DNA of 64,000 bases, taken from assembly GCA_023247255.1 (NCBI GenBank), contig JAHFGV010000005.1, positions 6,067 to 70,066 on the forward strand, in the 5' to 3' direction. Under the pieces are notes generated by a model. That model was not told where the DNA came from, searched no databases, and saw nothing but the letters and a program-made list of their open reading frames with translations. How positions within the stretch are numbered: position 1 is the stretch's first letter; each line of letters starts with the position of its first letter. The translations under genes and the position numbers were made by a program. Source of the stretch: Candidatus Omnitrophota bacterium. GTDB taxonomy: Bacteria > Omnitrophota > Gorgyraeia > Aquiviventales > Aquiviventaceae. Below are positions 1 through 64,000 of this stretch, one piece after another.

Positions 1-75
1 ATGAGACAGCACGGCAGATCGACCCAGCCACCGGCGACTTCATAAACACAGGGCACAGCTACCCTGATACAGAAA

Positions 76-1071
76 ATGCCTGATCTTCGTGTGAAGATTG
101 GTTCCCTGACGTTACCGAATCCGGTCTTGGTTGCGGCAGGGACCTTTGGTTACGGCCTTGAGTTTACCTCAGCCATCCGCTTGGATCATCTCGGTGCGTT
201 GATTACAAAAACCTTAACCGCAACGCCGCGATCGGGTCATTTGCCCCCCCGTCTTGCCGTTACTCCTTCAGGGATGCTTAACTCTGTTGGGCTGCAGAAC
301 ATTGGACTTGAGGCATTTCTTGAGACGAAGCTTCCACAACTGCGCCGGTATTCGGTGGCAGTGATCGTAAGCGTGTTGGGGGAATCGGCCAAGGAGCTGG
401 CAGAGATGGTCGGACGAATCGATCGTGCCGATGGCGTTTCCGGAGTCGAACTGAATATGTCGTGTCCCAACCTCGAAGAGGGACAGGGGACGGGGGGCGG
501 GGGGCAGGGGGGGGATTCCAGCATTCCCCTGCCCCCTGTCTCGCGCCCCTTGCCCCGTCTTATTGCGCAGGATGCTGAGGCGACGGCTGCGATGGTGCAG
601 GCGGCCCGGGCAAAAACCAGCAAACTTTTGATCGCGAAATTGAGTCCCGACGTCACCGATCTAAGGCCCATCGCGCGAGCGGCCGAGCGGGCAGGGGCCG
701 ATGCCTTGAGCGTGGGGAATACTTTCATCGGGATGAGCCTGGATCCAGAAACCCGTCGGTCCCGTCTGGGTTCCCTCACCGGCGGTTTAAGCGGACCCGC
801 GATTCGTCCGCTTTCACTTTATAGGGTGTGGTATACTGCCCCGGTTGTTCGCATTCCGGTAATCGGTGCAGGGGGTATCGTACAGGCCAAGGATGCCGTT
901 GAGTATTTCCTGGCCGGAGCCAAAGCCGTTGCAGTGGGTACCGCAAACTTTGTGCGACCGGATGCCGCCAGGCAAATCGTCCACGGTATCGAGCGCTACA
1001 TGATTCGACACAAACTAAGCGCCATACACGAACTTTATGGAGCCATCGATTTCCATTCCCCATGGCCGTAA
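76..1071 (+). CDS. pyrD: dihydroorotate dehydrogenase catalytic subunit (PyrD, class 1B-like) carrying a Gly/Pro-rich insertion
   Basis: 331 aa ORF with PyrD-like motifs (KTLTATPRSGHLPPRLA, MLNSVGLQNIGLEAF, NMSCPN, GAGGI). The low-complexity insert GQGTGGGGQGGDSSIPLPPVSRPL is encoded by a GC-rich palindromic element at 478-558. Confidence 0.85.
   Translation: MPDLRVKIGSLTLPNPVLVAAGTFGYGLEFTSAIRLDHLGALITKTLTATPRSGHLPPRLAVTPSGMLNSVGLQNIGLEAFLETKLPQLRRYSVAVIVSVLGESAKELAEMVGRIDRADGVSGVELNMSCPNLEEGQGTGGGGQGGDSSIPLPPVSRPLPRLIAQDAEATAAMVQAARAKTSKLLIAKLSPDVTDLRPIARAAERAGADALSVGNTFIGMSLDPETRRSRLGSLTGGLSGPAIRPLSLYRVWYTAPVVRIPVIGAGGIVQAKDAVEYFLAGAKAVAVGTANFVRPDAARQIVHGIERYMIRHKLSAIHELYGAIDFHSPWP
478..558. 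repeat. G-tract/C-tract palindromic element inserted in frame within pyrD
   Basis: gagggacaggggacggggggcggggggcaggggggg ... cccctgccccctgtctcgcgccccttgcccc. The G-rich arm is followed by a partly complementary C-rich arm. Similar elements occur at 3288-3550 and 15724-15803. Confidence 0.5.
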
Positions 1072-1832
1072 GGCAGCTCAAATCAGGCGTTCCTGTAGAT
1101 TATCGAGGCACGGTTGACCATCCCCGAGTTGCTTCCGACCGTTTGATCGTGGCGTTGGACTCCGCTGATTTGCCATCCGCGCTTGCCATGGCCAGGCGCC
1201 TTAAGGGTATCGTACGGATGGTTAAAATCGGAAGCGTCCTTTTCACCGCTTGTGGGCCTGTGGCGATTCGTAAAATAAAACAGTTGGGCTTCGACGTCAT
1301 GTTGGATTTGAAATTTTTCGATATCCCCTCCACCATCGAGATGAGTTGCCGCGCGGCCGCGCGTCATCGAGTGTCTTTGCTTACGGTGCATGCCACCGGC
1401 CAGCGTCCGATGTTAGAGGCGGCTGTGCGCGGAGCAACCGAGGAGGCTTGGCGTCTTGGCTTGCCTGTTCCAGATGTGCTTGCCGTTACCGTTCTGACCA
1501 GTGTGGGAGAAAACAACCGGCGTTCGATAAGCGCCCAGGTGCTGAGATTGGCTGAGCAAGCAAGACAAGCCCATTGCCCAGGGGTAGTGGCATCCGCACA
1601 GGAAGCGGCGAAGCTTCGCAAGCGTTTTGGCCAGCAGCTGAGGATTCTCTGCCCAGGCATCCGAGCATCCAGCGCTGGAGGGGACGATCAGCACCGGGTG
1701 GCAACACCCAGCCAGGCGCTCTTGGCCGGGGCCGATTGGTTGGTGGTGGGTCGACCCATCACTGCGTCTGTCGATCCGCGTCAGGCTACGAAGCGGATCC
1801 TCAAGGAGATGGAGGCGGCAACGGAATGTTGA
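1062..1832 (+). CDS. pyrF: orotidine 5'-phosphate decarboxylase
   Basis: 256 aa with RLIVALD, VKIGSVLF and DVMLDLKFFDIPST motifs typical of PyrF. Overlaps the pyrD stop. Confidence 0.8.
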   Translation: MAVRQLKSGVPVDYRGTVDHPRVASDRLIVALDSADLPSALAMARRLKGIVRMVKIGSVLFTACGPVAIRKIKQLGFDVMLDLKFFDIPSTIEMSCRAAARHRVSLLTVHATGQRPMLEAAVRGATEEAWRLGLPVPDVLAVTVLTSVGENNRRSISAQVLRLAEQARQAHCPGVVASAQEAAKLRKRFGQQLRILCPGIRASSAGGDDQHRVATPSQALLAGADWLVVGRPITASVDPRQATKRILKEMEAATEC

Positions 1833-2422
1833 CACGCGATCAGCTTCTTGCCATCTTTCGCCAGTGCAACGCCCTTCAGCGAGGGCATTTTGAACTCTCT
1901 TCAGGGCTGCATAGTGGGCACTACTTTCAATGCGCGCAGTTTTTGCAACACCCGAAACTAGCTGCTACCGTCTGCCGCGAGCTTGCCCGGCGATTTGTGT
2001 CGCGCAAGCCAACCGTCGTGATCGGTCCGGCGACGGGAGGCATCATCGTGGCGTATGAAGTTGCCCGAGCCCTGAGGGGCAGGGCCCTCTACGCCGAGCG
2101 GGTCGATGCCGAGATGCAATTGCGTCGCGGGTTCACCGTGACGAAGTTGGATCGGGTGCTTTTAGTGGAAGATGTGGTCACAACCGGAGAGTCTGCCCGG
2201 AAGGTGGCGGAGTTGGTAGAGGCTATGGGTGCGAAGGTAGTCGGCATCGGTGCCGTTGTGGATCGCTCCGGCGGCAAGGTTCGTTTCCGAGGCTGTCGTT
2301 ACGAAAAGCTGCTGGAACTGGACTTTGAGCACTTCGGACCGCACGACTGCCCCCTGTGTAACGAGCACATCCCTTTGACCCATCCGGGTCGGCCGAAAAA
2401 AGGCATGTTCCAAGAGAAATAA
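1826..2422 (+). CDS. pyrE: orotate phosphoribosyltransferase
   Basis: The internal ATG at 1826 overlaps the pyrF stop (ATGTTGA). Product MLTRDQLLAIFRQCNALQRGHFELSSGLHSGHYF ... LVEDVVTTGES (PRPP-binding) is PyrE-like, about 198 aa. Confidence 0.85.
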   Translation: MLTRDQLLAIFRQCNALQRGHFELSSGLHSGHYFQCAQFLQHPKLAATVCRELARRFVSRKPTVVIGPATGGIIVAYEVARALRGRALYAERVDAEMQLRRGFTVTKLDRVLLVEDVVTTGESARKVAELVEAMGAKVVGIGAVVDRSGGKVRFRGCRYEKLLELDFEHFGPHDCPLCNEHIPLTHPGRPKKGMFQEK

Positions 2423-2700
2423 TAATGAGGATTGTGTCCTATTCCAAGAGAAGTAATGAGGATTGTGTCATGTTTCATGAGTCATGTGTCATGAGAGACT
2501 GTTTCATGTGTTATGTGTCATGAAAAAAGCAGAAAATAAACAGGCATCTCAAGCACGGCCAAAGTACGCCTTTTGCTTTCCATGACTCATGACACATAAA
2601 ACATGAAACATGACACAGACGTGAGTACTGGAGCTTAGAACCGTGACTCATGAAACAGACGTGAGCACTGCCACTAACCGCGATGCATTTTGAAAACCCT
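2404..2700. repeat. complex repeat region: tandem duplication of the pyrE 3' end plus a long inverted repeat rich in CATGAAACA/CATGACACA motifs
   Basis: Direct repeat ttccaagagaa(a/g)taatgaggattgtgtc twice (2406-2468). The segment 2467-2530 is the inverted complement of 2581-2640. A 55-bp segment at 2645-2699 recurs at 40158-40214. Confidence 0.5.
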
Positions 2701-3247
2701 CAGATCTAAGAGGTTCACCATGCCTCACGAGTCGATCATCCGAGCCACGGTCGGCGTACTCTTAAGCGGCCTGATCCTCACGGCCGCCTTTTGGGTCGTG
2801 GCGTTACGGAATCTTTTTCGCGCCACCCTCAGCTTAGGGCTTGTCTTGGTCGGGGTGGCTTGTGTCTTTCTTTTGCTTGAAGCGGAGTTCTTGGCATTTG
2901 TTCAGATTTTGGTCTATGTGGGTGCGATTCTGACTTTGGTTGTGTTCGCCGTCATGTTAACGGCTCGTCTGCACATCAGCCCCGCCACACGGGTGACTCA
3001 CCGCCAAGATTCCTGGCTCGCGGGTGCGGCAGCCCTAGCCCTGTTTGGATTATTGGTCTGGGCCACGCAATCGTTGACATTTCCCCAGCGCTTGGCCGTG
3101 GAGTCGGTCCGGTTAACCGCTGTGGGCCAGCAATTCATTACGACTCTGATTTTACCCTTTGAGGCGATCTCCCTGATTTTTGTGGCGGCCATGGTAGGTG
3201 CCATTGCTTTGGTGACTCGTCAATTCCCGCCGTCGGCTGAGCCCTAA
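2690..3247 (+). CDS. nuoJ: NADH-quinone oxidoreductase subunit J
   Basis: 185 aa polytopic membrane protein, NuoJ-like (LVLVGVACVFLLLEAEFLAFVQILVYVGAILTLVVFAVML). An alternative start is at 2720. Confidence 0.85.
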   Translation: MKTLRSKRFTMPHESIIRATVGVLLSGLILTAAFWVVALRNLFRATLSLGLVLVGVACVFLLLEAEFLAFVQILVYVGAILTLVVFAVMLTARLHISPATRVTHRQDSWLAGAAALALFGLLVWATQSLTFPQRLAVESVRLTAVGQQFITTLILPFEAISLIFVAAMVGAIALVTRQFPPSAEP

Positions 3248-3287
3248 CAGGTTACAGGAAAATGCCCTGTTTGCTCAAAGCTAACAA

Positions 3288-3550
3288 TGGGGGGAACGGG
3301 GTGGGAGACGTGGGGCGTGGGAGAACAGATTACAAGAGATAAAAAGTCCTACAACCGGTTTTAAAAAAGGGTTCTTCTGGTTTTGCAGTGGGTAAAAGGA
3401 GCAACACTTCCCTCTCCCAAAGGGAGAGGGAGAAGGGCATGCCCATATATCCCGGAAGCGCCTAAAAAAGAACGGGCGATGTCTAGCTTTCAAGATTTAT
3501 GGAGTGCTATTCGCACTTCCCTCGCCCCCCGCCCCGTTCCCTTTACCCCG
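3288..3550. repeat. split G-rich/C-rich inverted repeat in the nuoJ-nuoK intergenic gap
   Basis: G arm ggggaacggggtgggagacgtggggcgtgggagaacag (3288-3328). Complementary C arm cttccctcgccccccgccccgttccc (3515-3550). The exact 10-mer gggaacgggg / ccccgttccc is shared. The 356-bp nuoJ-K gap is unusual. Confidence 0.4.
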
Positions 3551-3603
3551 GATGCGGGTTTTTCAGCAGTCTGCTGATAGCAAGGATATTGAAACGTAAA
3601 CTC

Positions 3604-3903
3604 ATGGAGCTGCGGATTCTACTTTGGTTGTCTTGCGGTTTGTTCTCGATTGGGGTCTACGGGATGCTGACTCGGCGACACGCGATCGGTCTTTTGCTTG
3701 CCCTGGAACTCATGCTCAACGCCGCGGCCTTGAACTTCGTGCTCTTTAGTCGATGGTTCGGCCATGTGCAGGCGCAAGCCTTCGCGCTTTTCATCATCGC
3801 CCTGGCTGCCTGTGAGGCGGTGGTTGGGCTTGCGATTATCATCAGCCTGGCCCGCAGCGCCCACACCGTACTCGTCGATGAAGCGAGCCTCTTAAAAGGA
3901 TGA
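3604..3903 (+). CDS. nuoK: NADH-quinone oxidoreductase subunit K
   Basis: Internal start MELRILLWLSCGLFSIGVYGMLTRRHAIGLLLALELMLNAAALNF gives a 100 aa NuoK-like protein. The annotated upstream extension is unlikely to be real. Confidence 0.85.
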   Translation: MELRILLWLSCGLFSIGVYGMLTRRHAIGLLLALELMLNAAALNFVLFSRWFGHVQAQAFALFIIALAACEAVVGLAIIISLARSAHTVLVDEASLLKG

Positions 3904-5816
3904 AGATGCTTTTGTGGATTCCAGGCCTGCCTTTGTTGGCCGCTGCGATATTGCTGCTCGTTGGCAGACGCTTGGGACGCTGGAGTTCTCATGTGGCGAT
4001 TGCCGCCATGAGTGGTTCGGCGGCGTTGGTCTTCTTGATAGGGAGCTGGATTCTCGATGGTCATCGGTTAGGGGTGCGCTGGATATGGTTGTCCGCGCAA
4101 AAGCCACAGTGGTCGCTGGGTCTGGCCGTCGACGGATTGAGCTGGATCATGCTCGTTGTCGTTACCCTGATCGGTACGATGATTATGGTCTACTCAGTGG
4201 GCTACATGCACGCAGACGCACGGTTCAGTCGGTTTTTCGCCTACCTGTGTCTTTTCTGTGCTTCCATGCTGGGGTTGGTGATGGCCGATCATTTTTTACT
4301 GCTCTATGGCTGCTGGGAGCTCGTCGGGCTGTGTTCCTATTTATTGATCAGCTTCTGGTTTGAAAAGCCGGCTGCAGCCGCCGCGGGCCGGAAGGCTTTT
4401 ATCACGACTCGCATTGGGGATACGGGGCTGTTGCTGGGCATCTTTCTCTTAGCCCTGACGGTTGGCGATCTTCGTCTTCAGAATCTGGAAGTTATCCGTG
4501 CGCAGTTGAGCGAACGTTCCTGGCTCTTGACTCTGATCAGTACATTGATTTTTGTGGGAGCCATGGGCAAGTCCGCGCAAATTCCTCTTCATGTCTGGCT
4601 GCCGGATGCGATGGAGGGTCCGACTGCCGTATCCGCCCTCATCCATGCAGCGACGATGGTAGCGGCCGGGGTGTATCTTGTGGCGCGCAGTTTTGTTTTG
4701 TTCACCCCGCAGAGCCTCCAGGGGGTGTTGATCGTCGGACTGCTTACCCATCTTTTGGCCGGGACCGTCGCCCTGACGATGACCGACATCAAAAAGGTCC
4801 TGGCCTACTCGACCATCAGCCAGTTGGGGTTGATGATGACGGCCCTGGGTCTTGGGGCGCAGGCGGCGGCGATGTTTCACCTGTTCACTCATGCGTTCTT
4901 CAAGGCACTTTTGTTTTTGGCGGCCGGCAGCGTCATCCATGCTACCCATCAACAGGATCTTTCCCAGCTCGGTGGACTCTTCCGAAAGATGCGCGCGACG
5001 GCGATTTTGTTTCTCATCGGCGTTCTGTCGATGAGCGGTTTTCCCTTTCTGAGCGGATTCTGGAGCAAGGATGCAATCTTGGCGGCTGCGTTACACGATG
5101 TGCCGGCGCTCTTCTGGACGTTACTGGCTGGGGCGGTTTTGACAGCGAGTTATACATTCCGGTTGTTTCTGCGGTGCTTTCACGGCGAGTCGGCAGACGC
5201 AAGAGGGCACACAGCACACAGCGTGCATGAATCGCCGGCTATCATGCTTATACCCATGGCGGTCTTGGCTCTTGGAGCGGTCTTCGCCGGTCTTTTAGGA
5301 TCGCCGTGGCTGCATCAGCCGATCTTTCATCTGCTCGGTTCAAAACGCCTGCATGAAGGGATCGATGTGCCGATTTTGCTTTTGTCGAGCGGCGCTGTGG
5401 CTGTCGGATTCGCTCTGGCGTGGCTTTCGGGTTTCAAACGCCAGCTGCACCTGCCTGAATCCTTGCGTCCGTTGGGTCAATTTTTCTATCGGCTTTCGGT
5501 GAACAAATACTATGTGGATGAGGCTTATGACCGCTGGATCGTTCAGCCGTTTCAAGCAGCGACCCGCCGATTGTCCCAGTTTGATCAGCGCGTCATTGAT
5601 GGCAGCGTCAATGGGGTCGCCGAGTTGGGCTGGAAGCTCGGTCAGGGGAAAGAGCGTTTTGACGCCAAGGTTATCGATCGGCTCGTCAACGGCATTGCCA
5701 GTTCCACGCGCCGGATGGCGATGGGGCTTCGGCTGATTCAAACCGGTGTGATTCAAAACTACCTGCTGGCTGTTGTGGTCTCAGTGGTTGTGTTCGCCTG
5801 GCTGTTGCGTCCATAA
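3900..5816 (+). CDS. nuoL: NADH-quinone oxidoreductase subunit L
   Basis: 638 aa with NuoL/Mrp antiporter-like motifs (WLPDAMEGPTAVSALIHAATMVAAGVYL). Overlaps the nuoK stop. Confidence 0.9.
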   Translation: MKMLLWIPGLPLLAAAILLLVGRRLGRWSSHVAIAAMSGSAALVFLIGSWILDGHRLGVRWIWLSAQKPQWSLGLAVDGLSWIMLVVVTLIGTMIMVYSVGYMHADARFSRFFAYLCLFCASMLGLVMADHFLLLYGCWELVGLCSYLLISFWFEKPAAAAAGRKAFITTRIGDTGLLLGIFLLALTVGDLRLQNLEVIRAQLSERSWLLTLISTLIFVGAMGKSAQIPLHVWLPDAMEGPTAVSALIHAATMVAAGVYLVARSFVLFTPQSLQGVLIVGLLTHLLAGTVALTMTDIKKVLAYSTISQLGLMMTALGLGAQAAAMFHLFTHAFFKALLFLAAGSVIHATHQQDLSQLGGLFRKMRATAILFLIGVLSMSGFPFLSGFWSKDAILAAALHDVPALFWTLLAGAVLTASYTFRLFLRCFHGESADARGHTAHSVHESPAIMLIPMAVLALGAVFAGLLGSPWLHQPIFHLLGSKRLHEGIDVPILLLSSGAVAVGFALAWLSGFKRQLHLPESLRPLGQFFYRLSVNKYYVDEAYDRWIVQPFQAATRRLSQFDQRVIDGSVNGVAELGWKLGQGKERFDAKVIDRLVNGIASSTRRMAMGLRLIQTGVIQNYLLAVVVSVVVFAWLLRP

Positions 5817-5857
5817 ATTCCGCAGTTTTTAGCAGGATGCTAAAAGACCCACGGGAT

Positions 5858-6300
5858 GCTAGAGTGCCTAACATAATGATCGCATGGTCGCGCTGGGCGT
5901 AATTGCTTCGATGCGCAAGACGCCAGGAGGAAGCCGTACTGATCCATAGAAGTACGGTGACGACGAGCAACGCAGCGCGGCGAAGCAATTCCGCCCAGCC
6001 CTTAGGGTTGCACTGAAAGATGGCCATCTGCTGCGTCGTTCCTCCTCGGCGTAGCGCTCCTTCGGCTACGCCTTCGTCGTCACTCCTTGCATCTGGGCCA
6101 TCTTTCAGTGCAACGCGGCCATGTGCTCATTATGTTAGGCACTCTTAGGCTGCTCAAAAAGGTGCGAGATGCAAGGCGCAGCTCGATTCGGCTGAGTCCT
6201 TTGACTATCGCTCAGGACTCAGCCCTGAGCAACGTCGAAGGGCTGAGGAGGCGCGTACTTTCAAGTACGCTGACGAAGCCGTCAGGCATACAACGCAGCA
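5858..6300. repeat. nested long inverted-repeat (MITE-like) element in the nuoL-nuoM gap
   Basis: 5858-5890 (agagtgcctaacataatgatcgcatggtcgcg) is the reverse complement of 6117-6148. 6005-6030 pairs with 6090-6118. The centre ggcgtagcgctccttcggctacgcc is palindromic. Further hairpins lie at 5893-6000 and 6190-6225. Confidence 0.5.
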
Positions 6301-6340
6301 GATGTGTCTTTTTCAGCAGCCTGCTTAGGGAGATGCGCAC

Positions 6341-7792
6341 ATGCTAAGTGTTTTGTTACTGTGTCCACTCATCGGGATGTTGGTGGTCTTGGCCTTGCCC
6401 AAGACAGCCGTGCGGGCCATTCGGTTTGTCGCTTTGCTCGCAAGCGGGCTGGCCTTGGCTTTTGCGATCCAGTTGTTCCAGTTCTTCCGGCCACAAGAGG
6501 CAATCCAGTTAGTCGAGCGGATAGTCTGGATCCCGCAGATGCGCATTTTCTATCACGTCGGTGTGGATGGGCTTAGCCTGCCTCTTGTGTTTTTAACCGT
6601 TCTGTTAGGGTTCATCGCCTGTCTGGCTTCCGCCTCCATCACCGAGCGTCAGAAAGAGTACTACGCCCTGTACCTGCTGTTGGAGATGGGGATGCTGGGC
6701 ACGTTCATGGCATTGGATTTTTTCTTGTTCTATGTCTTCTGGGAAGTGGTGTTGGTGCCGATGTATTTCTTGATCGGCATCTGGGGCGGCGGTCGTCGGG
6801 AATACTCGGCTTTTAAGTTTTTTGTCTACACCCTCGCCGGCAGCCTGGCGATATTGTTGGCCATCTTGATGCTTTATTTCCGCACGGGGACCTTTGATAT
6901 GGTTGCCCTTGCGCAGATGGGACCGTTGCTAGAGCCGGATCTCCAACGACTGCTTTTTGTGGCGTTCTTCTTGGGATTCGCCATCAAGGTTCCGGTTTTT
7001 CCATTCCACACCTGGCTTCCGGATGCGCACGTCGATGCCCCCACCCCGATCAGCGTCCTGTTGGCCGGGGTGTTGCTGAAAATGGGAGGCTACGGCTTTT
7101 TCCGTATCGCCTATCCTATCTGCCCTGAGGGGGCGCAATGGGCAGCAGGGGCGATGGCCGTTTTGGGGATGATCAACATTGTCTACGGCGCTTTCGTTGC
7201 GATGGCCCAGACCGATTTTAAGAAACTCGTCGCCTACTCTTCCGTTTCCCATATGGGATTTGTCCTGCTTGGGCTGGCGAGCCTTCAGACGGAAGGCGTC
7301 AACGGGGCATTGTTGCAGATGTTCAATCACGGCACGATCACCGGTGGCATGTTCTTGTTAGTCGGCGTGCTCTATGATCGGGCGCACACCCGAGACCTCA
7401 ATGCCTTCGGCGGGCTGGGCGCGCACATGCCTAAGTTTTCAGGATTGCTTATTTTTTTCGGGCTGGCTTCTTTAGGGCTTCCGGGTTTGAGTGGATTTGT
7501 GGGGGAATTTTTGTCTCTGCTGGGGGCCTTCGGGGTCTGGCGATGGCAGACGGTCGTCTCAGTGCTAGGAATCGTCGTCGCGGCGGCCTATATCCTCACG
7601 GCGATTCAGCGAGTCTTGCTGGGGCCGCCAAACGAACGCTGGAAAAATCTGCCGGATGTCAATCCGAGAGAGATGGCCAGCTTGATCCCGCTCGTTGTGC
7701 TTATCTTGGCGTTGGGGGTTTATCCTTTGTTATTGATCGATCTTCAGGATGGAGCGGTTCAGCAGTTTATCGCCCACGTCAAAGGACCGTAG
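6341..7792 (+). CDS. nuoM: NADH-quinone oxidoreductase subunit M
   Basis: 483 aa, NuoM-like (FPFHTWLPDAHVDAPTPISVLLAGVLLKMGGYGF). Confidence 0.9.
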   Translation: MLSVLLLCPLIGMLVVLALPKTAVRAIRFVALLASGLALAFAIQLFQFFRPQEAIQLVERIVWIPQMRIFYHVGVDGLSLPLVFLTVLLGFIACLASASITERQKEYYALYLLLEMGMLGTFMALDFFLFYVFWEVVLVPMYFLIGIWGGGRREYSAFKFFVYTLAGSLAILLAILMLYFRTGTFDMVALAQMGPLLEPDLQRLLFVAFFLGFAIKVPVFPFHTWLPDAHVDAPTPISVLLAGVLLKMGGYGFFRIAYPICPEGAQWAAGAMAVLGMINIVYGAFVAMAQTDFKKLVAYSSVSHMGFVLLGLASLQTEGVNGALLQMFNHGTITGGMFLLVGVLYDRAHTRDLNAFGGLGAHMPKFSGLLIFFGLASLGLPGLSGFVGEFLSLLGAFGVWRWQTVVSVLGIVVAAAYILTAIQRVLLGPPNERWKNLPDVNPREMASLIPLVVLILALGVYPLLLIDLQDGAVQQFIAHVKGP

Positions 7793-7880
7793 TTTGTCTT
7801 TCGTGAAACACCCCTCGATAAGGATAGACATAAACTATAGAGAGCTTCTCCTTCACGAGATACGCTACGAGCTACGAAAA

Positions 7881-9383
7881 ATGAGTGCTCTGTTACTTGA
7901 GAGTCTACGCGCTTGGTGGCCTGAAACTATCCTAAGCTTCGGGGCATTGGGGGTGTTGCTACTGGGAGCCTGGGTCCGTCCGGCTGGTCCCTCGAAGGCC
8001 ACAAGCAACGGCGGCCTCTTTGCCGCCGAGACGTCTACCACGAGTACCCGTCTATTTTGGATCGCAAGTGGGGTGATCCTCGTTGCCTCAGGGGTGGCGC
8101 TTTGGTTTTCTCCGACGAGCCCGGACAGCGAGACCTTCTTTGGTTTGATCATCTGCGATCCGCTCAGCCGGGTTCTTCGGTGGATTGCCTTGGCAACGAC
8201 GGCTTTGGTTATCCTGATGGTCGTAGATTCCCGTGAGGTTGTTTCCCATCGCAGGGGTGAGTACGTGGGGCTTTTGCTGCTGATCGGTCTGGGGCTCATG
8301 CTCATGGCGGAGGCGAATCATCTGCTGATGGCCTATGTGGCGATGGAGCTGGTCAGTTTGAGTTCTTATGTCTTGGTGGGGTTCTTGGACCAGCGGCGAT
8401 CCGCCGAGGCGGCGCTCAAGTATCTGTTCTTCGGAGCCTTGTCCTCAGCGGTGATGCTTTTCGGGATGTCTCTTCTGTTCGGGCTCACAGGGCAGTTGGG
8501 TTTCCCCGACATCCTTCAAGCGCTGATGCGTCCGGTAGCCGGTTCAGGGGCGCTGATGATGGTGGCCGTGACCTTTCTTCTGGCAGGGCTCGCCTTTAAG
8601 ATTTCCATGGTGCCTTTTCACATGTGGACGCCGGATGCCTACGAAGGGGCTCCGGTGCCTGTGGCTGCTTTTTTGTCCGTAGGTCCTAAAGCGGCGGGGC
8701 TTGCCCTGTTGCTTCGAGTAATGACTGCGCTGGGGCCGAGATGGCCGGATCTGGAGCCGCTTATCCTGAGCCTTACGATTGTGACGATGACTTTAGGCAA
8801 TCTGGTAGCCATTGTGCAGACGAATGTGAAGCGGCTGCTTGCCTATTCGACGATCGCTCAGGTGGGCTATCTTTTGATTGGATTCTCTGTCAATTCCAAC
8901 CTGGGATTGCAAGCCATCCTCGTTTACCTGGTGGCTTACATGTTCATGAATCTGGGGGTTTTTGCTTGTGCGGTGGCGGTCGTGAATGATTCGGGAAACG
9001 AATCCCTGGAGGCCTTTCGAGGGCTGGCGCAACGCTCGCCGGTCCTTGCGTTTTTATGCACGCTGTTTCTCCTTTCCTTGGCGGGCATTCCCCCGCTTCT
9101 GGGATTTTTCGGAAAGTTCCTTCTCTTCGGGGCCGCGGTCGAATCGGGACAGATCGTTCTTGCTATCGCGGGCGTCGTAAACAGCGCGGTGGCGCTCTAC
9201 TACTATATCAACCTGGTACGACTGATGTACCTATTGGATCCTCAACAGGCTCGCCCCCTGCATCTTAAGCTTCCCCTGCGGCTGGCTGTGGTTCTCTGCG
9301 GGGTCGGGACACTATGGCTTGGCTTATTCCCCAACGAGTTGGTGGCGTTGCTTCGAGGGTCTTCGTTCATCAGCTTGTTCTAA
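7881..9383 (+). CDS. nuoN: NADH-quinone oxidoreductase subunit N
   Basis: Start at MSALLLESL. NuoN-like (VPFHMWTPDAYEGAPVPVAAFLSVGPKAAG). Confidence 0.85.
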   Translation: MSALLLESLRAWWPETILSFGALGVLLLGAWVRPAGPSKATSNGGLFAAETSTTSTRLFWIASGVILVASGVALWFSPTSPDSETFFGLIICDPLSRVLRWIALATTALVILMVVDSREVVSHRRGEYVGLLLLIGLGLMLMAEANHLLMAYVAMELVSLSSYVLVGFLDQRRSAEAALKYLFFGALSSAVMLFGMSLLFGLTGQLGFPDILQALMRPVAGSGALMMVAVTFLLAGLAFKISMVPFHMWTPDAYEGAPVPVAAFLSVGPKAAGLALLLRVMTALGPRWPDLEPLILSLTIVTMTLGNLVAIVQTNVKRLLAYSTIAQVGYLLIGFSVNSNLGLQAILVYLVAYMFMNLGVFACAVAVVNDSGNESLEAFRGLAQRSPVLAFLCTLFLLSLAGIPPLLGFFGKFLLFGAAVESGQIVLAIAGVVNSAVALYYYINLVRLMYLLDPQQARPLHLKLPLRLAVVLCGVGTLWLGLFPNELVALLRGSSFISLF

Positions 9384-9395
9384 GCCGTGAAAATT

Positions 9396-9425
9396 TTCAC
9401 AAAGCGAAGGCTCTTGTGTTATAAT
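9396..9425 (+). promoter_or_regulatory. sigma70-like promoter with extended -10, upstream of the atp operon
   Basis: TTCACA, then an 18-nt spacer, then TGTTATAAT (TGn plus TATAAT). A ccccacctgtgggg palindrome follows, 20 nt before the atpZ-like start. Confidence 0.4.
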
Positions 9426-9445
9426 CCCCCCACCTGTGGGGGATC

Positions 9446-20940: not shown

Positions 20941-21106
20941 GGAGGCGCAGCTCAATGGGTTAGGCGTAGCCCCCGCAGCTTTGATCTGTCCCTAGAAATC
21001 GCGAAGCGATTTCAGGGATCAAATCCGAAATGCTTTGCATTCCATGGGACGAAGCAAATCAGTGGGAGGTGGCGGCCTATCGAGCCGTAGGTTGCGGGTT
21101 AGAGCC
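20941..21106 (+). pseudogene. disrupted tRNA-Asp-like pseudogene (5' and 3' fragments separated by about 100 bp)
   Basis: ttttcaggaggcgcagctcaatgggttag (20935-20964) matches the 5' end and upstream context of the intact tRNA-Asp at 23769. ggtggcggcctatcgagccgtaggttgcgggttagagcc (21068-21106) matches its anticodon and T arms. The acceptor 3' end is missing. Confidence 0.45.
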
Positions 21107-21134
21107 AAGCAGACGGTGGTAAGTATTAGATCTG

Positions 21135-22136
21135 TTGCACAATTGCCCAATTTGTAGCATCCTATCCTTAACGCAGAGGAGGAACAAAGGCATGCTACGA
21201 TTTGCCAAACTCGTGCACCACCCGAGGAAACTCTACAGAATGACGGGACTTACGCTTGACCAGTTCCAGACGCTGACGAATCGGCTCACCCCGCTGTGGG
21301 AGCAAGCGGAACGGATGTGCCTCTCGCAGCGCAAGCGAAAGCCACGCCATCGGGAAAGAGTACCAAGTACAAGCTCTCCACGATGGCGGACAAACTCCTG
21401 TGCGTGCTCAGCTTCTACCGCTTCTACCTCTACCTTTGAGCTGCTCGGCTATCTCGTCGGCCTGGATGCCAGCAATATCTGTCGGCTAAAGCCTCGGCTC
21501 GAACCGCTCATTGAGCAGGCAGCCGATCCAAGCCTGGGGCTGTCGCTCCGCCGTCGGCTCCCGCCCGGCGTCAAGAGAATCGGCACCTGGGAGGAACTCG
21601 TGGAGCGCTGTCCGGACTTCGCAGACGTGGTCACTGATGCGACCAAGCAGGCACGACTCCGTCCACCGCGACGCACCCAGCGGCGCTGGTACTCCGGCAA
21701 ACGTAAGCGCCACACACTCAAGACGCAGTTGAGCATCACTCGGCAGAGTGGCCGGATCCTCCATATCAGTTCAACCGTCCCGGGCCGTGTCCATGACTAC
21801 GCGCTCTTGAAGCGGACGCGACTGGACGAACGGCTGCCGCCGAAGACGCGCCTCACCCTGGATCGGGGGTATGATGGTGCCATGACGGACTATCCGACTC
21901 CCGCTATCGCGCTGCCCGTCAAGCGTCGAGGCAACCACCAGGTCCTGACGCGCTCGGAGCGGGCATTCAACCGCCTCCAGGCGCGGCAGCGGATCATCGT
22001 GGAGCATGTCCCAAGTTGCGTGAAGAAGTACCAGCTCCTCGCGCAGGTCTACCGCCACCGGATCGCGGACTACAACCACCGCTTTCGCAACATTGCGGCC
22101 TTGACGAACTTCCGCCTAACGCCGACGGTGACGTAA
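21135..22136 (+). mobile_element. IS5-family (HTH_Tnp_4 + DDE_Tnp_4 type) transposase gene, apparently frameshifted
   Basis: The N-terminal HTH and the C-terminal DDE region (LDRGYDG...) are in one frame. The expected GRPRKLSxEDQLL..L.YLR segment (GKSTKYKLSTMADKLLCVLSFYRFY) lies in the -1 frame between about 21340 and 21438. Candidate imperfect terminal inverted repeats: gcacaattgccc (21150) and gggcaactgcgc (22170). Confidence 0.6.
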
Positions 22137-22278
22137 CCGAACCCGGACGCGCGGAGCCTTCATCGTGTCAAGGGCAACTGCGCAATAGGTCTATTGAATT
22201 AGCTCATGTTGAAATGTAGTGGAACTTGTAGTGGCTGAGCTAACGTGAAAGTACAGTTTCGTAGATGAGGAGCTAACC

Positions 22279-22812
22279 GTGAAGAAGCTATCGCTGGCAA
22301 TTAGGCTCATAGCGGTCTTGCTAATTCTTAATGGAGCGGGAAGGGTAGCTGTTGTTGCTTTTGGCCTGGTAGTCTTTTCAAGAGCGATGGAACCAATCGA
22401 GCTATCGCCAGAGTGGGAAAAGGTCTTGAGCAGAACAGTCCAACGGGGCGCGATTTCACCCGAAGAAGCTGTGCAAAGGAGAGAGCAGGCTAAAAAGGTA
22501 CGTGAGCAGCAAGGGGCGTTCCCTGAGTTTAGGTCTTGGGGTGCAGTACAGGTGCTTGCGCTCATAACCAGTTTACTTGGCATGGGGAAGCTGATTGCTG
22601 GTATCGGTATCTTAATGCTGAGGGATTGGGCGCGGACGTTAGCCGTGTGGCAGTCTGGATTGTGGATTGCGTTTAGTTTTTCGTTCCAGTTATTGCTCAG
22701 GGTTTCTCAAAAGTTCCATAATGTTATCCTAGGCCATCAACAAGTAGGCCATACGGTTGGTCAATGGGTCATGTTCTTCTGCTGGGTTATCTTGAATGGC
22801 TACCTCATCTAG
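22279..22812 (+). CDS. hypothetical membrane protein
   Basis: 177 aa with several predicted TM helices. No recognisable family. Confidence 0.4.
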   Translation: MKKLSLAIRLIAVLLILNGAGRVAVVAFGLVVFSRAMEPIELSPEWEKVLSRTVQRGAISPEEAVQRREQAKKVREQQGAFPEFRSWGAVQVLALITSLLGMGKLIAGIGILMLRDWARTLAVWQSGLWIAFSFSFQLLLRVSQKFHNVILGHQQVGHTVGQWVMFFCWVILNGYLI

Positions 22813-22888
22813 CTTTTCCTTCAACCTTCGGTGAAAGCACAGTTTCAAAAGCAAACGTAGCTCGTTTCGTCAGCTTTCACACTTAAAA

Positions 22889-23078
22889 TCACATCCTGCT
22901 CGACACTCCTCCTGACACCGCCACAGGAAATCGGTTAACATCCTTGTCGTACTCAGGTGAGAGATGCGCGTAATGCTCCATCGTAATTCTGGGGTTTGAG
23001 TGTCCCATCCATTTCTGGATTTTGAAAATGCTGACTTCTGCCTGAGCGACTTGGTGGTGAAGCGAAAGAGCTTGACGA
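22889..23078 (-). pseudogene. 3'-terminal remnant of a tyrosine recombinase/phage integrase gene
   Basis: The minus-strand frame encodes SLHHQVAQAEVSIFKIQKWMGHSNPRITMEHYAHLSPEYDKDVNRF. This matches the integrase C-terminus (HxxR ... LGHS ... T..YAH with the catalytic Tyr). No upstream catalytic domain is present. Confidence 0.5.
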
Positions 23079-23123
23079 ATACAATAGAATATAATACATT
23101 ATAGATATATTCAGGAGGCTCCC

Positions 23124-23366
23124 ATGGCAAAAGTGGTCACGGTACGGCTTTCGGAGGAGGACTATCGAAAGATTGCAGCCGTCGCAAAACGTGAGCGGCG
23201 CCCGCTTTCGAACTTTATGACGCTGATGGTGATCAAGGGCATCGAGGAGGGCGATTACGTCGATGCCGTGGAGATGGATCAGATCCTCGCGGACAAGTCT
23301 CTGAGGGCTAAGTTACGGGCAGGGCACTACGACGCCAAGCGACGCAAAGGCAAGCTCGTTGGCTGA
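23124..23366 (+). CDS. CopG/RHH-family antitoxin
   Basis: 80 aa. MAKVVTVRLSEEDYRKIAAVAKRERRPLSNFMTLMVIKGIEEG is a ribbon-helix-helix fold signature. Overlaps the downstream toxin gene by 8 nt. Confidence 0.65.
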   Translation: MAKVVTVRLSEEDYRKIAAVAKRERRPLSNFMTLMVIKGIEEGDYVDAVEMDQILADKSLRAKLRAGHYDAKRRKGKLVG

Positions 23367-23637
23367 TTTTCGTATCTTCGAGACCTCACAGTTTCAGAAG
23401 GACCTTCAGCAGGACTTCCGAGGGCAACAGGCGCGCATTGAACGCAAGCTCGCCACGTATGTCTATCCCCAGCTGCGAGCGAATTCCTACATCGGGAAGA
23501 ATATCAAGAAACTTCGGGATGCCGTTCCTGAGACCTGGCGGTATCGCATCGGGGATTACCGATTTTTCTACAGGGTCGATGAGCGGCAACGACTCATCTT
23601 TATGCTGACTGCCGACCATCGTGGTCACGCGTATTGA
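23359..23637 (+). CDS. RelE/ParE-family toxin
   Basis: 92 aa. IGKNIKKLRDAVPETWRYRIGDYRFFYRVDERQRLIFMLTADHRGHAY is a canonical RelE/ParE C-terminus. Confidence 0.65.
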   Translation: MADFRIFETSQFQKDLQQDFRGQQARIERKLATYVYPQLRANSYIGKNIKKLRDAVPETWRYRIGDYRFFYRVDERQRLIFMLTADHRGHAY

Positions 23638-23768
23638 ACGATAACCCTGAAGTGATCAGCTTAACAGTTGACGGCAGGAAAAATCCACGATACCATCATC
23701 CCCTCGACGAGAAGCTGGAAGATTTTCTCTCATTACACACTCCACCTTAAACATTACACAGCTTTTCA

Positions 23769-23842
23769 GGGGGCGTAGCTCAATTGGTTAGAGTGGCGGC
23801 CTGTCGAGCCGTAGGTTGCGGGTTCGAGCCCCGTCGCCCCCG
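23769..23842 (+). tRNA. tRNA-Asp (anticodon GTC)
   Basis: Acceptor GGGGGCG/CGCCCCC, D arm GCTC-AATTGGTTA-GAGT, anticodon stem GCGGC/GCCGT with loop CTGTCGA, T arm GCGGG-TTCGAGC-CCCGT. Confidence 0.85.
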
Positions 23843-23844
23843 TT

Positions 23845-24068
23845 TTTGAACTGACGGAAGCCGTTATCTCGGAAGAGGTGACGGCTTCGTCGTCTTCTGG
23901 GATGAAAAAACGTAACCGGGTTGAAGCTGTTTTTATGATGATCCACAGCCAGCTCTTGTACGAAATTCTCAGCCGGTTGATCCATCGGACCGAGAAGTCG
24001 TGGAACGTGTAACCGCAGCGTTTACAGCGGTACCGTTTACCCACGATCCTTTGGTTTTTCAAGCACAC
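23845..24068 (-). pseudogene. possible N-terminal zinc-ribbon remnant of an IS1595-like transposase
   Basis: Minus-strand ORF begins MCLKNQRIVGKRYRCKRCGYTFHDFS (Zn_Tnp_IS1595-like CxxC ... CxxC) and runs into the antisense of tRNA-Asp. Weak. Confidence 0.3.
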
Positions 24069-24224
24069 CAGCCGACCGGAGTTTGAGCACAGAAAACTGA
24101 TTGCGCAATAGGTCTATTGAAGCCCGCGAGAGGGCTGCTCCATTGCGAGTCCTTCTCGTTCTCCTTGACGGTTGTGGCGCGTAGGCGTATTCTTCATGAG
24201 ATGGGTGACGAACCAAGAGCCTTC

Positions 24225-24875
24225 ATGGGCCAATTCCTCTCTCGTATGGAGCCTTTCAGACGACTCAGCCAGGCTGAACGGCTACGGCTTGCTGCTGTCG
24301 CCCGTGAGAAACGCTATGACAAAGGCGACACCATCTTCCGCGCAGGTCAGCCAGCCGATGCCGTCTGCGTCGTCAGAGAAGGCCGCGTCCACTTGATGAA
24401 ATTTCTCGAAGGCGGGCAGGCGTCCACGACGTGCGTCATGACGCCCGGGGAAACGTTCTGTTGTCTGCCGGCGCTTGACGGAAAACCGTACCCCGTGGAT
24501 GCCGTCGCTGCAGTGGACTCCACGGTCATTTGCATTCCTACCAGCGCCTTCCATGAGCTCCTGCGCAAGAACCCCGCGTTCCTCCAAGACTCACTCTGCC
24601 TCTTCTGCGATCGGCTGCGCCAGGTCGAGGACAAGAGTTGCATGACCTACGACTCCGTCGAGCGGCGGCTGGCCAAATCACTCCTCATGCTCTCAAAGAA
24701 GTTCGGCCCGACGATTCCGCTGACCAAACAGGAGCTGGCCGAGCTGGCCAATACCACCCAGGAGACCACGATCCGAATTTTAAGCCAACTGAGCAAGCAA
24801 GGGGTGATTCGTTCCGCCCGCGGGAAAACCACGATCCTGCGCCCAGAGAAGCTCTCCGCCTTCCTCGACCCGTAA
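24225..24875 (+). CDS. Crp/Fnr-family transcriptional regulator
   Basis: cNMP-binding domain (RYDKGDTIFRAGQPADAVCVVREGRVHLMK) plus a C-terminal HTH (LTKQELAELANTTQETTIRILSQLSKQGVI). Start could be as far upstream as 24117. Confidence 0.75.
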   Translation: MGQFLSRMEPFRRLSQAERLRLAAVAREKRYDKGDTIFRAGQPADAVCVVREGRVHLMKFLEGGQASTTCVMTPGETFCCLPALDGKPYPVDAVAAVDSTVICIPTSAFHELLRKNPAFLQDSLCLFCDRLRQVEDKSCMTYDSVERRLAKSLLMLSKKFGPTIPLTKQELAELANTTQETTIRILSQLSKQGVIRSARGKTTILRPEKLSAFLDP

Positions 24876-25044
24876 GCCCTTCCTGACGGACGTCATAGAA
24901 ATCCTCTAGACCGCAAGGTATCGTTGCGGGTAGCCACGTCACAGAGGAGGTGACTCCGTCGGTTTTGCAAGACTACACTCATTGGACGACGAGGAGTTGC
25001 GGAAGCCTCCAAGGGAGATCCCACGCAACTCCATCATAATGACA

Positions 25045-25056
25045 TGACGTACGTCA
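25045..25056. promoter_or_regulatory. perfect palindrome TGACGTACGTCA (candidate operator), 50 nt upstream of the hemerythrin-like gene
   Basis: TGACG-N2-CGTCA followed by TAGAAGG. Related copies at 24884-24895, 39822-39833 and 43308-43327. Confidence 0.35.
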
Positions 25057-25107
25057 TAGAAGGATTCCCTGTTGAGCGCTACAGTTAGATATGAAAGGAG
25101 GCGCAGG

Positions 25108-25761
25108 ATGAACGCGGTCGAGCGTCTGCGGCGGGATCACACGATCCTCAGAGCCAAGCTGAGCGTCTTGGAAGGGGCGCTGACCATGGGGTCGGAGACA
25201 TGGTTCGTGCTCCGGGAAATTTGCCACGCGCTCTCTCGCCAGCTCCAGGATCACATCAAACGTGAAGAGGAGCTGGTCACGGCGTGCAAAGAAGCACTGC
25301 CCGACGACGTGCTGGCCCATCTCACCGTCGGGCATAAGGACGAGCCTGCGTTGCTGCGGACGATCAACCGGCTGTTTATCGAGGAGCAGGGGCATTCTCT
25401 TGCGAGCATCAGGCCGTCGTTGACGAGGCTCATTCTCGGCCTGCGTGGTCACATGGACGAAGAGGAGGCCGAGTTGTTCCCGGCGATTGAAGGGGTCCTG
25501 AGCGACCATGAAGCAGCGGAGGTTCAAGAGCCGCTTCCGCCTGTCAGGCTGCGCGAGGAGATGACGGTCAACCATGTACTCCATACTTACCCGCAAACCA
25601 AACCACTCCTTGAACGGCTCTTCATCAACGTTCCGTATGAGGGCTACGACTGCCTAGATGAAGTCGCCTGGAGACGGGGAATGGACTGCTGCCAATTCAT
25701 CGGGCTGCTTGAGGAGGCGATCAGCGTGGCGTACCACTGTGATGAGATCGTAGCAGCATGA
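25108..25761 (+). CDS. hemerythrin-like domain protein with C-terminal DUF1858-like domain
   Basis: N-terminal LRRDHTILRAKLSVLE ... His/Glu-rich helices. C-terminal MTVNHVLHTYPQTKPLLERLF. Encoded next to a Crp/Fnr regulator. Confidence 0.5.
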   Translation: MNAVERLRRDHTILRAKLSVLEGALTMGSETWFVLREICHALSRQLQDHIKREEELVTACKEALPDDVLAHLTVGHKDEPALLRTINRLFIEEQGHSLASIRPSLTRLILGLRGHMDEEEAELFPAIEGVLSDHEAAEVQEPLPPVRLREEMTVNHVLHTYPQTKPLLERLFINVPYEGYDCLDEVAWRRGMDCCQFIGLLEEAISVAYHCDEIVAA

Positions 25762-25848
25762 GCTCGCTTTTGACTTGACGAACCACGAGCTTGTTAATAA
25801 GATGAAACACGCGATGGGTCGACAGGGTGTTGTGAGGAGCCGTCCAGC

Positions 25849-26925
25849 GTGAACCTCCTCGTTGTGGGACTCAGTCATCGCACCGCGCCGCTCGAATTGC
25901 GCGAGCTGCTGGCGATCCCGTCACGCGAGTTGCCCGACACACTCGGCGATCTTCATACCCAGTTCGGGATCGATGAAGCGGTGATCCTGTCGACCTGCAA
26001 TCGGGTTGAGATCTACGTCATCACACCAGACCCCTCCGCAACCTCCTACGGCCTCATCGACTTCTTGAGTCATCGAAGCCACGTGGCCCCCGAGGCGTTC
26101 CAATCCCGGATGTATTGCCTAACGGGACCTGACGCGGTGAGACAGCTCTTTGGCGTCACTGCAGGGCTGGATTCGATGGTCCTTGGGGAGTCAGAAATCA
26201 CGGCCCAAGTGAAACAAGCCTATCGGGTGGCACAAACCGAAGAGACAACCGGGCTTGTGCTCCATCGCCTCTTCCAGAAAGCCTTGCACACGGCAAAGGT
26301 CATTCGATCCAAGACACGCTTAGGCTTTGGCCAAGCCTCCATCGGATCAATCGTTGTCGCGCTTGCCAGGAAACTCTTCGAAGGGCAACTTCAAAATTGC
26401 GAAGTCTTGCTTTGGGGAGCCGGAAAGGCGGCGGAATCGACTGCACGGTATCTCATCAAGAACGGGGTGGGCCAGTTGTGGATTGTCAACCGCACACCGC
26501 TCAAAGCGCGGGATCTTGCGACGCTTTGCCAAAGCGGCTGGCTCTCGTGGGAGCAGGCGTTGAAGCACCTCGCCCACGTCGATATTGCCATCGTCTGCAC
26601 CCAAGCGCCGCACTACGTCATCGATCAAGGCGACCTCGATGCGGTTGCGGCTCAGCGCGGCAGCCGCCCCCTGTGTCTCGTTGACCTGGCGGTGCCTCGC
26701 AACGTCGAGCCGTCCCTCGCGCGGCATCCCGGTGTGCGCCTCTACAACATCGATGATCTCCAAACCATTACGCAGGCTGCACAATCGCAGCGTGAACAGG
26801 AACGCGAACGCTCTGACGCGCTCATTCAGGAGCAGGTCAACCATTTCTCTCGTTGGTGGATGGCAGTTTCCCACAAGAAGGAGGATGTTCCATGCCGATC
26901 CGTCGAGGCCTTCTCGTCGGTGTGA
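25849..26925 (+). CDS. hemA: glutamyl-tRNA reductase
   Basis: MNLLVVGLSHRTAPLELRE ... ILSTCNRVEIY ... NAD(P)-binding GAGKAAESTARYL. 358 aa, somewhat short. Confidence 0.85.
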   Translation: MNLLVVGLSHRTAPLELRELLAIPSRELPDTLGDLHTQFGIDEAVILSTCNRVEIYVITPDPSATSYGLIDFLSHRSHVAPEAFQSRMYCLTGPDAVRQLFGVTAGLDSMVLGESEITAQVKQAYRVAQTEETTGLVLHRLFQKALHTAKVIRSKTRLGFGQASIGSIVVALARKLFEGQLQNCEVLLWGAGKAAESTARYLIKNGVGQLWIVNRTPLKARDLATLCQSGWLSWEQALKHLAHVDIAIVCTQAPHYVIDQGDLDAVAAQRGSRPLCLVDLAVPRNVEPSLARHPGVRLYNIDDLQTITQAAQSQREQERERSDALIQEQVNHFSRWWMAVSHKKEDVPCRSVEAFSSV

Positions 26926-28118
26926 GTCTCGTCGCGGCGCTTACGCTCGGAGAATCAGCGTGGGCAACGATCGAGAACCTCAAAAGCTACAAGGCAGCCT
27001 ATCCCGATAAAGATCCCAAGGCCTATTCGTGCAAGGCCTGCCACGAGGGCCTCATCGGGAAGAAAGACAACCTCAACGCCTATGGTCTCACCTTGCAGAA
27101 GTTCAAAGTGGATGCCGGGGCGAAGAAATTGACCGAAGAAGATTTTCGGGCGTTCGAGGCTGCGGATGCTGATGGGGATGGCGCCTCCAATCTTGATGAG
27201 CTGGACGCGGGCACTGATCTGAATGATCCCACGTCCGTGCCGGAGGGCGCTGGGCAAACGCCAGAAAAAAAAGAAGAAAGCCCAGGCACTGAGCAGCAGA
27301 CAAGCCCTCCAGGCGGCGCGTCGCAACTGAATCCAGGGACACTGAAACAGTTGCAGGCCTACCTGGAGGAGCAGATCGTCCCAGACGTTCAAGCGGCGCC
27401 AGAGGAATCGTCAGTGTCTAGGCGGCATGACGACAAAACAGCGTCCAACGCCAAATCCTCCCAACCCGAACAGGCTGAGTACGTGGGGATGGAGACCTGC
27501 GCGATGTGTCATAACAAGCAGCACCAGGAATTTCTCCACTCAACCCATGCCAGGATCGCAATCCCCGGAGAGACCAAGGCGCAAGGTTGTGAGACCTGTC
27601 ATGGGCCCGGCAGTCTGCACGTTGCTGCCGGTGGCGGTCGTGGCGTCGGTGGGATTATCAATCCGAAGAAGGATCCCGGCGCCTGTTTTGCCTGTCACCT
27701 CGACAAGAAAGCGGAATTTCGTTTGCCCCATCACCATCCCGTGATGGAAGGCAAGATGAGTTGTGCGGATTGCCACAATCCCCACGGTGAGGATGTGCGG
27801 CCGTGGTCAGCGACGACGCTGAAGGATATCAATGAGGCCTGCTTTCGGTGCCACAAGGAACAGCGCGGCCCATTCGCCTGGGAACACGAGGCGCTGCGGG
27901 AAGGTTGCACGACCTGTCACAAGGTTCATGGCTCGATTCACGAGAAGATGCTGCTCGTCCGGGACAACAACTTGTGCCTGCGCTGCCATACGCAGACGAA
28001 CTTCCCGACCATTGGCAGGTCCAGCCATGCTGGCCGGCTTCCCCAAGGGACGTGCTTTAGCGCGGGATGCCATACGGCGGTTCACGGATCGAACTTCGAC
28101 GATCACCTCCGCTACTAA
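26892..28118 (+). CDS. periplasmic multiheme (8-9 heme) cytochrome c with acidic Ca-binding-like N-terminal linker
   Basis: Signal peptide MPIRRGLLVGVSLVAALTLGESAWA. Eight CxxCH motifs plus one CxxxCH (CFSAGCH). A DADGDGASNLDELDAGTDLNDP TSP3-like acidic repeat lies after heme 1. Confidence 0.75.
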   Translation: MPIRRGLLVGVSLVAALTLGESAWATIENLKSYKAAYPDKDPKAYSCKACHEGLIGKKDNLNAYGLTLQKFKVDAGAKKLTEEDFRAFEAADADGDGASNLDELDAGTDLNDPTSVPEGAGQTPEKKEESPGTEQQTSPPGGASQLNPGTLKQLQAYLEEQIVPDVQAAPEESSVSRRHDDKTASNAKSSQPEQAEYVGMETCAMCHNKQHQEFLHSTHARIAIPGETKAQGCETCHGPGSLHVAAGGGRGVGGIINPKKDPGACFACHLDKKAEFRLPHHHPVMEGKMSCADCHNPHGEDVRPWSATTLKDINEACFRCHKEQRGPFAWEHEALREGCTTCHKVHGSIHEKMLLVRDNNLCLRCHTQTNFPTIGRSSHAGRLPQGTCFSAGCHTAVHGSNFDDHLRY

Positions 28119-28130
28119 AGGAGACGCCTC

Positions 28131-30191
28131 ATGCGCGCGATGCTTTGTTGGACGTTGGGAGGAATTCTGGGTGTGAGTCTATGGTTACCCTCACGCCTTG
28201 CTGAGGCTGCGGACCCGGAGGTTTCCCTTTCCCTGGAGCCCATCCGTTATGCGTTCGTCAATGGCGACCGGGATAAGTTTAGCGCCCATCATTGGATGAA
28301 AGACAACTACGTCGGAGGCGTGAAGGAGTTTTCCTTCGACTACGCCCTTGCGGATGGAACGCAGCTCTCCGCAGAAAGCCACGCGCTCATTGATCAAAAC
28401 GATTTGGGCGCTGACGTCTCACTTAAGAAAGACTCACTGGGCTTTTTCAATCTCGGCTACTCCGAATTCCGCAAGTATTACGATAAAACCGGTGGTGTGT
28501 ACTATCCGTTTACCACCCTTCGCAGCAACGATACGTTTAAGGACCTTGCTCTGGACATCGGTCACCTCAGCCTTGAAAGCGGGTTGACCCTGGAAGGCTG
28601 GCCTGACCTGACCTTCGAGTACGAGCGCGAATTCAAGGATGGGGCGAAATCGCGCCTGAGCTGGGTCCCAACGAAGGAAGGGACCACCACCCGGAATATC
28701 GGTCCCTCGTGGCAAGATCTTGATGAGGTCGTCGACTCATTTGGCCTCAAAGCCGATCATGAGATCGCAGGATTCACTCTCAAGGGCGAGCAGCGATGGG
28801 AGTTCGTGCGGACCGAAACCTTTCGGGAGGAGAAATTTCTCGCGACAACAGGTGTCGCAGCAGACACCAAGATTCGACGGCAGGACCAAGCCCCGCAAGC
28901 CACCTTGATGACGACGACGTTAGGCGGGGAGCGTTCGTTCTTCGCTGACAAGATATTTACATCGATGGGCTACCATTTCGCCCACATGGATAATCGGGAA
29001 TTCGAGACAATCGTCGAGTCGAACGCGGCTGGAACCGTAACAAACTTTTCGAATCCGAAGCAGATCCGTAATGCGCGCGCCGATAACGACTACGATACCC
29101 ATACCTGGGTAGGGAACTTCATGATCAACCCCTGGAACTGGCTGAGCCTCGGGACCAAACTCAAGGCTGAAGCGATTCACCGGGAGAGCGACTCAAGCTA
29201 TCCGGCGGATGCCTCGCCGAACTCCACGGGCGGCAGCACCCCGAATGGGGCGATCGACTCTCTCGTGGCCAGTCTCAACAAGAACAAGGCCGTTCGCTGG
29301 GGGGAAGGAGTGTCCCTGCGGTTTTTTGGCATCCCACGCACCGCTCTCTACACTGATTTGGAGTTGGAGCAATCGCGAGTAATCTTGGCAGAGGATCGGA
29401 AAGATTTAGTGACGATCCCGAATGTCAACGAGGATTTCAGCCGCTACACTGTCACCAACGTCCGACGAGGGACGTGGACATTGGGCGGCCATGTCGCGCC
29501 GGGGTCGTTCCTCGATCTGACGACGCAGGTCCGGCGACGTGTCAACAACAACGACTACGATGACCAACGGGAAACCGTCGCCTCAGGGACGGCGCTGTCC
29601 GCATTCGTCGATATGCAGAACATCCATACGGATGAGTTCACCACGCGGGCCACGCTGCGGCCCTCTCGGTGGTTTCGCCCCTCGTTCCGGTACCAGTTCC
29701 GTAACGATAAATATGCGACTCGGACGGAAGCGCAGGATACCGTAAAGACGGGTATGCTCTCGAACATCTACACTTTTGACGTAACGGCACAACCGTTGCG
29801 AGACCTCACGACCACCGCCTCCTTCTCGCGTCAGACGGCCGTCACCACCACTCCCGCGGGTTCGGCGTCGTCAGCAAACGTTCCTGGGTTTCGCGCAAAT
29901 GTCAACACGTGGCTTTTCAGCACCGACTACAGCCCAAGGGCGAATGTGAGTATCACCAACGCGCTGCTCTATTCGCGCGCAAGAAACTTCAACGATTTTA
30001 CCGCCAGCGGGATGCCGTTCGGGACCTCGTTTGATCGGCTGGATGTGACCACAGGTCTGAAGTGGGCGCTGACCGAGGATACGTCTGTTGGCACCGAATA
30101 CGCATTCTACTCGTATCTGCCCAATTCGCTGACCGAAGTGGGCGACTACCATGCCCACGTCATCTGGCTCGAGTTGTCGAAGCAGTTTTGA
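28131..30191 (+). CDS. putative outer-membrane beta-barrel (porin partner of the preceding cytochrome, MtrB/PioB/MtoB-like)
   Basis: 686 aa with a signal peptide, alternating amphipathic beta-strand patterns and an aromatic C-terminus ...HVIWLELSKQF. Gene order cytochrome then barrel matches mtrAB/pioAB/mtoAB. No sequence comparison was possible. Confidence 0.45.
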   Translation: MRAMLCWTLGGILGVSLWLPSRLAEAADPEVSLSLEPIRYAFVNGDRDKFSAHHWMKDNYVGGVKEFSFDYALADGTQLSAESHALIDQNDLGADVSLKKDSLGFFNLGYSEFRKYYDKTGGVYYPFTTLRSNDTFKDLALDIGHLSLESGLTLEGWPDLTFEYEREFKDGAKSRLSWVPTKEGTTTRNIGPSWQDLDEVVDSFGLKADHEIAGFTLKGEQRWEFVRTETFREEKFLATTGVAADTKIRRQDQAPQATLMTTTLGGERSFFADKIFTSMGYHFAHMDNREFETIVESNAAGTVTNFSNPKQIRNARADNDYDTHTWVGNFMINPWNWLSLGTKLKAEAIHRESDSSYPADASPNSTGGSTPNGAIDSLVASLNKNKAVRWGEGVSLRFFGIPRTALYTDLELEQSRVILAEDRKDLVTIPNVNEDFSRYTVTNVRRGTWTLGGHVAPGSFLDLTTQVRRRVNNNDYDDQRETVASGTALSAFVDMQNIHTDEFTTRATLRPSRWFRPSFRYQFRNDKYATRTEAQDTVKTGMLSNIYTFDVTAQPLRDLTTTASFSRQTAVTTTPAGSASSANVPGFRANVNTWLFSTDYSPRANVSITNALLYSRARNFNDFTASGMPFGTSFDRLDVTTGLKWALTEDTSVGTEYAFYSYLPNSLTEVGDYHAHVIWLELSKQF

Positions 30192-30634
30192 TGTGTCCTC
30201 GTCAGCCCCTCAGTCGCCGGGTTTTCCTGGCGCTTTGCCTCAGGGGTGGTGGGCTTGCCCTGCTTGGGGCTGCGCTCTATCCCATCCTGCGGTATCTCTA
30301 TCCTCCCCGAGGCGTTGAATCCTCCGTCTCCAGCGTTGCGGCGGCGAAGGTGGGGGATCTGGCGACGAATACCGCGAAGATCTTCCGGTTCGGCAGTCGG
30401 CCCGGCCTCCTCATTCGTTCCCCCCAAGGCGAGCTCAAAGCCTTCTCGGCGGTGTGCACCCACCTCAACTGCACCGTTCAGTACGACAGCGACGCGAGCA
30501 TCATCTGGTGCGCCTGCCACAACGGCAAGTATGACTTAAACGGACAGGTCATCTCCGGCCCTCCCCCACGACCACTCGATGCCTACCAGGTGAACGTCCG
30601 CGGAGAAGACATCATCGTCTCCAAGACGTCCTAG
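30191..30634 (+). CDS. Rieske [2Fe-2S] protein
   Basis: TAT-like SRRVFLALCL. Rieske boxes CTHLNC and CACHNGKYD. About 147 aa. ATG overlaps the upstream stop. Confidence 0.8.
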   Translation: MCPRQPLSRRVFLALCLRGGGLALLGAALYPILRYLYPPRGVESSVSSVAAAKVGDLATNTAKIFRFGSRPGLLIRSPQGELKAFSAVCTHLNCTVQYDSDASIIWCACHNGKYDLNGQVISGPPPRPLDAYQVNVRGEDIIVSKTS

Positions 30635-30638
30635 CCTG

Positions 30639-31709
30639 ATGGGGTACTTCGAGCACCTACGCGCATTCTTGCATGAGCGCTACCGGCTGGGTGGCCTAGT
30701 GGATCTCGCCACGCATAAGACGGTCCCCATCCACCGCCACAGCGTCTGGTACTACTGGGGCGGCATGACGCTCGTGCTCATCGGCATCCAGATCATCAGC
30801 GGTGTGCTGCTGTTGCTGTACTACCGCCCATCAGCCCAGGAAGCCTTCGAGTCGGTTCGCTTCCTCATGACGCGGGTGCAATTCGGGTGGCTGGTGCGCT
30901 CCGTGCACGCGTGGGCGGCGAACCTGGCGATCTTCTGCGCGATGGTGCATCTGGCCAGCGTCTTTTTCCTGAAGGCGTATCGGCCACCCCGTGAACTGAC
31001 CTGGGTGACCGGGGTTGTGTTGTTGTTTCTGCTATTTGGTTTCGGATTTACCGGCTACCTCCTGCCGTGGAATACGCTGGCGTTTTTCGCCACCAAGGTC
31101 GGCACGGAAATCGCGGGGATTGTGCCCGTCGTCGGGCCTGTCGTTCAAATCTTTCTGCGCGGTGGAAGCGACGTTGGGGATGTGACGATCACGCGGTTCT
31201 TTTGGCTTCATGTCGCAATCCTGCCAATCGGCCTGATGACACTCTTAAGCCTTCATCTGCTCATGATCCAGCTCCAGGGCATGAGCAAACCGCCTTGGGT
31301 TAAGAGCAATCGGTCCATGCCGTTCTTTCCGAATTTTTTCCTGCGCGATCTGGTTGCCTGGTCACTCATACTGGGGATAGTGCTGTGTGTGAGCGTGCAC
31401 TGGCCCGCGACGCTCGGCGAAAAGGCCGATCCGTTCGCTCCGACACCCGTGGGCATCCAACCGGAATGGTATTTTCTCTGGATGTTTCAGACGCTCAAGA
31501 TTTTCCCTGGCCACCTGTTTGGTCTCGAGGGTGAGTTAGTCGCGGTGGGATTGACCGGACTGGCGGGTCTTGCGCTGCTACTCGTTCCATGGCTGGATCG
31601 CCCCGCCCGACGGGAGCAATCATCCTGGCTGGTATGGGCTGTTGGCGTGTTGGGCATTGCCTATGTCGTCGGGATGACCGGCTACGCGCTATGGGTGAAA
31701 CCTCACTGA
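30639..31709 (+). CDS. cytochrome b (fused b6 / subunit IV type)
   Basis: 356 aa. His ligands lie in TM helices (VHAWAANLAIFCAMVHL, WLHVAILPIGLMTLLSLHLLMIQ). PEWYFL motif present. Confidence 0.85.
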   Translation: MGYFEHLRAFLHERYRLGGLVDLATHKTVPIHRHSVWYYWGGMTLVLIGIQIISGVLLLLYYRPSAQEAFESVRFLMTRVQFGWLVRSVHAWAANLAIFCAMVHLASVFFLKAYRPPRELTWVTGVVLLFLLFGFGFTGYLLPWNTLAFFATKVGTEIAGIVPVVGPVVQIFLRGGSDVGDVTITRFFWLHVAILPIGLMTLLSLHLLMIQLQGMSKPPWVKSNRSMPFFPNFFLRDLVAWSLILGIVLCVSVHWPATLGEKADPFAPTPVGIQPEWYFLWMFQTLKIFPGHLFGLEGELVAVGLTGLAGLALLLVPWLDRPARREQSSWLVWAVGVLGIAYVVGMTGYALWVKPH

Positions 31710-32995
31710 TGACAGGGTATCGTCTACGGGTGGCACTCGGACTTCTGCTGTGCCCTGGCTTTGTGTGGTCGGCTGAGAAGCCGAATAGTTGTGTCGAGTG
31801 CCACAAGCAGGTGGAGGGCCAAACGCGAGGGCCGGCCACACTGGCTGCAGAGGACGTGCATTTCCAGCGAGGCTTGTCCTGCGTGGATTGCCATGGCGGC
31901 GATCCAACAGCGATGGATCCTCAAGCCGCGATGGACCCGGCTAAAGGGTTCCTCGGTCGCCCGAGGCGGGAGCAGATTCCCCAGTTTTGCGCCCGGTGCC
32001 ACGCGGATCCGGCCACCATGCGCAAGTACAATCCCAATCTTCCGACTGACCAATACGCGAAGTACCTGACCAGTCAGCACGGGAAGCGCTTCAGTGTTGG
32101 CGATGCCGATGTGCCGGTCTGCATCAGTTGCCACGAGGCGCACGGCATCCGCTCGAAAAAAGACCCAGCCTCGCCGGTCTACCCGACGAACATCCCCGGA
32201 ACCTGCGCGAGCTGCCACAGCGACGCGTCGATCATGGACAAACACGGCTTGCCGGTGAACCAGCACTGGGACTACTCGCAGAGCGTCCACGGCCAGGCGC
32301 TGTTGTTCCGTGGCGATCGTGCGGCTCCCCATTGCGCGAGCTGCCACGGATCGCACGAAGCGGCCAAACCTAGGACGGTCGCAATCGGCAACGTCTGCGC
32401 TCAGTGCCATAGCCTCACGCGCGATCTGTTTGCAAAGAGTCCCCACAAGGCCGCGCATGAAGCCTTAGGGCTTCCGGAGTGCGAGGTCTGCCACGGCAAT
32501 CACCTGATCCGCAAGCCAAGCGACGAGATGCTTGGGACGGGACAAGATGCGGTGTGTGTCAGTTGTCACGAGCCAGGGTCGACCGGCTACGTCACCGCGC
32601 AGCAGATGCGCAGCGCCATCGAGCAACTGAAAACCCACATGGCCAGCGCTGAGGCAGCCGTCAGGCACGCAGCGGAGTTGGGCATGGATGTCGGTGACGC
32701 GGAATTTGAGCTTCGCGAGGCGATGACCCAACTCACGCAAGAGCGCACCTACGTCCACTCTTTCTCCGCCGCAACCATGGAACCCATTGCCGAGGAGGGA
32801 ACTCACCACGCCCTGCGGGCCGAGGGGCAAGCCCGCCAGGCGATCCGTGAGTTTCATTTCCGCCGTCAGGGCTTGTGGGTCACCCTGATCATTCTCGCCC
32901 TCGTGGTTTCTGGACTCCTTCTGAAGATTCGAGACTTGGAGCGATCGGACTCGACAGACAAGATGGACGACACATCCCCTCGCGACTCCTCGTAA
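31709..32995 (+). CDS. multiheme (about 9 heme) cytochrome c with C-terminal membrane anchor
   Basis: Signal peptide, then nine CxxCH motifs and a C-terminal TM helix WVTLIILALVVSGLLLKI. Start overlaps the cytochrome b stop. Confidence 0.75.
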   Translation: MTGYRLRVALGLLLCPGFVWSAEKPNSCVECHKQVEGQTRGPATLAAEDVHFQRGLSCVDCHGGDPTAMDPQAAMDPAKGFLGRPRREQIPQFCARCHADPATMRKYNPNLPTDQYAKYLTSQHGKRFSVGDADVPVCISCHEAHGIRSKKDPASPVYPTNIPGTCASCHSDASIMDKHGLPVNQHWDYSQSVHGQALLFRGDRAAPHCASCHGSHEAAKPRTVAIGNVCAQCHSLTRDLFAKSPHKAAHEALGLPECEVCHGNHLIRKPSDEMLGTGQDAVCVSCHEPGSTGYVTAQQMRSAIEQLKTHMASAEAAVRHAAELGMDVGDAEFELREAMTQLTQERTYVHSFSAATMEPIAEEGTHHALRAEGQARQAIREFHFRRQGLWVTLIILALVVSGLLLKIRDLERSDSTDKMDDTSPRDSS

Positions 32996-33032
32996 AATCT
33001 GCCATTTCCGGCTATGATATCTGCGGAGCATC

Positions 33033-34550
33033 ATGAACCACACATCGATGCCAAAACCCCCCAGCCTCTTGCGCAACCCGCTGAGCTTTTTCGGCCTCGC
33101 CGTCGCCATCACGAGCACGGCGTTTGGCCTGCCCATGATGTTCGTCGACATGTTCAGTCGACGCACGCATCCGTATCTTGCTGTGCTCGTTTATCTCGTG
33201 CTGCCGTTCGTTGCAGCAGGCGGCGTCGGCTTAGTCCTGCTTGGAGCATTGTGGGAACGCCGTCGAAGACGCCGACGGCCTGGCATGGTAGTGCCACCCC
33301 TGCCATCCATCGATCTCAATCGAAGCGCCCACCAGATTGCTGTGGCTGGAGCACTCACAACGTTCATGACTATTGTGGCCATGCTCTCCGTGACCGGCTA
33401 CCGGGCGTACCACTTTACGGAGTCGGTCAAATTCTGCGGCCTGGTCTGTCACCAGGTGATGAAACCGGAGTATACGGCGTATCAGTATTCTCCGCATGCG
33501 CGCGTGGCCTGCACCCAGTGCCATGTCGGGCCTGGTGCAAGCTGGTTCGTGCGCTCAAAGATCACAGGAGCGTATCAGGTTTACGCGGTTACATTCAACA
33601 AGTACCCGCGCCCGATTCCCACACCCGTGAAGAGCCTGCGTCCGGCGCAAGAAACTTGCGAGCAATGCCACTGGCCGGCGAAGTTTTTTGGCGCGCAGCA
33701 GAAAACCTTCACGCACTACATGGCGGATGAGCACAACAGCCCGTGGCAGATTCAGATGCTGCTGAAAATCGGCGGCGGCGATCCGTCGGTTGGCGCTCCT
33801 GCGGGCATTCACTGGCACATGAACATCAAGAACGATATTTATTACATTGCCTCAGATGAGCAGCGGGAAACCATTCCGTGGGTGCGCGTGGTCGAGCCGC
33901 AGGGACGCATCGCCGAATATATGTCGATGGAAAGTCCGCTCTCGCCGGAGCAGATCGTAAAGAGCGAAGTGCGCCGCATGGACTGCGTGGATTGCCACAA
34001 CCGGCCCTCCCACATCTTTCGACCGCCGGATCGTGCGGTGGAGGAGGCCTTCGAGACCGGCCGGCTAGAGCGGTCCCTGCCGTATCTGAAGCGCGAAGCC
34101 ATAAGGTTGTTGGCGCAAGAGTACCCCTCGGAGGAGCAGGCGTTATCAGCCATCCTGAAAGGCTTGGCCGAGTTCTACCAGAAGGACTATCCAGAGGTGT
34201 ATCGCGAACAGGCAGTCGCTATTCAACAGGCCACAGCTGAGTTGCAACGCATCTATTCGAGGAATTTCTTTCCCGAGATGCGCGCCGATTGGCGCGCCCA
34301 TCCCAACCACATGGGCCATCTAAATGCCGAAGGCTGCTTCCGCTGCCACGATGGGCTGCACAAAAACCGCGAGGGCAAGGTGCTAACCAAAGACTGTACC
34401 GCCTGTCACACGATCTTGGCCCAGGGGCCACCTGAGGAGGTGGCGCAAGCCAAGCTTGAAGCGCAGCCGTTTCGCCACCCGGTCGACGTGGGGATGGACG
34501 TGACGGAATTTAAGTGCAGCCAGTGTCATACCGGCACGAGCGGTCTCTAG
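33033..34550 (+). CDS. inner-membrane heptaheme cytochrome c (NapC/NirT-superfamily, ImcH-like)
   Basis: Three N-terminal TM helices followed by seven CxxCH motifs. 505 aa. Confidence 0.6.
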   Translation: MNHTSMPKPPSLLRNPLSFFGLAVAITSTAFGLPMMFVDMFSRRTHPYLAVLVYLVLPFVAAGGVGLVLLGALWERRRRRRRPGMVVPPLPSIDLNRSAHQIAVAGALTTFMTIVAMLSVTGYRAYHFTESVKFCGLVCHQVMKPEYTAYQYSPHARVACTQCHVGPGASWFVRSKITGAYQVYAVTFNKYPRPIPTPVKSLRPAQETCEQCHWPAKFFGAQQKTFTHYMADEHNSPWQIQMLLKIGGGDPSVGAPAGIHWHMNIKNDIYYIASDEQRETIPWVRVVEPQGRIAEYMSMESPLSPEQIVKSEVRRMDCVDCHNRPSHIFRPPDRAVEEAFETGRLERSLPYLKREAIRLLAQEYPSEEQALSAILKGLAEFYQKDYPEVYREQAVAIQQATAELQRIYSRNFFPEMRADWRAHPNHMGHLNAEGCFRCHDGLHKNREGKVLTKDCTACHTILAQGPPEEVAQAKLEAQPFRHPVDVGMDVTEFKCSQCHTGTSGL

Positions 34551-34627
34551 GCCTGCCCGCCTGTCGTCCAAAAGTGTGATCTGGGTCATAGTTCGTCTCC
34601 CTGCGTTCTGAGAAGATTACTTAGGCG

Positions 34628-36183
34628 ATGGGGGAGGCTCTGACGAGAAACGGCGGACGGATACGGCGCGTAGCGCTCTGCGCGCTCTTCACGTGCTGGA
34701 CCTGGGCGCCGCGGGCCATGGGAGAGGGCAGCGTCTCTCCAGCCGCGCAAGAGATCGACAACGCTGCCTGTCTGGCTTGCCATGGTGATCCCTCGGCAAT
34801 CCGCTTTGTGGACCACGCGAAGTTCGAGGCTTCCGTCCATGGGAGTTTTTCCTGCACTACCTGCCACGCGGATGTCGTCACCATTCCCCATGACGTGCCG
34901 CTGGAGTCGATCAGTCAGTCGCAGATCCCCCTCACGTGCGGCCAGTGCCATGAAGACATCAAGGCTGCCTACCAGCGGAGTATCCACGCTCAGGCGGTCG
35001 CCGCCGGCAAGCGCCATGCGCCCGTCTGCACCGACTGCCATGGTGAGCACTATGTGGCCCCGGTGAAAACGGAGGCGTCGAAAGTGTTTCCCTCGCACAT
35101 CCCGCAGACGTGCGCACAGTGCCACGCGGCGGAGCGCATCGTTACGAAGTATCGGTTGCCGGCGTACGTGGTCGATACGTACATGAGCAGCTTCCACGGC
35201 CTCATACACCAACTGGGATCCGTGACGGCCGCGAACTGCGCCTCCTGCCACGGGGCGCATGACATTCTCCCCGCGAACGACGAGCGTTCCTCGGTCAATC
35301 CGAAGAACCTGCCGAAAACCTGTGGCTCCTGCCATCCGGGCGTCGGCGCGTTCGTCGCACAGGGAAAGATTCACTCCGGCACACAGCCCGGAGCGGAACA
35401 TCCTGCGGTGACATTCGTTCGCCGGTTCTACCTCATCCTCATCGGTTTGGTCATTGGGGGCATGCTGATTCACAACGGTCTCGATTTCCGCAAAAAACTC
35501 TCGATCCATTACCAACGGATGGCCGCCAGCAGCGCGGTACAACGGATGAGTCTTAATGAGCGCCTTCAACATGGCGTGCTCTTGATCGCCTTTGCGACGC
35601 TCGCCTATACCGGATTTGCGTTAAAGTTCCCGCATGTCTGGTGGGCACGCCCCTTCATGGGCCGCGTCGACTGGCGCCGCCTGGGGCATCGGGGAGCGGC
35701 GGTCGTCTTCTGCCTGCTCGCCGGCTACCACCTCTGGTTCATGACGTGCACGAAACGGGGGCGGAGCGAGTTGCGCGCCTTGCGACCCGAACGAGCCGAC
35801 TTCACGCACCTGAGACGGATGCTCGGCTTCTATCTGGGTAGGAGCCGGGAGCAGCCGCGCGCGGCGCGGTACAGCTACGTGGAGAAAGCGGAGTATTGGG
35901 CGCGGTCTGGGGTTCAGTCATCATGGTGCTCACCGGCGGTCTGATGACCTGGCAGAATTGGACATTGCGCTTCCTGCCCAAGTGGGCGTTCGATGTTTTT
36001 ATCACGGTGCATTTTTATGAAGCACTCCTCGCATGCTTGGCGATCCTTATTTGGCACCTCTACTTCGTCATGTACGATCCCGATGAATACCCGATGAAGT
36101 GGACGTGGATCAGCGGCAAGGCCTCACCCACCGACGAGGCACATCGGCATCCAGGCGACGCCGAGGAAGGCAATCCAGGCTGA
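34628..36183 (+). CDS. CbcL-like fusion of a heptaheme cytochrome c with a FdnI/HydC-type di-heme cytochrome b (interrupted by a frameshift near 35897)
   Basis: Seven CxxCH motifs, then TM helices with conserved His (RFYLILIGLVIGGMLIHNG, HGVLLIAF, HRGAAVVFCLLAGYHLW). The reading frame shifts -1 at the tattgggcgcgg G-run and continues as VWGSVIMVLTGGLMTW ... HFYEALLACLAILIWHLYF. Confidence 0.6.
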
Positions 36184-36269
36184 ATCCTCTAAGACTTAAC
36201 GCCGTGTTGGCGCAAAAACATACCTCGGAGGCGCAAACGTCCTCTGTATGATAAAATAGAAACCTTGCC

Positions 36270-38051
36270 ATGACACCCTTCGTCCGATTCCTTGGATCGC
36301 TGAGCATCGCGGTGCCGCTGCTGATCGTGATTGCCCTGGTGCTCGCATGGGGCACCATCTATGAAACCCGCTTTGGCACGGCGGCGGTTCAGCGCTTTGT
36401 CTACCACGCGTGGTGGTTTCAAGCGCTCCTCGGCTTTCTGGCGATCAACCTCGCCGTGGCTGCGCTCGAGCGCTATCCGTGGCAGCGTCGACACCTGCCG
36501 TTTGTCCTGGCCCACATCGGCATCATCCTCATCCTGATTGGGGGGATTATCGGAGCCCGATTCGGCATCGAGGGTCAGATGATCATTCCGGAAGCTCAGG
36601 CCGAGCGCGTCCTCGAGCAGCCAGGCAATGTCCTTGTAGTGCGCCAGCCAAACCCGGGTCTATCTATCATCATCCCCACGCAGTTTGAAACGCAGGCCTG
36701 GGTGCATGAGCCGAACGCGACCTTTCCCGTGACTCTCGATGGCCGGACGATTGCGCTCACCGTCGACCGCTACTATCCCGACGCGGTGACGGATGAAGAA
36801 ATCACAAGCGGTGGCGCTGAGGACAATCCGGCTCTCCACATGCTGCTTACGCACAACGAGCAGCAGGATGCGGTGTGGCTCATGAGCAGGGACTCTGAGC
36901 GTTTTGGTATGGGCTGGGGTGAGGCGCACGTGCTCTTCCTTGAACCAAGAACTGCTTCTGAAGTCGATCGGCTTACTGGGGCTGGGCGCTCACCTGGCGT
37001 CGCGTCTGCGCGAGGCGTGATCGTTATCCGCCTACCCGGGATGCATGCGCCACGCGAGATTCCGGTTCCCGATGAGCGCAACCGATCCGTCGACGTCACA
37101 GGCACGCCCTATCAGATCATCTTCAAGGATTACTTTCCCGATTTTGCGATTACCGAACAGGGGATCGTGAGCCGCTCGCTTGAGGCCAATAACCCTGCGG
37201 TTTCTTTCATCATCACCGGACCCGAGGGAACCGATGCGTATTTGCTGTTTGCGCTCCATCCCGATTTTCAAACGATCCATGGCTTCGAACATAAGATCGA
37301 CGCCCAGGTGAGTTATACCCACACCGCCAGCGCTGCGCTGCCTCCCAATTGTATCGGGCTCATCCGTGCACCATCAGGAACCTTAATCGGTATCTTGACC
37401 GGCAGCGGGACCGATCGATCCGTGATCAATCCGCTGGAACTTGGCAAACGGTACACCCACCCTTCGCTCGGCTATCAGTTTGAAGTCGCCACGTACTATC
37501 CCCGTGCGGTTCTCACGCAGCACGTCACCAACCGAGGAGATGAAATCAAAGCCGAAACGCTTCATCTCGTGGGACGTGAAGGTGATCAGAGCGCAGAGGC
37601 GTGGTTGGGTTTGCGCGGCTCGGCAGAATTCGCGTTGGGAAAGGAGCCGGTTACGATTGAGTACCGACCGGCCCGATGGGAGCTGCCGTTTACCATCAAG
37701 CTCTTGGACTTTCGCAAGATCGACTATCCAGGAACGCAGATGGCCTCGGCGTTTGAAAGCGACGTGGAGCTCACCGATTCTCAGCGGGGTGTCATCCTGA
37801 TGCGCAAGATTACGATGAACAACCCCCTGCGCTACCGCGGGTTTAGCGTGTACCAATCCAGCTACATCGAAGGCCCGACGGAAACCACAGTGCTCTCGGT
37901 GCGCAATGATCCAGGAACCCCATTTGTTTATGCGGGGTTCATCATTGTGATCGCCGGCGTCGTCAGTATGTTTGTGCTCGGCACCCCCTCCACGACCGCA
38001 ACCCCTCCGCCTTCGATCCGGCGAGTACGCAGAAGGAGCCGCTCTTCATGA
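36270..38051 (+). CDS. ccsB: cytochrome c biogenesis protein ResB/CcsB
   Basis: 593 aa with N-terminal TM helices, a large soluble domain and a C-terminal TM. ResB-like. Confidence 0.8.
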   Translation: MTPFVRFLGSLSIAVPLLIVIALVLAWGTIYETRFGTAAVQRFVYHAWWFQALLGFLAINLAVAALERYPWQRRHLPFVLAHIGIILILIGGIIGARFGIEGQMIIPEAQAERVLEQPGNVLVVRQPNPGLSIIIPTQFETQAWVHEPNATFPVTLDGRTIALTVDRYYPDAVTDEEITSGGAEDNPALHMLLTHNEQQDAVWLMSRDSERFGMGWGEAHVLFLEPRTASEVDRLTGAGRSPGVASARGVIVIRLPGMHAPREIPVPDERNRSVDVTGTPYQIIFKDYFPDFAITEQGIVSRSLEANNPAVSFIITGPEGTDAYLLFALHPDFQTIHGFEHKIDAQVSYTHTASAALPPNCIGLIRAPSGTLIGILTGSGTDRSVINPLELGKRYTHPSLGYQFEVATYYPRAVLTQHVTNRGDEIKAETLHLVGREGDQSAEAWLGLRGSAEFALGKEPVTIEYRPARWELPFTIKLLDFRKIDYPGTQMASAFESDVELTDSQRGVILMRKITMNNPLRYRGFSVYQSSYIEGPTETTVLSVRNDPGTPFVYAGFIIVIAGVVSMFVLGTPSTTATPPPSIRRVRRRSRSS

Positions 38052-39709
38052 AACGCGCCTTTATGACGATTATGACGATGGCGTTATTGTTCGGAGCCTT
38101 GGCGAGATTTATGAGCGTATTCGCAGATCAGCCCGTTGCCCTGCCGCGCGAGGCGCTCGAGACCATACGTCGCATGGCCATCCAACACAATGGACGCAAC
38201 AAACCCTTCGACAGCTTTGCGCGAGAAACCCTCCGACTCATCACCGGCTCAGCGCGCGTGGGAAATGAAGATCCTGTCGAAACCATCTTGACCCTCATGG
38301 CCAGTCCCGACCATGGGCAGCAGTTGCTGCTTGTGTCGGTTCCATTTATCCCTCTGCGAAAGGCTCTGGGCATGGATCCCAAGGCGACGCAGGTGTCCTA
38401 CAACGATTTGGTTGCGACACGCAAGCTCATGCGGCTGCTGCCCCCGATTGTCCAAAAGCAGCAGCGCGAAGAGAAACTTTCGATGCTGGAAGAAGAGACG
38501 ATGGATGTCTTCCAGCGATTTGCCACCCTGAGCACTCTGCTCGAGCAAAAGCTCAACCTCGTGCCTCCACCTGTTGGATCTGCAGAGCGTGTGTGGCAGC
38601 TTGTTGAGGAGCCGTCGGGCTATGCGCCAGCGCAGCAAGAGACCATTCGTACCGCATGGTCCGGGCTGATCGGTGCGGTGCAAGCTGGGCGGGGCGATGC
38701 GGTGATTACCTCAGCGCGTCATGCGGCAGATGCGCTGCGAGATCTGAGCCCTTCTCGCTATCCTCCTCGGTGGCGATTAGCGTTCGAGGTGTTCTACAAC
38801 CACGTCGCGCCATTTCGAATCGCCCAAGGGTTCTATCTGCTCTCAGCGATCCTGTTGTTTCTGAGCCTTGGCGCATTGAAGAAATTCCGGCCAGCGCTTT
38901 TGGGATTTGTCGCTTGCTGCTTCGCGTTTCTCGCGCATGGATCAGGTATCCTGATGCGCGTTGTTCTGGGTGAGCGTCCGCCGGTCTCGAATTTTTTTGA
39001 GACCACGCTGTGGCTGCCGTTCGTCGCAGTCGCCATTGCGCTCATCCTGGAACGTGTGTACCGGACTCGTTACATCGCCCTGGCTGCGGCGATCCTTGCG
39101 ACAATCACCCTGGTTCTCGCGGATCATCTGCCGCTGGACTCGAGCATCTCTCCGGTGGTCGCCGTGCTCCACAGCAATCTCTGGTTGACGATTCACGTGT
39201 TGACCATCGTGGCGAGCTACGGCGCGCTGACCCTGGCGATTGTGCTGGCGCACATGTATGGGGGGATGTACCTGAGTCGCCGCACGAGCGGCTCAACGTT
39301 AGATGCGTTGGGGACATTTCTCTATCGCGTCATCCAAGTCGGCGTCGTGTTATTGGCGGCGGGGATCATGCTGGGCGCCGTGTGGGCCAACGCCTCTTGG
39401 GGCCGTTACTGGGGCTGGGATCCGAAAGAGACCTGGGCGTTGATTACCCTCATCTGGTTCCTGGCGCTGCTGCACGGACGCTTCGCCGGATGGATCAGCG
39501 GTGTTGGCGTAGCCCTGTGCACCGTCGGCGGATTTTTTCTGCTGCTGATGACCTACTACGGTGTCAGCTTCTATCTCGTCGGTCTGCACAGCTATGCCGG
39601 TGCTCATGCCAAGCCCTTGCCCCCAGTTCTCATCGCCTACCTCATCGCTGAACTGGCGTTCATCATCGTGGTGAGCGTCTCAGCCATACTCCGCAGGCGG
39701 CCAGCGTAG
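38048..39709 (+). CDS. ccsA: cytochrome c biogenesis protein CcsA/ResC
   Basis: WWD motif WANASWGRYWGWDPKETWAL. 553 aa with a long N-terminal extension. Confidence 0.85.
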   Translation: MKRAFMTIMTMALLFGALARFMSVFADQPVALPREALETIRRMAIQHNGRNKPFDSFARETLRLITGSARVGNEDPVETILTLMASPDHGQQLLLVSVPFIPLRKALGMDPKATQVSYNDLVATRKLMRLLPPIVQKQQREEKLSMLEEETMDVFQRFATLSTLLEQKLNLVPPPVGSAERVWQLVEEPSGYAPAQQETIRTAWSGLIGAVQAGRGDAVITSARHAADALRDLSPSRYPPRWRLAFEVFYNHVAPFRIAQGFYLLSAILLFLSLGALKKFRPALLGFVACCFAFLAHGSGILMRVVLGERPPVSNFFETTLWLPFVAVAIALILERVYRTRYIALAAAILATITLVLADHLPLDSSISPVVAVLHSNLWLTIHVLTIVASYGALTLAIVLAHMYGGMYLSRRTSGSTLDALGTFLYRVIQVGVVLLAAGIMLGAVWANASWGRYWGWDPKETWALITLIWFLALLHGRFAGWISGVGVALCTVGGFFLLLMTYYGVSFYLVGLHSYAGAHAKPLPPVLIAYLIAELAFIIVVSVSAILRRRPA

Positions 39710-40157
39710 CGTTCTCGCCTTCTTCCCTAAGGGATCATGCGCCCAAGGAATTCTCATCTCCTCTTTATCCTTGACCTCCTCTACGGCACATCTTAGTTGT
39801 CCAGCCGACAAAAGGTCTCCATGACGTTCGTCATGGAAGACTCTTATCCGGAGCCGCTATCCTCTTTTTCATGACACATCCGTGAATCACGGCTACAAAT
39901 GGCCGACTTGCTGACGATAAGGTCGTTTCTCACAAAGTTCACACCCTGTGAACATTGTGAGAGGTACGTTACCGTCGACGAAGCGTGAAATTCCCGCCAG
40001 GTTTGCAACGGAGCTGTCCGGGAAGCGAGGCCGCTCCGACGAGACAGCGGTTGCCTTCGAACTCAATGTTCCCGGTTCCGTACGGTTTTGCAACACTTCT
40101 CGCTCCGCCATCGACGAGGAGCAGCGTAACTCAGACGCGATTCAGGACATAACACAG

Positions 40158-40214
40158 GACTCATGAAACAGACGTGAGCACTGCCACTAACCTCGATGCA
40201 TTTTGTAAAACCCC
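40158..40214. repeat. 57-bp element shared with the nuoJ upstream region (2645-2699)
   Basis: gactcatgaaacagacgtgagcactgccactaacc(t/g)cgatgcattttg(t/a)aaaaccc. Two mismatches over 55 bp. Confidence 0.5.
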
Positions 40215-40291
40215 AGTTACGACTGACGCCTTCCAAGTCTTCTTGCACCTGCTGTAGTGAATCCATCTGCTGCAGCGAATCTCGCGAAAGG

Positions 40292-42250
40292 TTGACAGGC
40301 TTGTCTGGCCAGCGTCACACGCCGAGCCTCATCGTAACCGGCAACCCCAACGTCGGGAAAAGCGTCATCTTCCAGCTCCTCACCGGCCGCTACGCCACCG
40401 TGTCGAACTATCCGGGCACCACGGTTGCAGTTACCCGAGGATCGGCTTCGTTAGACGGCCGGGTGGTTCGCGTCTACGACACGCCAGGAATCAATAGCTT
40501 GTTCGCCGCCTCAGAAGATGAGCTGGTCGCACGCGATCTGCTGCTGGGTGAACGAACCACCGTGGTGCAGGTTAGCGATGCCAAGAACCTGCTACGTGCC
40601 CTCACACTGACCTTGGAACTGGCTGAAGCTGGACTTCCATCCGTCCTGGATCTGAACATGATGGACGAAGCCAGGGAACGTCGAATCAGCATTGATACGA
40701 AGAAGCTCTCAGGGTTACTTGGGATCTCGGTTGTGCCGACCATTGCAACGCAGCGGTGGGGTATCGAGCGGTTGCGTCGAGTGATCCTGCAGGCACAGCA
40801 GGCTCGGGTTGGCGTTTGCTACCCCAAAGTGATTGAAGATGCCATTGCCAAGATGGTGGAGGTCCTACCAAAGACGCTGGGCGTACGGAAAGCCCTGGCG
40901 TTGTTCTGGCTTGCTGGGGATCGGAACATCATCGAGCAGCTCAAGAAGCAATTCGACCCATCAATCATCGAGGCGCTGACGGCAATCGCTGCGCAGGCTC
41001 AAGAACAGACCTCTGGCCCATTAGGGTTGCTGATCAGTCAAGCCCGACTCCGCGAGGCCGAGCGACTCGTCAAGCAGGTGATGACGACTGCACCTCTGGA
41101 GCGCCAGCGGTGGTTTTACCGCCTGGGTGATTGGGCGATGCACCCGGTTTGGGGGGTGCCCATCCTCGTTGGCGTCCTGGTCATGATGTACTTCCTCGTC
41201 GGAAATCTCGCAGCTCAGCGTGGCGTAGATTTCCTAGAAGACGTGGTCTTTGGGCGCTACCTCACCCCAGTCTTTCAGTGGGTTGTTCAAGGGGCGATCC
41301 CTTGGGGGTGGCTCAAGGCGCTCTTCATCGGTGAGTACGGCCTGCTGACGATGGCTCTGCCCTACGCTTTTGCGATCATCCTGCCCATCGTGGGGATGTT
41401 CTTTCTCTGCTTCGGATTGCTTGAGGATGTGGGCTACCTTCCTCGACTAGCCGTGATGGCCAATCGCTTTTGTCGGCTCCTGGGTCTCAACGGCAAGGCG
41501 GTGCTCCCACTCGTGCTGGGGTTGGGATGCGACACAATGGCCACGATGACCGCCCGCATCCTCGACTCGGATCGGGATCGGATCATCACAACGCTCTTGT
41601 TGGCACTCGGCATCCCTTGTTCCGCTCAACTGGGCGTCATCCTAGCGATGCTGGCGGGCCGCCCGCCGTTGGCCCTGGGGATTTGGCTTGGCGTGTTACT
41701 CATGGTGATCATTGTGGTTGGTCAAGCCGCGTCAAGAATCCTGCCGGGCGAGGAGAGCCCGTTTCTCTACGAGATCCCACCGCTTCGCACGCCGAAGCTG
41801 TCGAATGTGCTGATCAAGACGCTGGGTCGCATCGAGTGGTATGTGAAAGAAGCCGTCCCGCTGTTCTTCCTGGGAACCCTGGTGTTATTCCTCCTCGATG
41901 TGACAGGAGCCCTGGCGGTCTTCGAGCGAATCGGGACCCCGCTCATTGTCTCGTGGCTCGGGCTGCCAGCCAAAGCGACCAGTGCATTTCTGGTGGGATT
42001 TCTCCGACGGGATTTTGGTGCGGCCGGGCTCTTCGCGCTTCAGCGAAACGGAATGTTATCTGGAGTCCAGACCGTCGTCAGCCTCGTTACCATCACGCTG
42101 TTTGTCCCCTGCATCGCCCAGTACTTCATGATGGTCAAAGAGCGCGGCTGGAAACTCGCAAATCTGATGGCGGGGTTTGTCTTCGGGATGGCGCTGCTTG
42201 TTGGAGGTCTCCTCTTGCGCGTTCTCACCCTGTTGCGAGTTACCCTATGA
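40292..42250 (+). CDS. feoB: ferrous iron transporter FeoB
   Basis: G-domain LIVTGNPNVGKSVIF, DTPG, then a polytopic permease domain. Likely TTG start at 40292. The annotated ATG at 40196 lies inside the repeat. Confidence 0.85.
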   Translation: MTGLSGQRHTPSLIVTGNPNVGKSVIFQLLTGRYATVSNYPGTTVAVTRGSASLDGRVVRVYDTPGINSLFAASEDELVARDLLLGERTTVVQVSDAKNLLRALTLTLELAEAGLPSVLDLNMMDEARERRISIDTKKLSGLLGISVVPTIATQRWGIERLRRVILQAQQARVGVCYPKVIEDAIAKMVEVLPKTLGVRKALALFWLAGDRNIIEQLKKQFDPSIIEALTAIAAQAQEQTSGPLGLLISQARLREAERLVKQVMTTAPLERQRWFYRLGDWAMHPVWGVPILVGVLVMMYFLVGNLAAQRGVDFLEDVVFGRYLTPVFQWVVQGAIPWGWLKALFIGEYGLLTMALPYAFAIILPIVGMFFLCFGLLEDVGYLPRLAVMANRFCRLLGLNGKAVLPLVLGLGCDTMATMTARILDSDRDRIITTLLLALGIPCSAQLGVILAMLAGRPPLALGIWLGVLLMVIIVVGQAASRILPGEESPFLYEIPPLRTPKLSNVLIKTLGRIEWYVKEAVPLFFLGTLVLFLLDVTGALAVFERIGTPLIVSWLGLPAKATSAFLVGFLRRDFGAAGLFALQRNGMLSGVQTVVSLVTITLFVPCIAQYFMMVKERGWKLANLMAGFVFGMALLVGGLLLRVLTLLRVTL

Positions 42251-42359
42251 TTCCACCACCTGTGTGTTGGCCGCAGGCCGGGCGCTGGCGTGGCACGCGG
42301 CCCCCTCGATGGAGCCAGCGACCGGTTTCGCCTTCGGCGAAACCATATAGTGTGGTAGG

Positions 42360-42563
42360 ATGACCTGTCCGCTCTGCGGCTTTGCCTTCGGAGAGAGGGA
42401 GCAAACCTGGGCTTGTCAGCGTTGCCCCTTGGCGTCCGGCTGTCGACTTACCCGCTGCCCACGATGCGGCTATGAGTGGGCAGAGGAATCACGGTTGGTG
42501 AACTGGCTCAAAGAGCGCTGGCGTATCCTCGAACGCCCCAACGGTCATGACGATCCATCGTGA
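42360..42563 (+). CDS. small zinc-ribbon protein
   Basis: 67 aa with two CxxC pairs (CPLCG ... CQRCP ... CPRCG). Confidence 0.35.
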   Translation: MTCPLCGFAFGEREQTWACQRCPLASGCRLTRCPRCGYEWAEESRLVNWLKERWRILERPNGHDDPS

Positions 42564-43254
42564 GCAGATTGAAGAGTTGCTGGAGCTGTGCTGGACAGCG
42601 GCAGAGGACGGCCTGGCGCCGCTTGATCGCCACCAGTTGCCGACGCAGCTTCTGTGTTTTCTTCCGCACCCCATTGAGCCAAACGGCGATGTCCAACAGG
42701 AAACTATCGATGTGATGGTTCAGGAAGGACTCCTGTTGAGTGACGGTCGGCGCATCCGATTAAGTGCGACGGGAACGCCCCAGGCCAAAGAGGTGGTCCG
42801 TCGGCATCGCCTTACCGAGGTGCTCCTCCATACCCTCCTTGACATCTCCGAAGAATCTATGGAGTCGACCGCTTGCCAAGTGGAGCATATCCTCAATGCC
42901 GAGGTGACCGAAGCGGTGTGCACATTCCTGGGTCATCCCCCGATCTGCCCGCATGGCCGTGCCATCCCACAGGGCCATTGCTGTGAAACTTCGCGCGCGA
43001 GGCTAGAGCCACTCATTGTTCCTTTAGCTCGCTTAACGATTGGCGAGACAGCGAGCGTCGCGTTTGTACACACCACGCGACACGCCTATCTTCAGCGTCT
43101 GAGCACGTTGGGGCTTGCACCCGGACGGCCCATTCGATTGCGTCAAACGCAACCTGCGCTTGTTGTGCAAGTGGGAGAAACCGAGCTCGCCTTAGATAAC
43201 GAGGCTGGCCAAGAAATCTTCGTGAGGCGAAACCCACACAACACCCCTGCGTAG
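42547..43254 (+). CDS. DtxR/MntR-family metal-dependent regulator fused to a C-terminal FeoA domain
   Basis: RRHRLTEVLLHTLLDISEESMESTACQVEHILNAEVTEAVCTFLGHPPICPHG is the DtxR metal-binding/dimerisation region. The C-terminal LARLTIGETASV ... is FeoA-like. Confidence 0.6.
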   Translation: MTIHREQIEELLELCWTAAEDGLAPLDRHQLPTQLLCFLPHPIEPNGDVQQETIDVMVQEGLLLSDGRRIRLSATGTPQAKEVVRRHRLTEVLLHTLLDISEESMESTACQVEHILNAEVTEAVCTFLGHPPICPHGRAIPQGHCCETSRARLEPLIVPLARLTIGETASVAFVHTTRHAYLQRLSTLGLAPGRPIRLRQTQPALVVQVGETELALDNEAGQEIFVRRNPHNTPA

Positions 43255-43308
43255 CCTTCCACACGACCCAAGTCCCCTGGACGCCGTGTAATCAGAATCT
43301 ATCCATCC

Positions 43309-43581
43309 ATGACTCCCGTCATGGAAGAGCCTAGAGCAGATGCTGTAGGCTTTGATGTGCAGATGGACACAGTGACGGTCCGTGAGAAAATTAAGCGGCT
43401 GAAGACTACTCGACAGGCGCTGAGCTGGTCCGAGGAGGTCTGTGCCTATCACCTGGGCGTGACGTACTCGACCTTGAACCGTTGGGAGCGCGGCGAGTCC
43501 TTGCCGAAGAGCCGCGCGGTGCTCAAAGCGATTGACCAGTTCATTGCCCGGCACAGCAAGGAACAAGTCGGAAGGAGGTAA
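43309..43581 (+). CDS. XRE-family HTH protein
   Basis: [29 protein letters not shown] is HTH_3-like. Its start lies within a palindromic motif. Confidence 0.4.
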
Positions 43582-43586
43582 CAGGC

Positions 43587-43760
43587 ATGTTTGGGAATAT
43601 TGGGTTTCCAGAGCTGTTGGTGATTTTGTCGATCGTGCTCCTCCTCTTTGGGGCCAAGCGGCTGCCGGAGATTGCGCGTGGCTTGGGGAAGTCGCTCTCT
43701 GAATTCAAGAAGGGACTGAAGGAGATCGAGCACGACGTCAACGATGTCAAGAAGGTCTGA
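43587..43760 (+). CDS. tatA: twin-arginine translocase subunit TatA/E
   Basis: 57 aa [49 protein letters not shown] ggaaggagg. Not in the supplied ORF track because it is under 60 aa. Confidence 0.7.
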
Positions 43761-43766
43761 GCGAAG

Positions 43767-45365
43767 GTGGCGGCTCCGGTCAACCGGCCGATGACGGAAG
43801 CGTTGAGGATGCGTCTCGGTATGCTGATTGCGGTGGTTGCGCTAGGCTCAGGGTGCGCCAAGGAGCCATCCGCAACACTCTCGAGCGCGAAACCGTCTGT
43901 GACCCCGCAGATCGTTGAAATGGGCCGGCGGCTTTACAACAAGCAGTGCGCGGTCTGTCATGGCCCGAAGGGCGCGGGCGACGGCCAGGCAGCTTACCTC
44001 CTCTATCCTAAGCCGCGCGATTTCACACAAAACGAATTCCGACTTGTCTCGACCAGCACGATGCAGGCCACCGATGAAGATCTGTTTCTCACCATTACCC
44101 GTGGGACGCCCGGCTCCGCGATGCCCTCCTGGGAGACGCTGACGTCGGAGCAGCGCTGGGCGTTGGTGTATTACGTTCGCCACCTCACGGGTGCGAGCGA
44201 ATCCATTGATCCAGCCTCAATCATCCACGTCCCTCCAGAGACGCCGAAGACCCCCGAGAGCATCGCGCGTGGCCGCCAAATTTTTGTCCAGGCGTGCGCG
44301 TCCTGCCATGGGCCACAAGGCCGCGGTGATGGGCAGCAGGTCATGGCGGACAACGCCGGATATCCTATCAAGCCACGCGATCTCACCGCAGGCGTCTTTA
44401 AGGGGTCGTCTGAGAGCAACGATTTGTATTACCGAATTGTCGCTGGATTGCCGGGCAGCCCGATGCCAAGTTACGCTGACGTCTACACCGACGAGCAGTT
44501 GTGGGATCTCATCCACTACGTTCAATCGCTCGTACCGTCGGGAGTCGAGGATCGCGTCCGCATGCATGCACGGAGCATCCGCGCCCATCGGGTCAGAGGC
44601 GACATCCCATTAGAACCGACAGCGAAAATCTGGAGCACGAGACAACCGGTCTCTATCGCCCTCACACCATTGTGGTGGCGCGATCACCGAGTCGAAGGGG
44701 TCGAGGTCAAAGCGTTGCACAACGGCAAAGAGCTCGCGCTTCAATTGTCATGGAACGACCAGACGCGTGACAACTCGACCCTCACCCCGCAGGCGTTTTC
44801 CGATGGTGTCGCGGTAGAATTCTCCTTAGAACAGGACCCGCCGTTCTTTGGGATGGGTGACGCAAACGGAGTCGTGCAGATATGGCACTGGAAAGCCTCC
44901 TGGCAGGAGGACCTCAAGGGCTGGCAGGACGTGGAGACCGCCTACCCCAATGCTGCCGTGGATTGGTATCCCGCACAGCGTGACTATCAGCACGGTGAAC
45001 CCTCCGAGGTGAGCCAGTCGAGGACGGCCTCGCAGGACCCACGGTTCATGGGCGGATGGGGAGCGGGCAATCCCCTCTCCGATCCGAATCGAACGTCAGC
45101 GGCTGAGGAAGCGATGGCCAAGGGATTGGGGACGCTGACCTCACGCGCACCTTCGATGCAACGGATCCAAGCGGATGGTCTCTGGCAAGACGGTCGGTGG
45201 CAGGTCGTGCTGCATCGACCGCTTGCGCCCAACGAGGAGGGGGATCTGAGGCTGAAGCCTGGGCAGCAAGTCAGCGCGGCGTTTGCGATCTGGGATGGCC
45301 ATGCCGGGGATCGCAACGGCCAAAAGAGCGTGTCGATTTGGAACATCTTGGAGCTGGAGCGATAG
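43767..45365 (+). CDS. dihaem cytochrome c fused to an NxrC/EbdC-like (DMSO-reductase type II gamma subunit) domain
   Basis: Two CxxCH motifs (CAVCHGPKGAGDGQ, CASCHGPQGRGDGQ) in tandem cytochrome c domains. The C-terminal roughly 250 aa (WWRDHRVEGVEVKALHNGKELALQLSWND ... VQIWHWKASWQ) resembles the ethylbenzene dehydrogenase / NxrC gamma family. Confidence 0.6.
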   Translation: MAAPVNRPMTEALRMRLGMLIAVVALGSGCAKEPSATLSSAKPSVTPQIVEMGRRLYNKQCAVCHGPKGAGDGQAAYLLYPKPRDFTQNEFRLVSTSTMQATDEDLFLTITRGTPGSAMPSWETLTSEQRWALVYYVRHLTGASESIDPASIIHVPPETPKTPESIARGRQIFVQACASCHGPQGRGDGQQVMADNAGYPIKPRDLTAGVFKGSSESNDLYYRIVAGLPGSPMPSYADVYTDEQLWDLIHYVQSLVPSGVEDRVRMHARSIRAHRVRGDIPLEPTAKIWSTRQPVSIALTPLWWRDHRVEGVEVKALHNGKELALQLSWNDQTRDNSTLTPQAFSDGVAVEFSLEQDPPFFGMGDANGVVQIWHWKASWQEDLKGWQDVETAYPNAAVDWYPAQRDYQHGEPSEVSQSRTASQDPRFMGGWGAGNPLSDPNRTSAAEEAMAKGLGTLTSRAPSMQRIQADGLWQDGRWQVVLHRPLAPNEEGDLRLKPGQQVSAAFAIWDGHAGDRNGQKSVSIWNILELER

Positions 45366-45367
45366 CC

Positions 45368-48300
45368 ATGTATCTGACGCGTCGTCAGTTTTTAAAACTC
45401 TCAGGAGCTACTGGAATCGGGTTGTATCTCGCCTCACGCGAGGTCTCGCTCTGGGCGCTGGAGCCGGTGAGCGAGATAGAGAATCCGCTCGCCTACTATC
45501 CTTCGCGAGACTGGGAGAAGCTCTACCGCGACCAGTACCGGTATGACAGCACCTTCTCCTGGGTCTGCTCGCCCAACGACACGCACGCCTGCCGGGTCCT
45601 GGCGTACGTGAGAAACGGCGTCGTGGTGCGTCTTGGCTCAGAGTACAACTATGAAACCTACGCCGACCTGTACGGAAACAAGGCCACTCCCAACTGGAAC
45701 CCGCGCCAGTGCGCCAAAGGTTTCACCTTTCATCGGCTCATCTACGGTCCTTACCGCTTGAAACATCCCATCATCCGTAACGGTTGGAAGCGCTGGGCCG
45801 ACGACGGATTCCCAACGCTGACCCCTGAGAAAAAGACACAATACAAGTTTGACTCGCGCGGCACAGACACTTTTGAAAAAATCAGTTGGGAGGATATCTA
45901 CGGCTACATTGCCCGCGGCCTCATCGCTATCGCTACGCGCTACAGCGGCGAGCCGGGCATAACACTCCTGCGCGCACAGGGCTATCCCGAGGAAATGATC
46001 CAAGCGATGGGTGGGGCCGGGACACGGACCTTGAAGTTCCGCGGCGGGATGGGCCTGCTTGGGGTGTTTGGCAAGTACGGCATGTACCGACTGGCGAACA
46101 CGATGGCGCTTCTCGATGTCCACCTGCGCGGTGTCAAGCCTGAGGAGGCGAAGGCCGGACGGACGTGGTCCAACTACACGTGGCACGGCGATCAGGCGCC
46201 GGGGCATCCCTGGGTGCATGGATTGCAGAACGCCGACTGCGATTTCAACGACCTTCGTTTTTCCAAGCTGATCATCCAGGACGGCAAGAACCTCTGCGAG
46301 AACAAGATGACCGACTCGCACTGGTTCATTGAATGTATGGAGCGTGGGGCAAAGCTGGTGACGATCGCGCCCGAATACAGCCCGCCGGCGTCGAAGTCGG
46401 ACTATTGGATTCCGATTCGCCCGCAGACCGATGCCGCGCTCTTCTTGGGTATCACGCGCCTCATGATCGACCGAGGCTGGTACGACCGGGAGTTTATCCT
46501 GAACTTCACCGACTTTCCGCTCTTGGTGCGAACCGACACCCTGCGGCGCCTTCGAGCGAATGAGATCCTGCCGGGCTACCAAGGGCAGTTGTCCAAGGAC
46601 GGCCCAAGCTACAAGCTCCAGGGATTGAAGGACGAGCAGTATGCCAAGTTGGGGGACTTCGTCGTCTGGGATGAATCCTCCGGAGCGCCCGCCGCAATCA
46701 CACGCGACGACGTCGGCAAGCGTCTCGTACAGAAAGGCGTCCACCCCGCGCTTGAAGGGACGTTTACACTCAACACGGTGGATGGGAAGCGTATTGAGGT
46801 GATGACGCTCTTTTCGCTCTATCAACTCCACCTCAAGGACTACGACCTTGATACCGTGCATGAGATCACTCGCGCGCCGAGAGAGCAGATCGAACAACTC
46901 GCGAAGGACATCGCCACTATCTCGCCAGTCGCGATCCACCAAGGCGAGGGCATCAACCACTACTTCCACGCCACCGAGGCCAATCGCGCCGCCTATCTGC
47001 CGCTGATGCTGACCGGCAACATCGGCCAACGCGGTGCTGGCTGCTACGGATGGGCCGGCAACTACAAGGCTGCGCTTTTCCAAGGCTCTCCATGGACCGG
47101 TCCGGGATTCAAAGGCTGGGTGGCCGAGGATCCGTTTGAGCCTAACCTTGACCCCAACGCGCACGGGAAAGACATCCACGCGCACGCCTACTTCAAGGAC
47201 GAAGAGCCGGCTTATTGGAACCACGGGGATAAGCCGCTGATCGTCGAGACGCCCAAGGGCGGCCGCAAGGTCTTCACCGGCAACACTCACATGCCCACAC
47301 CCACAAAGGCGATGCTTTTCACCAACGTGAACCTCATCAACAATGCCAAGTGGGTCTATGAGATGCTCAAGAACGTCAACCCGAATGTCGAGATGATCCT
47401 TTCTATCGACATCCAAATGACCGCTTCGATCGAATACGCGGACTTAGCACTGCCGGCGAATAGCTGGCTTGAGTTCGAGGGGCTGGAGGTTACGGCGTCA
47501 TGCTCCAACCCTTTCCTCCAGATCTGGAAGGGCGGGATTCCGCCTGTGTTCGACAGCCGGGATGATCTGGTGATTCTCGCCCAGATCGCCGAAGCGCTCG
47601 GCAAGGAAATCGGCGATACGCGCTGCAGCGACTACTGGAAGTTTGCGCTCGAGGGCAAGCGCGAAGTCTACATCCAGCGGCTGCTGGATTCCTGCACGAC
47701 GACGGTTGGCTATCGTCTGGAGGACATCATGGCGGGCAAGTACGGGCCGCCGGGGGCGGCACTCATGCTCTTTCGCACCTATCCCCGGATCCCCTTCTGG
47801 GAGCAGGTGCACGAGGACTTACCTTTCTACACCGACCACGGGAGGCTTTCGGCCTACACCGATGTGCCCGAGGCGATCGAGTACGGCGAGAATTTCATCG
47901 TCCACCGTGAAGGTGCGGAGGCGACACCCTACCTGCCGAACGTCATCGTCAGCAGCAACCCGTACATCCGCCCCAACGATTACGGTATTCCCTTATCGGC
48001 GGAGCACTGGGATGACCGCACGGTGCGCAACGTGAAGATGCCGTGGGATCAGGTCAAAGGCACAAAGAATTTCCTCTGGGAAAAGGGCTTTCAGTTTTAC
48101 TGTCTAACTCCCAAGAGCCGCCATCGCGTCCACTCGCTTTGGAGCAACGTGGACTGGCACCAAATCTGGGACTCCAACTTCGGCGATCCCTACCGGATGG
48201 ACAAACGCAGCCCTGGTGTTGGCGAACACCAGGTTCACATGAATCCCCAGGCGGCAAAGGATTTAGGGATCAATGACGGCGATTACGCCTATGTCGATGC

Positions 48301-48820
48301 GAATCCAGCAGATCGTCCCTACATTGGGGCGAAACCTGACGATCCGTTCTATCGGGTGGCGCGGCTGATGCTGCGTGTCAAGTACAACGCAGCCTACCCG
48401 TACAACGTCGTCATGATGAAGCACGGGACCTATATTGCCACCGAGAAATCTGTGAAGGCCCACGAGACGCGCAAGGATGGACGGGCCCTCTCCGCTGACA
48501 CCGGCTACCAGGCGAACTTCCGCTACGGGTCGCAGCAGAGTGTCACGCGCAACTGGCACATGCCGATGCACCAGACCGACTCACTCTTCCACAAGGCGAA
48601 GGTCTTCATGGGCTTTCTCTTCGGCGGCGAGGCGGACAATCACGCGGTCAACACGGTTCCGAAAGAGACGCTGGTGCGCGTGACGAAAGCGGAAGACGGC
48701 GGGTTGGGTGGCCAGGGCGTGTGGGCTCCGGCGACGACCGGCTATACCCCGGCCAACGAGAACGACACGATGAAGAAGTACCTCGAAGGCCGGTTCGTTG
48801 AGGAGAGCAAGAAATGGTAA
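45368..48820 (+). CDS. nxrA: periplasmic molybdopterin oxidoreductase alpha subunit, nitrite oxidoreductase/NarG-like (type II DMSO reductase family)
   Basis: 1150 aa with a twin-arginine signal MYLTRRQFLKLSGATGIGL. N-terminal Fe-S motif region (CSPNDTHAC). Large Mo-bisMGD domain. Size and neighbourhood (nxrB, narJ-like, nxrC-like) match a periplasmic NXR. Confidence 0.8.
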   Translation: MYLTRRQFLKLSGATGIGLYLASREVSLWALEPVSEIENPLAYYPSRDWEKLYRDQYRYDSTFSWVCSPNDTHACRVLAYVRNGVVVRLGSEYNYETYADLYGNKATPNWNPRQCAKGFTFHRLIYGPYRLKHPIIRNGWKRWADDGFPTLTPEKKTQYKFDSRGTDTFEKISWEDIYGYIARGLIAIATRYSGEPGITLLRAQGYPEEMIQAMGGAGTRTLKFRGGMGLLGVFGKYGMYRLANTMALLDVHLRGVKPEEAKAGRTWSNYTWHGDQAPGHPWVHGLQNADCDFNDLRFSKLIIQDGKNLCENKMTDSHWFIECMERGAKLVTIAPEYSPPASKSDYWIPIRPQTDAALFLGITRLMIDRGWYDREFILNFTDFPLLVRTDTLRRLRANEILPGYQGQLSKDGPSYKLQGLKDEQYAKLGDFVVWDESSGAPAAITRDDVGKRLVQKGVHPALEGTFTLNTVDGKRIEVMTLFSLYQLHLKDYDLDTVHEITRAPREQIEQLAKDIATISPVAIHQGEGINHYFHATEANRAAYLPLMLTGNIGQRGAGCYGWAGNYKAALFQGSPWTGPGFKGWVAEDPFEPNLDPNAHGKDIHAHAYFKDEEPAYWNHGDKPLIVETPKGGRKVFTGNTHMPTPTKAMLFTNVNLINNAKWVYEMLKNVNPNVEMILSIDIQMTASIEYADLALPANSWLEFEGLEVTASCSNPFLQIWKGGIPPVFDSRDDLVILAQIAEALGKEIGDTRCSDYWKFALEGKREVYIQRLLDSCTTTVGYRLEDIMAGKYGPPGAALMLFRTYPRIPFWEQVHEDLPFYTDHGRLSAYTDVPEAIEYGENFIVHREGAEATPYLPNVIVSSNPYIRPNDYGIPLSAEHWDDRTVRNVKMPWDQVKGTKNFLWEKGFQFYCLTPKSRHRVHSLWSNVDWHQIWDSNFGDPYRMDKRSPGVGEHQVHMNPQAAKDLGINDGDYAYVDANPADRPYIGAKPDDPFYRVARLMLRVKYNAAYPYNVVMMKHGTYIATEKSVKAHETRKDGRALSADTGYQANFRYGSQQSVTRNWHMPMHQTDSLFHKAKVFMGFLFGGEADNHAVNTVPKETLVRVTKAEDGGLGGQGVWAPATTGYTPANENDTMKKYLEGRFVEESKKW

Positions 48821-49521
48821 ACGAGAGCCGCGCTTACCGCAATCGATGGAAATATCTATGTGCAGGGCTTACGAGCGTCATGCTCGTTCTAGGACTCACT
48901 CCAATGAGCTGGGCGAGGGATGATCTCCAGGTGTGGAATACCATCGAGCTCAGCAAGCGGCTCGGTCCACATTGGGAGGTGTTTTTCCTTCCGGAGATAC
49001 GGATACGCGATGATGCGGGCGAGTTCTTTTACCACGAGTACCGCCAGGGTGTGCGCTACAAGCCCTCCAAACACTGGCAACTCGGGCTCAATTACCTATT
49101 CGTTCGCAACGAGTCCTCCGGCAAACCGCTCGAGGAGCATACCGGCGAGCTCGACCTCACGCCTAAAACGACGCTAGGCCCCCTCGAGGTCTCTCTGCGA
49201 GGGCGGCTGGCGCTGCGGACCATTCAAGGCAGCACCGGCGAGCAGGAATGGCAGTTTCGAGTGATGCCGAAGGTCGCGTATCCGACCCAGTTCGTCGGTC
49301 ACAAGCTCATCCCCTACGCCGCCGATGATCTGTACTACGACTACACCCGCGACGCGTGGAACCAGAACCGGGTGTTCCTTGGTCTTGCCATCCCCATGGG
49401 CAAGGCGCTTGGCGCCGAGACGACGGTGGATGTCTACTACATGCTCCAGAGTCAACTCGGCAAACGGCACGACTGGAGCAGCAGCCACGTCCTGGGGACG
49501 AAACTGAGTGTCAGATTTTGA
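48814..49521 (+). CDS. hypothetical secreted beta-rich protein (possible small outer-membrane barrel, DUF2490-like)
   Basis: Signal peptide, alternating hydrophobic pattern and a C-terminal ...LSVRF. Start overlaps the nxrA stop (ATGGTAA). Confidence 0.4.
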   Translation: MVNESRAYRNRWKYLCAGLTSVMLVLGLTPMSWARDDLQVWNTIELSKRLGPHWEVFFLPEIRIRDDAGEFFYHEYRQGVRYKPSKHWQLGLNYLFVRNESSGKPLEEHTGELDLTPKTTLGPLEVSLRGRLALRTIQGSTGEQEWQFRVMPKVAYPTQFVGHKLIPYAADDLYYDYTRDAWNQNRVFLGLAIPMGKALGAETTVDVYYMLQSQLGKRHDWSSSHVLGTKLSVRF

Positions 49522-49541
49522 CGAGATGAGGCGTGTGAGCG

Positions 49542-49818
49542 ATGCCGTATAAGGAACCCGAACCGGATGATCCTTTGGAGCTGACGGGAGTCGTCCTACC
49601 TGCTTCGGACGAGACGTCACTGAAGGAAATGGCCGTGTGTTTCGTCGAAGAGTTCCTGCGCGACGGCTGGTCGGATGAGCAGCTTCGTGCGATGTTCCGC
49701 AATCCCTACTACCGAGGTCCCTACCTCGTGTGGCGGCAGAAGGGCGATGCATACGTGGAGGCTGTGATCCAGGAAGTCCGTCACATCTGGCGCCCCAACG
49801 CAGCCGGAGGAGCGACTC

Positions 49819-49826
<8 letters not shown>
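49542..49826 (+). CDS. small hypothetical protein translationally coupled to nxrB
   Basis: 94 aa. Stop overlaps the nxrB start by 8 nt. No recognisable family. Confidence 0.35.
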
Positions 49827-51057
<1,231 letters not shown>

Positions 51058-51087
51058 ATTTTGCTGCGCAACATTTATTAACCGGAT

Positions 51088-51867
51088 ATGAATCCTACGA
51101 TAAATCTTCCTTCGGAAAATTTAATTGAGGACCTGCTGGCGAGAAGCGCCGTCTATCATGCGCTGTCGCTGCTGCTGCGCCATCCAGACGCGGCCGCCAT
51201 GAAGTGGCTGTCGATGCGGGAATATCAGCGGCTGGCTGAGGTCGTGGAGATGCTGACGAAGGAACGAAAGGGATCATTGCACGAGGCTGTGCGGTATATG
51301 ATGACGGCGTTCGAGGGGGTGTCGATTGCGGAGTGGACCCGCGACTATGAACGGATCTTCGGACACTCGGTCCAGAGCGCGGCGCCACCCTATGAACTGG
51401 AGTACGGCGAGGAGCACAGCCATCGGCAGCCGCAGGAGCTGGGCGATATCGCGGCATTCTATCGAGCGTTCGGCCTTCGCGTGGCCTTTGCCTCGCATGA
51501 GCGGATCGATCATATCGTCACGGAGTGCGACTTCATGCAGTACCTGCTCTATAAGCAAGCCTGTGCACTTGATGAGGGGAGCGAGGAGCGGGCGGATGTG
51601 TGCGAAACGGCAGCCCAGCAGTTCCTCGCTGATCACCTCGGTCGCTGGGGTCCGGCCTTTGCCCTAAGACTCTCGCGAGCGGCTGAGCAGAGAGTCTTGG
51701 GAGCGCTTGCCGATACGACCCTGGCATGGCTGGTGCAGGATTGCGAGCGTATGCAGGTGCCTACCGGATCACGCGACCTCCCGCTGCGACTGCCCAAGGA
51801 ACGGGATGAGGTGGGATGCGCAGCGTGCGCACCTCAGCAGCTAGGAAATACTGATGGCAAGCGTTGA
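51088..51867 (+). CDS. NarJ/TorD-family redox enzyme maturation chaperone
   Basis: 259 aa. LARSAVYHALSLLLRHPD ... AAFYRAFGL ... is the TorD/NarJ helical fold signature. Confidence 0.6.
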   Translation: MNPTINLPSENLIEDLLARSAVYHALSLLLRHPDAAAMKWLSMREYQRLAEVVEMLTKERKGSLHEAVRYMMTAFEGVSIAEWTRDYERIFGHSVQSAAPPYELEYGEEHSHRQPQELGDIAAFYRAFGLRVAFASHERIDHIVTECDFMQYLLYKQACALDEGSEERADVCETAAQQFLADHLGRWGPAFALRLSRAAEQRVLGALADTTLAWLVQDCERMQVPTGSRDLPLRLPKERDEVGCAACAPQQLGNTDGKR

Positions 51868-52801
51868 TGTCCAGTTTGATCCAGCATTTGTGGAAGAGAC
51901 GGTTTTCCTTGAATTGAGGAACCGGGAAGCCCTCGGCAATTGCGCGATGGCGCAGGCGTTTCATGTACAGCGCAGCGCCCTCTATGACACCACGACCGCA
52001 ACAGGCGAGCGCGAGGCGCGATTTCAGCAGCTGGCAGCCCGCTATTTCCAGGAGCTTGGATTCTCCGAGCTCTTTGCGAAACGGTTCGAAGAGTTTCCGC
52101 TGATCGGAGCGCATGTTCCTGTTGCGCTGGTGCGACGCGCCTGGAGCCGCAAGGAAGAGCGCGTTGAGTTATACGTTCCCCCTACGCCCGGTGGGGGCTC
52201 AAGCCTCAAAGCTTTTCCGACGCTGTGGATCGGTTTTCAGGTCGCCCGGTGCTTAAATCGCGAGCAGCTCGTGGCGTTCCTGCGGCATGAGCTCATGCAC
52301 ATCTCTGATATGTTTGACCCGGCGTTCGGGTACCAACCGCATCCAGACTTCGGCGCGGAGTGTGAAACAGAAGAGGACCTAATCCGTAAGCGCTTCCGAT
52401 TGCTGTGGAACCTCGTTGTGGATGGGCGGATGCGCCGGAAGGGCTGGCCGGCCGTTGACCATGGAACGACACGTCTTCGGGAGTTTGAGCGGGCGTTTGC
52501 CTCCTGGGACCCGCAGCGCCGCGAGGCGGTGTGGCCGGATCTTGGCAACCGAGCATCCTGCACGCAACGTGAGCTCCTGGAACTGGCGAAGGACGAACGT
52601 CTCACCCGGATGCTGGGGCAAGGCGGCGTTCGCTGCCCCTTGTGCCATTTTCCGACGCGGGAGGGCGTGTGCGATTGGCGTGGCGAACGCGCGGCTGTTG
52701 CTGAAGCGATCCAAACGGATTACGCCTGGTGGGATCCGGTTCAGGGAGCATGCCGGCAGTGCTTCGAGTTGTATCGCGCAAGGCTACCGGTGATGGGATG
52801 A
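51854..52801 (+). CDS. hypothetical HExxH-motif protein with C-terminal Cys-rich zinc ribbon
   Basis: FLRHELMHISDMF (HExxH) and C-terminal CPLCHFPTREGVCDW ... CRQC. SprT-like metalloprotein is a possibility. Confidence 0.4.
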   Translation: MASVDVQFDPAFVEETVFLELRNREALGNCAMAQAFHVQRSALYDTTTATGEREARFQQLAARYFQELGFSELFAKRFEEFPLIGAHVPVALVRRAWSRKEERVELYVPPTPGGGSSLKAFPTLWIGFQVARCLNREQLVAFLRHELMHISDMFDPAFGYQPHPDFGAECETEEDLIRKRFRLLWNLVVDGRMRRKGWPAVDHGTTRLREFERAFASWDPQRREAVWPDLGNRASCTQRELLELAKDERLTRMLGQGGVRCPLCHFPTREGVCDWRGERAAVAEAIQTDYAWWDPVQGACRQCFELYRARLPVMG

Positions 52802-53172
52802 CGCGCGAAGACGCAAATGCGACGAACGGCGAAATCAATCGGCGCACGTTTCTCGCCTCGGCGCCTCGGCACCTGCTGGACGGGCTGAGAGCGCTGATGA
52901 GCGATCTCAGAGGGCTCTCGCCGCCTGTCTTGGATGACCAGGCATGGCCGCTTCCTCGAAAGGTGGCGATGCTGGATGTCTCGCGGTGTCTCGCGTGGGG
53001 AGGAGGGGGCTGTCAGGTGTGTTATCTCCGGTGTCCCCTGCGTGAGCGTGCGATGGTGTTTGAGGATGGCAAACCAACGGTGGTGGCTTCCATGTGCGAC
53101 GGCTGTGGTGTCTGTGTCGAGGCGTGCGAAGCCGTCAATGACCTTGGAGCGATGACGCGTGTGAGTGTATGA
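52798..53172 (+). CDS. TAT-signal ferredoxin-like protein
   Basis: RRTFLASAP twin-arginine motif. Cys clusters CQVCYLRCP and CDGCGVCVEACE. Confidence 0.5.
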   Translation: MTREDANATNGEINRRTFLASAPRHLLDGLRALMSDLRGLSPPVLDDQAWPLPRKVAMLDVSRCLAWGGGGCQVCYLRCPLRERAMVFEDGKPTVVASMCDGCGVCVEACEAVNDLGAMTRVSV

Positions 53173-53888
53173 CGCGCGTCAGGGTTCTTTGGGGTGTGAT
53201 CGCGTAGGGTACGTGGTGGGATGACAATTCGAAACGACGCTCCGAGTTCAGCGACCTAAGCTCGCGTGATGGCGGGGATGGTCCCTGAACCCCTGTCCCA
53301 CACGCAACGCCGCGTGTAGGACCGGGCCGGGAAGGAAACGACTCGGCCTCCTCGTGTTCGGAAAGGAGACGGCAGGCTGGAGTATCGTCAAGCCAGCTTC
53401 TCTTTCCACACGAGGAGCTGGCTTGTTTCGTCACTGAGGGACGGTACCCGATGCAGGAACAACGTGTGACGCTCTGGTGCAAGGTGTTGGGTCGGCTGGT
53501 TGAGGTGGTCATCGCCAGGAATCACCATGCCCAGCCACCAGTCCCAGGGGTCCCTGAAGGCTGGAAGGTAACGGAGTGTCTGGAGAAAGACACGCCGTGT
53601 TTTGGCAAGGGCTGTCCGTTCACTACGGATGGTGGAGAGTCCCCCTTTGGGGAGGCGGGCGAGCTGCCCGATCTCTCCTCTGAGTCGTTCGATCCGCTCG
53701 CTGAACCAGGGTCTGAGGGAAAGGGTAGTTGACCCCACCACCTGTCTGTCAAGGCAGCTCCGTTGTTCCACGCTGACAGGATGCCTTGATGGACGTGACA
53801 GGGAATCGGACACGATGTTTCGGTATACAGTAAAAAGATTAGTAGGCACGTCCAAGACCGCCGTCTGCGGTTCCAGCCAGGTGGTGCG

Positions 53889-54875
53889 GTGATGGGCGCA
53901 CTCTGCGATCGGTTTGGCCGTCGCATCGAGTACCTGCGCATCTCGGTGACGGATCGGTGTAACCTCCGCTGCATCTATTGCCTGCCGGCGTGCGGAATCA
54001 AGTGGCTGCCGCGCGAGGAGATCCTGCGGTTTGAGGAGATCCGGGAAATCGTTCGCGTTGGGATAGCCCTGGGACTCACCCATGTGCGGCTGACCGGCGG
54101 CGAGCCACTCATCCGCGAAGGCCTTGCCGAGCTCGTCCAGATGCTCGCGGCGATCCCACACCTCGAAGACCTCTCCTTGAGTACGAACGGGGTGTTGCTC
54201 TCGCGAGACGCGAGGACGCTTGCGCGCGCCGGCCTTCGGCGCGTCAACATCAGCCTCGACACGCTAAAGGCTGAGCGGTTTCATGCCATCACGCGCTTCG
54301 GCGCGGTGTCCGATGTCCAGGCGGGGATTGAAGCTGCCTTGGAAGTGGGGCTTGATCCGGTCAAGCTCAATGTCGTGGTCATGCGCGGAATCAACGACGA
54401 TGAACTCGTTGAACTGGGTCGCCTCACAATCGATCGACCACTCCATGTGCGCTTTATCGAGCTGATGCCCATCGGGGATTTCTTCTCACGGGAGCGCCTG
54501 GTGCCGTCCGAGGAAATCCTCGCGTGTCTGGGCGCGTTGGGTGAGCTGTGGCCGAGTAGTGGCCCAGGTGGTTGCGGCCCGGCGAGAACGTTTGCGTTGG
54601 ACAAAGCGCAGGGAACCATCGGCATCATCGGGGCGGTAACGCAGGCCTTCTGTGCGCAGTGCAATCGGCTTCGGCTGACGGCAACCGGCCAGTTGCGGCC
54701 GTGTCTTGATGATACCGCAGCGGTTGATCTCAAACCCGCGCTGCGCCCCGCGATTGATCCCGGGCGGCTCGCTGAGTTGGTGCAACAGGCCGTAGAAGCA
54801 AAACCAGAGCAGCACAGCATGGCGCAACGGGATGCGGGGACCCCCCGCTTCTGCATGGCGGGAGTCGGCGGATGA
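53889..54875 (+). CDS. moaA: GTP 3',8-cyclase (molybdenum cofactor biosynthesis protein A)
   Basis: Radical-SAM CNLRCIYC and C-terminal Cys cluster CAQCNRLRLT. 328 aa. Confidence 0.85.
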   Translation: MMGALCDRFGRRIEYLRISVTDRCNLRCIYCLPACGIKWLPREEILRFEEIREIVRVGIALGLTHVRLTGGEPLIREGLAELVQMLAAIPHLEDLSLSTNGVLLSRDARTLARAGLRRVNISLDTLKAERFHAITRFGAVSDVQAGIEAALEVGLDPVKLNVVVMRGINDDELVELGRLTIDRPLHVRFIELMPIGDFFSRERLVPSEEILACLGALGELWPSSGPGGCGPARTFALDKAQGTIGIIGAVTQAFCAQCNRLRLTATGQLRPCLDDTAAVDLKPALRPAIDPGRLAELVQQAVEAKPEQHSMAQRDAGTPRFCMAGVGG

Positions 54876-55348
54876 AGATGGTTTCGACGCAGCGTCGACA
54901 CAACGCGCAGGTGCGCATGGCGGATGTAAGCGCGAAGTCCCCAATCCTCCGGACGGCGGTGGCGCGGTGTGAACTGGTGATGAAGCCAAGGACGCTGGCG
55001 ACCATTAAGGCGGGCAAACTGCCAAAGGGCGATGTATGGCCGGTCGCCCAGGTCGCGGGGATTCTGGCGACGAAGCGAACGGCCGAGCTCATCCCCCTGT
55101 GCCATCCAATTTCAATCAACCATGTCACCTTGCGTCAGGAATTGAATGGGCGATGTGTGACAATTGAAGCTGAGGTCACCACGACGGCGCCCACAGGCCC
55201 GGAAATGGAAGCCCTGACGGCGGCGGCCGTCGCGGCGCTTACGGTCTACGACATGTGCAAAGTCATCGAACGGGGCATCGTGATTCGACAGCTGTATCTG
55301 GTGAGCAAGTCAGGTGGTAAGAGCGGCACGTGGAGGCGACATCAGTAA
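54872..55348 (+). CDS. moaC: cyclic pyranopterin monophosphate synthase MoaC
   Basis: 158 aa with MoaC-like conservation (RMADVSAK ... LIPLCHPI ... ALTVYDMCK). Confidence 0.85.
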   Translation: MKMVSTQRRHNAQVRMADVSAKSPILRTAVARCELVMKPRTLATIKAGKLPKGDVWPVAQVAGILATKRTAELIPLCHPISINHVTLRQELNGRCVTIEAEVTTTAPTGPEMEALTAAAVAALTVYDMCKVIERGIVIRQLYLVSKSGGKSGTWRRHQ

Positions 55349-55584
55349 TGTGGTCACGCTGTTGGTGGGCGACCTGGGTGTCAGGGTTCTTCGGGATCGC
55401 CGGTGTCTTGCATGTGGCGAGGTTCTTCTTCCGCGTTCCCGTGCGGGTCGGGACGTATGATGTCCCGCTCAGGGTCAGCGTGCTGGTTGGCGTGGTGTTC
55501 GTCAGCATCTCAGCGGGGTTGCTCTGGATCGAGGTCCAGCGTGAGCGAACCAAGCGTCGCTCAGTGGGAGAACAGAAGGCGTAA
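55330..55584 (+). CDS. small hypothetical membrane protein
   Basis: Two predicted TM helices between moaC and mogA. Weak. Confidence 0.3.
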   Translation: MEATSVMWSRCWWATWVSGFFGIAGVLHVARFFFRVPVRVGTYDVPLRVSVLVGVVFVSISAGLLWIEVQRERTKRRSVGEQKA

Positions 55585-55585
55585 G

Positions 55586-56068
55586 ATGACGTGGGAGGTG
55601 GGGATTCTGACCGTCAGCGACACGCGCTCTCAAGGCATCCGGGCAGACACGGCGACAGCGCTCATCCGCCAACTCTTGGAGAAGGCCGGGTTTGCGGTGT
55701 GCGAGACCCTCCTGGTTCCAGATGATGTCCGGCAGATTCAAGAGCTGCTCATCGACTTCGCCGATCGGCGGAAGCTTCCACTCGTTATCACAACCGGGGG
55801 GACAGGCTTTGGGCCACGCGACGTGACCCCGGAGGCGACGTGTCGTGTGATCGAACGCGAGGTGCCGGGTTTGCCTGAAGCGATGCGAGTGGCCACGGCA
55901 GAACGAAATCCTCTAGCTTGGTTATCACGTGGCGTGGCGGGACTGCGAGGCCGCACCCTGATCGTCAATCTCCCAGGTAATCCCGATGGCGCAATGGAGT
56001 GCTTAGAGGCGCTCCTGCCGCTATTGCCGCATGCACTTGAGATGGTCAACGGATGCGCTCATGGGTGA
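55586..56068 (+). CDS. mogA: molybdopterin adenylyltransferase MogA/MoaB-like
   Basis: Start MTWEVGILTVSDTRS ... ITTGGTGFGPRDVTPEA ... NLPGNP. Confidence 0.7.
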   Translation: MTWEVGILTVSDTRSQGIRADTATALIRQLLEKAGFAVCETLLVPDDVRQIQELLIDFADRRKLPLVITTGGTGFGPRDVTPEATCRVIEREVPGLPEAMRVATAERNPLAWLSRGVAGLRGRTLIVNLPGNPDGAMECLEALLPLLPHALEMVNGCAHG

Positions 56069-56705
56069 CCATCAGCACCACGCGCAGACCATTCGGCACT
56101 TTGGGCACCTGGCCGCCCACTACGACCATCGGCATCGGCACTATAACCAGGTGACCTTGAGCCGGGCGGTGGAAGCGCTAAAGCTCTCTCCGGCGGGATG
56201 TGTGCTCGACGTGGGGTGTGGGACCGGGGAGCTGATGCGGCTCGTGCAGAGTCACCATCCGCAGGCAACCCTCGTCGGGATCGGTGTGACGCCTGAGATG
56301 ATTGCGGTCACACGGGAGAAATTTCAGCACGTGCCTCGGGTGAGGTTGTGCCTCGCGGAAGCCGAGGCGCTGCCGTTTGCTGCGGAAAGTTTCGAGGCGG
56401 TCGTCTCCTGTAACATGTTGCATCATGTGCACGCGATCGACCAGTTGTTTCGCGAATGTGCGCGGGTCCTGCGACCCCAGGGTCAATTGGTCGTTGTCGA
56501 CTGGTCCCGGGACTTCTGGCACTGCCAGCTGGCCCACTACTGTCTCCGTCTTGTCAAGCGTAGCTACGTGAAGATGTACCGCGCGTCCGAACTCGTCAAG
56601 CTCGCTGCGCCGCTTGGCCTAGCCGTGGAGGATGTCAGCCGGTTCTTCGTGCCACCCTATTTCGGGATGATGCGGGTGGTGGCCACAAGGCAGGAGACGC
56701 CTTGA
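56061..56705 (+). CDS. class I SAM-dependent methyltransferase
   Basis: VLDVGCGTGELMRLV (motif I), LPFAAESFEAVVS, RVLRPQGQLVVVD. Start MGDHQ overlaps the mogA stop. Confidence 0.6.
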   Translation: MGDHQHHAQTIRHFGHLAAHYDHRHRHYNQVTLSRAVEALKLSPAGCVLDVGCGTGELMRLVQSHHPQATLVGIGVTPEMIAVTREKFQHVPRVRLCLAEAEALPFAAESFEAVVSCNMLHHVHAIDQLFRECARVLRPQGQLVVVDWSRDFWHCQLAHYCLRLVKRSYVKMYRASELVKLAAPLGLAVEDVSRFFVPPYFGMMRVVATRQETP

Positions 56706-56706
56706 G

Positions 56707-57440
56707 ATGGACGGCCTGTGGTGGCTTGTCCCTGTGTTTTTTGTGATTGCCCTGGCATACGCTTCGGTGGGGCACGGGGGCGCATCGGGGTATCTGGCGG
56801 CGCTGTCGTTTTTCGCCTTCTGTCCGGATGAAATGGCCACGACGGCGCTCACGTTGAATCTCTTCGTAGCTGGCATAGCCCTGATGAGCTTTGCGCGGGC
56901 AGGCCATTTTGTCGGCCGACTCACGTGGCCGTTTGTCGTCGCGTCGGTCCCAGCCGCTTTTCTGGGAGGGCTCATCCCTGTGTCGGTTCGCTTCTATCAG
57001 GTGCTGCTCGCGATCGCCTTGGGCGTGGCGGCGGTCCGTCTTTCCCTGGATCTCCGTGGCCGAGAAGAGGGTCGTGTCGTGAGGCCCAGCTTGGCGCTCG
57101 CGTTGCCGACCGGCGGCGGAATCGGGTGGCTCTCGGGAGTAGTCGGCGTAGGAGGAGGGATTTTCCTGAGCCCCTTTCTGCTGTTATTGCGCTGGGCTAC
57201 CCCAAAGCAGACAGCCGCCGCTTCAGCCGCGTTCATCCTCATCAATTCAGCCGCCGGTCTTTGCGGGCGGTCAGATCCGGCCTTGAGTATGGAACCCTGT
57301 GGCCGTTGCTCGCAGCCGCCCTGATCGGTGGATGGGTTGGCGCACACCTGGGCGCGAACCATTTCTCTGGACAGATACTAAAACGGCTCCTGGCGGTCAT
57401 ACTTCTCATCGCAGCTGCCAAGTTGCTTATCAGCCAATGA
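56707..57440 (+). CDS. TauE/SafE-family anion exporter (interrupted by a frameshift near 57268)
   Basis: Frame 1 matches TauE through NSAAGLCG. The -1 frame continues with the conserved C-terminus SGLEYGTLWPLLAAALIGGWVGAHLG ... LLIAAAKLL. The shift lies in a GGG run. Confidence 0.55.
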
Positions 57441-58690
57441 GCGCACACAGGACACAGGTTCACGTTTCGGCACCCCGCCTCACCCGTGTTGACGAAGCCA
57501 GACGCATCGTGCTGGCGCAGGCCACGACGCTTGGCCCAGAACGGGTGCGGTTGGAGGATGGCATCGGCCGGGTCCTTGCGCAAGACGTCATCGCCGAGGC
57601 GAGCTTACCTCCCTTTGACAACTCGGCGATGGATGGCTATACCGTTCGATCCGCCGATACGGCTGGTGCGTCACGAGAACAACCCGTGAGGCTGAAGCTT
57701 GTCGGTAAGGTGGCTGCTGGTCAGACGCTGGAACGTGAGGTCAACCGAGGCGAGGCGGCCAAGATCATGACCGGGGCGCCGCTTCCGATCGGGGCCGATA
57801 GCGTCGTGATGTTAGAAGAAGCGCGGTTCCGTGATGGGATCGTCGAGATCCGAAGTCCCGTGGCGCCTGGGAGCCACATCCGCAAAGTAGGTGAGGATAT
57901 CCCGGCGGGCAACAGCGTCCTCACGGCGGGGTCCCGGATTCGCCTCCAGCATCTCGGTCTGCTCGCTGGGTTGGGATATGCGACGCTTCCGGTCTATCGC
58001 TCGCCCACCGTCGTGGTCCTGGCGACCGGCAGCGAACTCGTGAACATCGACGAGCCACTGGCGCCAGGAAAGATCCGCAACTCCAACGGCTTGGTGCTGG
58101 CTGCCCTCCTGCGCCAGCTTGGGATCCAGCCCCTTGATCTGGGCACGGCGGTTGATGAACGAGTGCGCATCCAGCGAAAGCTCCAGGAAGCTGCCGCGTC
58201 TGACGTCATCCTGATTTCTGGAGGCGTGTCAGTTGGCGAACACGATCTCGTGAAGCGCATTCTGCGGGATCTGGGGATGGAGATATTCTTCTGGCGGGTC
58301 AACATGAAACCCGGAAAGCCGCTGCTCTTCGGGCGCTGGCGAGGCAAAGTGATATTTGGGTTGCCAGGCAATCCCATTTCCTGTGTGGTGTGTTTTCTGG
58401 AATTCATCAGTCCGTTTCTGAGAAAAGTGATGGGGGAACGGGACGTGGATCAGGGACGGGTTCACGCACGGCTCACTCAGTCGATCAGGAAGAAAGAGCC
58501 ACGTAGGCAACTCTTCACGGCGAAGCTCGAAGAGGATCAGGGCGGGCTTTCGGTGACGCCGACACCGCAGCAGGGCTCAGGGATGCTCAACAGCCTTGCG
58601 CAGGCGAATGCCTTCATCGTCGTTCCTGAGGAAACGATGCGACTTGAGGCCAGTGATCTCGTCGAAGTCCTACCACTGTGGGGTGACTGA
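57437..58690 (+). CDS. moeA: molybdopterin molybdotransferase MoeA
   Basis: About 417 aa from MSAHRTQ. MoeA-like (GKIRNSNG, ISGGVSVGEHD). Confidence 0.8.
   Translation: MSAHRTQVHVSAPRLTRVDEARRIVLAQATTLGPERVRLEDGIGRVLAQDVIAEASLPPFDNSAMDGYTVRSADTAGASREQPVRLKLVGKVAAGQTLEREVNRGEAAKIMTGAPLPIGADSVVMLEEARFRDGIVEIRSPVAPGSHIRKVGEDIPAGNSVLTAGSRIRLQHLGLLAGLGYATLPVYRSPTVVVLATGSELVNIDEPLAPGKIRNSNGLVLAALLRQLGIQPLDLGTAVDERVRIQRKLQEAAASDVILISGGVSVGEHDLVKRILRDLGMEIFFWRVNMKPGKPLLFGRWRGKVIFGLPGNPISCVVCFLEFISPFLRKVMGERDVDQGRVHARLTQSIRKKEPRRQLFTAKLEEDQGGLSVTPTPQQGSGMLNSLAQANAFIVVPEETMRLEASDLVEVLPLWGD

Positions 58691-64000: not shown

Follow-up and report, generated by a model that had tools for sequence, protein, structure and literature searches.

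An in-frame pair of inverted heptanucleotide arrays next to the catalytic motif of pyrD in a Candidatus Omnitrophota bacterium

Why should a gene for pyrimidine synthesis carry a long GC-rich palindrome in its coding sequence, and what kind of element is it? The question was raised by an initial annotation, made from the letters alone, of a 64,000-nt stretch of DNA from a Candidatus Omnitrophota bacterium, referred to here as the window. The host gene, pyrD, lies at positions 76-1071 of the forward strand as an ORF of 331 aa and was assigned to the catalytic subunit of class 1B dihydroorotate dehydrogenase (DHOD). The ORF matched PF01180 (208 bits, 2.2e-61), with the insert dividing the domain match into two parts; PyrDB of 1ep1 and 5ue9 was found by sequence search with E ~1e-66, and the AlphaFold model of the window PyrD compared with the DHODB structures 5ue9 and 1ep1 at a target-normalised TM of 0.85. 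Alignment to 1ep1_A located the SCPN motif at 463-474 (forward strand), two codons upstream of the start of the element. Cys130 of this motif aligned with Cys135 of Lactococcus lactis PyrDB, whose catalytic role is well established for class 1 DHODs, and S129, C130, P131 and N132 were invariant in the alignment of PyrD homologues. Possessing both the DHO_dh fold in the model and the catalytic Cys in SCPN, the product is predicted to be a class 1B DHOD.

The insert lies in frame, eight residues past the catalytic Cys. The spacer between SCPN and the (M/L)(V/I)AQD motif comprises 29 residues in the window PyrD and 6 in clade members without an insert, and in the alignment to L. lactis PyrDB (1ep1) query residues 138-163 occupy the place of its residues 143-145. 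Both the alignment with orthologues and that with the L. lactis protein thus agree with the proposal that the repeat replaces a short loop after SCPN. Compared with orthologues that lack the insert, the protein is longer by about 23 aa, and the 27 aa assumed previously must be corrected to that value. In the AlphaFold model, residues 128-162 form coil inside a confident TIM barrel and residues 135-158 have a pLDDT below 50. The translated insert is accordingly modelled as a disordered Gly/Pro-rich stretch of about 23 residues, which would project from the loop following the catalytic Cys. The peptide expected of the insert, if translated, is GQGTGGGGQGGDSSIPLPPVSR. A Logan contig of SRR14366787 was nucleotide-identical to the window across pyrD (the identical protein was present on three contigs, of which one was compared at the DNA level), so the insert is not an assembly artefact.

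At the DNA level, the element consists of two arms and an 11-nt loop. The 5' arm at 480-514 (forward strand, as for all features below) contains five G-rich heptamers, GGGACAG, GGGACGG, GGGGCGG, GGGGCAG and GGGGGGG, with the consensus GGGRCRG and a G8 run at 507-514. The loop ATTCCAGCATT at 515-525 of the predicted fold is followed by the 3' arm at 526-560 with five C-rich heptamers, CCCCTGC, CCCCTGT, CTCGCGC, CCCTTGC and CCCGTCT, mostly complementary to the 5' arm. The tetranucleotide CGTC is present at 556-559 in this arm. The heptamer layout puts the natural register at 480-560, 81 nt in total; the length given originally was right, and the register of 478-558 has to be moved 2 nt to the right. 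A Gly/Pro-rich stretch is indeed encoded here, but the residues specified by 478-558 are EGQGTGGGGQGGDSSIPLPPVSRPLPR, so the peptide first proposed was off by one residue. The period of the arms had been missed in the initial annotation: TRF reported period 7 with 4.4 copies and 87-89% matches at 480-513. The inverted repeat finder returned arms of 31 nt at 480-510 and 526-556 (complementarity 77%, spacing 15 nt), and aligning the two arms gave 28 Watson-Crick, 4 G.U, 2 A.C and 1 transversion positions. RNA folding of 472-564 yielded -64.7 kcal/mol, compared with -46.7 +/- 4.1 in dinucleotide shuffles (z -4.4, 0 of 200 as good), and DNA folding -28.4 compared with -20.3 (z -3.1). ORF, inverted repeat and fold all confirm the in-frame palindromic repeat. 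Its insertion boundaries are not exactly fixable, and no duplication was evident in the sequence at its ends. None of the hairpins matched Rfam at the gathering threshold, and a terminator and promoter scan found no site at the pyrD element. An internal attenuator was considered and rejected, as there is no terminator-like site, the tail GUCUUAUU shows little enrichment in U, and a U-tract is missing from orthologous cassettes.

Within the window, the pyrD element is one member of a family of inverted heptanucleotide-array hairpins. The pattern GGGN4GGGN4GGGN4GGG with at most one mismatch occurred 17 times, against 0.82 +/- 0.9 expected, and all matches were confined to 479-556, 3291-3549 and 15727-15757; the kinship originally proposed with two intergenic elements at 3288-3550 and 15724-15803 was thereby upheld for exactly these three loci. 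The copy between nuoJ and nuoK (3288-3550), recognized by its inverted repeat, the pattern and an in-register alignment with the pyrD element, has a G-arm at about 3288-3324 and a C-arm at about 3511-3550, separated by 188 nt of unrelated filling, within which a small hairpin lies near 3409-3440. BLAST with this filling and with the nuoL-nuoM spacer revealed no further copies in the DNA collected. The copy directly upstream of atpD (15724-15803), with G-arm, T-rich loop and C-arm, was identified by sequence, pattern and alignment and shares 6-mers with the pyrD element at 0.33, the background median being ~0.03. G-type copies align in register with a column identity of 63%.

Other unit types form similar hairpins in the same stretch of DNA. 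Inverted repeats, TRF at period 7 and lag-7 arrays revealed TGTCATG/CATGACA in the pyrE-nuoJ gap (2452-2629) and ATTGTCG/CGACAAT downstream of the tRNA at 19140-19213 (19284-19360), and the same approaches with the ORF map placed a GATTGTC/ATTTTAG type in the atpF-atpH gap (11768-11899). A weaker TTTGCTA-type hairpin at the atpA-atpG junction (14024-14135) was recognized by TRF period 7 at 14107-14135 and by arm pairing. A probable second coding-slot element lies in frame inside atpG (14733-14795), where TRF and the sequence show two tracts, each with about four heptamers (CAGCASA and TCAGCRA), at a position with about 12 extra residues relative to the gamma subunit 2qe7_G of the PDB. At least seven heptamer-array loci are present in the window. 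A lag scan of the window gave 7 arrays at lag 7, none at lags 5, 6, 8 and 9, and one at lag 10. Copies other than that in pyrD lie mostly between co-transcribed genes of the nuo and atp operons, and the A/T-rich intergenic hairpin types are closed in all three frames.

In the relatives, the insert was followed through the best 120 PyrD homologues, of which the named ones are Omnitrophota MAGs. The baseline of six residues at the slot after SCPN was exceeded in 116 of 120, leaving 4/120 at baseline. The spacer up to (M/L)VAQD ranged from 6 to 50 aa (up to +44 aa), with a mode of 27 aa, i.e. +21 aa, 63 nt or nine heptamers. Identity within the homologue inserts at a lag of 7 aa was 23.7%, compared with 8.3% after shuffling (z=24), and no other lag stood out. 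Nucleotide sequences of the inserts of five relatives (L162-L165 and L082) proved to be heptamer hairpins of differing unit sequence (z -2.8 to -7.2); the units of orthologous cassettes include GGATTGC, GGCTCAA, GGAGTGC and GTTCGGA. For the closest relative, P0002, the cassette is known from the protein. Among the matches listed in a profile search, 151 PyrD loci of other lineages had no insert; insert-less loci from this search also served as controls elsewhere in the analysis. Similar in-frame slots were found in carA and carB of relatives. By these comparisons the slot is common to a clade whose named members are Omnitrophota; it is old and clade-wide and not a recent insertion private to the window genome.

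These data bear on whether the DNA palindrome might be incidental to a protein loop that is specific to the lineage and has its own function, or to a G-quadruplex (G4) acting as a regulatory element. Placed beside the catalytic loop, the insert might in principle influence gating; read directly, the G-arm fits the motif of four G3+ tracts with N1-7 spacers, with five G3+ tracts at 7-nt spacing at 480-514; and G-rich heptamer repeats of Xanthomonas and Nostoc form G4 in vitro (PMC4692102). No residue is conserved within the insert across the homologues, however, which largely refutes a loop function, and the same elements also occur in non-coding DNA. The G-arm pairs with the C-arm, with which formation of a G4 would potentially have to compete. 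Most orthologous cassettes are not G-rich, so G4 potential is not what the slot conserves. The proposed G4 potential thus holds as a G-run motif with the proper tract spacing at pyrD, but not as a conserved property of the locus, and appears to be incidental. For similar reasons a pyrimidine-sensing role of the G/C composition was ruled out, other cassettes not being G/C-rich. Nor do close relatives carry the same residues, as would be expected of a mere lineage-specific loop; they have different cassettes at this slot, and the repeat type of each genome is found again elsewhere in that genome. We regard both forms of this explanation as scarcely credible.

Seven nucleotides do not make up a whole number of codons, and the gain or loss of single units could shift the frame and toggle pyrimidine synthesis (pyrD here, carA and carB in relatives), as in neuO of E. 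coli K1, whose coding heptanucleotide VNTR yields full-length protein only at unit numbers that keep the frame (PMC13001214, PMC8653822). The arrays are perfect or nearly so and prone to slippage, the arm contains a G8 run, and in the relatives examined the coding slots are in pyrimidine genes. Against such a contingency gene, all alleles seen are in frame: 120 of 120 homologues, and ten further inserts found independently of gene calling (pyrD of L082, L084 and L085, three in carA and four in carB), which were also open. No frame-breaking unit number was seen among them, and the arrays are short, with 4-5 units. Moreover, neuO has a single direct array at its 5' end that serves as a phase-variation switch, whereas pyrD has an inverted pair in mid-gene. 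A switch of this kind is very improbable. In these alleles the cassettes are always in frame and free of stops, and the pyrD insert would be transcribed and translated with its gene; translational bypass and intein-like removal were ruled out, since no allele seen is out of frame or interrupted. As 7 is no multiple of 3, neither a heptamer nor its complement may give rise to a stop codon in any of the three frames, and 9 of 14 coding-slot elements were open in all three.

The content of the slot changes far faster than the gene. Protein pairs whose flanks were 94-97% identical had inserts of merely 14-50% identity. In the pair L167 and L168, with nucleotide flanks 95.5% identical, arm 1 has four GGATTGC units in one member and four GGAGTGC units in the other, one identical substitution being repeated in every unit. 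In the pair L082 and L166, with flanks 96% identical (the left 350 nt ~99%), the cassettes are unrelated and mismatches cluster beside the insert. Alleles that are truncated or lack the insert were nested among alleles with an insert, the flanks being 84-89% identical. A single genome can contain several unrelated unit types, and unit types recur at many slots of one genome and also in distant genomes. Recurrence of a unit type at several slots of one genome was significant by permutation on the best within-genome match (p=0.007); a Mann-Whitney test on 6-mer sharing, same genome versus same slot, was not significant, because unit types are common to several genomes.

Such recurrence, together with the nested or split copy at 3288-3550 and the replacement of cassettes between near-identical genes, might suggest an active non-autonomous mobile element, similar to REP/REPIN or MITE, that is moved by a transposase and repeatedly hits hairpin-prone slots. 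The copies have no unique consensus beyond the heptamer, however, and, as far as their boundaries can be placed, neither clear terminal repeats nor a target duplication is evident. The difference between L167 and L168 is a concerted point change and not a replacement, and the raised divergence beside a swapped cassette and the mosaic flanks fit homologous recombination better than transposition. We therefore consider transposition improbable. The pyrD element is not a long-consensus mobile element but an inverted pair of heptanucleotide arrays.

The comparison with known repeats leads to the same description. To our knowledge, heptanucleotides are the commonest long simple repeats of bacteria, known since 1990-2007 without a mechanism or role. 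Units of such LSSRs are GGGAATC in Xanthomonas and GGGGA(C/T)T in Nostoc (PMC4692102), and TAACTGA in Beggiatoaceae (PMC4679880, where Mrazek 2007 is cited in summary form). The pyrD element qualifies as heptanucleotide LSSR/STRR-type by its tandem 7-nt units in short dispersed arrays, and the likeness extends to the predominance of heptamers, about four units, multiple copies that are mostly intergenic near gene ends, and G-rich variants with G4 potential. The pyrD family differs in its inverted pairs forming hairpins, its fixed G-first polarity, its other unit sequences and its conserved in-frame slots in core enzymes. Mazel is said to have described, in 1990, the STRR units CCCCAGT, TTGGTCA and CAACAGT in heterocystous cyanobacteria; in that strict sense the window units (GGGRCRG, TGTCATG, ATTGTCG) are not STRRs, the named homologues being Omnitrophota MAGs. 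Lodging in an essential gene has a counterpart in the STRR reportedly found by Vioque in 1997, in a study listed among the references of PMC2858038, in the RNase P RNA gene of heterocyst-forming cyanobacteria, at a tolerant, strain-variable position, where the host is an RNA and there is no frame constraint. The nearest published description found is that of Geobacter metallireducens, where elements made of four heptanucleotide repeats in tandem (GGACCGG) are reported just as an annotation note and as a presumed regulatory RNA. Those elements likewise have GC-rich heptamers, four to an array, and copies both inside and between genes, but they belong to another phylum and are described with no analysis of reading frame, pairing into hairpins, turnover or orthologous slots. 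The literature searches turned up no account of heptamer hairpins that occupy slots in frame.

In-frame palindromic inserts are known to us mainly from Rickettsia, whose palindromic elements (RPE) are placed at surface positions. As reportedly set out by Ogata et al. in 2000 and Claverie and Ogata in 2003, RPE form families of ~100-150 bp with a recognisable consensus and evolve with the host gene. The pyrD family resembles them in being palindromic, in frame in housekeeping genes and presumably translated, with non-coding copies too. It has only the 7-nt unit in common between copies, its arms are tandem arrays, it shows no family consensus of ~100-150 bp, and it does not diverge in step with the host, turnover being much faster than that of the flanks. 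The likeness to RPE colonisation drawn in the initial annotation is thus best kept as an analogy and not as family membership. REP, BIME and REPIN elements (PMC3116915, PMC3733652, PMC8266576) are likewise short, imperfect, multi-copy palindromes, common between co-transcribed genes and possibly forming mRNA stem-loops. REPs, in contrast, are extragenic, with GTAG or CGTC heads, a family consensus and RAYT transposases, and are not tandem heptamers; here one copy is inside the pyrD ORF, and other family members are intergenic.

Unit number and arm polarity were examined across 2.07 Mb of collected DNA. Perfect arrays numbered 38 at period 7, 2-6 at each of periods 5, 6, 8 and 9, one at period 10 and none at period 11, and the unit number of the period-7 arrays peaked at four (19/38). 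The G-arm came first in 30 of 34 detected pairs, independent of the strand, whereas ordinary hairpins gave 45:59. Stem transitions on the sense strand were G.U 22 versus A.C 9 in intergenic copies and A.C 37 versus G.U 11 in coding copies, counts that recur per unit and are not independent events. The A.C excess implies that the mRNA stem is weakened in coding copies.

The intergenic G.U preference would suit hairpins that are selected as nucleic-acid elements, either as RNA stem-loops for processing or stability of operon mRNAs or as arrays bound by a heptamer-reading protein, with the pyrD copy kept for a useful structure. Hairpin potential persists through complete turnover of the unit sequence, an insert of preferred size is kept in nearly all clade members, the intergenic copies separate nuo and atp genes that are transcribed together, and the preference for four units and the fixed polarity point the same way. 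The reversed bias in coding copies speaks against it, however, as do the insert-less and truncated alleles nested among insert-bearing ones, the unrelated unit types side by side in one genome and the lack of an Rfam match. Selection of this kind is, in our judgement, unlikely.

Taken together, the pyrD insert is probably a tolerated, translated simple-repeat hairpin of a genome-wide class, kept by slippage, arm-to-arm template switching and recombination, with selection acting only as a filter. The class would consist of short heptanucleotide arrays in inverted pairs, with about 4-5 units in each arm and the G-richer arm first, and the pyrD copy would sit in a permissive slot where extra residues are tolerated rather than needed. 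Replication slippage would keep the units within an arm alike, and template switching at the quasipalindrome would preserve complementarity between the arms. Whole cassettes would be exchanged among strains and among slots through homologous recombination or gene conversion, and hairpin-mediated deletion might account for cassette loss. The template-switch and recombination steps are suggested by patterns in two sequence pairs. Selection would filter only for a total length that is a multiple of three and for absence of stops.

Neither the preference for about four units in each arm nor the strand-independent G-first polarity would be expected from slippage alone. The low number of homologues at baseline and the sharp preferred size, where a purely neutral hairpin would be expected to be lost frequently, hint at selection or at a bias of insertion or regeneration. 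Rather doubtful, but worth stating, is the further idea that inverted pairs of about four heptamers, always G-first, represent a distinct, uncharacterised element class of many uncultured phyla. They would be made or maintained by a specific mechanism, such as a heptamer-reading or -writing protein or structure-directed fold-back synthesis, at fixed slots that include in-frame sites of core enzymes (pyrD, carA, carB and perhaps atpG), and their content would be rewritten within species. If this is true, they would be a new kind of fast-evolving, structure-preserving insert and not ordinary slippage debris.

In either case, the locus joins heptamer repeats with in-frame palindromic inserts, as polar hairpins in essential genes at clade-conserved slots, with concerted mutation and replacement of cassettes between genes ~96% identical. 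Inserts of this type split domain matches and inflate the apparent divergence of marker genes in uncultured phyla. Hundreds of alleles at one slot provide a tractable natural system for slippage, quasipalindrome correction and recombination, and could help to show whether hairpins of this kind are selfish elements or have a structural or regulatory role.

A pyrimidine operon on the + strand opens the window, and the nuo and atp operons come next on that strand; pyrD (76-1071) and pyrF (1062-1832) are succeeded by pyrE, which ends at 2422, with nuoJ-N and then the atp genes downstream. The pyrD product of 331 aa is the catalytic subunit of a class 1B dihydroorotate dehydrogenase. It matched PF01180 with 208 bits, in two separate pieces, and the L. 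lactis PyrDB structures with E ~1e-66, and its AlphaFold model (pTM 0.79) superposed on DHODB with a target-normalised TM of 0.85. Cys130 of the SCPN motif aligned opposite the catalytic Cys135 of the PyrDB structure 1ep1. One or two PilZ-domain genes were located directly 5' of pyrD in the window's genome (545-913 on L001, a Logan contig from SRR14366787) and in 7/7 relatives examined (L162 9291-9992; L163 9637-9987; L164 9555-9908; L165 9083-9802; L166 226-591; L167 649-1367; L168 81-428). No pyrK-like gene was found beside pyrD in the window's genome or in the seven relatives.

The element (window 480-560) begins two codons 3' of the SCPN motif with a G-tract arm, which a short loop joins to a C-tract arm. 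In the 7-nt register that starts at 480, its 5' arm consists of GGGACAG, GGGACGG, GGGGCGG, GGGGCAG and GGGGGGG, the loop is ATTCCAGCATT (11 nt), and the 3' arm consists of CCCCTGC, CCCCTGT, CTCGCGC, CCCTTGC and CCCGTCT, giving a total of 81 nt (35 + 11 + 35); TRF also reported period 7. Inverted-repeat arms of 31 nt were found by repeat search at 480-510 and 526-556, with 77% complementarity. The 93-nt stretch folded to -64.7 kcal/mol as RNA, against -46.7 +/- 4.1 for dinucleotide shuffles, and to -28.4 as DNA, against -20.3, and in both cases 0/200 shuffles were as good. The arms, the folds and the open reading frame thus bear out the GC-rich, in-frame palindromic repeat that the initial annotation had described in pyrD. 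Since L001 and the window agree at every position of pyrD, the hairpin is not an assembly artefact. The 5' arm contains a G8 run (507-514) within the coding sequence, identical in this independent contig, which is a potential hotspot of slippage or sequencing error.

Residues 138-163 stand where 1ep1 has three residues in the alignment, and the baseline spacing between SCPNxxx and (M/L)(V/I)AQD is six residues, in agreement with the earlier proposal that a short loop after SCPN had been replaced. Among the best 120 homologues (60-100% identity; the named members are Candidatus Omnitrophota MAGs), all but 4 exceeded this baseline. Their spacers ranged from 6 to 50 aa and peaked sharply at 27 aa (n=21), i.e. 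+21 aa, 63 nt or nine heptamers, with a further mode at 30 aa; the extra segments varied in sequence as well as in length. No insert was present at this slot in 151 PyrD loci of other lineages among the matches listed, all at baseline spacing; alignment with orthologs confirmed the insertion. An Omnitrophota MAG at 47% identity (L008) carried +11 aa. The insert peptides resemble translated palindromes (e.g. RLEAGGSR...EPRASSLQP and AECGVRSAE...FRIPHSEFRIP). For the 87 inserts that reach 20 aa or more, residues at a lag of 7 aa were identical in 23.7% of cases vs 8.3% when shuffled (z=24), and no other lag showed comparable enrichment, lag 2 being next with z=3.1. Nested residue pairs with potentially reverse-complementary codons numbered 7.0 vs 5.5 +/- 0.07 in shuffles. 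Heptamer-hairpin inserts were confirmed at the DNA level in six relatives: GGATTGC x5 / GCAATCC x4 in L165 (z -7.2), GGCTCAA / CTTCAGC in L164 (z -4.7), G-rich units resembling those of the window in L163 and L162, AGGGCTC / GAGCCCC in L082, and a weak, apparently decayed copy in L084. A G-quadruplex, one of the rival explanations, fails as a general one because G-richness is absent from most orthologous cassettes.

Gene calling by itself puts homologues in frame; reading frame was assessed in ten cases ascertained independently of the insert, namely pyrD of L082, L084 and L085, found via the C-terminal half only, and the neighbouring carA (three) and carB (four). The insert was in frame and open in 10/10 (chance ~(1/3)^10), a result that counts against phase variation, one of the rival explanations. 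Heptamers do not divide into whole codons, which means that consecutive units pass through all three frames. All three frames were open in 9/14 coding-slot elements, consistent with the units being read in three frames, and were closed in the window's A/T-rich intergenic types. The AlphaFold model gave pLDDT <50 at residues 135-158 and coil at 128-162, the rest of the barrel being confident. The model suggests a disordered, tolerated loop; an unlikely rival reading is a functional protein loop.

The lag scan of the whole window yielded seven period-7 arrays, none at lags 5, 6, 8 and 9, and one at lag 10. They also pair as hairpins of other unit types, TGTCATG (2452-2629) and ATTGTCG (11768-11899; 19284-19360), each between genes of the same operons. 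Kinship of the pyrD element with the G/C-type hairpins at 3288-3550 and 15724-15803, as initially proposed, was upheld: the period-7 G-tract pattern gave 17 matches in the window vs 0.8 expected, confined to these three loci, and the copies can be aligned in register. Neither an Rfam match nor a terminator-like site fell on any heptamer hairpin of the window. Between the arms of the nuoJ-nuoK hairpin (3288-3550) lie 188 nt of unrelated sequence (3327-3510) that contain a small hairpin of their own (~3409-3440); they look like a later insertion in an older hairpin's loop. In atpG (14137-15060), two in-frame runs of about four heptamers each (CAGCASA, then TCAGCRA; 14733-14795) coincide with ~12 residues more than in the solved gamma subunit 2qe7_G, and are probably a second coding-slot element of the window. 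A toxin-antitoxin-like pair lies between atpG and atpD (15099-15680), comprising a MazE/AbrB-type antitoxin (PF04014, 25.8 bits, over the cut-off) and a ParE-like ORF (19 bits, under it), and is directly followed by the hairpin at 15724-15803. The nuoL-nuoM spacer (5816-6341; 525 nt) holds nested inverted repeats whose outer arms (5861-5895 / 6111-6145; 35 nt, 89% complementary) resemble those of a MITE; no further copy was found in the window or in L002-L168, the other loci examined, and L162 and L163 have nearly no spacer there. Other features of the window were a molybdenum/tungsten cofactor riboswitch (53228-53385, + strand; RF01055, 61.6 bits) and tRNAs at 19140-19213 and 23769-23842.

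The 10-kb flanks of L162-L165 contained further in-frame heptamer pairs within called genes. An insert occupied carA after ...EWP in 3/4 genomes, L163 being without it, and carB between YYYSTYE.P and KKKVMVLGGGPNRIGQG in 4/4 (L162 4080-4145, 7643-7720; L163 7996-8082; L164 1865-1936, 7917-7993; L165 1341-1423, 7428-7506), and a heptamer pair was present at the pyrD/pyrF junction in 2/4. The two arrays in carA of L165 are not mutually complementary. These inserts often shared the unit type of the same genome's pyrD cassette: GGCTCAA-like units occurred alike in carB, pyrD and the pyrD-pyrF spacer of L164, and G-rich units throughout in L162, L163 and the window. Recurrence within genomes was supported by a permutation test (p=0.007) and was not significant by a cruder rank test. 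In 2.07 Mb from many phyla (the window and L002-L168), 38 perfect period-7 arrays were counted, peaking at four units, against 2-6 for each of periods 5, 6, 8 and 9, one for period 10 and none for period 11. Inverted pairs were also found in MAGs labelled Nitrospirota, Desulfuromonadales, Sumerlaeota, Bacteroidales, Acidobacteriota and Planctomycetia. The G-richer arm was 5' in 30/34 detected pairs (~26/29 non-tied unique elements), independent of strand; the 124 ordinary perfect hairpins of these loci were split 45:59.

Inserts were only 14-50% identical where the protein flanks were 94-97% identical, often with a changed unit type or length, and alleles that lack the insert or are truncated were interspersed with those that carry one, at 84-89% flank identity. 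The flanks of L167 and L168 reach 95.5% identity; one has GGATTGC x4 in arm 1 and the other GGAGTGC x4, a single T-to-G difference repeated in every unit, with arm 2 altered at the matching position. This is concerted evolution, through which unit change at a neutral rate resembles hyper-divergence. L082 and L166 carry unrelated cassettes of unequal length (GGGCTCA vs GTTCGGA type) in flanks that are 96% identical, ~99% over the left 350 nt and more diverged on the right, with six mismatches packed into the last 50 nt of the left flank. This mosaic fits replacement of the cassette by recombination; a less likely rival reading is mobility driven by a transposase.

The best-supported explanation is a simple-repeat hairpin shaped by slippage, template switching and recombination or gene conversion. 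Slippage would act within each arm, template switching between the arms (quasipalindrome correction, an established mutational mechanism), and recombination or gene conversion among alleles and among slots; selection would filter afterwards, keeping the frame and excluding stop codons. A purely neutral picture fits neither the near-universal retention at a preferred size, nor the preference for four units, nor the strand-independent G-first polarity. Selected RNA or DNA structure is a rival on which stem mismatches bear: on the sense strand of 23 hairpins (window, L082, L162-L168), G.U vs A.C was 22:9 in intergenic copies and 11:37 in coding copies, counts that recur from unit to unit rather than being independent. 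The A.C excess would make the mRNA stem weaker within genes and is only suggestive.

The classic case of in-frame palindromes is that of the Rickettsia palindromic elements. The pyrD element works like them, as the initial annotation had suggested; unlike them, it lacks a long consensus and changes out of step with the gene that hosts it, and it therefore does not belong to that family. STRR heptamers were reportedly described inside the cyanobacterial RNase P RNA gene (Vioque 1997, cited in PMC2858038). Among the long simple repeats of many bacteria, heptanucleotides are the most abundant (Mrazek 2007, summarised in PMC4679880). The closest published note found concerns 49 elements of four GGACCGG units, within and between genes of Geobacter metallireducens (PMC2700814). 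Polar inverted heptamer pairs in conserved in-frame slots with cassette turnover were not found in the literature searched, mostly outside subscription journals, so that a prior description is possible. The original observation is confirmed and its interpretation supported, with refinements. The element joins two known kinds, heptanucleotide simple repeats and in-frame palindromic elements, and the inverted-heptamer phenomenon looks general and little characterised.

What the first reader, a model, noticed from the sequence alone, without database searches (positions are those of the whole stretch)
2404..2700. Repeat-rich pyrE-nuoJ spacer sharing a 55-bp segment with the region just upstream of feoB
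The spacer has a tandem 33-bp duplication of the pyrE stop region, then a long inverted repeat built from CATGAAACA / CATGACACA / TCATGA units. The segment gactcatgaaacagacgtgagcactgccactaaccgcgatgcattttgaaaaccc (2645-2699) recurs with 2 mismatches at 40158-40214, directly upstream of feoB. Both copies end at an ATGCATTTTG that the ORF caller used as a start. This suggests a shared promoter or operator module, or a repeat terminus placed ahead of two unrelated operons.
Basis: seen in the sequence. Interest (0 to 1): 0.5.

Follow-up and report, generated by a model that had tools for sequence, protein, structure and literature searches.

The report
Heptamer-repeat hairpin insert with copied tail
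The pyrE-nuoJ gap is a roughly 300-base insertion of ordinary seven-base tandem repeats that fold into a hairpin, and its 59-base tail also occurs at the start of feoB, most likely as a copied piece of repeat DNA rather than a shared regulatory switch.

Summary
There is a 34/31-nt tandem duplication of the pyrE stop region. Two inverted arrays of 7-nt units (TGTKTCA / TGAMACA) fold into a -75 kcal/mol hairpin. A 59-nt segment (2645-2703) recurs at 40158-40216 at 93% identity, with 35 nt exact.

In a syntenic relative, pyrE and nuoJ lie 19 nt apart, so the 297-nt spacer is probably a lineage-specific insertion. Two more structured inserts sit at nuoJ|nuoK and nuoL|nuoM in the same operon. Inverted heptamer arrays are common in unrelated phyla and are described in the literature, so the hairpin is ordinary.

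The shared segment is the last two heptamers plus a 45-nt tail. At feoB it supplies the 38-nt leader and the first 7 codons. At nuoJ it leaves an 8-codon uORF that ends in the nuoJ ribosome-binding site.

It matches no Rfam family, no sigma-70-like promoter, and no Fur, DtxR, NsrR or IscR consensus. It is absent upstream of feoB in a relative. A conserved Crp/Fnr-type palindrome 320 nt upstream is a better feoB operator candidate.

My best reading is a segmental copy of repeat-associated DNA. A portable leader or promoter is not excluded. Genome-wide copy number could not be tested. Interest is low.

The parts
1826..2422 (+). pyrE (orotate phosphoribosyltransferase-like), upstream flank
   Evidence: Pfam Pribosyltran match. 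The start follows the Logan gene call. The exact 198-aa product is present in NCBI and ENA.
2408..2472 (+). Tandem duplication (34 + 31 nt) of the pyrE stop region. Each unit ends with FQEK-stop and then TGAGGATTGTGTC.
   Evidence: D3, D4.
2464..2523 (+). Left arm: about 8 heptamer units TGTGTCA/TGTTTCA/TGAGTCA, with one irregular 8-nt unit
   Evidence: TRF period 7, 8.3 copies. Unit parse.
2524..2582 (+). Loop of the hairpin. Its A-rich and T-rich ends (AAAGCAGAAAA / CTTTTGCTTT) extend the stem.
   Evidence: Folds.
2583..2617 (+). Right arm, inner part: 5 heptamers TGACTCA TGACACA TAAAACA TGAAACA TGACACA
   Evidence: 96% complementary to 2500-2523 (I3).
2618..2643 (+). 26-nt segment GACGTGAGTACTGGAGCTTAGAACCG. 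It is a diverged duplicate of the module head and belongs to a 40-nt local tandem duplication (2599-2630 vs 2639-2670, 81%).
   Evidence: (D2).
2645..2703 (+). Shared segment, copy 1. It has two heptamers (GACTCA TGAAACA, which pair with 2471-2484 at the base of the hairpin) plus a 45-nt tail. The tail contains ATG 2683, which opens the uORF MHFENPQI* ending at TAA 2707-2709.
   Evidence: The uORF was read directly.
2709..3247 (+). nuoJ ribosome-binding site (AAGAGG, 2709-2714) and nuoJ CDS (ATG 2720)
   Evidence: Pfam Oxidored_q3. The exact 175-aa product is in NCBI and ENA.
39865..39879 (+). TTTTTCATGACACA: a 15-nt exact match to the reverse complement of the inner left arm (2513-2527). It may be the upstream remnant of a family-A array.
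39880..40147 (+). 268-nt segment that splits the heptamer remnants. It has weak terminal inverted repeats (39883-39894 / 40133-40144) and an internal 16-bp palindrome (39928-39962). No coding signal was found.
40148..40216 (+). Shared segment, copy 2, with three preceding heptamers (TAACACA GGACTCA TGAAACA). Its last 21 nt are the first 7 codons of feoB.
   Evidence: Identical in L001 and L002.
40196..42250 (+). feoB. ATG 40196 is the only in-frame ATG, GTG or TTG start that retains the Cys motif conserved in relatives' N-terminal extensions.
   Evidence: Pfam match. Exact protein in three contigs. N-terminal alignment.
39820..39835 (.). CATGACGTTCGTCATG palindrome (ATGAC-N4-GTCAT). This is a candidate Crp/Fnr-type operator upstream of feoB. 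It is not part of the shared segment.
   Evidence: conserved at L085 2623-2638. A Crp/Fnr gene sits next to similar sites.

Best explanation
The pyrE-nuoJ spacer is a lineage-specific insertion of simple-sequence DNA. Two arrays of seven-base units in opposite orientation form a long hairpin. Replication slippage has reshaped the region further, producing a 31-34-nt and a 40-nt tandem duplication.

The 59-nt 'module' is the last two heptamers of such an array plus a 45-nt tail. The same piece sits at the head of feoB, where it forms the 38-nt leader and the first seven codons. Fragments of the same array family lie upstream of it there.

The two copies are most simply explained as a segmental copy between two array-bearing spacers. 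Candidate routes are template switching, ectopic recombination between arrays, or movement as part of a small non-autonomous repeat. On this reading they are not an operator kept by selection.

Likely consequences at nuoJ (inferred, not shown):
- The hairpin has no U-tract, so transcription from pyrDFE probably reads through it. The hairpin would then act like an intercistronic REP-type structure in the mRNA.
- The copied feoB-type start codon leaves an 8-codon uORF whose stop overlaps the nuoJ Shine-Dalgarno sequence.
For: - Relative L090 has the same gene order (carB-PilZ-pyrD-pyrF-pyrE-nuoJKLMN-atp), with only 19 nt between pyrE and nuoJ.
- The same operon in the window carries two more structured inserts where L090 has 0 and 13 nt. 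These are nuoJ|nuoK (356 nt, z -4.3) and nuoL|nuoM (524 nt, 35-nt terminal inverted repeats, z -9.95).
- Unit-by-unit parsing shows that the array/tail junction ACA|GACGTGAG occurs three times. It also shows that the module head pairs with the outer left arm.
- The feoB spacer holds TTTTTCATGACACA and TAACACA, which are contiguous in the nuoJ arm but split by 268 nt at feoB.
- Relative L085 has a different heptamer array (CTTGTCN x9-12) in the ccsA-feoB spacer, itself split by a 135-nt inverted-repeat element. It has no copy of the module.
- Inverted heptamer arrays are common elsewhere. I found 36 arrays in 701 kb from 80 unrelated loci, and some fold as hairpins (L049 z -8.9, L065 z -6.4). 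They are described in PMC4692102.
- Negative results: no Rfam match; no terminator or + strand sigma-70 site; no operator consensus match; no coding signal.
Against: - Only two copies and one partial copy are visible, so 'dispersed repeat' is not demonstrated.
- Both copies face the downstream gene and lie next to a start codon, as a functional leader or promoter would.
- The inter-locus copies (93-98% identical) are more alike than the local 40-nt duplicate (81%). This could reflect selection rather than recency.
- The inferred ancestral 19-nt gap rests on one relative, with 66% NuoL identity.
- The direction of copying is not resolved.
Confidence: 0.55

Rival explanations
1. Portable expression module. 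The 59-nt piece would be a mobile promoter and/or 5' leader with its own start codon. It would drive feoB directly and drive nuoJ through a coupled 8-codon uORF, restoring nuoJKLMN expression downstream of the inserted hairpin.
For: - Both copies have the same orientation as the downstream gene. One lies at -75..-17 relative to nuoJ and the other at -38..+21 relative to feoB.
- Length and identity meet the operational threshold for 'putative mobile promoters', at least 50 nt at 80% or more upstream of non-homologous genes (PMC3488235).
- The uORF stop (TAA 2707-2709) overlaps the nuoJ Shine-Dalgarno sequence.
- The ATG region is unpaired in the predicted folds of both copies.
- Neither spacer has any other recognisable + strand promoter.
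Against: - No -35/-10 pair in the module passes the scan. This organism does show canonical sites elsewhere, for example TTCACA-N18-TATAAT upstream of the atp genes.
- No Shine-Dalgarno sequence precedes the module ATG.
- The other two inserts in the same operon carry no such module, so read-through evidently does not require one.
- The module is absent upstream of feoB in L085.
Confidence: 0.2
2. Terminus of a true MITE or transposon-derived element, present in many copies genome-wide and mobilised by a transposase in trans.
For: - The genome is rich in small inverted-repeat elements. Hairpin family B has two copies at 81% identity, and a 285-nt element bounded by terminal inverted repeats sits at nuoL|nuoM.
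- Short-read contigs break inside such spacers.
- The Logan contig L003 begins at the repeat.
Against: - No target-site duplication flanks the insert. The 31-34-nt duplication is tandem and on one side only.
- The tail has no inverted partner at the left end.
- There were no further hits in GTDB representative genomes, JGI metagenomes, viral contigs, plasmids or phages.
- No transposase was found nearby.
Confidence: 0.15
3. Shared operator for a metal- or redox-responsive regulator (Fur, DtxR, Rrf2 or Crp/Fnr type) that couples iron uptake to complex I membrane-arm genes.
For: - A DtxR-like/FeoA gene follows feoB.
- The tail contains GATGCATTT, which resembles one NsrR half-site. This resemblance is recalled from memory.
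Against: - The best scores of both copies against Fur, IdeR, NsrR, IscR-1/2, MntR and PerR-like consensus sequences are within the window background.
- 59 nt of near-identity is much longer than an operator.
- The module has no dyad symmetry.
- It is not conserved in L085.
- The conserved ATGAC-N4-GTCAT palindrome upstream of feoB is absent from the nuoJ spacer.
Confidence: 0.05
4. Assembly artefact: a chimeric join or a collapsed repeat in a metagenome-assembled genome.
For: The source is a MAG contig. The nuoJ-side DNA could not be retrieved from a second assembly.
Against: - The feoB copy is identical in two ENA assemblies.
- The exact PyrE and NuoJ proteins exist in both NCBI and ENA records.
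- A Logan unitig from another run breaks exactly where a second context for the 35-mer predicts.
- 59 nt is shorter than the k=141 used in those assemblies.
Confidence: 0.03

Closest known systems
Heptameric simple-sequence repeats: STRR sequences of heterocystous cyanobacteria, and GGGAATC / GGGGAYT repeats of Xanthomonas and Nostoc
   Same: Both are tandem 7-nt units in intergenic DNA, including gaps within operons. They are sometimes arranged as inverted pairs able to form stem-loops. Unit sequences are lineage-specific and length varies (PMC4692102). The same architecture was found here in Terriglobia and Verrucomicrobiota loci.
   Different: The units here (TGTKTCA, and GATTGTC in family B) are not G-rich and cannot form G-quadruplexes. 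The host is an uncultured lineage labelled 'Omnitrophica WOR_2' in NCBI. A non-repetitive 45-nt tail travels with the array.
Putative mobile promoters (Matus-Garcia et al. 2012, PMC3488235)
   Same: At least 50 nt at 80% identity or more lies upstream of two non-homologous genes whose upstream neighbours are also non-homologous.
   Different: Copy 1 lies at -75..-17, so it falls mostly outside the -150..-50 window used by that pipeline. No promoter motif is detectable, and the family has only two members in view.
Intercistronic REP/BIME elements and REPINs
   Same: Both are non-coding palindromic inserts between genes of an operon that would fold in the mRNA. In E. coli these stabilise upstream segments (my own knowledge; REPINs in PMC3116915).
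   Different: The arms here are built from 7-nt tandem units rather than a 20-40-nt imperfect palindrome. There is no GTAG head and no RAYT transposase in view.
MITEs such as Correia (CREE) or ERIC elements that carry promoter parts
   Same: Both are small structured elements inserted near gene starts that can alter expression (cited in PMC3488235).
   Different: No flanking target-site duplication, no inverted copy of the tail, and no demonstrated copy number.

Membership tests
Heptameric SSR / STRR-like arrays | Head-to-tail copies of a 7-nt unit, at least 3-4 copies | tested here: met
   TRF reports period 7 with 8.3 and 5.3 copies. Unit parse.
Heptameric SSR / STRR-like arrays | Intergenic location, with an optional inverted pair forming a stem-loop | tested here: met
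   The arrays lie between pyrE and nuoJ. The fold is -75.1 kcal/mol with z -6.5.
Heptameric SSR / STRR-like arrays | Copy-number polymorphism between strains | not testable with these tools
   No second assembly of the spacer DNA could be fetched.
MITE | Terminal inverted repeats bounding the whole element | tested here: inconclusive
   The arms are inverted, but the 45-nt tail has no inverted partner.
MITE | Target-site duplication flanking the element | tested here: not met
   The only duplication is tandem, on the pyrE side.
MITE | Many copies per genome | not testable with these tools
   Only 64 kb of the genome is available. There were 0 related hits in GTDB representatives and viral contigs. 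The single JGI hit looks like a chance match in a low-GC, eukaryote-like contig.
Putative mobile promoter (PMP) | At least 50 nt at 80% identity or more upstream of non-homologous CDSs with non-homologous upstream CDSs | tested here: met
   59 nt at 93%. The gene pairs are pyrE/nuoJ and ccsA/feoB.
Putative mobile promoter (PMP) | Contains a functional promoter | tested here: inconclusive
   No sigma-70-type site on the + strand. The best sigma-54 score is at background. Alternative sigma factors were not tested.
Fur / DtxR-IdeR / NsrR / IscR / MntR operators | Match to the family's palindromic consensus in both copies | tested here: not met
   The best scores for the copy at feoB are reached by 0.7-2.6% of all window positions. 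Copy 1's best IscR type-2 and NsrR scores (0.05% and 0.19% of positions) run partly beyond the shared segment and are not matched in copy 2. The consensus sequences were recalled from model organisms.
Rfam RNA families (riboswitch, leader, sRNA) | Covariance-model hit at or near the gathering score | tested here: not met
   No hit at gathering score. Only noise with E above 2 at the nuoJ spacer, and nothing at feoB.
Intrinsic terminator | GC-rich stem followed directly by a U-tract | tested here: not met
   0 terminator-like sites in 2300-2800. No T-run follows the stem.
REP/REPIN | 20-40-nt imperfect palindrome with a conserved head, associated with a RAYT transposase | tested here: not met
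   The arms are heptamer arrays. No RAYT gene was looked for beyond the window.

The most novel reading that the evidence does not exclude
The 59-nt piece is a portable translation-start cassette: a leader plus an SD-less start codon, and possibly a non-canonical promoter. It would ride on heptamer arrays and could be pasted in front of operons. At feoB it donated the present start codon and N-terminus. At nuoJ it drives a coupled uORF that re-primes translation after a large inserted hairpin.
Probability: 0.15. Interest if true: 0.45.

Novelty: new member of a known kind. Interest (0 to 1): 0.22.

Why it matters
The value is mainly for annotation and evolution. The case shows how simple-sequence arrays and small palindromic inserts can open up a formerly compact operon in an uncultured lineage. 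It also shows how a fragment containing a gene's leader and start codon can be copied to another operon head. If the fragment turned out to be active, it would be a natural example of promoter or leader reuse. As it stands, it mostly warns against reading a two-copy intergenic repeat as a regulon signal.

Tried and rejected
**Searches for more copies**
- A degenerate 22-mer against GTDB representative genomes gave 0 hits.
- The same pattern against JGI metagenomes gave one hit, in a low-GC, eukaryote-like contig. I judged it a chance match.
- The tail against viral contigs gave 0 hits.
- The whole spacer against plasmids and phages gave no match.

**Attempts to fetch the spacer from other assemblies**
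- Look-ups with NuoJ, NuoL, PyrE, NuoK, PyrF and a gene near the window end returned either 'not on record' or only short contigs that stop short of the spacer.
- DNA for the closest FeoB relatives (78% and 73% identity) was unavailable.

**Other rejected ideas**
- NuoL against GTDB found no close relative; the best was 47%.
- Rfam at a permissive threshold gave noise only.
- Small ORFs in both spacers have no Pfam match.
- The 111-aa ORF found upstream of feoB in relatives has no remnant in the window.
- I considered TTG 40292 or 40301 as the true feoB start. I rejected them because they would remove the Cys motif conserved in relatives' N-terminal extensions.
- My first palindrome search used the wrong spacing (N5) and found nothing. 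I corrected it to N4.

Full report
**Observation**

The sequence is as described.
- pyrE ends at 2422. I took its start at 1826 from a public gene call, and the exact 198-aa product is in NCBI and ENA.
- nuoJ starts at ATG 2720, behind an AAGAGG ribosome-binding site. The exact 175-aa product is in NCBI and ENA.

The 297-nt gap contains the following.
- A 34/31-nt tandem duplication of the last four pyrE codons, the stop and 16 downstream bases (2408-2472).
- Two period-7 tandem arrays in opposite orientation: TGTGTCA x8.3 at 2464-2522 and CATGACA x5.3 at 2581-2617.
- A 59-nt segment (2645-2703) that recurs at 40158-40216 at 93% identity. The first 35 nt are exact, with none expected by chance.

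The 2460-2665 stretch folds at -75.1 kcal/mol, z = -6.5. The first 18 nt of the shared segment form the base of this hairpin by pairing with the outer left-arm units.

**Anatomy**

Parsed in heptamers, the right side of the nuoJ spacer reads:

TGACTCA TGACACA TAAAACA TGAAACA TGACACA | GACGTGAGTACTGGAGCTTAGAACCG | TGACTCA TGAAACA | GACGTGAGCACTGCCACTAACCGCGATGCATTTTGAAAACCCTCAG

- The array/tail junction ACA|GACGTGAG occurs twice here, as a 40-nt local duplication at 81% identity.
- It occurs once more at feoB, which reads TAACACA GGACTCA TGAAACA | GACGTGAGCACTGCC...
- The ccsA-feoB spacer also holds TTTTTCATGACACA (39865-39879). This is an exact 15-mer from the inner left arm.
- In the nuoJ arm that 15-mer is directly followed by TAACACA. 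At feoB the two are separated by 268 nt, which carry weak terminal inverted repeats and an internal palindrome.
- So both spacers carry pieces of one array family. The 'module' is the end of an array plus a 45-nt non-repetitive tail.

**Context from relatives**

The closest named relatives are MAGs labelled 'Omnitrophica WOR_2'. FeoB identity to them is 72%, and the best NuoL relatives reach 68% or less.

A JGI contig with 66% NuoL identity (L090) has the same gene order, carB-PilZ-pyrD-pyrF-pyrE-nuoJKLMN-atp. Its junctions are compact:

| Junction | L090 | Window |
|---|---|---|
| pyrE to nuoJ | 19 nt | 297 nt |
| nuoJ to nuoK | 0 nt | 356 nt |
| nuoL to nuoM | 13 nt | 524 nt |

- The nuoJ|nuoK insert has 31-nt inverted arms and z = -4.3.
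- The nuoL|nuoM insert has 35-nt terminal inverted repeats and z = -9.95.
- Short-read contigs from other samples break inside the nuoJ|nuoK insert.
- I therefore read the spacer in question as one of several lineage-specific non-coding insertions into a formerly compact operon. The ancestral state rests on this single relative.

At the feoB locus, relative L085 keeps the order ResB-CcsA-(ORF111)-FeoB-DtxR/FeoA.
- Its ccsA-feoB spacer contains a different heptamer array (CTTGTCN, 9-12 copies). That array is itself split by a 135-nt inverted-repeat element.
- It has no trace of the module.

**How ordinary is the hairpin?**

I ran TRF on 80 unrelated NuoL loci (701 kb).
- It found 36 period-7 arrays in 13 loci, against 7 in this 64-kb window.
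- Several are inverted pairs that fold like the one here: a Terriglobia locus at -70 kcal/mol (z -8.9) and a Verrucomicrobiota locus at -52 kcal/mol (z -6.4).
- The literature reports that heptameric SSRs are over-represented in many bacteria, are intergenic (including within operons), and sometimes occur as inverted pairs (PMC4692102). A Nostoc study discusses them near promoters and start codons.
- The window holds a second family (GATTGTC units). Its two roughly 100-nt hairpin copies lie at 11790-11890 and 19270-19375.

**What the shared tail does at each locus**

At feoB:
- The ATG inside the segment (40196) is the annotated start.
- Relatives' FeoB proteins have N-terminal extensions that vary in length. 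Most of the 16 aligned carry a Cys (often CH or CC) about 20-25 residues before the G1 motif.
- Only ATG 40196 keeps that motif in frame.
- So the segment equals the 38-nt leader plus the first 7 codons of feoB.

At nuoJ:
- The same ATG (2683) opens MHFENPQI*.
- Its TAA stop (2707-2709) overlaps the nuoJ Shine-Dalgarno sequence.

Either a feoB 5' fragment was copied into the nuoJ spacer, or a repeat-borne fragment gave feoB its present start. The data do not decide between these.

**Tests of the regulatory reading**

- No Rfam family matches, at either the gathering or a permissive threshold.
- No sigma-70-like site lies on the + strand of either spacer. No intrinsic terminator follows the hairpin.
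- Canonical promoter-like sites do occur elsewhere in this organism, for example TTCACA-N18-TATAAT upstream of the atp genes.
- No known operator consensus fits both copies. I tested Fur, IdeR/DtxR, NsrR, IscR types 1 and 2, MntR, a PerR-like box and sigma-54. The feoB-side copy scores at window background throughout, and copy 1's two higher scores (IscR type 2, NsrR) run partly outside the shared segment. The consensus sequences were recalled from memory for model organisms.
- The segment meets the length and identity criterion for 'putative mobile promoters' (PMC3488235). That criterion is operational only.

A better operator candidate exists for feoB.
- A perfect ATGAC-N4-GTCAT palindrome lies at 39821-39834 and is conserved at the equivalent place in L085.
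- Similar sites sit next to a Crp/Fnr-family regulator gene (24117-24875), upstream of a hemerythrin-domain gene.
- This palindrome is not shared with the nuoJ spacer.

**Conclusion**

The hairpin is an ordinary heptameric-SSR structure. The 59-nt repeat is best read as a segmental copy of array end plus tail between two array-bearing spacers (confidence about 0.55).

The alternatives are:
- a functional portable leader or promoter (about 0.2);
- the end of a true MITE (about 0.15);
- a shared operator (about 0.05);
- an assembly artefact (about 0.03).

The decisive test is a count and survey of copies in the whole genome. It could not be run, because no collection I could search by DNA returned a related copy and the protein look-ups returned no further contigs.

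Noticed in passing
window 39820-39835, 43308-43323, 25043-25058, 24882-24897; L085 2623-2638: ATGAC-N4-GTCAT palindromes (5-4-5, Crp/Fnr-like). A perfect site lies upstream of feoB and is conserved in a relative with 72% FeoB identity. Another overlaps the start of the HTH_31 gene after dtxR/feoA. Two lie between a Crp/Fnr regulator gene (24117-24875) and a hemerythrin-domain gene. With up to 2 mismatches there are 7 sites against 3.0 expected.
   Followed up: partly
window 3248-3603 and 5817-6340: Two further structured non-coding inserts inside the nuo operon (nuoJ|nuoK and nuoL|nuoM). The syntenic relative L090 has 0 and 13 nt at these junctions. The second insert is a 285-nt element with 35-nt terminal inverted repeats (5861-5895 / 6111-6145).
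   Followed up: partly
window 11790-11890 and 19270-19375: Two copies (81% identity) of a roughly 100-nt hairpin built from GATTGTC heptamer arrays (z -7.9 and -5.5). One follows a gene's stop codon and the other follows tRNA-Val.
   Followed up: partly
window 19196-19212 and 19434-19450: The 3' end of tRNA-Val (17 nt, exact) is repeated 220 nt downstream and brackets the second GATTGTC hairpin. This looks like an att-type duplication left by an integration event.
   Followed up: no
window 21069-21106 vs 23793-23830; 22179 and 24102: A 38-nt, 95%-identical partial copy of tRNA-Asp lies 2.7 kb upstream of the intact gene. There is also an exact 20-mer repeat, TGCGCAATAGGTCTATTGAA. Together these may be the remnant of an island.
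   Followed up: no
L085 2400-2534: In the relative, a 135-nt element with 28-nt inverted ends is inserted inside a CTTGTCN heptamer array upstream of ORF111-feoB. This suggests heptamer arrays act as landing sites for small palindromic elements.
   Followed up: no
L049 3052-3164; L065 3872-3958; L035 (nine arrays in 10 kb): Inverted heptamer-array hairpins occur near nuo operons in unrelated phyla (Terriglobia, Verrucomicrobiota, Anaerolineae), each with its own unit sequence.
   Followed up: partly
window 40196-40340 and FeoB relatives P0002-P0040: FeoB proteins of this clade carry a variable N-terminal extension with a conserved Cys (CH or CC) about 20-25 residues before the G1 motif. Relatives also have a Cys-rich 111-aa ORF overlapping the feoB start. 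That ORF is missing from the window.
   Followed up: partly
window 53228-53385: Molybdenum cofactor riboswitch (Rfam RF01055, 61.6 bits).
   Followed up: no
window 19449, 20796, 51050: Three copies of CCGTATAAATTTTGCT-like 22-mers (77-86% identity) in non-coding DNA.
   Followed up: no

Follow-up and report, generated by a model that had tools for sequence, protein, structure and literature searches.

The window analyzed here (the whole stretch of DNA, 64 kb in length) contains the genes nuoL and nuoM, which are separated by a spacer of 524 bp (5817–6340). The best homologs of NuoM have at most 77% identity and are named Candidatus Omnitrophica. An identical NuoM preceded by the same 524-bp gap was found in a second public assembly, and a third contig has a layout compatible with that gap; therefore, the spacer is not an assembly artifact. 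The nuoL–nuoM spacers of relatives are 40, 104, and 255 bp long. In the nearest relative examined the spacer is a plain 40 bp; because that relative is only 77% identical in NuoM, it does not provide a strictly alignable empty site. The features of the spacer are listed in Table 1.

The small ORFs in the spacer had no match to any Pfam family, which ruled out small protein genes and agreed with the initial annotation, where these ORFs were called probably spurious. No terminator-like site with a T-run was found in the spacer, and an intrinsic terminator was likewise ruled out. The likely ribosome-binding site of nuoM lies outside both folded blocks of the MFE structure, so that, with no terminator present, expression can continue. 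Removal of both of the insertions described below would leave a spacer of ~58 bp with the ribosome-binding site intact. A motif related to the small hairpin at 5826–5846, TTTTT(C)AGCAG-NN-CTGCT, is also present at 6308–6326 and 3561–3579.

Table 1 Features of the nuoL–nuoM region (positions are those of the window)
Feature	Position	Strand	Description
nuoL	3900–5816	+	Upstream gene; Pfam Proton_antipo_M / Proton_antipo_N, E = 3.5e-79
Residual original spacer	5817–5858		Contains 8-bp hairpin at 5826–5846, TTTTAGCA-GGA-TGCTAAAA, seen in the sequence
CTA, left flank triplet	5859–5861		Putative target-site duplication in degenerate form; in the family, TWA is the rule on both flanks
Probable MITE	5862–6144		283 bp; predicted three-way junction fold; ends and architecture common to family copies
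Left terminal inverted repeat	5862–5879	+	GAGTGCCTAACATAATGA; columns invariant in alignment A1; outer stem runs on to 5895
H1 hairpin unit	5888–5999	+ (sense)	Covariance model R1
Central linker	6000–6006		CCTTAGG, between H1 and H2; family equivalent CC-NNNN-GGG
H2 hairpin unit	6007–6116	- (sense)	19/19 basal stem; covariance model R1
Right terminal inverted repeat	6127–6144	-	TCATTATGTTAGGCACTC on the + strand
TTA	6145–6147		Right target-site duplication of the probable MITE and left flank of block 2
Block 2	6148–6324	+	Third, enlarged H-like hairpin module; outer stem 6147–6161 / 6308–6322
Extra hairpin in block 2	6190–6224		Perfect 11-bp inverted-repeat pair, 11/11
TTA, right flank of block 2	6325–6327		Within TGC-TTA-GG, which fits the family target C-TWA-G
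GGGAG	6328–6332	+	Likely ribosome-binding site of nuoM, 8 nt upstream of the ATG; from sequence
nuoM	6341–7792	+	Downstream gene; Pfam Proton_antipo_M, E = 2e-75

Inverted repeats and folding of the spacer

The initial annotation described multi-level inverted repeats in this noncoding spacer, and all of them exist; their positions required shifts of a few bases. The outer arms, placed there at 5858–5890 and 6117–6148, are located at 5861–5895 and 6111–6145; they are 35 nt long and 89% complementary, with the outermost 19 nt perfect. Similarly, the right inner hairpin is real but moves from 6005–6030 and 6090–6118 to 6007–6025 and 6096–6114, where it is paired at 19/19 positions. The left inner hairpin (5892–5916 and 5975–5999; 25 nt, 88%) takes in gctgggcgtaattgcttcg and cgaagcaattccgcccagc, and the palindrome ggctgagtcct...aggactcagcc corresponds to 6190–6200 and 6214–6224 (11/11). 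An additional pair, absent from that annotation, is formed by 6147–6161 and 6308–6322 (15 nt, 93%). The nested repeats in the spacer are far above chance expectation: there are exactly two occurrences of each arm in the 64-kb window, whereas dinucleotide shuffles predict 0.00–0.01, and thus chance is excluded. No further copies inside the window were revealed by a sensitive self-BLAST or by pattern searches, whether exact or with mismatches allowed.

Structure prediction gave a strong fold for both strands equally. The whole spacer folded with -258.6 kcal/mol, the z score being -9.95 for the + strand and -9.84 for the - strand; the bounded element at 5862–6144 alone had z = -12.4 when folded as RNA and -11.5 when folded as DNA. 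Searches against Rfam produced no match for the spacer up to E = 10 and no family for the whole window. With Rfam 15, the only match of a betaproteobacterial copy of the element was a chance miRNA (E = 1.5), and 18 loci of the element family gave nothing at the gathering score.

The initial annotation implied a structured or small RNA peculiar to the nuo operon. A dedicated processing site, attenuator, or sRNA gene would be in keeping with the extreme stability of the fold, with its location inside an operon where transcription through it is needed for nuoM/N expression, and with the other nuo spacers of this genome, which are also long and structured. We nevertheless regard such a role as highly improbable, since the structure is missing at the same junction in relatives, the nearest of which has only the plain 40-bp spacer, and in other phyla the element is found in unrelated surroundings. 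The absence of an Rfam match and of a terminator and the equal folding of the two strands argue against it as well.

A family of dispersed elements with the same ends

The search for other copies that the initial annotation had recommended was successful outside the window. Exact matches to the 19-nt arm were present in more than 115 stretches from ~40 assemblies among the matches listed, and both window arms match at 19/19 positions. The listed copies are almost all in MAGs of Betaproteobacteria/Burkholderiales, representing the genomes of about 40 species, and a single assembly (JACQOK01) contains at least 26 loci. Many of the arm matches are at contig ends; the copies of the family are numerous enough to break assemblies. 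The terminal inverted repeats that delimit the element, 18–22 nt long, have identical sequences in dozens of genomes. The left terminal sequence GAGTGCCTAACATAATGA was invariant or nearly so in 22 aligned copies of ~266 bp, which also share the architecture of the window element, itself a noncoding element of 283 bp. Besides this ~266-bp standard form there are "ends only" minis of ~50 bp (46–52 bp) with the same flanks and larger forms of 391–445 bp with extra inserts, four of which contain the same ~147-bp second element. The nested forms measure 413–445 bp.

The flanking sequences show that the copies of the family enter at C|TWA|G and that the central TWA becomes duplicated. The flanking 3-bp triplets are identical in 31/49 complete copies and are TTA, TAA, or TGA. 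Where TTA and TAA occur as pairs, 30 are direct and 4 are inverted (p = 9.7e-06), and the W base of TWA is independent of the orientation of the element. The target logo is C-TWA-G, with C at position -4 in 28/48 copies and G at +4 in 31/48. All copies lie between genes, at least 14 of the 48 of them exactly on the stop codon of a neighboring gene. Copies were found in either orientation, with duplicated target sites, in dozens of unrelated settings. In the window copy the duplication is imperfect, with CTA on the left and TTA on the right; one base has been altered or lost.

No other copies of the divergent subtype present in the window were detected in a metagenome scan with the window-specific H2 stem, which yielded five isolated chance matches within genes and no partner arm; megablast against the fetched loci did not match the window's own genome. 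The 115 loci were also searched for an autonomous partner by pairing ends up to 4 kb apart with 3 or fewer mismatches; none of the pairs exceeded 445 bp in span, and the 27 orphan ends inspected were truncated remnants only. The plasmid collection had three chance matches to the ends and viral contigs had none. The end sequence was not found in the literature. This MITE family, which is abundant in groundwater and soil Burkholderiales MAGs, has apparently not been described previously.

At locus L017 the pair of hairpin units lies between different ends, GAGCCTGTTTCATCAATATCC; this is the only example of alternative ends found. In the copy at L099, possibly from Planctomycetota, only the ends are shared, and the interior is unrelated.

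Conserved structure of the hairpin units

The interior of the element consists of two convergent hairpin units of ~105 nt, H1 and H2, which together with the paired ends form a three-way "hairpin of hairpins," a layout that is standard for this mobile-element family. Each unit has a long basal stem and a conserved asymmetric internal loop (GCGAA / GACAAA), then a middle stem that covaries, a small loop, and a hairpin at the apex. To recognize the units in the window we used covariance model R1, which was built from betaproteobacterial units only, with the window sequence left out. H1 scored 37.1 bits, with E = 8e-08 for the entire window and 1.8e-09 locally, and only 9.7 bits in the reverse orientation; the score of H2 was 35.5 bits (E = 5e-09) for the - strand, as compared to 13.7 bits for the + strand. 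The H1/H2 architecture has been kept in the window even though BLAST similarity has been lost.

In an alignment of 40 units, which are related by descent and do not provide independent counts, 86.7% of the cells were paired, as compared to 29–38% in slid controls. The covariation score was 0.48 versus 0.05–0.15 in the slid controls, and 27/39 pairs had double changes. Conservation of the loop motifs, 1.52 bits for GCGAA and 1.60 bits for GACAAA, exceeded that of the stems (0.92–1.16 bits). Folds of the sense strand were 6 kcal/mol more stable than those of the antisense strand (p = 9e-08). G·U outnumbered A·C by 88 to 31 when counted by cells, which is suggestive; counted by columns, the numbers were 19 and 11 and the difference was not significant, so that we base no conclusion on this strand bias.

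These properties raise the question of whether selection maintains the pair of H units as a functional structure, in RNA or in single-stranded DNA, that travels on transposon ends and is not neutral filler, perhaps a protein-binding or processing module of benefit to the element or the host. Such a function is compatible with the reading of the element as a MITE and would be added to it. Pairing and covariation well above the controls, loops better conserved than stems, a sense-strand bias in stability and in G·U cells, the same pair of units within other ends at L017, and an architecture that persists in the window beyond BLAST similarity all speak for it. On the other hand, kinship among the copies and the nonsignificant per-column comparison weaken the statistics, and palindromes can retain pairing by template switching in the absence of selection. 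Furthermore, the ~50-bp minis have no H units and still have TWA flanks consistent with transposition, no solo H units were found outside bounded elements in ~790 kb of loci, no Rfam family was matched, and the alternative ends are a single example. We consider a selected function rather unlikely. A more far-reaching proposal would make the pair a mobile cassette, either a structured RNA or a protein-binding module, that travels as the cargo of two or more kinds of transposon ends and has spread over phyla (Betaproteobacteria, the Omnitrophica-like host, and possibly Planctomycetota, the last by ends only); this seems to us quite unlikely.

A probable second insertion adjoining the first

The initial annotation treated the repeats as a single feature, whereas the spacer appears to contain two adjacent insertions, 5862–6144 and 6148–6324. 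The second of these, block 2, is flanked by TTA on both sides (6145–6147 and 6325–6327). Its local alignment to H1 had z = 6.6 (0/500 shuffles) and that to H2 in the sense orientation had z = 5.1 (1/500); in the antisense orientation z was about 0. The motifs GATGCAAGG and CAACGCAGCAGATG are common to block 2 and the H units, and the alignment showed that the perfect hairpin at 6190–6224 is part of the extra length of block 2 relative to H1 and H2. Covariance model R1 did not recognize block 2 as a full unit, and its kinship with the H units is drawn from the orientation-specific local alignment only. From these sequence features, block 2 is probably an earlier insertion of a related element.

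Comparison with known repeat elements

By its signature, the element would be a MITE of the IS5 / PIF-Harbinger type. Because no autonomous partner with a transposase was found, the superfamily is assigned from the duplication and the target only. The ends of this family begin with GAG, as presumably do those of the IS1031 group in ISfinder. PIF/Harbinger elements make TWA duplications and are related to bacterial IS5, and for NuwaII, a group within the same superfamily, the reported target is C|TNA|G (PMC4482050). In IS5, a 3-nt target site is used by the IS1031 group (PMC2516522). Like Tourist-like MITEs of the IS5–PIF/Harbinger kind, the elements described here are short and noncoding, have conserved terminal inverted repeats and a TWA duplication within an extended C|TWA|G target, and occur in many copies with deletion derivatives. 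They are unlike Tourist-like MITEs in that the interior is formed by two convergent conserved hairpin units instead of degraded transposon sequence, and in that this interior was also found between ends of another kind (L017).

Correia elements (CREE) have a 26-bp inverted repeat, a TA duplication, and a length of 100–155 bp, and are not known outside Neisseria; on mRNA they are processed by RNase III, and they carry outward promoters. They resemble the present family in being MITE-like elements that lie between genes or within operons of betaproteobacteria, are co-transcribed, and form long hairpins. The CREE terminal repeat TATAGTGGATTAACAAAAA... (PMC5039591) and the family end TTAGAGTGCCTAACATAATGA have the blocks AGTG, TAACA, and AA in common, ~11/18 positions in an alignment made by hand. 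This similarity is too weak for homology, and the family differs from CREE in its TWA duplication, its sizes of ~50 or ~266 bp, and its three-way junction. With ~11/18 positions shared with TATAGTGGATTAAC..., a 3-bp TWA duplication, and different sizes and hosts, the elements do not belong to CREE.

REPINs are short, intergenic palindromic repeats (bioRxiv 10.1101/2021.07.10.451892). The REP/REPIN–RAYT, BIME, ERIC, BOX, and RUP repeats share with the present family the character of short intergenic multicopy palindromes. Bacterial palindromic repeats have a modular, nested organization and can influence the stability of mRNA; REPINs are not known to duplicate their target site and are linked to a RAYT gene present in one copy. 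It could therefore be proposed that the element was moved as single-stranded DNA by an HUH/Y1 transposase (REP/REPIN with RAYT, or IS200/IS605-like) that recognizes folded hairpins and not inverted-repeat ends. The minis, with two inverted ~20-nt arms around a short loop, resemble REPIN doublets, the hairpin structure is conserved with a mild strand asymmetry, and the copies are intergenic. However, a 3-bp direct duplication of a specific target is the rule in this family, and REP/REPIN and IS200/IS605 elements are not known to make one. The copies also have true inverted-repeat ends starting with GAG, and no RAYT or Y1 gene was noticed beside them in a nonsystematic inspection. Movement by an HUH/Y1 transposase is thus very unlikely, and the REP/REPIN–RAYT class was rejected because of the target duplication.

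The attC sites of integrons are imperfect palindromes in which structure is conserved rather than sequence, and their core consensus is RYYYAAC / GTTRRRY. The window element likewise has structure more conserved than sequence, and its arms contain GCCTAAC (5866–5872) and GTTAGGC (6134–6140), which fit both core boxes in the correct inverted arrangement. The chance probability of a degenerate 7-mer match is an estimated few percent. These boxes are 4 nt inside the ends and not at a recombination point. The copies are single and dispersed, with one element per locus, no cassette arrays in the 115 loci, no integrase seen nearby, and TWA target-site duplications. An attC-like recombination site was rejected for these reasons and is improbable in the extreme.

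Discussion

The nested inverted repeat between nuoL and nuoM is very probably the result of a MITE insertion that adjoins an older insertion of a related hairpin module. The shorter spacers of relatives speak for an insertion and against an ancestral origin. A MITE in itself is nothing out of the ordinary, but the folded interior of this one is conserved unusually well. In the mechanism that we propose, the element would depend on an IS5 / PIF-Harbinger-type DDE transposase provided in trans, which would bind the ends, cut with a 3-nt stagger, and paste the element at C|TWA|G, with duplication of TWA. In the nuo operon the MITE would simply be co-transcribed within the nuo mRNA. Correia, REP, and ERIC elements suggest a likely consequence for the host: the double-stranded block of ~470 nt in the polycistronic RNA would be very stable and could be cleaved by RNase III or could stall exonucleases, and such processing could uncouple the stabilities of the nuoA-L and nuoM-N segments.

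The host of the window copy appears to be Candidatus Omnitrophica, and nearly all of the other copies were found in Betaproteobacteria. To account for this mismatch, one must assume either that the element was transferred horizontally or that Omnitrophica bear a subfamily that has not been sampled.

Two mobile-element insertions would explain a structured gap of 524 bp in a core respiratory operon, and two spurious ORFs and a false lead to a novel RNA can be removed from the annotation. With its ends, the C|TWA|G target, the duplication of TWA, and the mini, standard, and nested forms now defined, the MITE family should be of help in annotation and binning. If the hairpin pair were functional, a structured nucleic-acid module would be spreading as transposon cargo, and its insertion in the complex I operon would specifically affect the nuo transcript. 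The results raise the question of how a folded interior is retained through compensatory changes and reused with other ends, and by what route an element whose ends are identical to those of betaproteobacterial copies entered an Omnitrophica-like genome from similar habitats.

Palindromes of the nuoL–nuoM spacer

The spacer between nuoL and nuoM is 524 bp long (5817–6340), and the small ORFs within it had no Pfam match. All of the repeats that made up the hairpin of hairpins described in the initial annotation were recovered by a repeat finder, with slightly shifted coordinates. Every arm occurred exactly twice in the window, whereas 0.00–0.01 occurrences were expected by chance. Folding of the spacer gave z = −9.95 for the + strand and −9.84 for the − strand; because both strands fold alike, the structure looks like DNA-level palindromy and not like a strand-specific RNA. 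The 283-bp element, called the MITE below, gave z = −12.4 as RNA and −11.5 as DNA when folded alone. The Rfam scan suggested with the initial annotation left the spacer without a match even at E = 10. The same 524-bp gap precedes an identical NuoM in a second public assembly, and a third contig is compatible; therefore, the spacer is not an assembly artefact.

Positions of genes, repeats, and insertions in the window
Feature	Position	Strand	Description
nuoL	3900–5816		Pfam-confirmed
Small hairpin	5826–5846		In residual spacer
MITE	5862–6144		283 bp
Outer arms	5861–5895 / 6111–6145		35 nt, 89% complementary, outermost 19 nt perfect; repeat finder
Left inner hairpin	5892–5916 / 5975–5999		Repeat finder
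Right inner hairpin	6007–6025 / 6096–6114		19/19; repeat finder
H1 (hairpin unit)	5888–5999	+	R1 37.1 bits, E = 8e-08 over whole window
H2 (hairpin unit)	6007–6116	−	R1 35.5 bits, E = 5e-09, filters off
Block 2 left flank	6145–6147		TTA
Block 2	6148–6324		Enlarged by extra hairpins, e.g. 6190–6224
Second block, closing stem	6147–6161 / 6308–6322		Repeat finder
Perfect hairpin inside second block	6190–6200 / 6214–6224		Repeat finder
Block 2 right flank	6325–6327		TTA within TGC-TTA-GG, fits family target
nuoM ribosome-binding site	6328–6332		GGGAG, 8 nt before nuoM start
nuoM	6341–7792		Pfam-confirmed
nuoI–nuoJ spacer	2423–2689		267 bp
nuoI–nuoJ inverted repeats	2452–2495 / 2586–2629		44 nt, 82%
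	2500–2523 / 2587–2610		24 nt, 96%
nuoJ–nuoK spacer	3248–3604		~357 bp
nuoJ–nuoK inverted repeat	about 3290–3322 / about 3515–3545		GGGAACGGGG..., long-range, by eye
CAATCGA arrays	11774–11878; 19284–19360		Tandem heptamers in inverted arrays
Molybdopterin oxidoreductase	45197–48820		1207 aa
Moco (molybdenum/tungsten cofactor) riboswitch	53228–53385	+	Rfam 61.6 bits

The nuoI–nuoJ spacer is packed with CATGA/GTCATG-rich repeats and is another palindromic insertion within the nuo operon. In the nuoJ–nuoK spacer, an internal hairpin (ctctcccaaagggagaggg) is present besides the apparent long-range repeat. CAATCGA heptamers make up a second family of hairpin repeats at two sites, one of which follows an atp gene and the other a tRNA gene; its motif AAATCGACAATCGAAAAT had nine matches, compared with 0.03 expected by chance.

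Copies of the element in other genomes

The initial annotation had also raised the question of other copies. No second copy of the element was found within the 64-kb window, but the outer arm AGAGTGCCTAACATAATGA matched exactly in more than 115 stretches of the reference-genome collection, among the matches listed. These represent at least about 40 assemblies (again among the matches listed), nearly all of them MAGs of Betaproteobacteria/Burkholderiales from groundwater, sediment, and soil; at least 26 of the listed loci were in a single MAG, JACQOK01. Relaxed matching over the loci gave 48 complete elements, mainly of ~50 bp (n = 18) and 263–268 bp (n = 22), with others of 62, 123, 175, 298, 391, 413 (three copies), and 445 bp. 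About 40 further ends were cut by the limits of contigs or stored stretches, which is what a multicopy repeat that fragments short-read assemblies should produce, and the remaining orphan ends are truncated remnants.

Some carrier bins are labelled Streptomyces or Streptomycetaceae (L015, L021, L035, L069, L030, L103, L114), with 63–67% G+C as in the betaproteobacterial contigs, and five more MAGs with the element are labelled Bordetella parapertussis; these labels are probably wrong. A Planctomycetota MAG (47.5% G+C) contains an element of ~155 bp (L099:6530–6700) with TTA on both sides, an unrelated interior, one perfect family end, and one diverged end, a second indication of family ends outside the Betaproteobacteria.

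Architecture of the element

In BLAST, the window copy matched the other copies only over the terminal 20–35 nt, yet the architecture is the same in all. The ends pair as an outer stem, followed by two internal hairpins linked by CC-NNNN-GGG; the right hairpin is a reverse-complement unit of the left hairpin's kind, so that the two H units are convergent. In all H units, a basal stem of ~17–20 bp opens into an internal loop that is asymmetric (5' side, GCGAA; 3' side, GACAAA); above it come a middle stem of 7 bp, a small loop (GCA / AA), and an apical stem of 8 bp with a loop of 5 nt. When 40 H units were aligned, 86.7% of the cells were paired, compared with 29–38% when the partners were slid by 1–3 columns, and the covariation score was 0.48 vs. 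0.05–0.15 in the slid controls. Double changes were present in 27 of 39 pairs, and none of 500 shuffles reached the observed score.

R1, a covariance model of betaproteobacterial H units built without any window sequence, matched both H1 and H2; in the opposite orientations they scored only 9.7 and 13.7 bits, respectively. We conclude that the window element is a genuine divergent member of the family, with head-to-head units. A sister element at L017:1890–2160 has the same convergent H-unit pair, scored by R1 at 62.6 and 45.9 bits, but its terminal inverted repeats are different, GAGCCTGTTTCATCAATATCC...GGATATTGATGAAACAGGCTC, and are flanked by CTG / TGA; thus, at least two kinds of ends carry the hairpin cargo. 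The copies of 413 and 445 bp (L061:2402–2820, L076:3299–3713, L085:3757–4171, L077:7018–7465) contain a second palindromic element of ~147 bp, with ends ...GGAGCAGG ... CCTGCTCC..., at the same relative H-unit position directly after the GACAAAGT / GCAACGACG motif. They are a MITE within a MITE that later spread as a composite. The 391-bp copy (L066) has a different insert of ~125 bp.

One possibility is that the interior is kept by selection as a structured RNA or single-stranded DNA module. The H-unit loops are conserved, more so than the stems (1.5–1.6 vs. 0.9–1.2 bits), sense folds are 6 kcal/mol more stable than antisense folds (p = 9e-08), and the H-unit pair is reused between the different ends of the L017 element. 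The excess of G·U over A·C cells (88 vs. 31) points the same way, but by column it is 19 vs. 11, and the H-unit copies are not independent. Palindromes can, moreover, retain their pairing through template switching, and the ~50-bp ends-only copies, which have no H units, carry TWA flanks consistent with transposition.

Target site and transposition

The element proper starts with GAGTGCC and finishes with GGCACTC. The 3-bp flanks were identical in 31 of 49 complete copies; most of these flanks were TTA or TAA, and one was TGA. Where each flank was either TTA or TAA, 30 copies had direct repeats and four had the inverted type (~52% matches expected by chance; p = 9.7e-06). Because the middle base was independent of element orientation, the triplet is a true target-site duplication lying outside the element. 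The target extends to C-TWA-G, with C at −4 in 28 and G at +4 in 31 of 48 copies. No gene was interrupted by any of the 48 copies, at least 14 of which lie exactly on a neighboring gene's stop codon, and the neighboring genes showed no orientation bias.

Duplication of a 3-bp TWA is the hallmark of PIF/Harbinger elements, to which bacterial IS5 is related; for a further group of this superfamily, a C|TNA|G target has been reported (PMC4482050). Within the IS5 family, the IS1031 group uses a 3-nt site (PMC2516522). The family described here is dispersed; its ends are conserved, its target is specific, 3 bp are duplicated, and both deletion and nested derivatives exist. It would be moved by cut-and-paste by an IS5/PIF-type DDE transposase acting in trans. 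No transposase-bearing partner with family ends was found in the loci, plasmids, or viral contigs; we therefore infer, rather than demonstrate, the enzyme family. The target duplication and the dispersed, non-arrayed copies make a REPIN/RAYT and an attC reading very unlikely, although the arms fit the attC core consensus.

Probable insertion history at the nuoL–nuoM junction

Block 2, which adjoins the MITE, was not recognized by R1. In the sense orientation it aligned to H1 with z = 6.6 (0/500 shuffles) and to H2 with z = 5.1 (1/500 shuffles), vs. z of about 0 in antisense, and it has the motifs GATGCAAGG and CAACGCAGCAGATG in common with the H units. We infer, as the simplest history, that a single GC-TTA-GG site received both insertions in succession: block 2 would have come first, and the MITE would then have entered the left-hand TTA of the resulting duplication. 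The present left flank of the MITE is CTA, and the spacer minus both insertions is ~58 bp. No other copy of block 2 was found, and a short motif of its right end is found again upstream of nuoK, at about 3558–3579, where TTTTTCAGCAGTCTGCTGA (3561–3579) resembles both that end (6308–6326) and the hairpin in the residual spacer.

The best named matches of NuoM (≤77% identity) and the ATP synthase beta subunit (≤89%) were to Candidatus Omnitrophica MAGs, whose nuo-then-atp gene order is the same; thus, the host is not a betaproteobacterium. In relatives, the nuoL–nuoM spacer measures a plain 40 bp (L116), 104 bp with an unrelated CAGAAGT-repeat hairpin (L117:2897–3000, L118:2663–2766), or 255 bp with an unrelated G+C-rich palindrome (L119:560–814). 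The heptamer hairpin at L117:2897–3000 is similar in style to the CAATCGA arrays of the window. None of these spacers contained family ends or H units. Palindromic elements seem to land at this junction repeatedly and to be tolerated there; the window element arrived by insertion and is no ancestral feature of regulation. Its ends, identical to those of betaproteobacterial copies, together with an interior diverged beyond the reach of BLAST, imply the action in the host lineage of a transposase that recognizes such ends. Groundwater organisms that live side by side may plausibly have exchanged the element.

Relation to known elements and possible effect on the nuo mRNA

In mechanism, the family is closest to Tourist-like MITEs of the PIF/Harbinger–IS5 superfamily, with their TWA duplication, C|TNA|G target, and GAG ends, and in likely host effect to the Correia elements of Neisseria. 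The Correia terminal repeat (PMC5039591) resembles the family ends only partially, and Correia elements duplicate TA whereas this family duplicates TWA; therefore, the family is not a Correia member. No paper with the end sequence was found among the searchable literature, Rfam has no model for the family, and the MITE family appears to be undescribed so far.

The nuo mRNA must include the element; no site in the spacer is terminator-like, and the sole promoter-like match lies on the opposite strand. Judging from Correia, REP/BIME, and ERIC elements, the long double-stranded stems may be cut by RNase III or may block exonucleases, and the nuoA-L and nuoM-N segments could thereby become independent of each other in stability. 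In the predicted structure, the nuoM ribosome-binding site is outside the fold. The nested hairpins are real and are explained by mobile DNA, with a structurally conserved cargo of convergent hairpins that is reused with different ends, a cross-phylum distribution, and insertions stacked inside a complex I operon.

Follow-up and report, generated by a model that had tools for sequence, protein, structure and literature searches.

Predicted Crp/Fnr-type activator sites upstream of nitrite oxidoreductase, haem, iron and molybdenum cofactor genes in an anammox-related bacterium

We consider it likely that a palindrome recurring in the 64,000-nt stretch of DNA analysed here (termed the window) is the operator of a Crp/Fnr-family transcription factor, with the product of the crp1 gene as the candidate, and that this factor is a class II activator of six promoters. 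Specifically, a Crp1 dimer would bind the 14-bp palindrome aTGA(C/T)-N4-(G/A)TCAt, an FNR box that prefers C/G at the inner position, and once in place the dimer would bring RNA polymerase to promoters without a usable -35 element. The predicted targets are the relic of a second regulator gene (crp2), a hemerythrin-hemA-Rieske/cytochrome b-multihaem-resB/ccsA cluster, feoB, an HTH-tatA-NXR cluster, a Moco riboswitch-moa operon and pdxH. Since these six promoters share the site, a respiratory molybdoenzyme would be co-expressed with the supply of Mo, Fe and haem. Binding by Crp1, activation rather than repression and the exact transcription starts are what we infer from sequence. An earlier note on this DNA had proposed a dispersed operator joining the hemerythrin gene, feoB and the NXR cluster. 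That proposal gains support from a motif that is over-represented, intergenic, placed at a fixed distance from a -10 element and kept in relatives, and the predicted regulon is wider than noted, taking in the Moco riboswitch-moa operon (53170) and pdxH (63285) as well. The sites are as follows.

24884..24895, plus strand: site 1, TGACGGACGTCA followed by TAGAAA (weight matrix, 28.2 bits)
25045..25056, plus strand: site 2, TGACGTACGTCA, a perfect palindrome in the predicted hemerythrin operon promoter (weight matrix, 28.3 bits)
39822..39833, plus strand: site 3, TGACGTTCGTCA followed by TGGAAG (weight matrix, 30.5 bits)
43310..43321, plus strand: site 4, TGACTCCCGTCA followed by TGGAAG
53170..53181, plus strand: site 5, TGACGCGCGTCA, without the TRGAA tail (weight matrix, 20.2 bits)
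63285..63296, plus strand: site 6, TGATCTCCATCA followed by TGGAAG, with an exact FNR core (weight matrix, 23.3 bits, and composite pattern)

The four motif sequences quoted in the earlier note were found where it had placed them or within 1-2 nt (the TGAC of its cCATGACGTTCGTCATGGAAG lies at 39822; its CATGACTCCCGTCATGGAAG starts at 43308, with TGAC at 43310), and TGACNNNNGTCATRGAA is matched exactly at all four loci. The TGAC-N4-GTCA core TGACNNNNGTCA has six matches in the window, compared with 1.05 ± 0.99 expected from 100 dinucleotide shuffles, none of which (0/100) reached six. When the core is combined with a downstream -10 element as TGAC-N4-GTCA-N23/24-TANNNT, five matches are found where 0.02 are expected, and allowing Y/R half-sites gives six against an expectation of 0.06. 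The sixth site (63285) was added by the weight matrix, and the consensus architecture is [aTGAY-N4-RTCAt][T(A/G)GAAg]-N17/18-[TAnnnT]. A scan with this matrix over 584 kb, comprising the window and related loci, yielded 81 matches of at least 15 bits versus 0-6 in shuffles, with TAnnnT at the correct spacing in 44 of the 81 and in none from the shuffles; many of these sites are orthologous, and the counts are therefore not independent.

Among 47 oriented sites the half-sites combine as TGAC/GTCA (23), TGAT/GTCA (10), TGAT/ATCA (9) and TGAC/ATCA (5). The two halves vary independently of each other across sites, with a weak association of the inner positions, and nine of the 47 carry the exact FNR core TGAT-N4-ATCA. 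All six window sites and all 47 oriented sites have the inverted TGA/TCA repeat with 6-bp separation that suits a dimer with two HTH domains, although the invariance of TGA/TCA is partly by construction, because the search patterns and the matrix required this core. The palindrome described in the earlier note is real, but its spacer is N4 in every site and not N2-4.

The earlier note had named a lack of promoter enrichment, or membership of a repeat element, as ways in which its idea might fail; neither was found. Non-coding DNA makes up 10.5% of the window and holds all six sites (one with a 3-nt overlap of a stop codon), each of them intergenic and oriented at the downstream gene. Pairwise blastn of the regions extending 150 nt to either side of the six sites confined similarity to the core of ~20 nt, which rules out a repeat element. 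In the other intergenic gaps of the window, including those upstream of crp1, dtxR and resB, all weight-matrix scores were below 9 bits. A literature search for TGAC-N4-GTCA returned no match.

Three further matches were set aside. A TGAC-N4-GTCA at 15066 forms the -35 of a conventional TTGACA-N17-TATCCT promoter before a MazE-like gene, and has neither TAnnnT at 23-24 nt nor the TRGAA tail. A 17-bit match within crp1 (24427-24438, minus strand) coincides with the stretch that encodes the conserved TTCVMT motif, and chance is its most likely origin. The core is broken in a match at 2578-2594.

The promoter elements that accompany the six sites are listed here.

24919..24924, plus strand: -10-like TATCGT, 23 nt past the core of site 1 (pattern match); predicted start ~24931
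25057..25062, plus strand: -35 position of site 2, TAGAAG, 17 nt before the -10 (position counts over 47 sites)
25080..25085, plus strand: -10-like TACAGT of site 2; predicted start ~25092, then Shine-Dalgarno AAAGGAGG
39858-39863, plus strand: -10 TATCCT of site 3; predicted start ~39870
43346-43351, plus strand: -10 TAGGCT of site 4; predicted start ~43358
53205-53210, plus strand: -10 TAGGGT of site 5; predicted start ~53217
63320-63325, plus strand: -10 TATTAT of site 6; predicted start ~63332

In 28 of the 47 oriented sites the -10-like TAnnnT begins 35 nt from the site start, and in a further 15 this distance is 36 nt. The positions that follow the core are also constrained (T in 46, A/G in 47, G in 40 and A in 41). 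The half-sites and the trailing GGAAG had been recognized in the earlier note as shared features, and the latter falls at the position of a weak -35 hexamer, where T(A/G)GAAg matches TTGACA at just three of six positions. A generic sigma-70 promoter scan did not call the site-bearing promoters. The most fitting interpretation of the trailing T(A/G)GAAG is a degenerate -35 hexamer combined with a partly mirrored extension of the palindrome.

Several target genes have an ATG 47-52 nt from the site start, which leaves no space for a Shine-Dalgarno sequence:

start codon at +47: crp2 in locus L004, PEPCK in L010, desaturase in L016
start codon at +48: crp2 in L008
start codon at +49: radical-SAM gene in L004
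start codon at +50: crp2 in L009

These apparently leaderless start codons put the predicted transcription start 41.5-44.5 bp from the dyad. Tight -41.5 spacing is the signature of class II activation, whereas repressor sites are usually scattered in position. Judged by the predicted -10 elements and these start codons, the dyad centre would lie ~41.5 bp before the start, which is the geometry of a class II CRP/FNR activator.

The first two sites flank what is left of a second regulator gene.

24165..24193, plus strand: crp1 promoter, sigma-70-like TTGACG-N17-TATTCT (promoter scan)
24225..24875, plus strand: crp1, Crp/Fnr-family regulator of 216 aa with cNMP_binding and HTH_Crp_2 domains (Pfam)
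24925..25044, plus strand: crp2 remnant, comprising leader, Shine-Dalgarno, a few degenerate 5' codons and the 3' end (DNA alignments)
25108..39709, plus strand: predicted operon of hemerythrin, hemA, multihaem cytochromes, Rieske, cytochrome b, multihaem cytochromes, resB and ccsA (Pfam)
34577..34588, plus strand: weak internal site TGATCTGGGTCAtag, tentative (weight matrix, 16.5 bits; poor -10 GAAGAT)

No Crp/Fnr site was found upstream of crp1, where the best weight-matrix score is -2.4. Site 1 lies 8 nt past the crp1 TAA stop (24873-24875), and AAGGTATCGTTG at its -10 region is kept in L002 and L018. The related contigs that share the sites are groundwater, Brocadiae-like, and in three of their loci (L002, L008 and L018) an intact crp2 is preceded by the site 1 orthologue. 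DNA alignments with these relatives indicate that ~600 nt of crp2 have been deleted, and tblastn for crp2 throughout the window found none. Judging from the alignments, site 1 is the relic promoter of this second Crp/Fnr paralog. In a more distant crp1 clade (L012, L013 and L015), the site after crp1 is reversed in orientation and has no -10.

Site 2 lies 51 nt before the hemerythrin ATG (25108). This hemerythrin-type gene is the most conserved target, preceded by an orthologous site in 10 loci (among them L002, L003, L007, L008, L009, L010, L016 and L018). Its earlier description as hemerythrin/DUF1858 stands for the hemerythrin part; for DUF1858 at the C-terminus the score of 13.9 bits (E 0.06) does not reach the cut-off of 32.2 and gives no more than a hint. 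Gaps between genes of the cluster that follows are mostly below 90 nt, and the cluster would appear to form a single operon. Linkage of crp/hemerythrin to a cluster of this type is kept in L008, L010 and L011. The multihaem/cytochrome b gene at 34628 follows the weak internal site at a distance of 51 nt.

Site 3 is separated from feoB (40196-42250) by a 326-nt leader, counted from the predicted start. Rfam gave no match to this leader at E <= 1, it contains no convincing ORF, and it is not conserved in comparison with L026 or L003. The site itself recurs at the same ccsA/feoB position in L026 (4384) and after ccsA in L003 (18405). The features associated with site 4 are these.

43330..43349, plus strand: second palindrome, CCTAGAGC-AGAT-GCTGTAGG, overlapping the site 4 -10
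43363-43581, plus strand: HTH gene
43587-43760, plus strand: tatA
43767-52801, plus strand: NXR cluster

An orthologous site precedes the HTH/tatA/NXR cluster in 12 loci (including L019, L020, L021, L022, L025, L026, L029, L030, L034, L035 and L039), and the low-GC anammox-like contigs L031 and L033 carry the same core and spacing before NXR genes. In L029 a crp2-like gene directly adjoins the NXR cluster. For the HTH gene, ATG 43363 is the most probable start, in preference to the in-motif ATG 43309, since alignments with homologues begin at residue 1 of the 72-aa form. The second palindrome is perfect in L019, L034 and L035, and L022 has neither this palindrome nor the HTH gene; the palindrome may serve as the operator of the HTH_31 protein, whose gene follows immediately.

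The genes following site 5 are preceded by a riboswitch.

53228..53385, plus strand: Moco riboswitch (Rfam RF01055, 61.6 bits), beginning ~11 nt past the predicted start
53451-53732: small Cys-rich ORF, followed by moaA, moaC, moaB, moeA, mobB, a moaD-like gene and moaE (Pfam)

Among the relatives, only the closest, L019 (14812), retains site 5; the riboswitch is present in L020, L022 and L026 with no site before it. Site 6 lies upstream of pdxH (63341-63988; identified by NCBIfam).

The regulator encoded next to site 1 has the residues that such an operator calls for. The Glu and Arg of the CRP/FNR recognition helix read the shared TGA, and those of the Crp1 helix (TTQETTIRIL) align with E181/R185 of CRP and E209/R213 of FNR. 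Crp2 also keeps both residues, the paralogs having the motifs ET(T/A)IR and ETSIR, and with the same DNA contacts Crp2 may bind the same operator in relatives. The E--SR pattern of the FNR helix is replaced in Crp1 by E-T-(T/A)-I-R, with Ile at FNR Ser212. NCBIfam assigned Crp1 to no equivalog above cut-off (the CRP model gave 46 bits against 266). Its best solved relative is the Thermus Crp-family protein 4ev0 (E 4e-21), and the DNR structure 3dkw is a weak match (E 1.5e-9).

The sensing residues of CRP and FNR are not retained in Crp1. The CRP residues that contact cAMP (G71, E72, R82, S83, T127 and S128) are as a set not matched in Crp1: Cys79/Cys80 occupy the positions of G71/E72 in the alignment, and at R82/S83 conservation is lost, the aligned residues being non-basic. 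The cluster cysteines of E. coli FNR are C20, C23, C29 and C122. Crp1 has no [4Fe-4S] signature of this kind, lacking the N-terminal extension and its Cys-x2-Cys-x5-Cys; C122 has Ile102 as its counterpart, and orthologues do not share the adjacent Cys103. Instead, Cys70, Cys79, Cys80 and Cys139 are invariant in 17 orthologues, and Cys125 is mostly conserved. The regulatory signal is probably O2, NO or redox, perceived via a cysteine-lined effector pocket. A bolder reading, which we put forward only tentatively and think rather doubtful, is that Crp1 belongs to an undescribed Crp/Fnr sensor class whose effector pocket is lined by invariant cysteines. These might coordinate a metal or an Fe-S cluster, or the pocket might be a site of reaction with NO or O2. 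Crp1 would form a two-tier cascade with the cysteine-poor Crp2, serving as the master switch of the anammox-lineage NXR, the Rieske/cytochrome b complex and their Mo/Fe/haem supply across the class Brocadiae.

The same protein family and sites might serve for repression, the dimer blocking RNA polymerase at the -35 position until a signal arrives. Such an arrangement is compatible with a site that abuts or overlaps the -35 position, with a conserved T(A/G)GAAg that could be a functional though weak -35, and with the observation that FNR represses from upstream of the -35 to the start site (PMC3688515). We nevertheless regard it as unlikely, given a hexamer with three of six matches to TTGACA, promoters that the sigma-70 scan does not call, and a predicted -41.5 spacing that is tight in 43 of 47 sites and fits class II activation; moreover, crp1 itself has a good TTGACG-N17-TATTCT promoter and no site. 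It is less probable still that the palindrome is bound by another regulator, such as the HTH_31 protein (XRE-type, 43363), the DtxR/FeoA-type protein (42547) or an unlinked factor. It is true that the HTH_31 gene comes directly after site 4 and that the feoB-dtxR pair is bracketed by sites 3 and 4. Yet L022 and L030 carry the site before tatA-NXR without an HTH gene, and in most Crp-anchored loci the sites are near crp1 or crp2, with neither an HTH_31 nor a DtxR gene nearby. The separate 43330-43349 palindrome, whose presence follows that of the HTH gene, makes a stronger operator candidate for HTH_31, and DtxR/IdeR boxes are AT-rich palindromes of 19 bp, unlike this motif. A Crp/Fnr protein whose recognition helix carries Glu and Arg would also be predicted to have a TGA-N6-TCA core and class II spacing at its sites.

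We give very little credence to a hairpin (a terminator, processing site or REP-like element) or a dispersed repeat in place of a protein operator. The sites at 39822 and 43310 can form 8-bp hairpins (-12.0 and -11.7 kcal/mol, z ~ -4.4 to -4.9), site 1 lies just past a stop codon, and the inner positions are weakly associated (C..G 23, T..A 9, T..G 10, C..A 5). Against this, in four of the six window sites the predicted fold (-2.9 to -4.0 kcal/mol) is no more stable than that of shuffles, no T-run follows the sites, the C..A combination is a mismatch in five of 47, and the outer three pairs are fixed in sequence, with compensatory change never seen. Because transcription is predicted to start past the sites, most of them would be left out of the transcript from their own promoter. 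The ~20-nt limit of similarity speaks against a repeat, and the fixed TAnnnT spacing and orientation towards genes would be left unexplained.

To our knowledge, anammox-related Planctomycetes are not genetically manipulable, and almost nothing is known of their transcription control. A motif derived de novo, together with its phylogenetic footprints, provides a concrete and testable regulon for an anammox-related lineage, predicted to tie together nitrite oxidoreductase, the Rieske/cytochrome b complex, cytochrome c maturation, ferrous iron uptake, Moco synthesis and hemerythrin. The matrix can be used for scanning complete genomes of the lineage and for reading metatranscriptomes from oxic-anoxic gradients in aquifers or reactors, and Crp1, as a small soluble protein, is suited to EMSA or DAP-seq designs. 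The finding also points to a Crp/Fnr subfamily set apart from the sensing residues of FNR and CRP.

Crp/Fnr paralogs that read near-identical boxes are known from the two-tier ANR to DNR cascade of Pseudomonas and from FnrP/NNR/NarR of Paracoccus. The relatives studied here carry two adjacent paralogs with the same contact residues, and the box lies in the promoter of the downstream paralog crp2 while crp1 has a plain sigma-70 promoter, a layout that would be consistent with a crp1 to crp2 cascade. Unlike in these systems, crp2 is deleted in the present window. The FNR/DNR/NnrR type fits the sites; NsrR, which the earlier note had also listed for comparison, does not, as it is a member of the Rrf2 family. 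The NCBIfam matches of Crp1 to DNR, NnrR and FixK are all far below cut-offs. Regulators of the DNR/NnrR type sense NO by means of haem and control nir/nor genes together with di-iron proteins of the dnrN/ytfE type. Genes of the latter type occur in NO-responsive regulons, and the resemblance of hemerythrin, the most conserved target, to such genes is no more than suggestive.

Crp1 shares with E. coli CRP its fold family (cNMP_binding and HTH_Crp_2), the TGA...TCA core and the Glu/Arg contacts; in contrast to CRP sites (TGTGA-N6-TCACA), the half-site here has no GTG. A Brocadia genome was earlier scanned with the E. coli CRP matrix (PMC8510549), the sole relevant study found in a literature search on anammox and FNR. 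Our results suggest that this matrix is not the right one for the Crp1-type regulators of the lineage.

The closest parallel in architecture is with E. coli FNR, whose consensus is TTGATnnnnATCAA and whose sites lie at -41.5 ± 4 in 19 of 23 activated promoters (PMC3688515). The sites described here likewise have a TGA-N6-TCA dyad, a predicted -41.5 position, a poor -35 and a regulator with the recognition-helix Glu and Arg. They differ in their half-site, aTGAC in place of TTGAT (the outer T becoming A or C and the inner T mostly C), and in the conserved downstream flank T(A/G)GAA, and Crp1 differs from FNR in the Ile at Ser212 and the missing N-terminal cysteine motif. The E. coli FNR regulon includes narGHJI, moaA, feoA and ynjE (PMC3688515), and the targets predicted here are similarly a Nar-type molybdoenzyme, moa genes and feo.

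Six palindromic sites with the core TGAY-N4-RTCA lie in the window (58% G+C), where nearly every gene is on the + strand. Their positions among the genes, whose order and identities were taken from Pfam, NCBIfam and Rfam, are as follows:

Start of the gene order: ATP synthase genes
After these and before crp1: transposase and toxin-antitoxin pairs
24225-24875 (+): crp1, encoding a Crp/Fnr regulator
24884: site 1, -10-like TATCGT
25045: site 2, -10-like TACAGT
25108-25761: hemerythrin gene
After hemerythrin, in order: hemA, multihaem cytochromes, Rieske, cytochrome b, multihaem cytochromes, resB, ccsA
34577: weak internal site, added by weight matrix
39822: site 3, -10-like TATCCT
40196 (start): feoB
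42547-43254: DtxR-FeoA fusion (iron-dependent repressor, DtxR/MntR type), directly 3′ of feoB
43310: TGAC of site 4 (CATGACTCCCGTCATGGAAG from 43308), -10-like TAGGCT
5′ of the NXR-type cluster: gene for a small HTH_31 protein, then tatA
NXR-type (nitrite oxidoreductase) cluster: cytochrome c/EB_dh subunit, 1200-aa molybdopterin subunit, 4Fe-4S subunit, NarJ-like chaperone
53170: site 5, the fifth TGAC-N4-GTCA, -10-like TAGGGT
53228-53385: Moco riboswitch (RF01055, 61.6 bits)
3′ of the riboswitch: moaA, moaC, moaB, moeA, mobB, a ThiS-like (moaD-type) gene, moaE
63285: site 6, 5′ of pdxH, TGATCTCCATCAtggaag and then TATTAT, added by weight matrix
End of the gene order: tatC, a mobA-like gene, pdxH

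The four sequences quoted in an earlier note are all present where it placed them, including cCATGACGTTCGTCATGGAAG upstream of feoB (TGAC at 39822) and CATGACTCCCGTCATGGAAG with its first base at 43308. Two distances need slight correction: TGACGGACGTCA at 24884 does follow the Crp/Fnr gene, 8 nt rather than 9 nt past the TAA, and TGACGTACGTCA at 25045 does precede hemerythrin, 51 nt rather than 50 nt from the ATG. The spacer of 2-4 nt claimed for the motif is incorrect, as every site has 4 nt.

TGAC-N4-GTCA occurs six times in the window versus 1.05 expected from dinucleotide shuffles, none of which reached six. One match (15066) was set aside because a MazE-like antitoxin gene and its partner ORF (15065-15680), an insertion that separates ATP synthase gamma (14137-15060) from beta (15824-17239), have their own ordinary promoter, TTGACA-N17-TATCCT, whose -35 is this match. 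The TRGAA-extended form matches exactly at the four sites of the earlier note. When TAnnnT is required 23-24 nt on, five occurrences are found in the window versus 0.02 expected, and the composite with Y/R half-sites yields six versus 0.06. A weight matrix built from the window sites and related sites gave 81 matches of at least 15 bits in 584 kb (window plus loci fetched for comparison, with orthologous sites not being independent observations) versus 0-6 in shuffles; a -10 is at the right place in 44 of the 81 and in none of the shuffled matches. These occurrence statistics exclude a chance origin. All six sites fall in non-coding DNA (10.5% of the window), similarity between sites ends at ~20 nt, and the remaining intergenic gaps, that upstream of crp1 included, score below 9 bits. 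It follows that the motif is specific to some promoters and is neither a repeat element, a possibility raised in the earlier note, nor a general promoter feature.

The layout of site and -10, with start sites predicted, appears to be that of class II promoters activated by CRP or FNR. Spacing was compared in 47 oriented sites, taken from the window and from related contigs: counted from the first T of the core, the -10-like hexamer begins at 35 nt in 28 of them and at 36 nt in 15. The core is directly followed by the six bases T(A/G)GAAg, which are 17-18 nt 5′ of the -10 and match TTGACA at three positions. Because this is exactly the position of a -35 hexamer, the trailing GGAAG reported previously is real but is mainly a degenerate -35, and the upstream flank mirrors it only in part (A 66%, Y 74%, C 40%, T 51%). 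The flanks suggest a weak palindrome extension, with the promoter-proximal side under additional constraint. A regulator bound next to the -35 in this way could also repress, but such a weak -35 and such fixed spacing make activation the likelier mode.

With the start taken 6-7 nt past the -10, the dyad is centered at about -41.5. Start codons provide an estimate that is independent of the -10. In several related contigs the target ATG is 47-52 nt from the site start (crp2 in L004, L008 and L009, PEP carboxykinase in L010, a desaturase in L016 and a radical-SAM gene in L004), leaving no space for a ribosome-binding site, so that transcription is predicted to begin 41.5-44.5 bp from the dyad. 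Together with the window HTH gene, which starts at +53 from the site start, these close start codons (L004 5039, L008 10010, L009 6982, L010 7786, L016 2559, L004 2507 and window 43363) lie 47-53 nt from the site start and 5-12 nt past the -10, without a Shine-Dalgarno sequence, which suggests that leaderless or near-leaderless mRNAs may be common in the lineage. The Moco riboswitch begins ~11 nt past the predicted start of site 5. E. coli FNR, with the consensus TTGATnnnnATCAA, has its site at -41.5 ± 4 in 19 of 23 activated promoters (PMC3688515).

Crp1 carries a cNMP-binding domain and HTH_Crp_2, reaches the cut-off of no curated equivalog model, and has 4ev0, a Thermus Crp-family protein, as its best solved relative. 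It was compared with CRP and FNR of E. coli in an alignment whose residue numbers are provisional. Its recognition helix, TTQETTIRIL, retains the Glu and Arg with which CRP and FNR read their shared TGA. Ile is aligned with FNR Ser212, a residue whose role is established from FNR and CRP work, and this fits a half-site without the outer T. The same alignment shows neither an N-terminal cysteine cluster of the FNR type nor conserved cAMP contacts in Crp1, which has Cys79 and Cys80 at the positions of the CRP contacts G71 and E72. In the effector domain, all 17 orthologues have Cys70, 79, 80 and 139, and 16 of the 17 have Cys125. The signal may be O2, NO or redox state.

The promoter of crp1 itself, TTGACG-N17-TATTCT, has no site in it. 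Loci anchored on crp usually have the order crp1, site, crp2, site, hemerythrin, where crp2, a second Crp/Fnr paralog, is intact and shares ~38% identity with crp1. The window has lost crp2 by deletion. Both flanking sites are still intact, and DNA alignments show that the 120 nt between them (24925-25044) retain the leader and Shine-Dalgarno sequence of the gene, a few degenerate codons and a 3′ end. Because this remnant follows the site at 24884, with no crp2 elsewhere in the window, this site is the predicted promoter of the lost gene. Crp2 has ETSIR at the equivalent place of its recognition helix, and so both paralogs probably read one box. Immediately 5′ of crp1, a DDE transposase (21135-22136), a ParE/antitoxin pair (23124-23637) and a tRNA (23769-23842) form a mobile-element-rich junction (21135-23842), which may be tied to the rearrangement that removed crp2.

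Binding by the HTH_31 or the DtxR-like protein instead is unlikely, given that sites also turn up in loci lacking those genes and that they go together with crp genes. A better operator candidate for HTH_31 is a separate palindrome, CCTAGAGC-AGAT-GCTGTAGG (43330-43349), which overlaps the NXR promoter at its -10. L019, L034 and L035 have this palindrome in perfect form, and L022 lacks both it and the HTH_31 gene. It might serve HTH_31 autorepression. The palindromes could also be read as RNA hairpins, but four of the six window sites fold no better than shuffles, and no T-run lies 3′ of the sites. Moreover, half-sites are unlike in 15 of 47 sites (five with a C..A mismatch), and TGA/TCA is fixed rather than co-varying, an invariance that is partly circular as the search patterns required it. 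Binding by the Crp proteins is the preferred reading.

Since the DtxR-FeoA repressor is encoded directly 3′ of feoB, this gene may be under dual control by iron and the Crp/Fnr site. The 326 nt from the predicted start at site 3 to feoB (39870-40195) match nothing in Rfam, contain no convincing ORF and are not conserved relative to L026 or L003; L026 has a 111-aa Cys-rich ORF at this place. Behind the Moco riboswitch come a terminator-like hairpin (~53391-53431) and then a small Cys-rich ORF (53451-53732). This ORF shares 40% identity with a 71-aa ORF of L003 (18458-18673) directly behind a site, and the two would represent an unnamed small-protein family inside the predicted regulon.

Among species-representative genomes, those with relatives of crp1 are MAGs of uncultured groundwater organisms and carry the label Planctomycetales or Omnitrophota. 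One is from a New Zealand aquifer series in which high-GC Brocadiae clades were described (PMC8862662), and on this basis we infer that the organism is a high-GC, anammox-related member of Brocadiae. In loci anchored on the first NXR gene, a site lies ~450-500 nt 5′ of that gene, before HTH-tatA, in L019, L020, L021, L025, L026, L029, L034, L035 and L039. In L022 and L030, where the HTH gene is missing, the site directly precedes tatA. A crp2-like gene adjoins the cluster in L029. L026 matches the window in having a site between ccsA and feoB; it has another 5′ of resB, and so does L022. The site 5′ of the Moco riboswitch is kept only in L019, the closest relative; L020, L022 and L026 have the riboswitch with no site before it.

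Other predicted targets in relatives are mobA, a cysteine desulfurase, a NirJ-like radical-SAM enzyme, pyruvate:ferredoxin oxidoreductase and PEP carboxykinases, which fit a theme of anaerobic respiration and cofactors. The PEP carboxykinases are of two unrelated types and each lie behind a site (L009 1235, ATP-dependent; L010 7786, GTP-dependent), hinting that the function, not the gene, was recruited into the regulon. More tentatively, the low-GC anammox-like contigs L031 and L033 share the core and the spacing at sites before their NXR genes, but with another tail; L031 (46% GC) has two such sites (1104 and 2068), whose shared tail CAGACAGAATTTG replaces TAGAA. In a more distant crp1 clade (L012 4855, L013 3125, L015 1951), a reversed site lies just 3′ of crp1, its TAGAG/TAGAC tail on the other strand pointing into crp1, with no TAnnnT at the usual spacing.

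We found no description of the motif, its regulators or the predicted regulon in the searchable literature, which offered a single related study, a scan of a Brocadia genome that used the CRP matrix of E. coli (PMC8510549). The newly predicted regulon would join NXR with molybdenum, iron and haem supply and hemerythrin in anammox-related bacteria. The element itself is of a well-known kind, an FNR-type box in class II promoters, and its predicted targets parallel narG, moaA and feoA of E. coli FNR. The proposed dual control of feoB likewise resembles that of E. coli feoABC by Fur and FNR, and the crp1/crp2 layout would be akin to two-tier cascades such as ANR to DNR.

Follow-up and report, generated by a model that had tools for sequence, protein, structure and literature searches.

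Porin-cytochrome (pcc) clusters without a surface cytochrome exist, and have been proposed to be able to span the membrane alone (PMC4245776). The inner-membrane cytochrome ImcH is defined by 3 N-terminal TM helices, an atypical CX3CH beside TM3, 6 more CXXCH, a length of ~495-519 aa and a NapC/NirT-like region; its homologs come so far only from Fe(III) reducers, and mtrAB/mtoAB never adjoins imcH (PMC6295460). That ImcH is required to respire extracellular acceptors of high potential is a genetic finding limited to the Geobacter protein. The CbcL/MtoC/MtrH family adjoins mtoAB in Fe(II) oxidisers (PMC6295460). In Geobacter, the extHIJKLMNOPQS cluster already joins porin and cytochromes to a Rieske/cytochrome b pair (PMC5877670). 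As for Omnitrophica, ImcH and CbcL homologs were listed in 2018 (PMC6295460), and "metal-reducing cytochromes" were noted in Omnitrophia in 2023 (PMC10066038). The initial annotation of the locus described here held that no such combined module had been characterised; it passed over both the ext cluster and these earlier listings.

The locus is an Omnitrophota operon that appears to connect the membrane quinone pool with the cell surface via an outer-membrane cytochrome-in-barrel. It lies in a window (the whole stretch of DNA analysed) of 64,000 nucleotides. Its electron-transfer block comprises nine co-oriented genes, A to I, at 26892-39709, all on the + strand, so that the cytochrome, barrel and ResB/CcsA cluster first annotated is present in full. 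With the genes upstream, the features are:

24117..24875, + strand: Crp/Fnr-family regulator (context, probable regulator); Pfam cNMP_binding and HTH_Crp_2
25072..25761, + strand: hemerythrin-domain protein (context); Pfam Hemerythrin
25849..26925, + strand: hemA (glutamyl-tRNA reductase); Pfam GlutR_N/Shikimate_DH (identical contig)
26892..28118, + strand: A, periplasmic/outer-membrane MtrA-like cytochrome; 8 CXXCH and CX4CH, phmmer against MtrA
28131..30191, + strand: B, MtrB-like outer-membrane beta barrel sheath, from the predicted structure
30191..30634, + strand: C, Rieske 2Fe-2S subunit with N-terminal TM anchor; Pfam Rieske, 1.5e-13
30639..31709, + strand: D, cytochrome b, b6-like N-part fused to subunit-IV-like C-part; Pfam Cytochrome_B, 2.7e-48, and Cytochrom_B_C
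31709..32995, + strand: E, nonaheme cytochrome c with signal peptide and single C-terminal TM anchor; 9 CXXCH
33033..34550, + strand: F, ImcH-type inner-membrane heptaheme cytochrome, 505 aa; three TM helices, CX3CH and 6 CXXCH
34628..36183, + strand: G, CbcL/MtoC/MtrH-type heptaheme c and FdnI/HydC-like diheme b fusion; 7 CXXCH, Ni_hydr_CYTB after correction
36270..38051, + strand: H, ResB/CcsB, system II cytochrome c maturation; Pfam ResB, 9.5e-31, four TM helices
38048..39709, + strand: I, CcsA, system II heme lyase; Pfam Cytochrom_C_asm, 1e-30, and TIGR03144

The genes are tightly packed. The hemA stop (26925) lies beyond the A start (26892), a 34-nt overlap, and 12 nt separate A from B. 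The B stop and the Rieske start (30191) share one base in a TGATG junction, as do the D stop and the E start, which is the ATG at 31709 and not the ORF start at 31589; H and I overlap by ATGA at 38048. Both of the overlaps noted initially, at 30191 and 31709, are thus seen, and overlapping stop and start codons suggest co-translation. Outside the cluster, a single CXXCH occurs in only one other ORF of the 64-kb window, so that their clustering here is not a matter of chance. FeoB and a DtxR/FeoA regulator directly follow CcsA on its 3' side, and a periplasmic NXR of Kuenenia type is encoded 5.5 kb from the cluster.

Protein A consists of an N-terminal monoheme domain, a ~70-aa linker and an eight-site MtrA-like domain (7 CXXCH and one CX4CH, CFSAGCH). 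Its residues 197-402 align with residues 61-325 of MtrA (PDB 6r2q_A; phmmer, E 4.2e-32), terminal heme motif included, which makes A, the upstream partner of B, a genuine MtrA homolog. As the CX4CH aligns with the last MtrA heme motif, A has nine likely heme sites; the eight CXXCH behind its annotation as an octaheme are there, one heme site short of this count. The MtrA-like domain has eight sites, 7 CXXCH and the CX4CH, where the MtrA/DmsE/MtoA/PioA family has ten CXXCH, and A scores 161.9 bits against TIGR03508 (DmsE family), below the cutoff of 192.2. The predicted AF2 model of its heme domain is poor (pLDDT 56).

The 686-aa protein B is modelled with a pLDDT of 89 as a plug-less barrel of ~26-28 strands. 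A transmembrane beta barrel had been set beforehand as the check on this protein, and the confident model bears it out: the closest structure in the whole PDB is MtrB, and a large plug-less barrel of ~26 strands is the MtrB/PioB trait. The MtrB of 6R2Q is itself said to have ~26 strands. The MtrB_PioB profile (PF11854) gives no match to B; it matches only 1 of 39 close and 3 of 30 distant relatives. The barrel family is large, with 889 representatives. In its sister clade, the distant PSCyt1-barrel clade, a monoheme cytochrome c domain is fused to the barrel in 25 of 30 members, which ties the family to electron transfer and not to nutrient uptake. The homologs of the cluster do not prove to be ordinary periplasmic nitrite/nitrate cytochromes devoid of an outer-membrane component, the result that was to count against the first reading.

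The nearest relatives of the locus lie in MAGs labelled Candidatus Omnitrophota, not Nitrospira, by NCBI. Across 45 related loci the A-B pair is constant: A is directly 5' of B in every related locus having upstream sequence, at a distance of 3-194 nt in nearly all those with both genes intact. An A-type gene also directly precedes the barrel in three of the four PSCyt1-clade contexts read. After A-B, F is present in 18 of 26 loci, the bc unit C-D-E in 12 of 26 and G in 9 of 26; in distant loci F immediately follows B, with order and orientation kept. Many genomes have A-B without the other genes, so the pair does not require the inner-membrane partners. On the upstream side, 11 of 26 loci have a hemA homolog directly 5' of A and 9 of 26 have a Crp/Fnr-type homolog ahead of the cluster; a hemerythrin homolog recurs there in L005 and L006.

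The Rieske protein, the fused b6/SUIV-type cytochrome b and the 9-heme anchored cytochrome are as initially described, from their domain matches, the nine CXXCH and the one C-terminal TM helix of E (residues 390-408). C is nearest to b6f PetC models and carries CTHLNC and CACH, the Rieske cluster motifs. D matches cytochrome b6 (PDB 6rqf_I) at 2.5e-52 and has two His pairs, H-x13-H and H-x14-H; both proteins have the traits of a bc/b6f-type complex. Against the ExtP model NF040969, D reaches 210 bits, below the cutoff. The third redox subunit is not a monoheme c1 or cytochrome f: the adjoining c-type protein is the C-anchored nonaheme E, which we infer to be the c-type subunit of the bc unit.

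Judged by its sequence, F has every feature by which ImcH was defined. Its N-terminal TM helices span residues 20-38, 51-69 and 102-120; the CX3CH (CGLVCH) is at 135, and PF03264 (NapC/NirT) covers 105-191, along with a match to NrfH TIGR03153. F is 77% identical to P0136, that is OGX46065.1/OGX49280.1, listed as ImcH homologs with the same motif positions (Table S3 of PMC6295460). The ImcH-like heptaheme cytochrome annotated at first is thus well founded.

The reading frame of G is broken in this assembly by a 1-nt deletion at 35903/35904, as comparison with intact homologs (L005, L008, L010, L031) reveals. With the missing base restored, G extends to 36183 and counts 518 aa; Ni_hydr_CYTB (PF01292) then scores 51.1 bits (cutoff 30.1), and TIGR01583 matches at 3.3e-15. 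Seven CXXCH lie downstream of the signal peptide, within the 3-23 motifs of the CbcL/MtoC/MtrH family. One histidine in each of three helices and two in a later helix (1+1+1+2) reproduce the pattern described for CbcL (bioRxiv 10.1101/2021.04.15.440034). The CbcL-like heme c/diheme b fusion first proposed therefore stands in architecture and His pattern, but not as an intact frame. Directly after the cytochromes, the expected system II maturation genes are confirmed by their domains: H is the ResB-domain protein, and I is a CcsA with the WWD motif WGRYWGWD.

We give about an even chance to an MtrAB-like conduit through the outer membrane, which three quinol-oxidising modules would feed in parallel, with electrons flowing outward from the quinone pool to the cell surface. 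Quinol would be oxidised by one of three inner-membrane modules: the Rieske/b6-type bc unit (C, D) with membrane-anchored nonaheme E as c-type subunit, the ImcH-type heptaheme F, or the CbcL/MtoC-type heme c/diheme b fusion G. Their periplasmic heme domains would hand electrons to A, probably through its N-terminal monoheme domain on the disordered ~70-residue linker. A would sit inside B, so that its MtrA-like eight-heme rod takes electrons across the outer membrane within the 26-28-strand barrel. At the surface, the acceptors would most likely be Fe(III)/Mn(IV) in soluble, chelated or colloidal form, humic substances or another cell acting as partner. The upstream hemA and downstream ResB/CcsA would make and attach the ~32 c-type hemes. 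A conduit is supported by the homology of A to solved MtrA and a plug-less barrel nearest MtrB; by the conserved A-B pairing, PSCyt1 clade included, and the few barrel relatives that pass or approach MtrB_PioB; and by the ImcH features of F and CbcL architecture of G, with F, C-D-E and G recurring after A-B. Against it count the missing MtrB_PioB match of B, the sub-cutoff DmsE score of A with eight instead of ten MtrA-like hemes, the poor model of its heme domain, the frameshift in G and the genomes with A-B alone.

The sequence cannot fix the direction of flow, and nothing in it shows the Fe(II) oxidation or uptake first suggested. The outward direction is favoured by the Geobacter metal-reducer pairing of ImcH with CbcL, by the Crp/Fnr regulator upstream and by the respiratory life predicted for Omnitrophia, which lack the Wood-Ljungdahl pathway (PMC10066038). 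We judge it rather unlikely that the same conduit runs inward. In that case A-B would draw on Fe(II), a reduced mineral, a partner cell or a solid acting like a cathode, much as MtoAB/PioAB are proposed to do. The cluster encodes no dedicated surface cytochrome, which counts against outward flow and recalls the two-component Mto/Pio systems of Fe(II) oxidisers and two-gene pcc clusters (PMC4245776). G belongs to the family found beside mtoAB, related MAGs come from groundwater, and in one PSCyt1-clade locus a cupredoxin directly follows the barrel gene. Reverse electron flow could be the role of the Rieske/cytochrome b unit, with Acidithiobacillus petI as a precedent. Some of the inward electrons would go downhill to a periplasmic terminal reductase, here the Kuenenia-type NXR acting as a nitrate reductase, and others uphill to quinone via a reversed bc unit or the MtoC-type G. 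The full version, in which the conduit feeds the nearby NXR as nitrate reductase in this genome while G, of MtoC type, and the bc unit form the uphill branch to quinone, we judge unlikely. If true, an uncultivated PVC bacterium, possibly of ultra-small size, would have an enzymatic, envelope-spanning route either for oxidising Fe(II) at the expense of nitrate or for drawing electrons out of solids or host cells. The NXR is genuine, but no other related locus has NXR, FeoB or DtxR near the cluster. It had also been taken to make the capability unexpected; pcc clusters have already been published for anammox bacteria whose NXR is of this type (PMC4245776). Inward flow is further opposed by the restriction, so far, of ImcH homologs to Fe(III) reducers, by the window, in which no carbon fixation genes are seen, and by the metabolisms described for Omnitrophia, which are based on respiration and on the uptake of sugars and amino acids (PMC10066038).

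Two other readings would detach the inner-membrane modules or the purpose of the conduit from extracellular respiration. The bc unit, F and G could belong to conventional periplasmic respiration (of nitrate/nitrite through NXR, or with oxidases) and adjoin A-B merely through a common heme supply, maturation genes and regulator. Bc complexes with multiheme subunits that feed periplasmic enzymes are known from genomes, as in the anammox Rieske/cytochrome b complexes; the bc unit is found in fewer than half of the loci, and A-B often stands alone. Yet gene order and orientation are conserved, F immediately follows B in more distant loci, stop/start overlaps join B to Rieske and D to E, and Geobacter likewise co-locates a porin/cytochrome set with a Rieske/cytochrome b unit; we find this reading decidedly unlikely. 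Alternatively, A-B could reduce external Fe(III) for uptake as Fe(II) by the adjacent FeoB, to supply a very high heme demand. FeoB with its DtxR/FeoA neighbour and hemA within the block fit this idea, but the FeoB/DtxR linkage is private to this genome, and three quinol-oxidising modules, one of them a Q-cycle-type bc unit, far exceed assimilation needs, so that we regard it as highly improbable.

Compared with known systems, the proposed conduit resembles Shewanella MtrAB(C) (PDB 6R2Q) in its core: A is homologous to MtrA over hemes 3-10, the cytochrome gene adjoins the barrel gene, and MtrB is the nearest solved structure to B. Contrary to the Shewanella system, B has no MtrB_PioB match, A carries a tethered monoheme domain in addition to its eight-site MtrA-like domain, a surface decaheme of MtrC type is absent, and the inner-membrane partners are ImcH, CbcL and bc types instead of CymA. 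Gallionellaceae MtoAB(+MtoC/CymA) and Rhodopseudomonas PioAB are likewise two-component conduits without a surface cytochrome, and MtoAB shares a CbcL/MtoC-family gene in the same cluster (PMC6295460). However, these have proteobacterial decahemes and true MtrB-family barrels tied to Fe(II) oxidation, and the Omnitrophota cluster adds ImcH and a Rieske/cytochrome b unit.

Geobacter extHIJKLMNOPQS/Cbc6 also sets a porin-like protein and multiheme cytochromes beside Rieske ExtO and cytochrome b ExtP, together with ExtQ, a subunit-IV-like membrane protein (PMC5877670). In contrast, its ~45 kDa porin ExtI is unrelated to B, it includes a rhodanese and a selenoprotein cytochrome, has been linked as a cluster to selenite/tellurite reduction, and has neither ImcH nor CbcL; D, E and other window proteins stay below the NCBIfam Ext cutoffs. 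F and G reproduce the architectures of Geobacter ImcH and CbcL, with seven c-hemes in G versus nine in CbcL. In Geobacter, imcH and cbcL lie apart from each other and from the genes of any outer-membrane conduit, whereas here all of these share one operon. Geobacter Pcc (OmaB-OmbB-OmcB) and the two-gene pcc of Anaeromyxobacter and Kuenenia similarly pair a porin-like barrel with a periplasmic multiheme cytochrome; Pcc proteins are reportedly unrelated to Mtr, while A is clearly MtrA-related. Altogether, the cluster combines known parts of extracellular electron transfer in a new way, without being a new kind of system.

Nine co-oriented genes, here called A to I, occupy positions 26892-39709 of the forward strand in the ORF listing and translations of the window.

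Genes of the cluster and features downstream of it (window coordinates)
26892-28118, +, A: MtrA-like cytochrome, 408 aa; signal peptide; eight CXXCH and a terminal CX4CH
28131-30191, +, B: outer-membrane barrel, 686 aa; signal peptide, which contains the lone Cys; C-terminal end ...SKQF
30191-30634, +, C: Rieske protein; TM anchor; motifs CTHLNC and CACH
30639-31709, +, D: cytochrome b; N-terminal part similar to cytochrome b6 (6rqf_I, 2.5e-52), C-terminal part to subunit IV
31709-32995, +, E: nonaheme cytochrome; nine CXXCH; single C-terminal TM helix
33033-34550, +, F: ImcH-type heptaheme cytochrome; three TM helices; one CX3CH and six CXXCH
34628-36183, +, G: CbcL/MtoC-type heme c/diheme b fusion; seven CXXCH, then a membrane domain
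36270-38051 and 38048-39709, +, H and I: ResB and CcsA, the latter with a WWD motif
40196-43254: FeoB and a DtxR-type repressor with a FeoA domain, directly after CcsA
45368-51867: nxr region, with an NxrA-like protein and nxrB

The B/C and D/E junctions share one base each (TGATG), as the initial annotation had read them at 30191 and 31709; H and I overlap by ATGA, and the stop of hemA lies 34 nt inside A. The cluster concentrates 32 c-heme sites. Since the rest of the 64-kb window holds one ORF with a single CXXCH, this gathering is not due to chance. The cluster matches the window in GC content (0.59 and 0.58), and a promoter and terminator scan gave counts at the level of shuffled sequence, which were uninformative.

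The cluster is preceded by genes for a Crp/Fnr regulator and a hemerythrin-domain protein and by hemA, with a DDE transposase gene (21135-22136; DDE_Tnp_1/DDE_Tnp_4 on the identical contig) about 2 kb 5' of the regulator. Judged by ORF sizes and N-termini, 9669-17611 is an apparent F1Fo ATP synthase operon in standard order, and 3900-9383 encodes long membrane proteins, apparently Mrp/Nuo-type antiporter subunits. On the other side, the nxr region encodes a molybdoenzyme with a TAT signal and a match to Kuenenia NxrA (7b04_B) over its full length (1848 bits), in agreement with the periplasmic NXR proposed initially. A DUF2490 outer-membrane-like gene (48814-49521) separates nxrA and nxrB; an NxrC-type heme subunit could not be recognised in this region, and 51854-52801 matches no family. 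Conserved linkage of the cluster with FeoB, DtxR or NXR was rejected: across 45 related loci none of them is found nearby in any other locus, so that the linkage is particular to this genome.

The structure of B was modelled with AlphaFold2 from an alignment of 39 homologs (pLDDT 89, pTM 0.78). Beta structure makes up the whole model from residue 30 to its C-terminal end, in about 26-28 strands and without an N-terminal plug. In a Foldseek search of the whole PDB its top match is MtrB (6r2q_B; E 7.4e-12, TM 0.64/0.68), followed by receptors at TM of about 0.4. B is confidently predicted as a transmembrane beta barrel, as had been supposed for 28131-30191, with MtrB its closest match among solved structures. 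By sequence, B is not a member of the MtrB/PioB family: it has no Pfam or NCBIfam match, and a profile of its family finds no match among PDB sequences. The MtrB/PioB model search suggested in the initial annotation succeeds for only one of the 39 relatives, which matches PF11854 over its N-terminal 170 residues (29.6 bits vs a cutoff of 23), and fails for B itself.

Cytochrome A is a homologue of MtrA. Its residues 197-402 align with residues 61-325 of the solved MtrA chain of 6R2Q (E 4.2e-32), and its CX4CH coincides with the last heme motif of MtrA; the octaheme described at the outset accordingly keeps its eight CXXCH and gains this terminal motif. On the DmsE-family model A scores 161.9 bits, under the cutoff of 192.2. 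Its AlphaFold2 model (pLDDT 56) leaves the heme domain unmodelled. Across related loci, A-type proteins occur at two lengths. The shorter ones, of about 250-285 aa, have seven CXXCH and CX4CH; the longer ones, of about 377-408 aa, include A and carry in addition an N-terminal monoheme domain, a TSP3-like acidic motif and a linker, rich in Pro and Glu, of about 70 residues. The heme domain hardly varies, and every form carries the C-terminal HGSNFDDHLRY.

C, D and E resemble a bc unit in which the membrane-anchored nonaheme E would serve as the c-type subunit; the place of E in it is suggested by its one-base overlap with D and its co-occurrence with C and D. Cytochrome b D has the His pairs H-x13-H and H-x14-H. 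Box II of the Rieske protein C reads CACHNGKY, with Gly in place of the Ser of the usual CPCHGS, and may on this sequence basis denote a lower-potential, menaquinol-type cluster.

F has every feature by which ImcH is recognised in PMC6295460: three TM helices, CX3CH by the third helix, six CXXCH, a length of 495-519 aa and a NapC/NirT-like stretch. It is 77% identical, with the same motif positions, to P0136 (OGX46065.1/OGX49280.1); Table S3 of that paper lists three ImcH homologs from Omnitrophica, and these accessions are two of them. G has the layout of CbcL/MtoC/MtrH and fits the His pattern described for CbcL (bioRxiv 10.1101/2021.04.15.440034), with one histidine in each of three helices and two in a later helix. 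A 1-nt deletion at 35903/35904, which turns the CTG of a Leu codon into C-G, splits the gene into two frames; the homologs in four related loci (L005, L008, L010, L031) are intact and run about 90 residues past the stop of the window ORF, and the missing C-terminal part is found in another frame of the window. With the base restored, G has 518 aa and its b-type domain passes the Pfam threshold (Ni_hydr_CYTB, 51.1 bits vs 30.1). The deletion may be an assembly error or mark a real pseudogene. Intact G homologs elsewhere mostly have 11 hemes, vs seven in G. The initial identifications of F as ImcH-like, of G as a CbcL-like heme c/diheme b fusion and, by family matches and the WWD motif, of ResB/CcsA as maturation genes all hold.

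Searched with a profile, 1.84 billion cluster representatives yield 889 B relatives (representatives at 50% identity) with E <= 0.001. A set of 5.8 billion proteins contains 143, those named being Candidatus Omnitrophica MAGs, and a scan of GTDB species genomes gives the 45 loci, mainly Candidatus Omnitrophota from groundwater. A Nitrospira-like origin was rejected: where relatives of B, F and A bear an organism name, this is nearly always an NCBI label as a Candidatus Omnitrophota MAG. A lies immediately 5' of B in all related loci with upstream sequence. Of the 26 loci that extend at least 6 kb 3' of B, 18 have F, 13 CcsA, 12 C-D-E, 11 hemA, 10 ResB, and nine each G and a Crp-family regulator. 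In low-GC Omnitrophota the A-B pair stands amid housekeeping genes, without the other cluster genes; just 5' of A, these genomes conserve a 172-aa membrane protein (L011 8724-9242, L034 8687-9205) with no Pfam family match.

In a large sister clade of B, with proteins of about 800 aa (P0335-P0394), the barrel is fused at its N-terminus to a PSCyt1 monoheme cytochrome c domain in 25 of 30 members, and a 264-275-aa A-like cytochrome is encoded directly 5' in three of the four contexts read. Its contigs (L047, L048, L050, L051) resemble Planctomycetota/Verrucomicrobiota heterotrophs, the upstream A-like gene being octaheme; in L047 a cupredoxin gene is next 3' of the barrel gene. With a monoheme domain on A in one lineage and on B in another, we take the fusions as evidence that the barrel works in electron transfer, with a periplasmic relay heme.

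The analysis shows the identities of the parts, the barrel fold, the MtrA homology and the constant pairing of A with B, and we infer that A is inserted in B, forming an MtrAB-like outer-membrane conduit. Three parallel modules would connect the quinone pool to it, the bc unit with E, ImcH-type F and CbcL-type G, with E, F and G handing electrons to A, while hemA and ResB/CcsA would supply heme. Outward flow is favoured because ImcH and CbcL together are the pairing of Geobacter metal reducers, where they serve high and low acceptor potentials respectively (PMC6295460; bioRxiv 10.1101/2021.04.15.440034), because Omnitrophia are described as respiratory and without the Wood-Ljungdahl pathway (PMC10066038), and because a Crp/Fnr regulator lies 5' of the operon. 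Inward flow is a serious rival: the cluster lacks a surface cytochrome, G belongs to the MtoC type, the bc unit could operate in reverse and the NXR is close by.

If the model is right, the cluster provides a parts list for extracellular electron transfer (EET) that is compact and fully linked, in a phylum without a cultured member, spanning quinol oxidation through three alternative 'gears', the outer-membrane wire and heme supply. MtrA-type wires would then extend beyond Proteobacteria, the 889 representatives, some with a fused cytochrome domain, would form a large unannotated barrel family missed by current EET gene finders, and a role of Omnitrophota in groundwater iron, manganese and humic cycling would become directly testable.

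In the literature searched we found no description of the barrel family of B, of the MtrA homology of its partner, of imcH within the operon of an MtrAB-like pair, or of all three quinol-oxidising module types united with conduit and maturation genes; nor did recent Omnitrophota genome papers describe the cluster. Omnitrophica ImcH and CbcL homologs were counted in 2018 (PMC6295460), and in 2023 FeGenie reported 'metal-reducing cytochromes' in 10 of 23 Omnitrophia species (PMC10066038). The Desulfovibrio ferrophilus DFE cluster behind that call was rejected as the closest analogue: its annotated partners are beta-propeller proteins and the cluster table lists no porin-type barrel. For Anaeromyxobacter and Kuenenia, porin-cytochrome clusters of two genes that lack a surface cytochrome have been published (PMC4245776). 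According to PMC6295460, imcH is adjoined by no mtrAB/mtoAB; here, in contrast, it shares an operon with an MtrAB-like pair, and the published claim would need correction if the model holds. The initial view that no such combined module had been characterised does not stand, as in extHIJKLMNOPQS of Geobacter multiheme cytochromes and a porin-like protein are already encoded together with a Rieske protein, a cytochrome b and a protein resembling subunit IV (PMC5877670).
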